DNA of 20,000 nt. It comes from an uncultured virus (IMG/VR IMGVR_UViG_3300035670_000196). Its lineage: Duplodnaviria; Heunggongvirae; Uroviricota; Caudoviricetes. Of the stretch, positions 1 to 20,000 are shown one piece after another. Numbering within the stretch: position 1 is the stretch's first letter; every line of letters starts with the position of its first letter. The DNA lies in IMG/VR virus record IMGVR_UViG_3300035670_000196; one strand, written 5' to 3'. The notes under the pieces were generated by a model, which had not been told where the DNA came from, did no database searches, and saw only the letters and a list, made by a program, of their open reading frames with translations. The translations under genes and the position numbers were made by a program.

Positions 1-410
1 TCCTCTGCCCAACGCTTTTCCCTTGCTTTCAAGTAGCCCCAAGGCATTACGTCAACTTCTTTGATGTCTTGGATTTTTGGCCAGCTTGTAAGGTCTGCTC
101 GGATCTCGGCCCAAGCCTGTTTACGCGAACGAGCGGTAACTTGGCCTACGAATGCATTGCGCCATAGCCCACGACCAGCAAAGCCACGGCTAAAATCGAC
201 AATCGCATAGCGGATCGCCCTAGGTGTCGGCTTCGGTTTGCCTTTGCTGCTTTTCTTAGGCCGACCTGCCCGCTTGCGATCTTCAGGTCGAGTCCAGGTG
301 ATACTGCAACGATAGCAGCGGTATTGTTTGGTACCGCTGCTGAGGGTTTGGTTTATGCCCCCTGGGGTACCACATTGCGGGCAGGGGGGCTTGCGGGGGT
401 TGTTAGGCAT
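1..410 (-). CDS. Hypothetical protein with N-terminal InsA-like zinc ribbon (3' end runs off the window)
   Basis: Manual translation from ATG at 410: [53 protein letters not shown]..., open to position 1. It has CxxC...YRCxxC, an AT-hook-like GRPKK, and overlaps the stop of the upstream FGE gene. Confidence 0.65.
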
Positions 411-1077
411 TGCATACAACCCGAAAGCCTGTAGCAGAGTTACCTTCGCAACTGTAGCTACGATATGCAGATCTACAAAATTCCTTGGGCGAACTCCACG
501 ATCCGCCTCGCACCACCCGCATAAATGACATTCCTTTGGCAAGCCACGCACTGCCGTCATTAGGGGCACCGTCATAAGTGTCATGCCAATGATCTTGACA
601 CCATTCGCAATAGTTGGTGTGCATACCGTAAAGCCCAAAGGCATTTACCCGAAAATCGCCGTCAGTCACGGAGATGGTATTCCCCGTATGAAATGGGGTA
701 GTCGTGCCTGACCGACAAGCATATTCCCACTCCGCCTCGGTGGGCAGCCGATAATTACGCCCAGTTGCTTTAGATAGTTGAGCGCAAAACTCGACCGCAT
801 CGAACCAAGAGACTTGTTCGACCGGGCGGTCGTCACCCTCAACGTAAGACGGGTTTGGATTTAAGTCGATTTGATTTTTAGGCAAAGTGGCGACGATTCG
901 CCATTGCTCTTGGGTCACAGGGTATTTCCCCATTAAAAATGGGGGTACCGTTACTTTGTGTTGTGGCCCTTCGTCGGGGAACCGCCCCGGCTCAGATTCG
1001 GGGGAACCCATAAGGAATGTGCCGCCAGGGATGGCGGCCAGTTCGATTAGATCAAGCGGATGTACTAAAGGTGTCAT
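403..1077 (-). CDS. Formylglycine-generating enzyme (FGE-sulfatase/SUMF1, CLec fold) family protein
   Basis: Motifs [62 protein letters not shown]...GFRVV. Confidence 0.95.
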
Positions 1078-1215
1078 TTTGTTACCTGCAGATGCTTTTC
1101 TAATGTGAGTTTGACACTAGGACGCTAAATCATGGACAGCTCCATCGTCTTTACTGCTTATTTTTCAAAAAAAAACCGGCAGTTGTTAGAGCGGATGCCA
1201 GCCGCTTTTGATGCG

Positions 1216-1593
1216 CTATACCCCGTGCTTTTCTGCATCCTCGCGACTCTGATGTTCGGCAAGAATTTCTTCCAACCGCCCCGATTCATTCCATGATTCA
1301 AAGACGCGCATGGCGTCGTGAATCATGGACTCCTTGATGTCGTCGTCGCCCAGAACCACGTCAGGTGCGGTAGGTGCCACCGCCTTGACATATTCTTTGA
1401 CTGATTCGATGACCACTGCATCTGCCAAGATACGTGGCTCGTTCGGGGCCAAATCAAACTCAGCTTCAATCCACTGAGCAAAAGCATCAACAACCTGATC
1501 CTGTAAGCGGTACCGCGCTTTTACCTGCGGTTTTTGCCTGACAGCCTTCTGTTTAGGCGTGAAAACGGAACCGCGCTTCTTGATAGTCTTCAT
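1216..1593 (-). CDS. Hypothetical protein
   Basis: 125-aa ORF with a GAGAGAAAG RBS-like sequence and repeated promoter copy A directly upstream. Confidence 0.75.
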   Translation of the reverse strand: MKTIKKRGSVFTPKQKAVRQKPQVKARYRLQDQVVDAFAQWIEAEFDLAPNEPRILADAVVIESVKEYVKAVAPTAPDVVLGDDDIKESMIHDAMRVFESWNESGRLEEILAEHQSREDAEKHGV

Positions 1594-1600
1594 TTACTTT

Positions 1601-1690
1601 CTCTCAATCAACTACATTCCCAATATCCCACACTATTTCTATCTTGTGTGGGCAAATGTGCCACTTTCTACAAAATCACGAATTGGCACA
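1601..1690 (-). promoter_or_regulatory. Repeated promoter/operator motif, copy A
   Basis: Minus strand reads GTGGCACA...CCCACAC...GTGTGGGATATT..AATGTAG..GAGAG upstream of the ATG at 1593, with the same 34-nt offset as the other copies. Confidence 0.7.
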
Positions 1691-1726
1691 ACGACGATCG
1701 CGCTACCCTAGAAGAAAAAGCGAGCC

Positions 1727-1915
1727 ATGACGAATCCACCGCCACCACCGCCCCAGCAGTCGCCACAGTCGCAACGCCCTCGCGTTGTGGAGGTGTTGTT
1801 GGCGCATATTCAAAAGATAGAACGGCGACTTGATGGGCTGCACGATCGCATGATTGAGATGAGCGTTGACGCGGCAAAGCATAGGGAGGCGTCTGGTCAC
1901 TTAATAGCAAAATAA
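1727..1915 (+). CDS. Small hypothetical protein (Pro-rich N-terminus, short coiled coil)
   Basis: 62-aa ORF MTNPPPPPPQQ...LLAHIQKIERRLDGLHDRMIEM, divergent from 1216..1593. Confidence 0.5.
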   Translation: MTNPPPPPPQQSPQSQRPRVVEVLLAHIQKIERRLDGLHDRMIEMSVDAAKHREASGHLIAK

Positions 1916-1952
1916 CGGTATAATTCGGGGCGAATAGTAATTTGCCAGAATT

Positions 1953-2597
1953 ATGTATATCACCCCGAAGGAAGCACAAAAAAAATACGGGTATCACCCC
2001 AAGACTTTAGCCAATTGGGCGGACGACGGGAAAATACAGTTCACTAAATCACCTGGCGGACACAGGCGCTATGCGGTGGCTAGCTTAGAAGCCGTAGCAA
2101 GCGATCCAACAAAAGAGATTATCTGCTATGTCAGAGTTTCAACTAGATCCCAGAAAGACGATTTGCAAAATCAGCTTGATTATGTCAGTAGCCACTACCC
2201 ACAGGCTGAGTGTATTACCGACTACGGCAGCGGACTTAATTTTAAGCGTAAACGATTCCTGAAGCTAATGGAACGAGTTTCAAGGCGGGAAGTCGCGACG
2301 ATAGTCGTTGCTCACAAAGATCGCCTTTGCCGCTTCGGCTTCGATTTTGTCGAATGGTTCTGTCAATTGAACGGTTGTCAAATAAAGGTTCTGAACAATA
2401 CCTACAAGCCACCGCATCAAGAGCTTATGGAAGATTTCATGGCGATAATGCACTGCTTTAGCAGCAAGCTGTATTTTTTGAGGCGATATGAAAAAGAAAT
2501 TCGGAATGAATCGGAAAAAGCGGAACAATGTGATATAATATGTCTATCCACTGAAGAAGGTCGAACTGATGGGGCTCAAGCGGAAGAAGGGATTTAA
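1953..2597 (+). CDS. tnpA: IS607-family transposase (MerR-type HTH + serine recombinase)
   Basis: N-terminal TPKEAQKKYGYHPKTLANWADDGKI...TKSPGGHRRY, catalytic YVRVST, then GSGLNFKRK, AHKDRLCRFGF and ELMEDFMAIMHCFS. TATAAT at 1919-1924 upstream. Confidence 0.95.
   Translation: MYITPKEAQKKYGYHPKTLANWADDGKIQFTKSPGGHRRYAVASLEAVASDPTKEIICYVRVSTRSQKDDLQNQLDYVSSHYPQAECITDYGSGLNFKRKRFLKLMERVSRREVATIVVAHKDRLCRFGFDFVEWFCQLNGCQIKVLNNTYKPPHQELMEDFMAIMHCFSSKLYFLRRYEKEIRNESEKAEQCDIICLSTEEGRTDGAQAEEGI
2531..2539 (+). promoter_or_regulatory. Putative extended -10 promoter for tnpB, internal to tnpA
   Basis: TGATATAAT, a perfect TGnTATAAT, about 30 nt upstream of the tnpB ATG. Confidence 0.5.
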
Positions 2598-3876
2598 TAT
2601 AGCGACTAAGTCCGTGAAGGCTAAATTGGTTCGGGAGGGCTTTGACCTGACTGAGACGAAAAGAGCTTTCAATGAAGTCGTTGAATTCTATTTTCTGCTT
2701 GTCTCAACCCGCCCAGAAGGGATAGATATTCCCGTCTCTGATGATGGCGGATGGCGGTTTTACGAGATCCTGACGCAGGATAATGGTGAATTTCCTTTGC
2801 CATTTGCGGGTTTTCCGTCGTCCCTAAAGCGAGCTGCTATACGTCGTGCAATCGGCGCTTATAGCGCTTGGGATACGGCTTACCAGAAGTGGATAAATCG
2901 CCCTGAGAAGTACAAACATCATCGTCCCCCTGTTCAACCAAGAACGTTTTCCTTTTCCCCTCAGATGGATAAAGGAATGTGGAAAGACGATGACGGAGAA
3001 TCTATCGTACTAAAAATATTGATGGGTTCCCAATGGAAGTGGATTAAATTCCGATACCATTCTCGGGAGATTGGCGACGATTGGGTAAAAGGATCTCCTA
3101 GCCTCATCGTCAAGGGTAATAACGTTAGCATCGTTTTCCCTTTAGAGCGGTATGTCCCTGCTACTGGCGGATTGAAAACCGTTCTCAAAAAAGATATTGT
3201 TCGAGTCGCGTCAGTGGACGTTGACTTGGACGATCATCTTGCTATTGTTTCGATTCTAGAAAGCAAAGCTAGCGGAGAAGTGAGAGAACTGGCACGTCAC
3301 TTTATCTCCACACCTCTGGTAAAGCTTAGGAAGCGCGATTTAGGTCGAGTTGCAATTAAGATGTCACAGACAAAAATCGTTTGTGAAGGCTTTGCTTCTA
3401 ACCTATGGACTAAACTTCATAACCGTGAAGTTGAAATGGGTAGAGCAGCCGCTAGGCAAGTTGTAGATTTATCCGTTGGGTATGGTTGCGAAGTCATCGC
3501 CTTTGAGCACTTGACGAACCTTAAACCAGCCAAAGGTAAATATTCAAAGCGTTCAAACAAAAAACGAGCTTATTGGCTTAAGTCTCGTCTTTTTAGCGAA
3601 ACCAATAGAGTCGCCTACAACGAGTTTGGCATCTTGACAACCCGTGTTTCTCCACGAAATACGTCTCGACTAGACCCTTGGGGTAACGCGGTAAACCGTG
3701 GCTCCACACCTACGGCAGAAGGCTATCATGCTGGTGCTGATTGGGTGAACGGGCCACGCGGTTACAAGGCCCATTCTGGGATCAACGCAGCGAGAAATAT
3801 TGGGTTGAAAGCGATAGCAAGACACAGCACTAACCCGCCGACGCTTTACTTAGGTAAAGAAAAACCAGTCGGATAA
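2569..3876 (+). CDS. tnpB: TnpB-like RNA-guided RuvC protein with atypical active site
   Basis: Follows IS607 tnpA. RuvC-I VASVDVD (D217), RuvC-II VIAFEHL (E313), VSPRNTSR, and RuvC-III HSGINAARNIG with G404 where D is normally found. No CxxC zinc finger. Confidence 0.85.
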   Translation: MGLKRKKGFNIATKSVKAKLVREGFDLTETKRAFNEVVEFYFLLVSTRPEGIDIPVSDDGGWRFYEILTQDNGEFPLPFAGFPSSLKRAAIRRAIGAYSAWDTAYQKWINRPEKYKHHRPPVQPRTFSFSPQMDKGMWKDDDGESIVLKILMGSQWKWIKFRYHSREIGDDWVKGSPSLIVKGNNVSIVFPLERYVPATGGLKTVLKKDIVRVASVDVDLDDHLAIVSILESKASGEVRELARHFISTPLVKLRKRDLGRVAIKMSQTKIVCEGFASNLWTKLHNREVEMGRAAARQVVDLSVGYGCEVIAFEHLTNLKPAKGKYSKRSNKKRAYWLKSRLFSETNRVAYNEFGILTTRVSPRNTSRLDPWGNAVNRGSTPTAEGYHAGADWVNGPRGYKAHSGINAARNIGLKAIARHSTNPPTLYLGKEKPVG

Positions 3877-4157
3877 AAGCGGGGAAAGCCTTTAGCAGTA
3901 ATGCTTTGGGTCTGGGTATTGGCTAGTAAAACGTTCCCAGGCGTTATCAATATCCTAGCAGGCTTGGGGAAACTGCCTAACCCTTTCCTACCATTTACGG
4001 ATCTAGCGGTAGAGCCTACGGCTCAATAGCTGCTTTATCTCGCTTACAGAGGAGAGGAGAAAGTGAACCGTTTTCGGAAAGGTCGCGTTTTATTCCGACT
4101 CATTACGTTTTACGGGTTCCTCGTAATGACCGCTCAGCTATCCCACACTATTCACAA
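3877..4157 (+). ncRNA. Putative TnpB omegaRNA (scaffold to ~4137 plus 3' guide)
   Basis: Noncoding region just 3' of tnpB with several hairpins (GCA-GTAA-TGC, GAGCC-TAC-GGCTC, TCATTACG 4100-4107 / CGTAATGA 4122-4129) and a possible long-range pair AGCGGT 4005-4010 / ACCGCT 4129-4134. Confidence 0.6.
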
Positions 4158-4196
4158 TACATTCAGTCGGCTGTGACACTTATTTTTATTGGCACA
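4138..4196 (-). promoter_or_regulatory. Repeated promoter/operator motif, copy B (truncated at the -10 element)
   Basis: TGTGACACTTATTTTTATTGGCACA at 4172-4196 is identical to 5242-5266. CTATCCCACAC at 4138-4148 is at the same offset. The downstream part of the motif is absent. Confidence 0.75.
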
Positions 4197-4210
4197 CTGC
4201 CCAAAATCAG

Positions 4211-4319
4211 GGTTTTCACAAGTTTTCACACAGCTCAAAAAGTTTTCACATCGCGAACGCTATATATACCAATACTTTTAAGCCCTGCGTGTGAAAACTT
4301 TTGAAAACTTGTGAAAACT
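4211..4319. repeat. Inverted array of 10-bp repeats (AGTTTTCACA x3, facing TGTGAAAACT x3)
   Basis: Units at 4211, 4221 and 4241, with inverted units at 4290, 4300 and 4310, around an AT-rich core. Confidence 0.85.
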
Positions 4320-4602
4320 CCTAAAAGTTCTTGTGTTTTGCGCGGTGTGTGTGCTACGGCTAAGTGTGTACTGAGTTATAGGGATACAGTGTGGCGAACA
4401 ATCGACAGCAATTTACTCTGTCTGTCTCCAATGAGCTGATGATAATTTTAGAAAGTGTGAGTGAGTCTGCTGGCATTAGCAAGGCTGAGGTTGCCCGCTG
4501 GGTTTTGCTGCAGGGATTGCTGGAGCTGCGAAAGGATTTGAAGGCAAAATAAAATTCCCCTGGGGTTAGGGGCGTTAAAAGCGACTGTTTTTTTTAAATC
4601 AA

Positions 4603-4668
4603 TCAAACAAAAAGCAATCTTAGTTGATTGCCGATCCATTCGGTGTACGCAGGCGGAATGGCTTGGGC
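4603..4668 (-). pseudogene. Remnant of the 3' end of a cytosine methyltransferase paralog
   Basis: Encodes AQAIPPAYTEWIGNQLR. 4629-4668 is 37/40 identical (reverse complement) to 11323-11362 in the intact MTase. Confidence 0.75.
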
Positions 4669-4738
4669 AAGACGGCCCAAAGAATGCCAGCCATATTTTC
4701 TGCTCCAAACAAAAACTACAAAAACTGAACCGAACCAA

Positions 4739-4752
4739 GGGGCCGAAGCCCC
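4739..4752 (-). terminator. Putative terminator hairpin
   Basis: GGGGC-TTCG-GCCCC just after the stop of 4764..5180, followed by T-rich sequence. Confidence 0.5.
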
Positions 4753-4763
4753 CGGCGCAATAA

Positions 4764-5180
4764 CTAACCAACCTGAAGCGCAATTGCGACTACCCGATCG
4801 CAACCACTCAACGCCATTCGCGCAATCCGCTTACGGTTACGCCATCCCATGCGGCACAGCTTTGCAGCCTCAACACCGCGAGCCTTGTACCACTGTACCG
4901 CTACCTTGCCGTCCGTCGCCGCGTAAGCGATGAACACAGCCGATACTTGTGCCGCAACCGGCTGCAGCCGCCGATAGGCGACGATGCAAAACCCGACAAA
5001 CAAACAAAGAACGTGAATCATATCGAATAACGCAGCAATTGCCATACCCCGACCAGTGGCATCCCACCAACGGCGAGCAGCAGCACCAGCGGCATAGCAA
5101 CGCTCGCCAGCCTCAACCCATGGGGATGCAATGACGGCAATCTCATCAACAACGGAAAGGGAAATAGAAATAGTGTTCAT
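4764..5180 (-). CDS. Hypothetical protein with a predicted membrane segment
   Basis: 138-aa ORF with hydrophobic MIHVLCLFVGFCIVAY; promoter copy C and an AAGAGA RBS upstream. Confidence 0.7.
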   Translation of the reverse strand: MNTISISLSVVDEIAVIASPWVEAGERCYAAGAAARRWWDATGRGMAIAALFDMIHVLCLFVGFCIVAYRRLQPVAAQVSAVFIAYAATDGKVAVQWYKARGVEAAKLCRMGWRNRKRIARMALSGCDRVVAIALQVG

Positions 5181-5188
5181 GGCGTTGT

Positions 5189-5266
5189 TCTCTTAACTAC
5201 CCTTTTACTATCCCACACAATTTATGCTTTGTGCGGGATGTTGTGACACTTATTTTTATTGGCACA
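5189..5266 (-). promoter_or_regulatory. Repeated promoter/operator motif, copy C
   Basis: TGTGCCAATAAAAATAAGTGTCACA...TTGTGTGGGATAGTAAAAGGGTAGTTAAGAGA upstream of the ATG at 5180. Confidence 0.8.
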
Positions 5267-5271
5267 TTTGC

Positions 5272-5311
5272 AAAAAAAACGATCCCAGGGATAGTTACTG
5301 GGATCTTTTTT
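5272..5311. terminator. Bidirectional intrinsic terminator
   Basis: A-tract, GATCCCAG-loop-CTGGGATC, T-tract; lies downstream of the leftward gene cluster. Confidence 0.7.
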
Positions 5312-5404
5312 GAGAGGGTGAGACAAGCGTGGGGAGTCCATGTATCCCGACGCTCACCTTTCAGGTAGAGCGCGGGACTTATAGCTCCCCGAACCCATCA
5401 TTAG

Positions 5405-5785
5405 TTAAAACCGCTCCAACCACGCGTCTAGCTCGTGCCAGTCGCCAGGGCTTCTGATTAGCCAAGGCAGGTTGGCAATTGCTTGCGGTCGCTTGCTGCT
5501 CTCTTTTAACTCGTCTGAATTTAGCGTAGTCATTACGGCGGTTAGCGCCGCAAGTTGCGCTACAGCATCATGAGCCGTGACTTTTGCTTTTAGTCGCGAT
5601 TTAGTGCGATGCACACGGGTTTTGCTTTTCACCCTGGGATGCTGCTCCCAGGGAGCTAGGGTAACGGTCATTGTACTAAAGCTAATCTGCGGATCAAAAA
5701 TATTGATCGGCAGTAAAGCATACAGGCTCCAATGGCCAACGGGATGCTGCTGTTTTTGCAGCTCTTGAAACGTTGGGATGATCAT
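5405..5785 (-). CDS. Hypothetical protein
   Basis: 126-aa ORF with an ATGA overlap to the upstream gene. Confidence 0.7.
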   Translation of the reverse strand: MIIPTFQELQKQQHPVGHWSLYALLPINIFDPQISFSTMTVTLAPWEQHPRVKSKTRVHRTKSRLKAKVTAHDAVAQLAALTAVMTTLNSDELKESSKRPQAIANLPWLIRSPGDWHELDAWLERF

Positions 5786-6171
5786 AACCGTACCTTGGTT
5801 GTATCAACCAAGCCTCTAAACCCCTTAGGCAGTCGAATCGCCGTCCCCCCTTTATGAGGGACAATGACGACTCGCTTTTCGGTCGATCTCCACTCTGGAC
5901 CAAGGGCTTTGTGTTTTTCCCTGAATTGCTTCATCCATTTGACAGCACGTTTCGGCGGCTCGTGCCAACTGACCGAACCTTTTTCGTCGATCGCAATGTG
6001 GCCAATTAGTGAGCACGTAGCCAGACGAAACACAGGAGTTCCTGTGTAAATTCGCACTGTCTGTGTTTGTGAACCAGTAGCGAACTGATACCCGTCAACT
6101 AGGGTCACTTGCCATCGTGACCCTACCGAAACTCTGAAACGAATCAACCGTTCTGCTGCTATCTTTGCCAT
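5782..6171 (-). CDS. Hypothetical protein
   Basis: 129-aa ORF with an AGGGAG RBS; shares a QVxLxxGYQFAxGSxTxTV motif with the adjacent small ORF. Confidence 0.75.
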   Translation of the reverse strand: MAKIAAERLIRFRVSVGSRWQVTLVDGYQFATGSQTQTVRIYTGTPVFRLATCSLIGHIAIDEKGSVSWHEPPKRAVKWMKQFREKHKALGPEWRSTEKRVVIVPHKGGTAIRLPKGFRGLVDTTKVRL

Positions 6172-6184
6172 GTTTTTTTGCTCC

Positions 6185-6364
6185 CTAAACTAACTTATTT
6201 TGACCGGAATTATCGATATACAATTGGGCCACTTGCACGTTATTTTTATACACTGCAAAGACTTCGGAAACTATTACAGTTCTTGTCTTGCTACCATTAG
6301 CAAACTGATATCCTGAATCTAAGTTCACCTGATAGCCTTGTTTTGTTTTTCTTACATTAAGCAT
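6185..6364 (-). CDS. Small hypothetical protein, paralog of 5782..6171
   Basis: Manual translation (59 aa): MLNVRKTKQGYQVNLDSGYQFANGSKTRTVIVSEVFAVYKNNVQVAQLYIDNSGQNKLV. Confidence 0.7.
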   Translation of the reverse strand: MLNVRKTKQGYQVNLDSGYQFANGSKTRTVIVSEVFAVYKNNVQVAQLYIDNSGQNKLV

Positions 6365-6550
6365 CGTCTTCTTCCTCTACGGATGTGATTGTAAATTGAG
6401 CGTGAAAATATGACACTTGCATTTTTAGATATGCACGCATCAACTCCTTGCGTCGGAGATCCGCATCATGTCGCGACGGGTAGCGTTCAACCCGTCGCTT
6501 GTAGCCATCGAGCGGATCCCCGTATGTAAGCAATACGGGAATAGCATGTG

Positions 6551-6664
6551 TTACTGTCCCTTTTTCTTTTTCAATGTCTCTTGACGCTTAATCTCAGCAT
6601 CTTTACGTTGTTGCTTGTTTTTTGCAATAGACTCTTGTAGTTTTTGCCGTGGATCGTATGCCAT
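6551..6664 (-). CDS. Small basic coiled-coil protein
   Basis: MAYDPRQKLQESIAKNKQQRKDAEIKRQETLKKKKGQ (37 aa) with a strong AAGGAGG RBS. Confidence 0.65.
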   Translation of the reverse strand: MAYDPRQKLQESIAKNKQQRKDAEIKRQETLKKKKGQ

Positions 6665-6665
6665 G

Positions 6666-6833
6666 CTATTTCCCTCCTTTTACGAGCAAATGCCCGCTGT
6701 TATTTAATGCTTGAAACTGAGACCATACGTAAAACTCTACGCCTGCTGGCGGATCAGACAACCCCAGCAATTCAGCGTAATCCGAAGCTTTAATGGTGCG
6801 GGTCAACACTGCCCGCTTTACAATGTTGTCCAT
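6666..6833 (-). CDS. Small hypothetical protein
   Basis: MDNIVKRAVLTRTIKASDYAELLGLSDPPAGVEFYVWSQFQALNNSGHLLVKGGK (55 aa), tightly packed between its neighbours. Confidence 0.6.
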   Translation of the reverse strand: MDNIVKRAVLTRTIKASDYAELLGLSDPPAGVEFYVWSQFQALNNSGHLLVKGGK

Positions 6834-6835
6834 AA

Positions 6836-7279
6836 CTAAAGCAACCCGTAACGCTGCTTATGTTCTTGTAGTCGCCGCCGATCAGCAACCCGCTCCATAC
6901 GCCATTCTTGCCACAACCAATCGATAGCCATGCCCATGCGCGATGTAACAAGATGCTTTTTCGTTTGGGCTAATTCAGCCCGAACGTGTAAGCCATAGGC
7001 TAATGTGCCGATGCTAATTTTGCCCATCCAAACCCGAATTAAACCGGGGGTACCGGGCAAGCAGCTGAACGACTGACCTGCTACATTAGGCGGGGTACAA
7101 GCTTTCAGTAGCTTGCAACTATCTTCACCCAAAACGCCCATCAGGACATCAAAAGACTCAGCAACTGATAGCCCTTCAATTCGGGGGCACTCAAACGGGG
7201 TTACTCGCCCCATCAGTTCGCACCACCCTACGATTGTTCGCTCTGCCCATTGAGGGTGCTGACGACGAATCCGCCACAT
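6836..7279 (-). CDS. Hypothetical protein
   Basis: Probable start at ATG 7279 (MWRIRRQ), preceded by a G-rich RBS; first gene of the leftward cluster. Confidence 0.65.
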   Translation of the reverse strand: MWRIRRQHPQWAERTIVGWCELMGRVTPFECPRIEGLSVAESFDVLMGVLGEDSCKLLKACTPPNVAGQSFSCLPGTPGLIRVWMGKISIGTLAYGLHVRAELAQTKKHLVTSRMGMAIDWLWQEWRMERVADRRRLQEHKQRYGLL

Positions 7280-7329
7280 GCCCCCCGCTTCTGCTGCAAT
7301 TAATTCCACACTGTTATCCTCTCGACTAC

Positions 7330-7347
7330 ACTTGCATTTTTGCAAGT
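7330..7347. promoter_or_regulatory. Palindromic operator ACTTGCATTTTTGCAAGT
   Basis: ACTTGCA-N4-TGCAAGT inverted repeat between divergent genes; near-copies at 7666-7683 and 12016-12033. Confidence 0.65.
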
Positions 7348-7417
7348 TACGGCGGATATTGTCAATGAGTTTTCAAAAGTTCAGTATGATACGGAAACCA
7401 TACCGTCACCAAAAACA

Positions 7418-7666
7418 ATGCCACACCCCAAAACACGTAGAAAAAGAGGATCAGATGTCTTACTAAAACGCCGACATGCAATAGGCTGGTCAGCTCAAGC
7501 GGTGTGCGAATACCTTGGTATGGTGACATCTGGGCGAACTCTCCGCTACTGGGAGAAAGGAATTACGCTTCCAAAGCTCGATCCGATTCGGCTAAAAAAA
7601 CTCCTAGATCTATATGCAATATCGCCTGAAGATTGGCTGCAGTACGATTGGCGGCTAAAAAAATAA
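7418..7666 (+). CDS. XRE/Cro-family helix-turn-helix regulator
   Basis: LLKRRHAIGWSAQAVCEYLG...GRTLRYWEKGITLPKLDP fits the HTH_3 pattern; start taken at ATG 7418 (82 aa). Confidence 0.8.
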   Translation: MPHPKTRRKRGSDVLLKRRHAIGWSAQAVCEYLGMVTSGRTLRYWEKGITLPKLDPIRLKKLLDLYAISPEDWLQYDWRLKK

Positions 7667-7697
7667 CTTGCATTTTTGCATGTGGCGGACATATAAT
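7666..7697 (+). promoter_or_regulatory. Operator overlapping a sigma70-like promoter of the replication module
   Basis: ACTTGCATTTTTGCATGT contains TTGCAT (7668-7673), 18 nt upstream of TATAAT (7692-7697). Confidence 0.6.
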
Positions 7698-7745
7698 GGT
7701 GGAGCGGCTGAAGCTGCAGAAACACTACAAAATCAAAAAGACGCC

Positions 7746-8717
7746 ATGAAAATCAACGTAGAAACAGTATCATTCCTAAATGATTTACCCTCATTAGTTG
7801 GGCCATGGGCTCAAGTGACGGGGGACGATTGCCGCCAGGTTATCGATACCTATTTAGAGATGGGTATCTCTGCTGATGAGGCGGCTGCTACTTTTGACGC
7901 TATTGATAAGCTAGAGGGCTTTGTTGCTGCAGCTGCATCGGGAGCCGCACAACCTGATTACTGGTTGTCCGTTCACATTGATGAGAGCGGATTGATTGAC
8001 AAAGCTTTTGGCCCTTGCGTGATGGCTAACGATAATGGGCAGCAAGTGTTAGTGATTGGTCAGACTCAATACCCCATTGCAATCAAAGGGTTATCTGCCA
8101 CTGTCGGAGAGCTAGAAGGCGACATTGAAGTTGCCGAAATCGACGGAGTAGGCGACGATGGCAAGCCGATCAAGTTTTTGGCCGCGTCAATCGACTTTGA
8201 GTTGCTGTCAATTCCAATCATTCTGCAAAAAGTTGGGCTAACTAAGGCTCAGTTTAAAACCGGTCTTAAAGCTGGTCAGGTTGGTCAATACCTAAAAGTT
8301 GCCGGGGCTGGCAACTGGGTATCGATGAACGAGTTAGAGCTAGGCGAATACCTGGTTTCTGGCTTAGTCGAAAACCCTGTACATTCTGAATATGGGCGAT
8401 CTTGGACGATGACCCTGGAGGGCATTGGCGAAGTACGGTCTAAAGGCAAGCGGTTTGAGTCGATCCTAACGATGCGTGCTGGCGTGTTCATGAAGCTGTT
8501 AGCTAACGGTCGACCATTGACCCTTTGTGTCAGCTCTAAAGAGCAGCTAACCCAGGGGATGCGGGTAGATGCTGGCTTTTTCATGCGGGCTCCTAACCCC
8601 GAGAAAATGCCAGTATTAGCATCTGCTGCAAAATCTGCAGCATTGCCTGCACAAGCACAGCCCGCATTAAAGTCTGCTGCACCCGATGACGATGATCAGG
8701 AAGAACTAGAGTTCTAA
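7746..8717 (+). CDS. Hypothetical protein, possibly an ssDNA-binding protein
   Basis: 323 aa from ATG 7746; Ala/Pro linker and acidic C-terminal tail ending in Phe (DDDDQEELEF); directly upstream of the helicase. Confidence 0.6.
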   Translation: MKINVETVSFLNDLPSLVGPWAQVTGDDCRQVIDTYLEMGISADEAAATFDAIDKLEGFVAAAASGAAQPDYWLSVHIDESGLIDKAFGPCVMANDNGQQVLVIGQTQYPIAIKGLSATVGELEGDIEVAEIDGVGDDGKPIKFLAASIDFELLSIPIILQKVGLTKAQFKTGLKAGQVGQYLKVAGAGNWVSMNELELGEYLVSGLVENPVHSEYGRSWTMTLEGIGEVRSKGKRFESILTMRAGVFMKLLANGRPLTLCVSSKEQLTQGMRVDAGFFMRAPNPEKMPVLASAAKSAALPAQAQPALKSAAPDDDDQEELEF

Positions 8718-8776
8718 CCCCCACACGTCACCCCAAACATAAAAAGCCCCCACAAAGCAAAAAAGCCTAGTGGGGG

Positions 8777-10690
8777 TTGTCCGTAGTTAATAGGAACAGG
8801 AGCAAGCCAGTGGTATTAGCTAGCAGCCGAAGATTAGCGGTTGATTCAACGATAGAAGACCAATACAAAATTGTCAAGGCAGCATTACTCGCGATCGCCG
8901 GTGTTTGTGATGGCGCAGCTACCAACGACGGGGCGGGGTTTAACGCCATGGATGCCTATCGTGGGCGGTATTTAGCCGACACTGCCCAATGCGACGAACT
9001 GAGCCCCACCGAACTGTATGAGGCATGGAAGCTATGTCGTAAGTACTGGCGGCAACTGAAAAAATCGGGGATTGTACTGCCGAAGACTTGGCGGAATGAA
9101 TACCGGCTGGAAGGAATGACCGTACACAACTTGAGCAAAGGTAGCAGCTATAACCTCACATGGATCGGGGATGAGGATCTAGCCTGCGAGTGTGAGGCGT
9201 ATAAGGCAGGGCACGAGTGCGGGCACATCAAGTTTGCAATCCCGTTGTTCGATAAGCCTTACGCTGAGTTTGACGATGTAGAGGATGTGATGGAGTCAGC
9301 CCCACCGCCAGCCCCCACGACAACCGATGTAGAACTGCTACCGGGCATCACGGCCACGGCAGATCAGGCTAAGGCGCTGGATGAACTGCTGGGATTTGTC
9401 CAAGACCGCACGGCAACTATTCATTTATTAACGGGCTATTCGGGTACAGGAAAAAGTACCCTAGTGCAAGCCCTTGTCAAGCGACTAAGGGATCAGGGTG
9501 ACCATCGTTCCATCGTGTTCACCGCCCCGACGAACAAGGCCGCTGGGGTGTTACGATCGATGGTCAGTCGATGGGGGTTGGGGATCGATTGCATCACCTG
9601 CGCCAAATTGCTGGGGTTAAGACCGAAAATTGACTTCGAGACGGGGGGGCAAATCTTTGTCAAAGACTATGGACAGGAATCGACAGCTCAAAGCTATGAC
9701 CTGATCGTCGTTGACGAATGCTCGATGGTCAATGTCGATCTTTGCTTTTATCTCACAGAGGAAGCCAACCTAAGGACTCAGCTCCTATTTATGGGTGACC
9801 CAGCCCAGCTGCCCCCCGTCAACGAAGCTATCAGCCCTACCTTTACCGAAGTCGAATCTCAATCCCATTTAGGCGAGGTCAAACGGTACAGCGGCCCTAT
9901 CGCTGTCCTTGCTGACGACATCCGCCGTAACCTAAAGCGAAAAGGGGAGCCCCTATGGGAATCGGATCACACCCCCGCCAAAACCTCTGGGGTATGGGTG
10001 ATGGATGATAAGCAATGGAACGCTGCACTAATTAAGGCGTTCCGTAGCGATGCGTATAAGGCAAACCCCGACTATGTAAGGGCTCTAGCCTGGACAAATC
10101 GCCGTGTTGATGGGCTAAACCGATCGGTGCGGGCTGCAGTCGTTGGAGCCAAGGCACCTCGATTCGTTAGGGGGGAGCGGCTAATTGCAAACGACCCTTA
10201 TTTCATTGAGGGCGAGGGCGATCGCAAAATTGCTGTGTTCCAATCCTCGGACGAAATGGAGATCCTATACGAGCCAACCGAAGGCAAGATCGGAGATTGG
10301 GCGGTATGGTTCTTGTCCGTGCTGGTATTTAGCTCGGGTGAGCAAACGACGATCCCTGTACTGCACGAGTCATCGGTTAAGGAATTTAAGGCGGCACAAG
10401 CCGAACTCGCTAAGCGGGCTAAGGACGGCGAAAAGCAGCTGTGGCAAACATGGCATGATAACAACGGCATGTTTGCTAATGTCACATACGCCTATGCCAT
10501 CACCGTTCACAAAAGCCAAGGCTCGACCTTTGACAACGTGTTTGTCGACATTGGCGACATTCGCGCTAATAAAACCGTAAACCAGATCGAGATTCCCGGC
10601 ATCCCTGGACTGCAATCCGTTTACGAGCGGAATCAACTGCAGTACGTCGCTTGCACTAGGGCGGCACAGCGACTATTTATTCTGGATTAA
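8777..10690 (+). CDS. SF1B (Dda/RecD-like) DNA helicase with N-terminal DGxGFN domain and SWIM zinc finger
   Basis: Walker A GYSGTGKS, TAPTNKAA, VVDECSM, GDPAQLPPV, YAITVHKSQGSTF, YVACTRA; SWIM CECEAYKAGHECGH. The true start may be GTG 8810 (AGGAG RBS). Confidence 0.92.
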   Translation: MSVVNRNRSKPVVLASSRRLAVDSTIEDQYKIVKAALLAIAGVCDGAATNDGAGFNAMDAYRGRYLADTAQCDELSPTELYEAWKLCRKYWRQLKKSGIVLPKTWRNEYRLEGMTVHNLSKGSSYNLTWIGDEDLACECEAYKAGHECGHIKFAIPLFDKPYAEFDDVEDVMESAPPPAPTTTDVELLPGITATADQAKALDELLGFVQDRTATIHLLTGYSGTGKSTLVQALVKRLRDQGDHRSIVFTAPTNKAAGVLRSMVSRWGLGIDCITCAKLLGLRPKIDFETGGQIFVKDYGQESTAQSYDLIVVDECSMVNVDLCFYLTEEANLRTQLLFMGDPAQLPPVNEAISPTFTEVESQSHLGEVKRYSGPIAVLADDIRRNLKRKGEPLWESDHTPAKTSGVWVMDDKQWNAALIKAFRSDAYKANPDYVRALAWTNRRVDGLNRSVRAAVVGAKAPRFVRGERLIANDPYFIEGEGDRKIAVFQSSDEMEILYEPTEGKIGDWAVWFLSVLVFSSGEQTTIPVLHESSVKEFKAAQAELAKRAKDGEKQLWQTWHDNNGMFANVTYAYAITVHKSQGSTFDNVFVDIGDIRANKTVNQIEIPGIPGLQSVYERNQLQYVACTRAAQRLFILD

Positions 10691-10695
10691 AAAAA

Positions 10696-10758
10696 GTGTC
10701 ACACTATCCCACACAAATTCTATTTTGTGTGGGATAGTGAAAAGGTAGCTAAGAGAGT
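10696..10758 (+). promoter_or_regulatory. Repeated promoter/operator motif, copy D (contains a perfect 16-bp inverted repeat)
   Basis: GTGTCACA followed by CACTATCCCACACAAA-N6-TTTGTGTGGGATAGTG (10702-10739) and AAAAGGTAGCTAAGAGAG before the MTase ATG. Confidence 0.8.
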
Positions 10759-10761
10759 GAC

Positions 10762-11412
10762 ATGAAACTACTTGATTTATTTTGTGGTGCTGGTGGTGCC
10801 GCCGAGGGGTACCGTCGATCAGGGTTTGACGTCACCGGCGTAGATATTTCGCCGCAACCACGCTACCCGTTCATTTTTCATCAATGCGATTGGCGCGAGT
10901 ACTTTGATCAGCATTGGTACGAGTACGACGTAATTCACGCATCCCCCCCGTGTCAGGGATACAGCGTATCCCGGCATATCCACAAAGGCTCTAAAGCCCC
11001 GTTGCTGATCGACACTGTTCGAGAAGCGCTAAAAGCCACCGACAAGCCATATATAATCGAAAATGTGGCAGGGGCTAGAAAACACATGATTGCGCCAATC
11101 ACCTTGCGCGGCAATATGTTTGGGCTTCGAGTAATTCGGGATAGATTGTTTGAAAGCAACATTTTGCTGCTGGCACCCAAATTAATTCCCGCTAAGGGCG
11201 GGACTAACAGTCATCGCGGCATGAGTACCGGAGGCGAATATATCTGTGTTGCAGGGAATAATTTTTATGTTGAGGAAGCAAAAGCGGCGATGGGTATCGA
11301 TTGGATGATCGGCAAAGAACTGGCTCAAGCCATTCCTCCCGCGTACACCGAATGGATCGGCAGTCAGGTGAAAAATCAACTCCGCATTAAAGCTGCTGTG
11401 CCAATAAAATAA
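10762..11412 (+). CDS. Orphan C5 cytosine DNA methyltransferase (short phage/plasmid type)
   Basis: Motif I LDLFCGAGG, motif IV ASPPCQ, motif VI IENV, C-terminal AQAIPPAYT. Confidence 0.92.
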   Translation: MKLLDLFCGAGGAAEGYRRSGFDVTGVDISPQPRYPFIFHQCDWREYFDQHWYEYDVIHASPPCQGYSVSRHIHKGSKAPLLIDTVREALKATDKPYIIENVAGARKHMIAPITLRGNMFGLRVIRDRLFESNILLLAPKLIPAKGGTNSHRGMSTGGEYICVAGNNFYVEEAKAAMGIDWMIGKELAQAIPPAYTEWIGSQVKNQLRIKAAVPIK

Positions 11413-11476
11413 AGTGTCACACTATTGCATGCAAATTATAATTTGTGTGGGATAGTGAAAATGTAGTCAAGAGAGA
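11397..11476 (+). promoter_or_regulatory. Repeated promoter/operator motif, copy E
   Basis: TGTGCCAATAAAATAAAGTGTCACA...TTTGTGTGGGATAGTGAAAATGTAGTCAAGAGAG before the ATG at 11485. Confidence 0.8.
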
Positions 11477-11484
11477 CAAAACAC

Positions 11485-11754
11485 ATGAACGCTGATAACA
11501 CTGCCGGAGCTGCTATTGCCAAGACCACGGCACAAACCATGGCTGACAAGCTACAGGGCTATGAATCCTGCTTATTTGATGGGTTGTGGCCATTTGCAGC
11601 TGAAGCCCTAGACCCCTATTTCCCAGAACTCGATAGGGAGCAGCTTCAGGCACTGGCAAAGATTACCGCTAGCGGCATCATTCAAAGCCTGCCCGATACT
11701 TTTGTACTGTGCGGGCTTGGCCGGTATCGCTATGGGCAAGCGTTGCCTGAATAA
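11485..11754 (+). CDS. Hypothetical protein
   Basis: 89-aa ORF bracketed by promoter copy E and a terminator. Confidence 0.75.
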   Translation: MNADNTAGAAIAKTTAQTMADKLQGYESCLFDGLWPFAAEALDPYFPELDREQLQALAKITASGIIQSLPDTFVLCGLGRYRYGQALPE

Positions 11755-11765
11755 ATGCAAGTCAC

Positions 11766-11812
11766 CAACACAAAAGCCCCCGCTGATTGTGCAGTCGGGG
11801 GCTTTTGTGTTG
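11766..11812 (+). terminator. Intrinsic terminator
   Basis: CAACACAAAAGCCCCC-loop-GGGGGCTTTTGTGTTG, a 16-bp stem. Confidence 0.85.
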
Positions 11813-12069
11813 CTACCGAAAATCAGTACAGAAATACGGTTTCGAATTCAGGGCCCATGGGCTAAAATCGAAAAACCACGATTCTATTAGCCCATTAATG
11901 CACCCTTTGAGACAAAGAACATGACCCTAAAAAAAATATTCCCCCAGGGCGTTGGCGCGCCACTGAGGGGAAAAACAAACCAAAGAGAAAAAAGTTATAT
12001 ACACAATAGCCTGCCGTTTGCAAAATTGCAAGTAAACGCGCAGAAAAATATCCAAGGTGGTGACGAACT

Positions 12070-15000
12070 ATGATTTCTGCAAGTCTCCACGTGGATCAAA
12101 GCGTATTTAGCGGAAAGTTTGATTACAATGCGCAGTGCCCGGTTTGTGATAAAAAGGGCTGCTCAGTCCGGGAAGGCGGCGGCGTCCATTGCACGACACA
12201 CCGCAGCGGCAATAAGGGCGAAACCCTAAACGGGTATGAGTTTGTAGGGGAAGATCGCAGCGGGTTAGGACTGTGGCGGCCCTATGTCGAAAAAGGTAAT
12301 CGCCAAACATCGACATACCGGCTGCAGACGACGGCAAGGACGCTAGAACCAGTCGCACAAATAGACTTAGCCAAACGGGATAGCCAGTTGCGGGCATGGG
12401 CTGAGGAATCGCCTATTACTGGCGAGCAACGACTATTCCTGAAAAACCGAGGGGTTAGCCGGGAGCAGGTGATGCAAGCGGCCAACGACGAAGCTATTTT
12501 TTGGAATATCCAATACGGGGAAGACGGATTTGACAGCACAGGGCTACCCGGTAACTGGACTGAGGACGGCAAATATCAAGGCGTAGAGGGCCTTGCCATC
12601 GCTTGCCGCCAGCGACTAGAACCTAATGGCCCATGGCATATCCTCGGTGCTCAGATCCGCCCCAGCAAGATCAGAGATGGCGGAGGTAAATACTTATGGC
12701 TCAGCAGAGAGGAAGCTTCAGCACGGATCAGCCAATGGGGCGAGTTACCGATCACCGTCCATGAAACCACCGGCACAACGGGGCACTTGACTCTATGCGA
12801 GGGAACGCTCAAACCGTGGCTAATTGCCCAGAGAGCCGACATCCATAGCATTGACTTAGGCGTAGCGATCGTTGGCTGTGCTGGTTCGGCGTGGGCATCA
12901 ACATCATGGACTCAGATCGAGCATCAATGCACTAAAGTGTACGGGGTAAAAGATATTCACTTAGCCCTTGACGCTGGCGCGGTTCAAAACCGTAACGTTT
13001 GGGGTGGAGTCAGACAGCTGGCCCAACGATGCAAAAGAGCAGGCTTAACTTTAAAAATAATCTGGTATGGCCAACTCGAAAAAACTAACGGTGACCTTGA
13101 CGAACTGACGGAAGTCACTCCATACCAGTTGCTAACCGTTAACGAAGTCGAGGCCCAATTCTGCCAGCCTGACGTAATCCCGGCGTCAGCGCTGCTACTC
13201 AAGCCGTCACCTGGGTTTGTCGACGATTACGGGTATCTGCCCGATCACGCTGACATCCTATTACCGGCGATCTCAAAAACGCGATTGACAGCCATCCGCG
13301 CTAACAAAGGGACTGGAAAAACCCAGCTAATTAAAAAACTGGTAACTCAAGCTATCGAGCGAAAACAGCGTGCAATTATCTTCACCCACCGCCTCGCTCT
13401 TGGCGCTGCCCAAGGTGCACTGCTGGGCCTGCCCGTCAAAACTGAGGTCAGAGAATACGGACGGGGCGAAGGGTTTGTTATTACCGTTGACTCCGCTCAC
13501 CCTGGCTCTGGGATGCGGTACAGCGCTGACCATGACCTACAACACGATGGGGGGGGCACTTTAGTCATCATTGACGAGTGCGATCAGGTTTTCGATCACA
13601 TCGCCCACGGCAAGACAGAAATTAAGCGGCACCGCCAAGCCGTGATTGACGAAATCAGCGAAACCCTAGCAGGTGCCCGCAACGTTGTCCTGCTCAGTGC
13701 CGACATTACCGACTGTCACGTTGCCCTAACTCAACAGGCAATGGGCATCACCGACTCGCTAAACATCGTCAATACCACTACACGTAAACTAGGCAATGTA
13801 ACGGTTCATACAAACCCGTTCTCCGTACGATTTGAAGCCGAGCAAGCACTAGAACGGAATGAACGCATTCTAATAAAAGTCAGCGGCCAAAAATCAGACT
13901 CAAATCACGGTACGTCTGCACTGCATGCTTACCTGAAAGCATTATACCCAGAGAAGAAGGGTGTCATTTTTGACGGAAACACACTTAAAGATCCGTCTAA
14001 TCCTGACACTTTTATTAATGGTATAAATGTACTGCAGTGGCTCAGCCATCCTGATCCCGAAGAAAGGCTACGGCGACAAGAGGAGTATTTTGCTCAGTAC
14101 GATTGGGTGATTTTTAACAACGCTTGTGGTACCGGAGTATCGTTTGAGACCCCCCTATTCCACGGTTTTTATCAGATCGAAACTGGGGTAGGGTCAATCC
14201 GTGACGCGGCCCAGGCGACGGCAAGGCTAAGACCTCATTTTTACGAAGACGCCGAGGGTAACCGTCAGCCGCTTCAGCGCCACATCTACTGTGCCCCGAT
14301 TGGCCTTCCTCAGCTGCGATACGGCAATGGGGCGACGGCTCCCAATAAACTTGCAGCGGGCGAAGATAAGGCATGGGAAAAGCTCGTAAGCCAAATACAG
14401 CAAGTCGGGGGGGCTGATTGGTTGCCATCTTCACCGCTCGAATACTCGTCACCACGGGCTCAAGCGTGGTTGGGGTATGCCATTAACCGGGCTGCTGAAT
14501 TTAACGCTGAATCGCTCAACTATGCCCAGGAATTTTGGAAGCAATTACAAGTCGAGGGCTACAGCCTCGGCGACTATAACGGCGATTGGAATCAGATAGG
14601 CGACAGTGAGCAGAAGGCCTATAAAGCCGGGTGCACATCGGCAAGGGATCTGCTACACAGCAAGGCATTAGAACAGATAGCTGCTGAGCCCATGGATGGG
14701 GCAGATGTGGCGAAACTAGCCCAGCAACGGGAGTTGACCCCAAAGGAGCATAGGCAGCTAAAAAAGGGCCGAACCATGGAACGATACGGTCTCGACGAAG
14801 AGACCGTAGATGTCGCCGTCCTTGACGCTGAGCACAACGGCATTTATCACAAACTGATGCTGCGATACCTAGCTGAACAGCCCAAAGCCGTGGCTCAGGA
14901 ACGCGATAAGGTGACAGCATGGCATGAACTAAACGAAGGGTCTCCTTGGGGGCGTGATCTTGCCAAGCGGGCTTATTCACCGAGACTGGCTCTCCTAAGA

Positions 15001-15951
15001 GAACTAGGGGCGATTGCCTTACTAGAATCGGCTAAGAACGGAGAAAAACTTTACAGTGCCCACCCTGATGTTTTGGCGGTAGCAGCTGCAGCCTTGAAGC
15101 GACGGGACGATGTTAAAGACATCCTAGGGCTGACGGTTGGGGTTGAGTCTTATAACAAACGAACGGCTCAAATGGAAATCAAGGTTGATCGCCCGATCGT
15201 AGTCGCTCAGAATTTATTTGAGTTGTTAGGGTACGGACTGTCCCGAATTAAAGAACGGGTTCGGAATGAGCAAGGTAAGCGGCATTGGCAGTTTGAGCTG
15301 ACCGATAGCAAACCGGCGGCGATTGACTGGGTAAAATTCGGGGAAATTCAGGAGAAAATTATGAAAGAACGGGCTGAAAAAGTGGATGGATCACCGGTCA
15401 ATTTAGTGCTGAGAGAGGCCAAAAATGACCCGCTGCCTACTAACAGTGAAAATGAGCTAGAACCTAATGATGACAAGGGTTTCGATGAAAAACAGGCCGG
15501 GACACTAACCTCCATAGATCTAATAGAAACCGAGTTAGTAGGCAGTAAAAATGGCGATACCCGCATCCCTGATTCTGGGGGGGCTGCTGCTGGGGCTGAT
15601 CTGAGGGTCGGTGACCGGGTGATTTACACGGGTGAGGCTCCAAATAGTGCTAGATCTGCCATTCTCCGAGCCATAATGCAGCCGTTACCAGGGGTGATTG
15701 TCTACCAGTTATCGGCTACCGAGGACGGGGCTGCGTGGGGAGCGAGACAGCATGAGGTGTTACTGGTGGATACTGACGAACCATTGGCAATACAGGTGAT
15801 GCGGATGATGCAAGCGGTACGGACGCCCGACGACTGGTCTAAGCTTGGCCGTCAGTACGATGCTGAGACATGGCAAGCTGCTTGGTCTGAGCTAATTGTG
15901 GAGGATGAACAAAAGGCTTTGTTTATCCAGCAAATGATGATGGCGGCTTGA
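12070..15951 (+). CDS. Large replication protein (CyRepA1-like: Zn finger + TOPRIM/DUF3854-like primase + SF2-like origin-binding helicase)
   Basis: N-terminal CPVCDKKGC...VHC; GAQIRP, GKYLWLS, LCEGTLKP, LALDAG, GDLDE (TOPRIM-like); ANKGTGKT, THRLALG, IIDECDQ, LLSADI, GTGVSF, QATARLR (helicase motifs). Confidence 0.85.
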   Translation: MISASLHVDQSVFSGKFDYNAQCPVCDKKGCSVREGGGVHCTTHRSGNKGETLNGYEFVGEDRSGLGLWRPYVEKGNRQTSTYRLQTTARTLEPVAQIDLAKRDSQLRAWAEESPITGEQRLFLKNRGVSREQVMQAANDEAIFWNIQYGEDGFDSTGLPGNWTEDGKYQGVEGLAIACRQRLEPNGPWHILGAQIRPSKIRDGGGKYLWLSREEASARISQWGELPITVHETTGTTGHLTLCEGTLKPWLIAQRADIHSIDLGVAIVGCAGSAWASTSWTQIEHQCTKVYGVKDIHLALDAGAVQNRNVWGGVRQLAQRCKRAGLTLKIIWYGQLEKTNGDLDELTEVTPYQLLTVNEVEAQFCQPDVIPASALLLKPSPGFVDDYGYLPDHADILLPAISKTRLTAIRANKGTGKTQLIKKLVTQAIERKQRAIIFTHRLALGAAQGALLGLPVKTEVREYGRGEGFVITVDSAHPGSGMRYSADHDLQHDGGGTLVIIDECDQVFDHIAHGKTEIKRHRQAVIDEISETLAGARNVVLLSADITDCHVALTQQAMGITDSLNIVNTTTRKLGNVTVHTNPFSVRFEAEQALERNERILIKVSGQKSDSNHGTSALHAYLKALYPEKKGVIFDGNTLKDPSNPDTFINGINVLQWLSHPDPEERLRRQEEYFAQYDWVIFNNACGTGVSFETPLFHGFYQIETGVGSIRDAAQATARLRPHFYEDAEGNRQPLQRHIYCAPIGLPQLRYGNGATAPNKLAAGEDKAWEKLVSQIQQVGGADWLPSSPLEYSSPRAQAWLGYAINRAAEFNAESLNYAQEFWKQLQVEGYSLGDYNGDWNQIGDSEQKAYKAGCTSARDLLHSKALEQIAAEPMDGADVAKLAQQRELTPKEHRQLKKGRTMERYGLDEETVDVAVLDAEHNGIYHKLMLRYLAEQPKAVAQERDKVTAWHELNEGSPWGRDLAKRAYSPRLALLRELGAIALLESAKNGEKLYSAHPDVLAVAAAALKRRDDVKDILGLTVGVESYNKRTAQMEIKVDRPIVVAQNLFELLGYGLSRIKERVRNEQGKRHWQFELTDSKPAAIDWVKFGEIQEKIMKERAEKVDGSPVNLVLREAKNDPLPTNSENELEPNDDKGFDEKQAGTLTSIDLIETELVGSKNGDTRIPDSGGAAAGADLRVGDRVIYTGEAPNSARSAILRAIMQPLPGVIVYQLSATEDGAAWGARQHEVLLVDTDEPLAIQVMRMMQAVRTPDDWSKLGRQYDAETWQAAWSELIVEDEQKALFIQQMMMAA

Positions 15952-15957
15952 TAAAAT
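15949..15957 (+). promoter_or_regulatory. Putative extended -10 promoter for the tRNA-csf transcript
   Basis: TGATAAAAT overlapping the rep stop codon, about 60 nt upstream of the tRNA. Confidence 0.45.
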
Positions 15958-16016
15958 ATAGGGGTTGTTTATCAGGAGACTTCTGCTCTCACTACCGCCC
16001 CACTGCGGGGTTTCTT

Positions 16017-16089
16017 CCGGGTCTGGCCGAGCGGAAAGGCAGCAAACTCATAATTTGCCATTAGGCAGGTTCGACTCCTGCGATCCGGA
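16017..16089 (+). tRNA. tRNA with CAU anticodon (probably tRNA-Ile2; Met possible), CCA not encoded
   Basis: Acceptor CCGGGTC/GATCCGG plus discriminator A; D arm GCC-GAGCGGAAA-GGC; anticodon arm GCAAA-CTCATAA-TTTGC (CAT at 16049-16051); T arm GCAGG-TTCGACT-CCTGC. It resembles cyanobacterial Ile2(CAU) and lacks the initiator GGG/CCC anticodon stem. Confidence 0.9.
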
Positions 16090-16146
16090 TTGCTTTGTAA
16101 CCAATGCTTTTTGTGTAAAAATAAAAAAACTCCTATGGAGATCGGA

Positions 16147-16695
16147 ATGTTATACGGAATACGTGGATGTACAGATCCAGCGACGGCTTATATTAGTTCG
16201 TTGACTTATTGGGTTTTTTCGTGCAGAGATCGCAACAAGACTCCGGCGCAGGGGCTTGAAAAATGGAGCTATCTTGGCTCCGCAATTCAGCAAGCTGCGG
16301 TGACGGCGCAATCGATCGAGCAGTATCAGGCGAATTTGGCCGATCGACTAAAGGCGAAATCTCCGGTATTGAGCCGTTACGCAAAAATGCTGGTGCATGA
16401 AGAAAACCAGCGAGTGATTTTGTTTGGAACTAAAACAGAAGCTGGTTTAACTGATTTACAAGAATTTAGCAGTCACCAAGCATTACCAATTTATGCTAGT
16501 CCCGCTGATGTTTTGCAGGATTTGCTAGCGCAAGGGATACGCGAGTCAGAAATCTTGAAGATTGCCAAACCCACACGATTGGGCGGCAAGCCTTTTGTTG
16601 TGCAAATGTACTGCCAAGTGGCAGATCAGGTGTTTGGGTGGCAACCGCCCGCTGAGGAAGATGAAACGATCGATATCGAAGTGGGGGTCGCCTAA
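16147..16695 (+). CDS. Putative type IV-B small subunit (Cas11-like), helical protein
   Basis: GGAG RBS before ATG 16147; TAATG overlap with csf2; predicted helical content; position matches IV-B operons. No diagnostic motif recognised. Confidence 0.55.
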   Translation: MLYGIRGCTDPATAYISSLTYWVFSCRDRNKTPAQGLEKWSYLGSAIQQAAVTAQSIEQYQANLADRLKAKSPVLSRYAKMLVHEENQRVILFGTKTEAGLTDLQEFSSHQALPIYASPADVLQDLLAQGIRESEILKIAKPTRLGGKPFVVQMYCQVADQVFGWQPPAEEDETIDIEVGVA

Positions 16696-17912
16696 TGTCT
16701 GGAATTGCTGAATACAAGCCTTTTGAGGGGCGGCGGCAAATTAAACTTCACGTCATTTTTGACTTGCAACAGCCGTTGTCTCACATTTCGGAGACAACGG
16801 GAAATGAATCGCTACTGAAGACAACATCGATGGTCGCGATTGATGGCGAGAAAGCGCAGGTGCCGATCTATTCCGGGAATGCGCAACGGAATGGCAACCT
16901 GGGGCGTCGGACGGGTATCGCATCGTTTCTGGATGCGCTGGATGTGGCGGTGAACAAATCGACTCATCAAACGCTATACAGCGGCGGATACATTGAGGGC
17001 AGTACGATTAATGATTTTGAGGCAGAAGAACGCATCCGAAAACTGTTGCCAAATCTTTCTTTGTTGGGTGGAGCGATCCCGCCGGAAACGCTGGGAATGC
17101 CAAAAGGAAAATCCCAGATGATAGAAGGGCGGCTGAATATCGGTGATGCTTATTTGGTTTGCTACGAATCAGTCCCCTACATCTACGAGCAATGTCCGGC
17201 GCTGTTGCCGTGGGAAGCGATGGAGTCGATCGATCTACTGATGGCCCGTCGCCGCAAGTTTATTGATCTGCGCTACGGCTTAGCCGCTGGCAAGGTCGAT
17301 CGGATGGCGGTAAATAAGGCTTGGCAAGCATTAAAGGCAACCGAGGCGGAGCACTTGCCGATTATTCGGCATCATTGCAAGCCGTCTTCCGAATATTGGG
17401 AGTATCGGGAGTCGGTGCGAGTTCCTAGCTATAAGCAGTCTGAGCTATCGCGGCATCTTGCGGGTAGTAAGCCCAAACTGCTAAAAGGTGATGAGGAAAA
17501 GAAAAAAGGAGACAAAAAAGAAGCTGGGCGACAAATGATTTCGGGTGCTTGGGTAATTCAGCGTGGCGCTCAGCTTTACTCTCTCTGGTGTAGCCGTGGA
17601 CAAGGAATTACGCCTCTTGAGGAAGGTGCCTTGGTTAATACGCTGCTGGAGTTTGCTAAGCAGCCCTACCTTGGCGGTAGGGCTAATGCAGGATGTGGCC
17701 TAGTGTCAATATCGATCCGCTGCGAAGCTGATGGGCAGTCGGGGGATTACCTCTCGCTGTCCCAATCGGCGCAGGTGATCAGCGATCGGGCAGCAAATTG
17801 CCACCAACGCTATCAAGATATGGTGCGCATCTACCAAGAGCACATTGCCGAAATCAAGGCGGGTGGCACTGTCGAGTCAGCCGATGCCTTTAATTTATTG
17901 GGGGTAAGCTGA
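16695..17912 (+). CDS. csf2: Type IV CRISPR Cas7-like backbone subunit Csf2
   Basis: LQQPLSH, VPIYSGNAQRNG, LYSGG, LPNLSLLGG, MIEGRLNIG, QMI, and C-terminal Gly-rich loop LGGRANAGCG. Confidence 0.88.
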   Translation: MSGIAEYKPFEGRRQIKLHVIFDLQQPLSHISETTGNESLLKTTSMVAIDGEKAQVPIYSGNAQRNGNLGRRTGIASFLDALDVAVNKSTHQTLYSGGYIEGSTINDFEAEERIRKLLPNLSLLGGAIPPETLGMPKGKSQMIEGRLNIGDAYLVCYESVPYIYEQCPALLPWEAMESIDLLMARRRKFIDLRYGLAAGKVDRMAVNKAWQALKATEAEHLPIIRHHCKPSSEYWEYRESVRVPSYKQSELSRHLAGSKPKLLKGDEEKKKGDKKEAGRQMISGAWVIQRGAQLYSLWCSRGQGITPLEEGALVNTLLEFAKQPYLGGRANAGCGLVSISIRCEADGQSGDYLSLSQSAQVISDRAANCHQRYQDMVRIYQEHIAEIKAGGTVESADAFNLLGVS

Positions 17913-18619
17913 TGCAGCCACTACGAGTAACCGCCCACTTAGCCAATAAATTGGCGGTGAGTGATGATTGGTCGCCGTCGCTTGATGCACTCCTAATTAA
18001 GCTACTACTGGATGAGCGGGGATTATCCAGTAGTAACCCGATGCTGGAAGATGTCGTTCGAAACCAGCCTGTGATTGACGCCAATATGCCGATCTACAAA
18101 GGTGAAATTAAAGGGGAATGGTACTGGCAGACCTCAAGCCCTTGTTATTTGTGGGATGCCGATGAAGTGGAAACCATCTACAAACGATGGGATCAACAAG
18201 AGCGTAACTTGAATTGGCAAGGCAAGCGGCGCAACTGGAGCACATCCGAGAATAATACAAAGTCCTGGACAATCCTTATTTCGGAGCGATCGACCCCGCG
18301 TATCGACTGGTATTGCATCGGTGATGCGCTGGAGATCCAGCGGTTGTTAACTCTGTCTGATAGATTGGCTAAAAAACGTCGGACACAGGTCTATCGATGG
18401 GACGTCGAGGCAATTGATCAAGATTGGCATTTATGGCGTGATCAAGAAATAATGCGGCCAATGCCAGTGGATTTAATTGATACGCCACCTCATGATTTTG
18501 CAATTCGGCGATGGGCATGGCGGCCACCGACGCATTTGCCTGAGAATGTGGCTAAGTGCCTGATGCCTGTAACAACAGCAAAGCGAGTTAAATCAGTTTA
18601 TGTGTGGGGAACGGAGTGA
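17912..18619 (+). CDS. csf3: Type IV CRISPR Cas5-like subunit Csf3
   Basis: MQPLRVTAHL...LDALL, WYCIGDALEIQRLL, LAKKRR, MRPMP, RPP; TGATG coupling to csf2. Confidence 0.8.
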   Translation: MQPLRVTAHLANKLAVSDDWSPSLDALLIKLLLDERGLSSSNPMLEDVVRNQPVIDANMPIYKGEIKGEWYWQTSSPCYLWDADEVETIYKRWDQQERNLNWQGKRRNWSTSENNTKSWTILISERSTPRIDWYCIGDALEIQRLLTLSDRLAKKRRTQVYRWDVEAIDQDWHLWRDQEIMRPMPVDLIDTPPHDFAIRRWAWRPPTHLPENVAKCLMPVTTAKRVKSVYVWGTE

Positions 18620-19314
18620 TGGATCTATTGGAGCGCGAGGCGTTTTCGGTTTATGCGCAGTTGCCAAAATTTAAGCGCAAAGTTAATCAGGCTTTAGTTG
18701 TAATTCGTGAAGCATTAAAAATTGGGCCTGCCTACGTTGCTGTTAGTTGGGGAAAAGATTCGGTGGTGATGCTGCACTTGTGTCAGCAGGTGCAGCCGGA
18801 TATTTTGGCAATCAGCTTTAGCCATCCAGAACGAAGCATGATTTCTAATTATGAAGAGGTAATCGATCAATATCGCCAACGATTTGGCCTGAATTTAAAA
18901 GATATTGCACTAGCTGGCGACCATGTCCCGGCCAAAGTCGAACAGGCTAAGCTTTGGGATACTTGGCCTGTTGGTTTTATTGGATTGAGAAAAGAAGAGT
19001 GCGATCGGAGATCTATGGCATTAATTAAGTATGGATTGCTGCATCAATACCAGTCTGGGAGTAGATCTACTAGTTGGCGTTGCTGCCCGGTTGGTTGGTT
19101 TGGTTGGCGTGATATTTGGGCTTACATTTGTGCAAATAACCTGCCGTACTTGTCAATTTACGATCAGCTTTCCAGAGACCGAGGAAGAACTACAGATCAT
19201 TTATCAAAAACTATGGACAAAGCATGGCAGCAACGCCGATTTGAAGAGATCAAGTTGGTTGCACCAGAATATGCAAAATATTTGCAGGAGAATCATGCAG
19301 AGAATTTCCAGTGA
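18619..19314 (+). CDS. CysH/PAPS-reductase-like PP-loop protein (type IV-B associated)
   Basis: YVAVSWGKDSVVMLHL, FIGLRKEECDRR, PVGWFGWRDIWAYICANNLPYLSIYD; TGATG coupling to csf3. Confidence 0.9.
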   Translation: MDLLEREAFSVYAQLPKFKRKVNQALVVIREALKIGPAYVAVSWGKDSVVMLHLCQQVQPDILAISFSHPERSMISNYEEVIDQYRQRFGLNLKDIALAGDHVPAKVEQAKLWDTWPVGFIGLRKEECDRRSMALIKYGLLHQYQSGSRSTSWRCCPVGWFGWRDIWAYICANNLPYLSIYDQLSRDRGRTTDHLSKTMDKAWQQRRFEEIKLVAPEYAKYLQENHAENFQ

Positions 19315-19669
19315 ATTGCAAAAGCGAAATTATCAGGACGGCGGTGATTTTGTCGCTATGGTTGCCTCTCAGGGGATGGGGTTGCCTCTTGTCGCGGTTG
19401 ATAAATTTGGAGCTGATATTCTTCGGTTTGAACCAGGCCACAAAACGTTGATGCACACCCATCCGGGTGATCATATTTTGTTCGTTGTAAAGGGTGCTGG
19501 GTTTTTGATCTTTGATGGAGAATTCTATAAACTTTCAGCAGGTGACTGTTACTTTGTCCCTGGGTCTGTACCTCATCAGGTCGGAGCTACTATTGCTGAA
19601 TTGCTGTTGCTGTCAGTGGCAAATAATCACCGTCCTGTAGATAGCAAGGAAAGATTAAATGTCGTCTAA
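19295..19669 (+). CDS. Cupin-domain protein (Cupin_2)
   Basis: HTHPGDHILFVVKG...GDCYFVPGSVPH metal-binding motifs; CAGGAG RBS before ATG 19295; overlaps both neighbours. Confidence 0.88.
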   Translation: MQRISSELQKRNYQDGGDFVAMVASQGMGLPLVAVDKFGADILRFEPGHKTLMHTHPGDHILFVVKGAGFLIFDGEFYKLSAGDCYFVPGSVPHQVGATIAELLLLSVANNHRPVDSKERLNVV

Positions 19670-20000
19670 CTGCTACTACTGCGGTGCCGAGGGGGCAACT
19701 CGCCCTCTCCAGATTTCATCAACTTTTACTGCCGCCGGAATAATTAAAGCCGCTCACAGTGATGTGATTTGTGAGCGATGCTATGGCATCATGTTTGGCG
19801 ATATACAACGGGTTTGGCATCACAACAAAGACGACGATCGATGGGTAAAACTGTACCTTCGAGGCATCCATCAACTTTGGCAAGGCGACACGCTATTAGA
19901 GCCACAGTTGGGGCCGCCAGAGGAGCACATACAGGTAAGTAGCACTGGTAAAGTTGGCAAGTCAGAGCGTTATCGAGTGTTATCCGGAGTCCCAAAACGC
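19659..20000 (+). CDS. csf1: Type IV Cas8-like large subunit Csf1 (partial, runs off the window)
   Basis: Manual translation MSSNCYYCGAEGATRPLQISSTFTAAGIIKAAHSDVICERCYGIMF...: CxxC-TFT-CxxC zinc finger as in the Csf1 N-terminus; open to the window end. Confidence 0.72.
   Translation, partial: MSSNCYYCGAEGATRPLQISSTFTAAGIIKAAHSDVICERCYGIMFGDIQRVWHHNKDDDRWVKLYLRGIHQLWQGDTLLEPQLGPPEEHIQVSSTGKVGKSERYRVLSGVPKR

Follow-up and report, generated by a model that had tools for sequence, protein, structure and literature searches.

In the insertion elements ISFba1 (Ren et al., 2024; PMC11061315) and ISXfa1 (Yoon et al., 2023; PMC10711439), tnpA is followed by tnpB and by the reRNA (omegaRNA); the reRNA extends to the right end, the guide is derived from the flanking DNA, and a dinucleotide is present at both ends. 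Both TnpB proteins are described as keeping the full D-E-D triad of the RuvC nuclease. In ISFba1 it consists of D194/E290/D371, and mutation of any one of these residues was reported to prevent cleavage (Ren et al., 2024; PMC11061315). Wiegand et al. (2023) likewise report that cleavage was abolished in the tested TnpBs by mutating any of the three residues; the same authors note that 'inactivations' affecting a single residue are often spurious, with the catalytic residue at an alternate position. Altae-Tran et al. (2023; PMC10691335) describe six large branches in which the RuvC-III motif is altered, arguing that a conserved rearrangement implies that activity is retained, and loss of the zinc finger in some large TnpB branches.

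The tnpB-like gene studied here has the same tnpA-tnpB-reRNA layout. It is housed in a complete IS607-family element of about 2.23 kb within the window, that is, the whole stretch of 20,000 nucleotides of viral DNA that was analysed. The features are as follows.

1891..4122, + strand: IS607-family element, comprising left end (LE), tnpA, tnpB, reRNA scaffold and right end (RE), with the dinucleotide TC at both ends
1891..1952, + strand: LE, with subterminal CGTAGTA / GGAGTAA-type motifs in the family consensus, spotted by eye in the alignment, without statistics
1953..2597, + strand: tnpA, IS607 serine recombinase with N-terminal MerR-like HTH, 214 aa
2531..2539, + strand: extended -10-like site TGATATAAT within the 3' end of tnpA
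2569..3876, + strand: tnpB-like ORF, 435 aa, intact, TnpB/Cas12f fold
3217..3225, + strand: RuvC-I, D217-V218-D219, with D217 as the canonical first carboxylate and D219 as the proposed relocated third one
3505..3507, + strand: RuvC-II, E313, at the canonical position
3661..3768, + strand: former zinc-finger (TNB) region, residues 365-400, TSRLDPWG ... NGPRG, no Cys knuckles
3772..3798, + strand: RuvC-III motif H402-S403-G404-I-N-A-A-R-N410, with Gly at the catalytic Asp position
3884..4122, + strand: predicted reRNA/omegaRNA scaffold, running to the right end; 5' end not defined
4123..4142, + strand: putative flank-derived guide, of assumed length

The ends of the element were drawn from relatives at 50–61% identity, because the closest protein (P0002, 77% identity) comes without a locus; a metagenome scan for close relatives yielded one locus, at 59% identity. 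On the left side, conservation begins with G-T-C at 1891–1893 (GTC in 12 and GAC in one of 13 aligned loci). On the right side it ends with an invariant CTC at 4120–4122 (28 loci). Both ends have the dinucleotide TC in common, as G-TC at LE and C-TC at RE. A TAM was sought by eye in the left flanks of the 13 loci, where no common motif was seen upstream of G-TC. The AG-rich left flank in the window (AGGGAGGC) resembles the published TAM of ISFba1; the other loci do not have it.

The product of tnpA matches the model NF033518 (transpos_IS607; E 4.7e-52, 176.2 bits, cutoff 110) and contains the domains PF00239 (Resolvase) and PF12728 (HTH_17). Its gene overlaps tnpB by 29 nt. Among 62 cyanobacterial loci of the family (L001–L062), 31 have an IS607 tnpA match upstream of tnpB, 19 of them near full length, which agrees with the original prediction of an atypical TnpB clade still linked to tnpA. 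Solo tnpB copies and decayed tnpA remnants are also common beside the family genes in these loci. Identical element copies with different flanks were found in single genomes in three cases (L024/L025, L051/L052 and L058/L059); for L024/L025 the sequences are identical inside the element limits and unrelated outside. With a serine recombinase bearing an N-terminal MerR-like HTH, a dinucleotide common to both ends and multiple copies, the locus has the traits of the IS607 family, and the element is intact and recently mobile. The protein had also been suggested to be domesticated. This part of the prediction finds no support in view of the complete element, its defined ends, a scaffold ending at RE, and identical copies at different sites.

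The tnpB ORF is open over its full length, as originally stated, and the ORFs are intact throughout the clade (62 cyanobacterial loci). The AF2 model of the protein (pLDDT 90.7, pTM 0.84) has a TnpB/Cas12f-type fold with split RuvC domain; Foldseek matches are AsCas12f (8j3r, E 4.5e-14), ISDra2 TnpB (8h1j, 1.6e-10) and ISFba1 TnpB (8iaz, 3.3e-10). The curated models are matched below their thresholds, NF040570 with E 8.5e-11 and 41.7 bits (cutoff 100) and PF07282 with 13.9 (threshold 26.3), and precomputed PF27142 (Aq_aa04) is present on every homologue among the matches listed. The tnpB clade is under purifying selection: the dN/dS ratio (NG86), a value proposed as a check on the original prediction, has a median of 0.10 and a range of 0.05–0.40 in 61 pairs.

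An extended -10 of its own had been claimed for tnpB. The site is present (TG-A-TATAAT at 2531–2539, 30 nt upstream of the ATG), and a scan for hexamer pairs missed it because a -35 match is absent. As a family trait it was rejected: only seven of 49 family loci contain even the loose form TGnTAnnnT within 80 nt upstream of tnpB, and the extended -10 is therefore particular to this copy.

Downstream of tnpB, a structured reRNA is predicted which terminates exactly at the right end of the transposon. The scaffold contains helices at 3888–3911, 3912–3958 and 3960–3978 and a nested set at 3982–4056; its 3' part consists of the conserved AAAGTGAAC and a repeat-bearing tail that reaches the right end. 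The RNAalifold consensus of 28 loci has 44 pairs, 34 of them with compensatory changes. In the scaffold alignment 94.3% of the cells are paired, compared with 36–42% when slid, and double changes occur in 245 cells, compared with 23–43 when slid; none of 500 shuffles came as high. A sequence HMM found the scaffold 3' of tnpB in 50 of 56 clade loci, and its core is shared with relatives from the Ktedonobacteria that have the Asp and the zinc finger. The reRNAs of ISFba1 and ISXfa1 are reported to be RAGATH-18-derived (PMC11061315; PMC10711439), whereas the scaffold described here matches no Rfam family: no family reached its gathering score in the whole window, and a search of 3700–4300 returned a chance miRNA match alone (E 7.9). 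The putative guide was assigned from the sharp boundary between scaffold and flank and from the behaviour of TnpB reRNAs as reported by Yoon et al. (2023; PMC10711439).

Of the D-E-D triad, only two residues are at their canonical positions. D217 (GAC, 3217–3219) and E313 (GAG, 3505–3507) are in place, and the third position is occupied by Gly404 (GGG, 3778–3780), whose codon would need two changes to become GAT or GAC; reading the codons directly thus bears out what had been noted. ISFba1 and ISXfa1 differ in this point, as this TnpB does not have the canonical third Asp. RuvC-I reads VDVDLD (D-V-D-L-D) and RuvC-III reads AHSGINAARNI. A profile made from an alignment of 34 family members (A1) was aligned to AsCas12f (7wju_A, E 7.8e-4; 8j1j_A, E 3.4e-4). 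Counting residues in the printed alignment places E313 opposite E324 and G404 opposite D401. The stretch from RuvC-II to RuvC-III contains no C4 zinc finger. Residues 365–400 align to the CxxC...CxxC of outgroups and Cas12f, and the CxxC knuckles of AsCas12f lie opposite D369..G372 and the V/S..G stretch preceding 'YKAHSG'. The replacement of the knuckles by TSRLDPWG and NGPRG, noted originally, is seen in this alignment as non-Cys residues, and none of the 62 cyanobacterial loci has a CxxC in the C-terminal half. The former zinc-finger region is modelled confidently as short strands (pLDDT 89–94 per 10-residue block, 361–400).

These states are not peculiar to the copy in the window. Gly occupies the RuvC-III Asp position in all 57 cyanobacterial loci with a readable motif (57 of 62), and judged from the aligned homologues the Gly404 and the zinc-finger loss are clade-wide and neither due to chance nor recent. 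A loss confined to this copy, with Asp in all close homologues, is contradicted because Gly404 is conserved across the clade. In A1, which has 62 invariant columns, D217, D219, E313, S403, N406, R409 and N410 are invariant and G404 is nearly so; D217, D219 and E313 remain invariant over a divergence reaching about 36% identity. D217 and E313 are among just 14 columns invariant in an alignment of 84 sequences including outgroups (A2).

When another acidic residue was sought for the RuvC site, D219 emerged as a strong candidate, as it is invariant in the clade and never occurs together with D404. Residue coupling was counted in 256 aligned rows. None of the 174 rows with D219 has D404 (170 Gly, two Ala, one Ser and one gap at position 404), and of the 65 rows in which D217, E313 and D404 are all present, 38 carry Gly and 27 carry Asn at position 219; RuvC-I of the outgroups reads D-L-N or D-x-G. 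The canonical G219/D404 and the D219/G404 of the clade thus form a reciprocal exchange of a small and an acidic residue, as expected of residues which touch each other. In distant relatives with genuine decay, D217 and E313 are gone too. A second lineage with Gly404 (P0133) has Glu at the following position (motif SGE).

In the tree (quick IQ-TREE, SH-aLRT only, midpoint root; P0133 on a long branch), the swapped D219/G404 clade is a single branch. The coupling therefore represents one evolutionary event and its retention, not repeated co-evolution. The loss of the zinc finger precedes the catalytic swap: P0123 has no zinc finger and yet has N219 and D404, and CxxC is missing in many other Asp-bearing relatives. 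For both reasons, zinc-finger loss is no evidence of inactivation. The Gly404 and zinc-finger states on which the name 'nuclease-dead' had been based are conserved across the clade; the name itself is undermined by the candidate carboxylate D219 and by the invariance of D217 and E313.

The gain of D219 next to D217 together with the loss of D404 makes a rewired TnpB more likely than a dead one, and we give about an even chance to the clade having a rearranged but still active RuvC site. The third carboxylate would have shifted from its canonical place where the last helix begins (now Gly404) to position 219, two residues past D217, and the proposed active site would consist of D217, D219 and E313. 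D219 would have to reach the metal site; we infer that it does so and that the TnpB of the clade still cleaves DNA. In the DEDD 3'-5' exonucleases, which are RNase H-like, two metal ligands are present as D-x-E on the first strand; an i/i+2 geometry of ligands is therefore feasible. In the AF2 model, DSSP places D219 in the loop that follows strand beta-1, and its side chain could face away from the active site. The TnpB would bind the structured reRNA, with the DNA flanking the right end as guide, and would act in the usual role: after excision by TnpA the empty donor site would be cut, and the element would be recopied by recombination. We counted in favour of the rewired site the residue swap, the invariance of D217, D219 and E313, the Glu that follows Gly404 in P0133, the dN/dS ratio, the ordinary IS607 biology, the covarying reRNA, the loss of the zinc finger ahead of the swap, and the published arguments on conserved rearrangements (Altae-Tran et al., 2023; PMC10691335) and alternate catalytic positions (Wiegand et al., 2023). 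Counted against it were the one-event coupling, the quick midpoint-rooted tree with its long P0133 branch, the sub-threshold TnpB score (41.7 vs 100 bits), the loop position of D219, and the finding that any single DED mutation abolishes cleavage in TnpBs examined elsewhere.

This last finding (Wiegand et al., 2023; PMC11061315) also speaks for reading the protein as a transposon-borne, RNA-guided DNA binder without nuclease activity, with Gly404 abolishing DNA cleavage. The canonical Asp is replaced by Gly in the entire clade, binding should persist since reRNA and fold are intact, and dead relatives with new roles are on record, namely TldR and, as Altae-Tran et al. (2023; PMC10691335) cite them, Cas12k and Cas12m. 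We nevertheless consider this reading rather unlikely. If the site were dead, drift would be expected, as seen in the distant relatives that lost D217 and E313, whereas D217, D219 and E313 are invariant to about 36% identity, and D219 was gained exactly where D404 was lost. In its mobility the element is an ordinary IS607: it carries tnpA and LE/RE, and recent copies are found at unrelated sites; the right flanks of L024/L025, the one informative pair, are unrelated and thus give no sign of guide-directed insertion; and none of the defining traits of TldR is found. On this reading the RNP would do no more than bind the site matched by its flank-derived guide, and it would serve the element in another way, for instance by tagging or shielding the vacated donor site, by repression of a nearby gene or by aiding the return of TnpA. 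Somewhat less probable again is the full scenario of a clade unable to cut and kept on a moving IS607 under strong selection, in which the RNA-guided binder serves the transposon. If it were true, a non-cutting binder could sit on or tag the vacated donor site or recruit TnpA to it again, and the clade would represent a forerunner of Cas12k- or TldR-type functions that still resides on a transposon. Type V-K systems have been studied in the same phylum, the cyanobacteria.

A partly active site, at which the two or three carboxylates left would allow reRNA processing or single-strand nicking without full double-strand cleavage, appears improbable. The conserved D217 and E313 show selection for metal-dependent chemistry of some kind, TnpB has been reported to process its own mRNA into omegaRNA (PMC10278001), and altered substrate specificity has been proposed for rearranged sites (Altae-Tran et al., 2023; PMC10691335); against this, mobility and copy pattern resemble those of ordinary TnpB elements, and the exact swap suggests that a full three-carboxylate site was restored. 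That the gene is a decaying TnpB relic, which lost its catalytic Asp by chance and has no current function, was rejected as highly improbable: the sub-threshold match to the curated TnpB model and the many solo copies and tnpA remnants would fit it, but it is contradicted by the clade-wide intact ORFs, the dN/dS of about 0.10, the 62 invariant A1 columns, the confident fold and the covarying RNA partner.

Because screens for dead TnpB or Cas12 proteins rely on the three canonical positions, a clade with a rewired site would be miscalled inactive. It represents a clean case of a third carboxylate which seems to have moved from RuvC-III to two residues past the RuvC-I Asp, and a series of intermediates is available, from two CxxC through one and none with the Asp kept to the swapped site. 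If active, the protein would be a compact RNA-guided nuclease (~435 aa) that does without a zinc finger and has a new reRNA, and a natural experiment on active-site migration in RNase H-like enzymes. If inactive, a dead TnpB under strong selection on a mobile transposon would challenge the cleavage-and-homing model. In the literature searched we found no account of the clade or of a swap between RuvC-I +2 and RuvC-III, although figures and additional data may cover either.

Among known systems, the RIIIr-# branches and the serine-recombinase clades Ser-2 and Ser-5 (PMC10691335) share with this clade a conserved substitution of the RuvC-III Asp, which here extends to 170 Gly, two Ala and one Ser in the 174 D219 rows. 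The RIIIr and Ser clades are described as mobile and serine-recombinase-associated, as is the case here, and RIIIr-4 has likewise lost the C4 zinc finger. In RIIIr-4, the one RIIIr branch that the text describes, the Asp is replaced by His, and in our clade by Gly, paired with an Asn-to-Asp change in RuvC-I; no mention of a compensation via RuvC-I was found in the text of PMC10691335, and its SI text has no entry matching the clade. The NADxN motif of our outgroups matches the 'derived' major clade of Altae-Tran et al. (2023; PMC10691335).

TldR proteins (Wiegand et al., 2023) similarly have a TnpB fold, an altered RuvC, loss of the zinc finger or C-terminus, and a retained guide RNA. By definition they conserve fewer than two DED residues, whereas here two of three are invariant and a candidate third is present; they are reported to be without tnpA and LE/RE and linked to fliC or oppF, whereas here tnpA, LE and RE belong to a mobile IS607. 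An assignment to TldR was rejected because of the two invariant DED residues, the adjacent tnpA and the defined LE/RE. The Pro-Fanzors (Yoon et al., 2023; PMC10711439), ancestral to Fanzors, are like our clade cyanobacterial and IS607-borne with a rearranged RuvC. Their RuvC-I contains DPG, an alternative Glu precedes the first CxxC by six residues, and zinc finger and RuvC-III Asp are intact; this TnpB lacks both the zinc finger and the RuvC-III Asp. This assignment was also rejected, as RuvC-I reads VDVDLD and not DPG, E313 keeps the canonical position, which lies about 52 residues ahead of the former zinc finger, and P362/R363 occupy the position of the alternative Glu. The best structural and sequence-profile matches are to Cas12f (AsCas12f, OsCas12f), in which D-E-D and zinc finger are kept, whereas this TnpB is transposon-borne and has a single reRNA.

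The 435-aa protein is encoded by an intact ORF, preceded by a tnpA ORF (1953..2597) that overlaps it by 29 nt and encodes an IS607 TnpA (NF033518, 176.2 bits versus a cutoff of 110; Resolvase and MerR-type HTH). The positions of interest are:

2569..3876, + strand: tnpB-like ORF, 435 aa, intact
3217-3219, + strand: D217, codon GAC
3505-3507, + strand: E313, codon GAG
3778-3780, + strand: G404, codon GGG

When a 34-homolog profile is aligned to AsCas12f, E313 pairs with E324 and G404 with D401 of that protein (counted along the printed alignment), and both CxxC knuckles of AsCas12f align over non-Cys residues of the tnpB family. Codons and alignment bear out what the original prediction had read here, namely D217, E313, a GGG-encoded G404 and lost knuckles. 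The promoter-like TGATATAAT that it described is present at 2531-2539, for which no -35 was found; motifs of this type are not conserved, with at most a loose match in 7 of 49 family loci. A confident AlphaFold2 model computed from an alignment of 84 sequences (pLDDT 90.7, pTM 0.84) has Cas12f and TnpB complexes as its top structural matches (AsCas12f 8j3r, E = 4.5e-14; ISDra2 TnpB 8h1j, 1.6e-10; ISFba1 TnpB 8iaz, 3.3e-10). Structurally the protein is a TnpB, and it appears to work like one. It departs from the formal TnpB definition in three features: its third catalytic position, its lack of a zinc finger and its score against the curated model NF040570, which matches weakly (E = 8.5e-11, 41.7 bits versus 100).

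A word-indexed search returned 176 relatives, all named ones cyanobacterial; when 1.84 billion representatives were searched exhaustively, 314 came in at E <= 0.001. Throughout the close family the RuvC-III motif is [HN]-S-G-x-N-A-A-R-N, and paired CxxC knuckles are absent. Whether Gly404 and the zinc-finger loss are conserved among homologs, a question raised by the original prediction, was answered on 62 loci from cyanobacterial genomes (L001-L062): the motif is readable in 57, all of which carry Gly at the Asp position, and the C-terminal half lacks CxxC in all 62. The next relatives, from Ktedonobacteria, other Chloroflexota and Bacillota (34-41% identity), read G-N-A-D-x-N-A, with Asp kept, and most retain two CxxC knuckles. 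That the Gly404 state without CxxC extends clade-wide, down to about 36% identity among the cyanobacterial loci, means that the loss of the RuvC-III Asp is old and fixed and no recent lesion. Pairwise NG86 dN/dS among family loci, also put forward as a check at that stage, has a median of 0.10 (range 0.05-0.40; 61 pairs in the dS range 0.05-2). Fourteen columns are invariant over 84 sequences including outgroups, D217 and E313 among them; D219 is invariant inside the clade.

This second active-site position separates the clade from its Asp-bearing relatives in the alignment:

Outgroups: RuvC-I V-D-L-N, RuvC-III N-A-D
tnpB clade of the window: RuvC-I V-D-x-D-L-D, RuvC-III S-G

Over 256 aligned rows, D404 is absent from all 174 that have D219 (170 Gly, 2 Ala, 1 Ser, 1 gap); where D217, E313 and D404 are all kept (65 rows), position 219 is Gly (38) or Asn (27). 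Between canonical G219/D404 and the clade's D219/G404, the small and the acidic residue have traded places. The model places 219 just past strand beta-1 (E210-217) and 404 at the beginning of the last helix (H403-419). A separate protein, P0133, has Gly at 404, Asn at 219 and Glu right after 404 (SGE; DSGEN), which may be a second, different route to re-supplying the carboxylate.

In a quick maximum-likelihood tree (80 rows, midpoint root) a single branch with SH-aLRT 100 sets the D-x-D group apart from all other rows. Sister to the group are, as a pair, P0133, on a long branch, and P0123 (N219, D404, no zinc finger); beyond these lie one-CxxC and then two-CxxC forms. This order suggests that zinc-finger loss preceded the catalytic swap, as far as the midpoint root and quick search hold. 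Distant relatives without D217 and E313 altogether also exist among the 256 rows, and there the loss has the look of real decay. D217, E313 and the third Asp are all lost in P0150, P0165, P0183, P0187, P0200, P0204, P0228, P0243, P0249, P0253, P0259, P0260 and P0264 (exhaustive-search E values 1e-10 to 1e-25), so that a TnpB-like protein truly without nuclease activity is more likely to be found among these than in the window's clade.

A conserved non-coding stretch lies 3' of the tnpB stop codon. Conservation over 28 loci extends to an invariant C-T-C at 4120-4122 and ends there; L024 and L025, identical copies in one Phormidium genome, differ directly past it. On the left, conservation starts at G-T-C (1891-1893; 13 loci with tnpA), and three pairs of same-genome copies are identical from the equivalent point and different upstream. 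The sharp start and stop and the copy pairs indicate an IS607 element that spans about 1891-4122 and carries TC at either end, which fits the dinucleotide used in IS607 recombination (Yoon et al., 2023; PMC10711439). Direct TTACTACG-like repeats were seen by eye in the right end (4075-4122), and reverse complements of such repeats (CGTAGTA, GGAGTAA) in the left end (1891-1952); both are likely to be subterminal TnpA binding sites. An upstream tnpA match was found in 31 of the 62 cyanobacterial loci; 19 of the matches are almost complete and the others fragmentary, and in many copies tnpB and the RNA outlive the transposase. Elements of this kind usually include solo tnpB copies and decayed remnants of tnpA. 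Short remnants (for example residues 1-64, 1-40 and 1-22) stand before intact tnpB in L008, L013, L016, L017, L028, L032 and other loci.

A 62-aa ORF with a Pro/Gln-rich start (1727-1915) crosses the left element boundary (1891) and takes its final codons from the element; a small gene may thus have received the IS insertion near its 3' end. Just past the right end, three direct copies of GTTTTCACA (4212-4220, 4222-4230, 4242-4250) and an inverted copy, TGTGAAAAC (4290-4298), also appear as self-matches, and the cluster (4212-4298) looks like iterons or binding sites. Neighbouring genes look like mobile-element or plasmid cargo:

403-1077, - strand: FGE-sulfatase-domain protein
8777-10690: SF1 helicase (AAA_30/UvrD_C_2)
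10762-11412: C5 DNA methylase, profile positions 1-117 of 324 covered, probably truncated
12070-15951: 1293-aa protein, weak T4SS coupling-protein match
18604-19314: PAPS-reductase-domain protein

RNAalifold on right-end-anchored sequences from the 28 loci gave 44 pairs in 7 helices, with compensatory double changes in 34 of the pairs. On this structure 94.3% of cells are paired, versus 36-42% with partners slid by 1-3 columns, and double-change cells number 245 versus 23-43; none of 500 shuffles came up to these values. The reRNA (omegaRNA, the guide-carrying transposon RNA) maps to the window as follows:

3888-3911, 3912-3958, 3960-3978 and 3982-4056, + strand: reRNA helices, from the 28-locus structure
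After the helices, to 4122, + strand: conserved AAAGTGAAC and repeat-bearing tail

A sequence HMM of the reRNA matches directly 3' of tnpB in 50 of the 56 clade loci whose available sequence is long enough; of 29 loci left out of its building it matches 23. The misses are one truncated gene and one deep subfamily. An Rfam search gave no family matching the scaffold region. The scaffold core (HMM positions ~102-230) also lies 3' of Ktedonobacteria genes that bear Asp and zinc finger (L077, L078, L080), so the RNA family predates the catalytic swap.

In anatomy this is an ordinary, recently mobile IS607. TnpA would move the element, and TnpB would bind the reRNA, with right-flank DNA at 4123-4142 as the predicted guide. 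We put at about even the chance that the RuvC site is rearranged and functional, built from D217, D219 and E313. This reading is favoured because the 219/404 swap is exact, the three residues are all invariant, the second Gly404 lineage (P0133) has an adjacent Glu and transposon behaviour is unchanged. In DEDD exonucleases, whose fold belongs to this superfamily too, two metal ligands sit on the first strand in a D-x-E arrangement. Published work points the same way: the text of Altae-Tran et al. (2023; PMC10691335) describes six large TnpB branches with altered RuvC-III motifs, one without zinc finger, and argues that conserved rearrangements imply activity, and the TldR preprint reports that single-residue 'inactivations' often proved spurious, for which reason at least two mutations were demanded before a protein was called a TldR (Wiegand et al., 2023). 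Against a rearranged site, the 219/404 coupling represents one evolutionary event, and the tested TnpBs described in the texts of Wiegand et al. (2023) and Ren et al. (2024; PMC11061315) lose activity on a single DED mutation.

A true nuclease-dead binder still on its transposon would be the most interesting outcome; we consider it less likely, and the one informative fresh-copy pair, with unrelated right flanks, gives no hint of guide-directed insertion. That the site is kept solely for reRNA processing or nicking seems improbable. A decaying gene is ruled out by the intact ORFs of the clade, the RNA covariation and dN/dS. The original interpretation stands in part, as to an atypical clade still linked to tnpA; domestication is not upheld, and the protein is probably not dead.

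All homologs carry PF27142, the broad 'Aq_aa04' TnpB-like family, which provides no clade-specific name. TldR was rejected, two of three catalytic residues being kept and tnpA and both element ends (LE/RE) present, as was pro-Fanzor, the protein having no DPG, alternative Glu or zinc finger. No paired RuvC-I gain was found in the running text of the literature searched. Compared by text, the clade comes closest to the RuvC-III-rearranged TnpBs described by Altae-Tran et al. (2023); the one such branch set out there replaces Asp by His, whereas the window's clade has Gly.

Follow-up and report, generated by a model that had tools for sequence, protein, structure and literature searches.

Type IV-B CRISPR-Cas loci seldom carry Cas6, with 12 instances given in the sections of the paper drawn on here (PMC7038947). 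The corresponding sections of a second paper report heterogeneous non-CRISPR RNA bound to the IV-B complex of Mycobacterium, and use a reductase cysteine as the criterion for a role of CysH-like proteins in sulfate assimilation (PMC8175902). SbzM is described, in the parts of three papers considered here, as a Ni/Fe cupin that oxidises L-cysteine with O2 (PMC6331615, PMC10989515, PMC13126184). Our literature searches found no paper describing a cupin-bearing type IV-B variant. Here we analyse a 20,000-nt stretch of DNA (hereafter the window), which probably holds a type IV-B cassette with a CysH-cupin accessory module and a tRNA gene as its insertion site.

A type IV-B operon on a plasmid-like replicon

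The window DNA belongs to a plasmid-like replicon of cyanobacterial type, on a contig of 64.7 kb. A preliminary description had proposed a type IV-B-like operon on such a replicon, and both parts of this hold, given the PADLOC type IV matches and the CyRepA1 replication protein (Table 1). A CyRepA1 gene is also found on the Gloeobacter plasmid pGMOR1, which bears a related type IV locus. In the window, the CyRepA1 ORF ends 65 nt before a tRNA(CAU) gene, after which come cas11, csf2, csf3, a cysH-like gene, a cupin gene and csf1, the last cut at the window end. PADLOC and Pfam identities bear out the six overlapping genes described before; from cas11 to csf1 the overlaps are 1, 1, 1 (16 if cysH has a GTG start), 20 and 11 nt. 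The cysH-like ORF opens at GTG 18604 and its likely start is ATG 18619, whilst GGAG lies 6 nt upstream of the cas11 ATG.

Table 1. Positions of the features discussed, with the matches on which each assignment rests
Feature	Position	Strand	Evidence
CyRepA1-type plasmid replication protein	12070..15951	+	NCBIfam NF042913, E 7.2e-55; 187 bits, slightly short of the curated 200-bit cut-off
tRNA, anticodon CAU	16017..16089	+	ARAGORN tRNA-Met(cat) 16016-16090; Rfam tRNA 49.6 bits in a permissive run (gathering score 29)
attL-like core, 26 nt (T-arm + 3′ acceptor strand)	16063..16088	+	exact same-strand copy downstream
cas11 (type IV small subunit), 182 aa	16147..16695	+	PADLOC typeIV_Cas11 3.6e-5
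csf2 (Cas7 backbone), 405 aa	16695..17912	+	PADLOC typeIV_Cas7 4.5e-37; NCBIfam cas7_csf2 7.2e-7
csf3 (Cas5), 235 aa	17912..18619	+	PADLOC typeIV_Cas5 4.2e-28
cysH-like (CasCysH) PP-loop enzyme, 231 aa	18619..19314	+	Pfam PAPS_reduct 7.3e-12
SbzM-like single-domain cupin, 124 aa	19295..19669	+	Pfam Cupin_2 1.8e-14
csf1 (small Cas8-like large subunit), N-terminus	19659..20000	+	PADLOC typeIV_Cas8 2e-5

As described before, the window contains no array, cas6, cas1/2 or dinG: no array-like repeat was found within it and no Cas6 remnant at E<=0.1, and dinG and cas1/2 are absent from the Pfam matches of its other ORFs. The putative promoter was not recovered. In a consensus scan, positions 15500-16150 of the + strand contained no sigma-70-like site, and 15500-20000 contained 3 sites against 6.1 +/- 2.4 expected. 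The operon is best explained as a ~5-kb type IV-B cassette, compact and array-less, that adjoins the 3′ side of a tRNA(CAU) gene on the plasmid.

The effector proteins were compared with known structures and relatives. The Csf2 family profile matched Cas7c (PDB 11fs, 3.5e-13), IV-B Csf2 (7jhy, 2.9e-9) and IV-A Csf2 (8rc2, 3.8e-9), and that of Csf3 matched Csf3 structures over its full length (8rc3/7xfz, 2.9e-9). The Csf2 clade comprises 27 clusters. Cas11 has no PDB match by sequence; the typeIV_Cas11 model of PADLOC is matched by all 9 of 9 aligned relatives (best 5.8e-14). The visible part of Csf1, its N-terminal 114 aa, has two CxxC pairs and is 32% identical to a Gloeobacter Csf1 that itself matches typeIV_Cas8 at 1.4e-24. 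L002, the closest relative whose DNA is visible, encodes a Cas11 that is 83% identical, with the same MLYG start. Between the two cas11 genes pN is 0.107 and pS 0.816, and with pN/pS of ~0.10-0.13 against L002, cas11 and the csf2 N-terminus are under purifying selection.

It is hardly credible that the locus is a functionless, decaying remnant. There is no array, cas6, adaptation gene or nuclease, and csf1 cannot be read to its end. However, none of the six frames is interrupted and all are translationally coupled, the catalytic-type motifs of CysH and the cupin are intact, cas11 and csf2 have a pN far lower than their pS, and the same architecture is retained at 32-37% protein identity in other lineages.

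The tRNA as a probable insertion site

ARAGORN and Rfam both recovered the complete CAU tRNA described earlier, and a fast gathering-threshold Rfam run over the whole window listed nothing. Of 61 cyanobacterial genomes sampled, 20 match the tRNA; in the best 13 of these, a single tRNA in each genome is 84-88% identical to it over the core, and the differences in the stems are compensatory. By sequence, then, it is identified as a diverged copy of the chromosomal cyanobacterial tRNA(CAU) that occurs once per genome. It looks Ile2-like (lysidine type) and is not an initiator. The reverse strand matches the Rfam Plastid-ycf2 model at 32.2 bits, under the gathering score of that family, and we take this model to be the antisense of plastid trnI-CAU.

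The tRNA had been placed at the head of the operon as its possible partner or RNA cargo. In this reading the tRNA or a co-transcribed leader is the RNA partner of the Csf proteins or the substrate of the PP-loop enzyme, much as TilS acts on tRNA-Ile(CAU). The tRNA and cas11 do share a strand and are 57 nt apart, with the tRNA first; L004 and L024 also have a tRNA of this type, 670 nt past the end of csf1; and the RNA content of the Mycobacterium complex introduced above would be compatible with such a partner. Moreover, the CysH-like protein matches the TilS N-domain weakly (3.6e-4), although a TilS-like reading was rejected as generic PP-loop similarity, PAPS reductase and CysD scoring better. 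Against a partnership, L002 has neither a tRNA upstream of cas11 nor any upstream sequence conserved with the window; the tRNA is near only 2/33 related type IV loci, both copies of one element; and of 52 viral contigs bearing a tRNA of this type, 50 are free of type IV genes within 6 kb. The type IV machinery does not include the tRNA as a conserved element, and a functional partnership is very unlikely.

The flanks of the operon point elsewhere. A second exact copy of 16063-16088, the 3′ end of the tRNA, occurs at ~21048-21073 in window coordinates, 1,048 nt past position 20000; it was placed by coordinates only, 20001 to ~21073 being unread, on contigs of 3 runs of one study that is possibly the source of the window DNA. 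A 26-nt direct repeat therefore brackets the operon, its copies ~5 kb apart. On the phage contig L024, 25-nt direct repeats enclose a related operon as an insert of 4.06 kb, with the tRNA outside the insert, and in the sister contigs L054 and L097 this insert is missing and the flanks are joined. No integrase was found in the ~4.3 kb of readable cassette; ~0.7 kb beyond csf1 is unseen, an estimate that gives Csf1 the length of its relatives (~225 aa). With the cassette directly 3′ of the tRNA and between two copies of the tRNA 3′ end, the most plausible role of the tRNA is that of an attL/attR-like insertion site for the cassette and not that of a component.

CysH and the cupin as a probable accessory module

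The CysH-like protein carries the motif SWGKDS, and S-x-G-K-D-S is invariant in 16/16 aligned sequences. Its profile matches PAPS reductase (PDB 2o8v, 9.6e-11) and CysD (1zun, 2.3e-10), and it has no cysteine near the C-terminus. The lack of a reductase cysteine points to an adenylating enzyme, and the protein is predicted to act as a PP-loop ATP pyrophosphatase.

Among readable IMG/VR loci, 8/8 whose cupin shares 49% identity or more with that of the window have cysH directly upstream of the cupin, inside the type IV locus. With the window and pGMOR1, this adjacency extends to 10 contigs and 6 gene orders: csf3-cysH-cupin-csf1, csf2-cas6-csf3-cysH-cupin-csf1, csf3-cysH-cupin-cas6, cas6-cysH-cupin-csf3-csf1, csf1-csf2-cysH-cupin-csf3, and cysH-cupin-csf1 divergent from csf2-cas6-csf3. 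The longest contig has the identical value of 46,207 for cupin P0180 and Csf2 P0005. Three remoter cupins (L107-L109, 35-42% identity) had no cysH or csf match. Relatives of the locus often carry Cas6. On pGMOR1, an array is found 60 kb away from the type IV locus. The 64.7-kb contig may likewise hold an array or cas6 outside the window.

The cupin is missing from 15/25 loci with a readable position after cysH, and so is an optional and not a universal part. Within one phage backbone, Csf2 (96-100%), Csf3 (96-99%), Cas6 (92-98%) and CysH residues 1-66 (94-96%) are nearly constant in sequence, whereas from CysH residue 67 to the end identity between cupin-linked and other variants falls to 32-39%, and the gene after cysH is the cupin, a weak Coq4-like protein, or none. 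In this backbone, then, the C-terminal two thirds of CysH and the gene after it have been exchanged together. On a cysH tree of 21 rows, near-copies included, the cupin label needs 2 changes, against a shuffle mean of 6.6 and with 0/500 shuffles as low. A predicted CysH-cupin complex scored 0.46 (best of 3 controls 0.00), a weak pass of a mark reached by 116/157 solved complexes and 2/215 mismatched pairs; passes at or below 0.60 comprise 18/157 solved complexes and both passing mismatches. Contacts agreed between runs by at least 89% and partner pLDDT was at least 83, with alignments built for this analysis. No CysH-cupin fusion protein was found, which is weak evidence. Taken together, the strict adjacency and the co-variation with the C-terminal part of CysH support the cupin as a real, dedicated accessory. 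Of the first interpretation, the type IV-B operon and the dedicated cupin thus stand and the tRNA as functional partner does not, the survey of neighbourhoods having favoured the cupin and not a conserved tRNA.

With 21 clusters among 5.8 billion proteins, the cupin subfamily is a small one. A 23-sequence alignment shows its HTHxGxH motif to be invariant, as are two more histidines and an arginine. Four conserved histidines lie where cupins usually bind their metal. Against the PDB, the cupin profile gave SbzM as its best match (9ug7, E 3.7e-22; next match 7.2e-13), and a Foldseek comparison of the cupin model (pLDDT 89) with SbzM gave 40% identity over ~101 residues, an rmsd of 1.5 A and a TM of 0.75. 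SbzM is thus the closest characterised relative, at an identity that does not settle the substrate. Rather than catalysing a reaction, the cupin might sense a ligand or regulate the operon or CysH, in the manner of AraC-type cupin domains. It is a small, single-domain protein that also matches Pfam AraC_binding above cut-off (3.3e-6), and ligand binding alone is the role of many cupins. Nevertheless, no DNA-binding domain is attached to it, the invariant residues and the wide margin by which an enzyme is the nearest solved relative argue for catalysis, and other enzyme-like proteins fill its slot in sister loci. We regard a sensor as improbable.

Proposed function

We hypothesise, as the most likely working model, that the four Csf/Cas11 proteins would form an RNA-bound filament, assembled on an RNA encoded elsewhere, be it a host crRNA or another RNA. 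This complex could bind the CysH-cupin pair, whose members would bind each other, and serve it as a platform or switch. The pair may couple adenylation to an oxidative, probably sulfur, chemistry, with a nucleic acid or a small molecule as target, and the outcome would benefit the plasmid when it competes with other mobile elements or faces host defence.

An alternative is that the Csf complex sponges or borrows co-resident crRNAs, as an anti-CRISPR or for mobile interference, with CysH and the cupin as unrelated passengers from sulfur metabolism. Both ideas have been published for IV-B, in the sections drawn on here (PMC7038947, PMC8175902), no array adjoins any examined locus, and Cas6 or a Cas6 remnant is kept in relatives. 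However, cysH and the cupin are interleaved among csf genes in several gene orders and in overlapping frames, the cupin subfamily is not seen outside type IV loci, and CysH lacks the reductase cysteine that sulfate assimilation would need by the criterion cited above. We therefore think passengers unlikely.

Comparison with known systems

Like genomic islets at tRNA 3′ ends, the cassette is flanked by an intact tRNA and, ~5 kb away on the other side, by a 26-nt direct repeat of the tRNA 3′ end. It differs in that no integrase is visible in the readable part, which stops short of the far end of the cassette, and the target tRNA is itself plasmid-borne.

PAPS reductase CysH, CysD, DndC and BrxP share the fold family and nucleotide-binding PP-loop of the CysH-like protein, which in contrast lacks the C-terminal catalytic cysteine motif, is short and sits inside a cas operon. 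SbzM, a sulfonamide synthase of the altemicidin/SB-203208 pathway (PDB 9UG7), has in common with the cupin HTHPGxH, a later PH and a C-terminal H-x-P-V-D...R stretch. However, SbzM is longer (~215-228 aa) with an N-terminal extension, is encoded in an actinomycete antibiotic gene cluster, and is partnered there by an aldehyde dehydrogenase and an AMP-ligase rather than by a PP-loop enzyme.

With subtype IV-B, as on the plasmid of Mycobacterium sp. JS623 (PDB 7JHY), the window operon shares the same four effector genes and cysH-like signature gene, the absence of array, cas6, helicase and nuclease from the operon, a plasmid location and a CysH-like protein with PP-loop and without the reductase cysteine. 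An IV-C Cas7 structure scores slightly better than 7JHY with the window Csf2 profile, and close cousins of the locus, unlike JS623, carry an I-MYXAN-type Cas6. The lineage is one of cyanobacterial plasmids and phages, whereas published IV-B hosts, as listed in the sections considered, are Actinobacteria, Archaea, Firmicutes and Proteobacteria. Moreover, the window operon differs from that of JS623 in its order, cas11-csf2-csf3-cysH-cupin-csf1, and in the addition of an SbzM-like cupin coupled to cysH.

Operon identity, carriage and relatives

Calling genes with PADLOC, Pfam and NCBIfam recovered the six-gene, IV-B-like operon named in the preliminary description, namely cas11, csf2, csf3, a cysH-like gene, a cupin gene and a fragment of csf1. 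All six reading frames lie on the strand of the tRNA and 3′ of it, joined by TAATG/TGATG-type junctions or by overlaps of 11-20 nt. The identities proposed for csf2 and csf3 hold at the level of family profiles: that of Csf2 matches Cas7c (PDB 11fs, 3.5e-13), the type IV-B Csf2 (7jhy, 2.9e-9) and a IV-A Csf2 (8rc2), and that of Csf3 matches a solved Csf3 (2.9e-9). Cas11 gave no meaningful match to the PDB by sequence; in related loci it was judged with the Gloeobacter Cas11 as query, and all nine aligned relatives match typeIV_Cas11 (best 5.8e-14). By its defining genes, taken from PMC7038947 and PMC8175902, the operon is classed on sequence as subtype IV-B. Compared with L002, the closest relative with visible DNA, cas11 (pN 0.107, pS 0.816) and the N-terminus of csf2 (pN 0.083, pS 0.862) are under purifying selection. 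A consensus scan found no promoter-like site ahead of the tRNA, where a putative promoter had been described.

Features of the operon region and of related loci
Feature	Coordinates	Strand	Evidence and remarks
CyRepA1-type plasmid replication protein	12070-15951		7.2e-55; 187 bits against a cut-off of 200; directly upstream of tRNA/operon
tRNA, anticodon CAT	16016-16090	+	ARAGORN, tRNA-Met; sole tRNA in the 20-kb window
cas11 (small subunit)	16147-16695	+	PADLOC typeIV_Cas11, 3.6e-5
csf2/Cas7	16695-17912	+	PADLOC typeIV_Cas7, 4.5e-37
csf3/Cas5	17912-18619	+	PADLOC typeIV_Cas5, 4.2e-28
cysH-like PP-loop protein	18604/18619-19314	+	Pfam PAPS_reduct, 7.3e-12
Cupin	19295-19669	+	Pfam Cupin_2, 1.8e-14
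csf1 N-terminus (fragment)	19659-20000	+	PADLOC typeIV_Cas8, 2e-5; cut by window end
Cas6 remnant	L077:4548-4652		35 residues, 69% identical to phage Cas6; L004/L024, between cysH and csf1
CRISPR array	L126:3012-3562; NZ_CP063846.1 ~142,312-142,862		pGMOR1; 8 repeats of 37 nt, spacers ~35 nt

The expected carriage on plasmids or phages is borne out by the CyRepA1-type replication gene directly upstream and by relatives, one on a Gloeobacter plasmid and others on viral contigs of IMG/VR; no near-identical DNA was found among PLSDB plasmids. DNA of the window occurs in metagenome runs that belong to a single study. The Csf2 clade is small: 5.8 billion proteins yield 27 clusters, of which one is the window's, 18 lie at 64-79% identity and 8 at 40-48%, and the clade occurs in 1 of 401 sampled cyanobacterial genomes; searching genome contigs with a profile of the close relatives gave no match. 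Readable loci comprised L002, a metagenome contig (Csf2 87% identical), the Gloeobacter morelensis plasmid pGMOR1 (32%), 24 IMG/VR contigs (approximately 36-39%), three cyanobacterial MAG contigs and four further IMG/VR contigs reached via the cupin. The plain layout of the lineage is cas11-csf2-csf3-cysH-csf1 (loci L027-L029, L004/L024, L008 and L010). Between csf2 and csf3, locus L006 has an additional GIY-YIG nuclease-like ORF, possibly a homing endonuclease (8199-8576), and L008 an additional 186-aa ORF without matches (8172-8732). Locus L003 has a complete type IV-B operon and, 3.5 kb away, a second, lone csf3-like gene (typeIV_Cas5 3e-26). The latter adjoins a gene for a 467-aa protein in which thymidylate-synthase and PterinBD-DUF4346 domains are recognised, within 9695-11714 on the minus strand.

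Linkage of the cupin to cysH

The cupin subfamily, at 21 clusters, is as small as the Csf2 clade, and its alignment contains an HTHxGxH motif, two other histidines and one arginine that are all invariant. Searching IMG/VR with the cupin returned 11 loci. In all eight where the cupin is at least 49% identical, the locus is of type IV and the gene immediately preceding the cupin is cysH; the three with cupins at 35-42% identity (L107-L109) contain neither cysH nor csf genes, and their neighbouring ORFs, crudely chosen, gave no informative Pfam match. Counting the window and pGMOR1 as well, cysH and the cupin stand side by side in all 10 contigs, across six gene orders. The position after cysH is readable in 25 loci, many of them near-copies of one another; 10 have the cupin there and 15 do not. 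Directly after csf1 of one cupin-bearing operon (L100:5579-6803) lie a DNA-methyltransferase-like ORF and a Mom-family protein (2.2e-45), placing DNA-modification genes beside that operon.

CysH itself changes with its neighbour. On one phage backbone, where neighbouring proteins are 92-100% identical, residues 1-66 of CysH are 94-96% identical and the remainder falls to 32-39%, and this drop coincides exactly with replacement of the downstream cupin by a weak Coq4-like protein, or with its absence. The motifs HPER, GDHVP and RTTDH are common to cupin-linked CysH and missing in other CysH. Two changes suffice to explain the cupin label on the cysH tree, against a mean of 6.6 for shuffled labels, none of 500 shuffles being as low. 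That the C-terminal part of CysH and the adjacent gene are naturally exchanged as a block points to where specificity lies.

Structure prediction lends weak support to a complex of CysH and the cupin, with a score of 0.46 against 0.00 for the best of three controls; in the runs at least 89% of contacts agree and partner pLDDT is at least 83. Of 157 solved complexes 116 reached the mark used, as did 2 of 215 mismatched pairs; at scores of 0.60 or under only 18 of the 157 did so, along with both passing mismatches. No fused CysH-cupin or longer cupin-containing protein was found, which is weak evidence.

Candidate chemistry of the CysH-cupin pair

The best PDB match of the cupin profile is 9ug7 (3.7e-22; next 7.2e-13), given in the fold library as the sulfonamide synthase SbzM. 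The cupin model (pLDDT 89.4) superposes on 9ug7, its top Foldseek match, at an rmsd of 1.5 Å and 40% identity. Judged by predicted fold, His-rich metal site and closest similarity, the protein is an SbzM-like cupin. SbzM is a Ni/Fe cupin whose reaction on L-cysteine combines oxidation, decarboxylation and formation of an S-N bond, according to PMC6331615, PMC10989515 and PMC13126184; the conversion of L-cysteine to 2-sulfamoylacetic aldehyde, Ni- or Fe-dependent, is chemistry established for SbzM only (PMC6331615).

The CysH-like protein has an invariant PP-loop (SWGKDS) and no C-terminal cysteine; among solved structures it is closest to PAPS reductase and to CysD, a subunit of ATP sulfurylase. 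This combination fits the view in PMC8175902 (section 7) of CasCysH as an adenylating ATP alpha-hydrolase; the same section supplies the criterion for the IV-B cysH-like accessory gene, a PP-loop without the catalytic cysteine. The pairing of an adenylating enzyme of the sulfonucleotide family with a cupin of cysteine-oxidising type suggests, we infer, coupled sulfur/adenylate chemistry. With a conserved second enzyme the biochemical hypothesis becomes concrete: the nearest relative of characterised function carries out O2-dependent oxidation of cysteine on Ni or Fe, and thiols, ATP and O2 are candidate substrates.

A fuller reading, which we regard as improbable, is that the Csf filament would control a two-enzyme pathway from a thiol (e.g. 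cysteine) to an adenylated sulfur compound. The cupin would perform an SbzM-like oxidation and the cysteine-less CysH a CysD-like adenylation, and the product might act as a signal or antimetabolite, APS-like or sulfamoyl-adenylate-like, or might be a mark on nucleic acid that bears sulfur. The C-terminal part of CysH and the next gene (cupin, weak Coq4-like or none) would then be interchangeable warheads, diversified in an arms race, and the whole unit would pass between plasmids and phages as a cassette of 4-5 kb.

The tRNA and mobility of the operon

A permissive Rfam run on 301 nt places the tRNA at 16017-16089 with 49.6 bits; a fast gathering-threshold run over positions 1-20000 missed it. 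Position 1 pairs with position 72, and the anticodon stem reads GCAAA/TTTGC; by its stems the predicted tRNA(CAU) is not an initiator. It is a diverged copy of a once-per-genome tRNA(CAU) found in 20 of 61 sampled cyanobacterial genomes, with a core 84-88% identical in the 13 best matches (of the 20 genomes) and compensatory changes in the stems; against GenBank phages there was no match. The reverse strand resembles Rfam Plastid-ycf2, the antisense of plastid trnI-CAU. From this match the tRNA may be Ile2-like (lysidine type), the ARAGORN call being Met.

A tempting idea, raised in the preliminary description, was that this tRNA is the RNA partner of the operon; it finds no support here, as the tRNA is not conserved alongside the operon. 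Upstream of cas11 in L002 are other genes and nothing that resembles it, and of 33 related type IV loci just two, L004 and L024, which are one element, have such a tRNA in their flanks. The tRNA core occurs in 52 IMG/VR contigs (43 of them one related group), 50 of which have no type IV gene within 6 kb. AUA accounts for 8 of 78 Ile codons in the operon and for 26 of 180 in the window's other genes; with no enrichment there, a role in codon supply for this operon gains no support either.

The tRNA bears instead on insertion. The 26 nt at 16063-16088 recur exactly, on the same strand, 1,048 nt past the window end, a copy located by coordinates only in contigs of three runs from one study. The intact tRNA and the distal copy of its 3′ end bracket approximately 5 kb containing the operon. 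Such a pairing typically marks insertion at a tRNA gene, and the direct repeat of the tRNA 3′ end around an insert, by which a tRNA islet is recognised, is present here. Among the six operon genes there is no integrase or recombinase (about 0.7 kb of the insert lies outside the read sequence). A serine recombinase is encoded 14 kb away (1953-2597); it has an N-terminal HTH_17/MerR-like domain and is overlapped by a 435-aa ORF without Pfam match (2569-3876), a layout reminiscent of IS607-type elements. Near the same end of the window (403-1077, minus strand) is a protein with an FGE-sulfatase (formylglycine-generating enzyme-like) domain (8.9e-45).

In the phage contig L024 the operon is a 4.06-kb insert between 25-nt direct repeats, with the tRNA outside it, and the insert is missing from the sister contigs L054 and L097, whose flanks join. 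Repeat-bounded cassettes such as these show the operon travelling as a unit. L024 also contains two copies, 88% identical, of a 42-nt sequence resembling a promoter (TTGACA followed by a TAxATT box), at 6402-6443 and 3098-3139. One of them immediately precedes cas11, and from this sequence the inserted operon seems to carry or reuse a phage promoter.

Arrays, Cas6 and helicases

The preliminary description listed no array, cas6 or dinG in the window. Within 15949-20000 (the window, part of a 64.7-kb contig, ends inside csf1) we saw no array, Cas6 or DinG/RecD helicase, and neither an array-like repeat nor a Cas6 remnant; as to helicases, a RecD-like SF1 gene does lie 5.5 kb upstream, on the far side of the rep gene. 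This RecD/UvrD-like gene (8777-10690; AAA_30, AAA_19, UvrD_C_2) is followed, still upstream of the rep gene, by a short C5 DNA-methylase-like ORF (10762-11412). Subtype IV-D uses a RecD helicase, whereas the rep gene separates the one here from the type IV operon.

Arrays were also absent from the fetched flanks of related loci and from an entire 73-kb phage record (rated 95% complete), and no credible mini-array or two-copy repeat was found near the operons. Two other repeats, one of 72 nt in tandem in the sequence G408 and one of 28 nt scattered over the Gloeobacter plasmid, do not resemble CRISPRs. In L024 the type IV operon is preceded by a long stretch (3899-4477) of degenerate 5-nt repeats of GGTxx type. 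The array on pGMOR1 sits between two annotated transposase genes, approximately 60 kb from the Cas6-bearing type IV locus, with no further cas gene annotated nearby. Several relatives contain a strong I-MYXAN-type Cas6 within the operon (Pfam Cas6 up to 1.2e-49), and the remnant between cysH and csf1 suggests that the L004/L024 lineage lost its Cas6.

Comparison with known type IV-B systems

Literature searches, with supplementary locus tables outside their coverage (those of PMC7038947, for example, might include cupin-bearing IV-B loci), found no association of a cupin with type IV-B; under the same coverage, none reported IV-B Csf2 loci in cyanobacteria or type IV-B in cyanophages. Searches for cysH and cupin with CRISPR returned unrelated Sulfolobus work only, those for cupin and csf1 unrelated work only, and those for PDB 9UG7 no mention. 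A paper of September 2026 (PMC13676074) still describes as unclear what type IV-B systems and their CysH-like enzyme do. Set against known IV-B systems, the system described here differs in four respects: it adds an SbzM-like cupin, it belongs to a lineage of cyanobacterial plasmids and phages, its cousins frequently carry a Cas6 that PMC7038947 calls rare (12 instances), and it has a cassette-like mobility.
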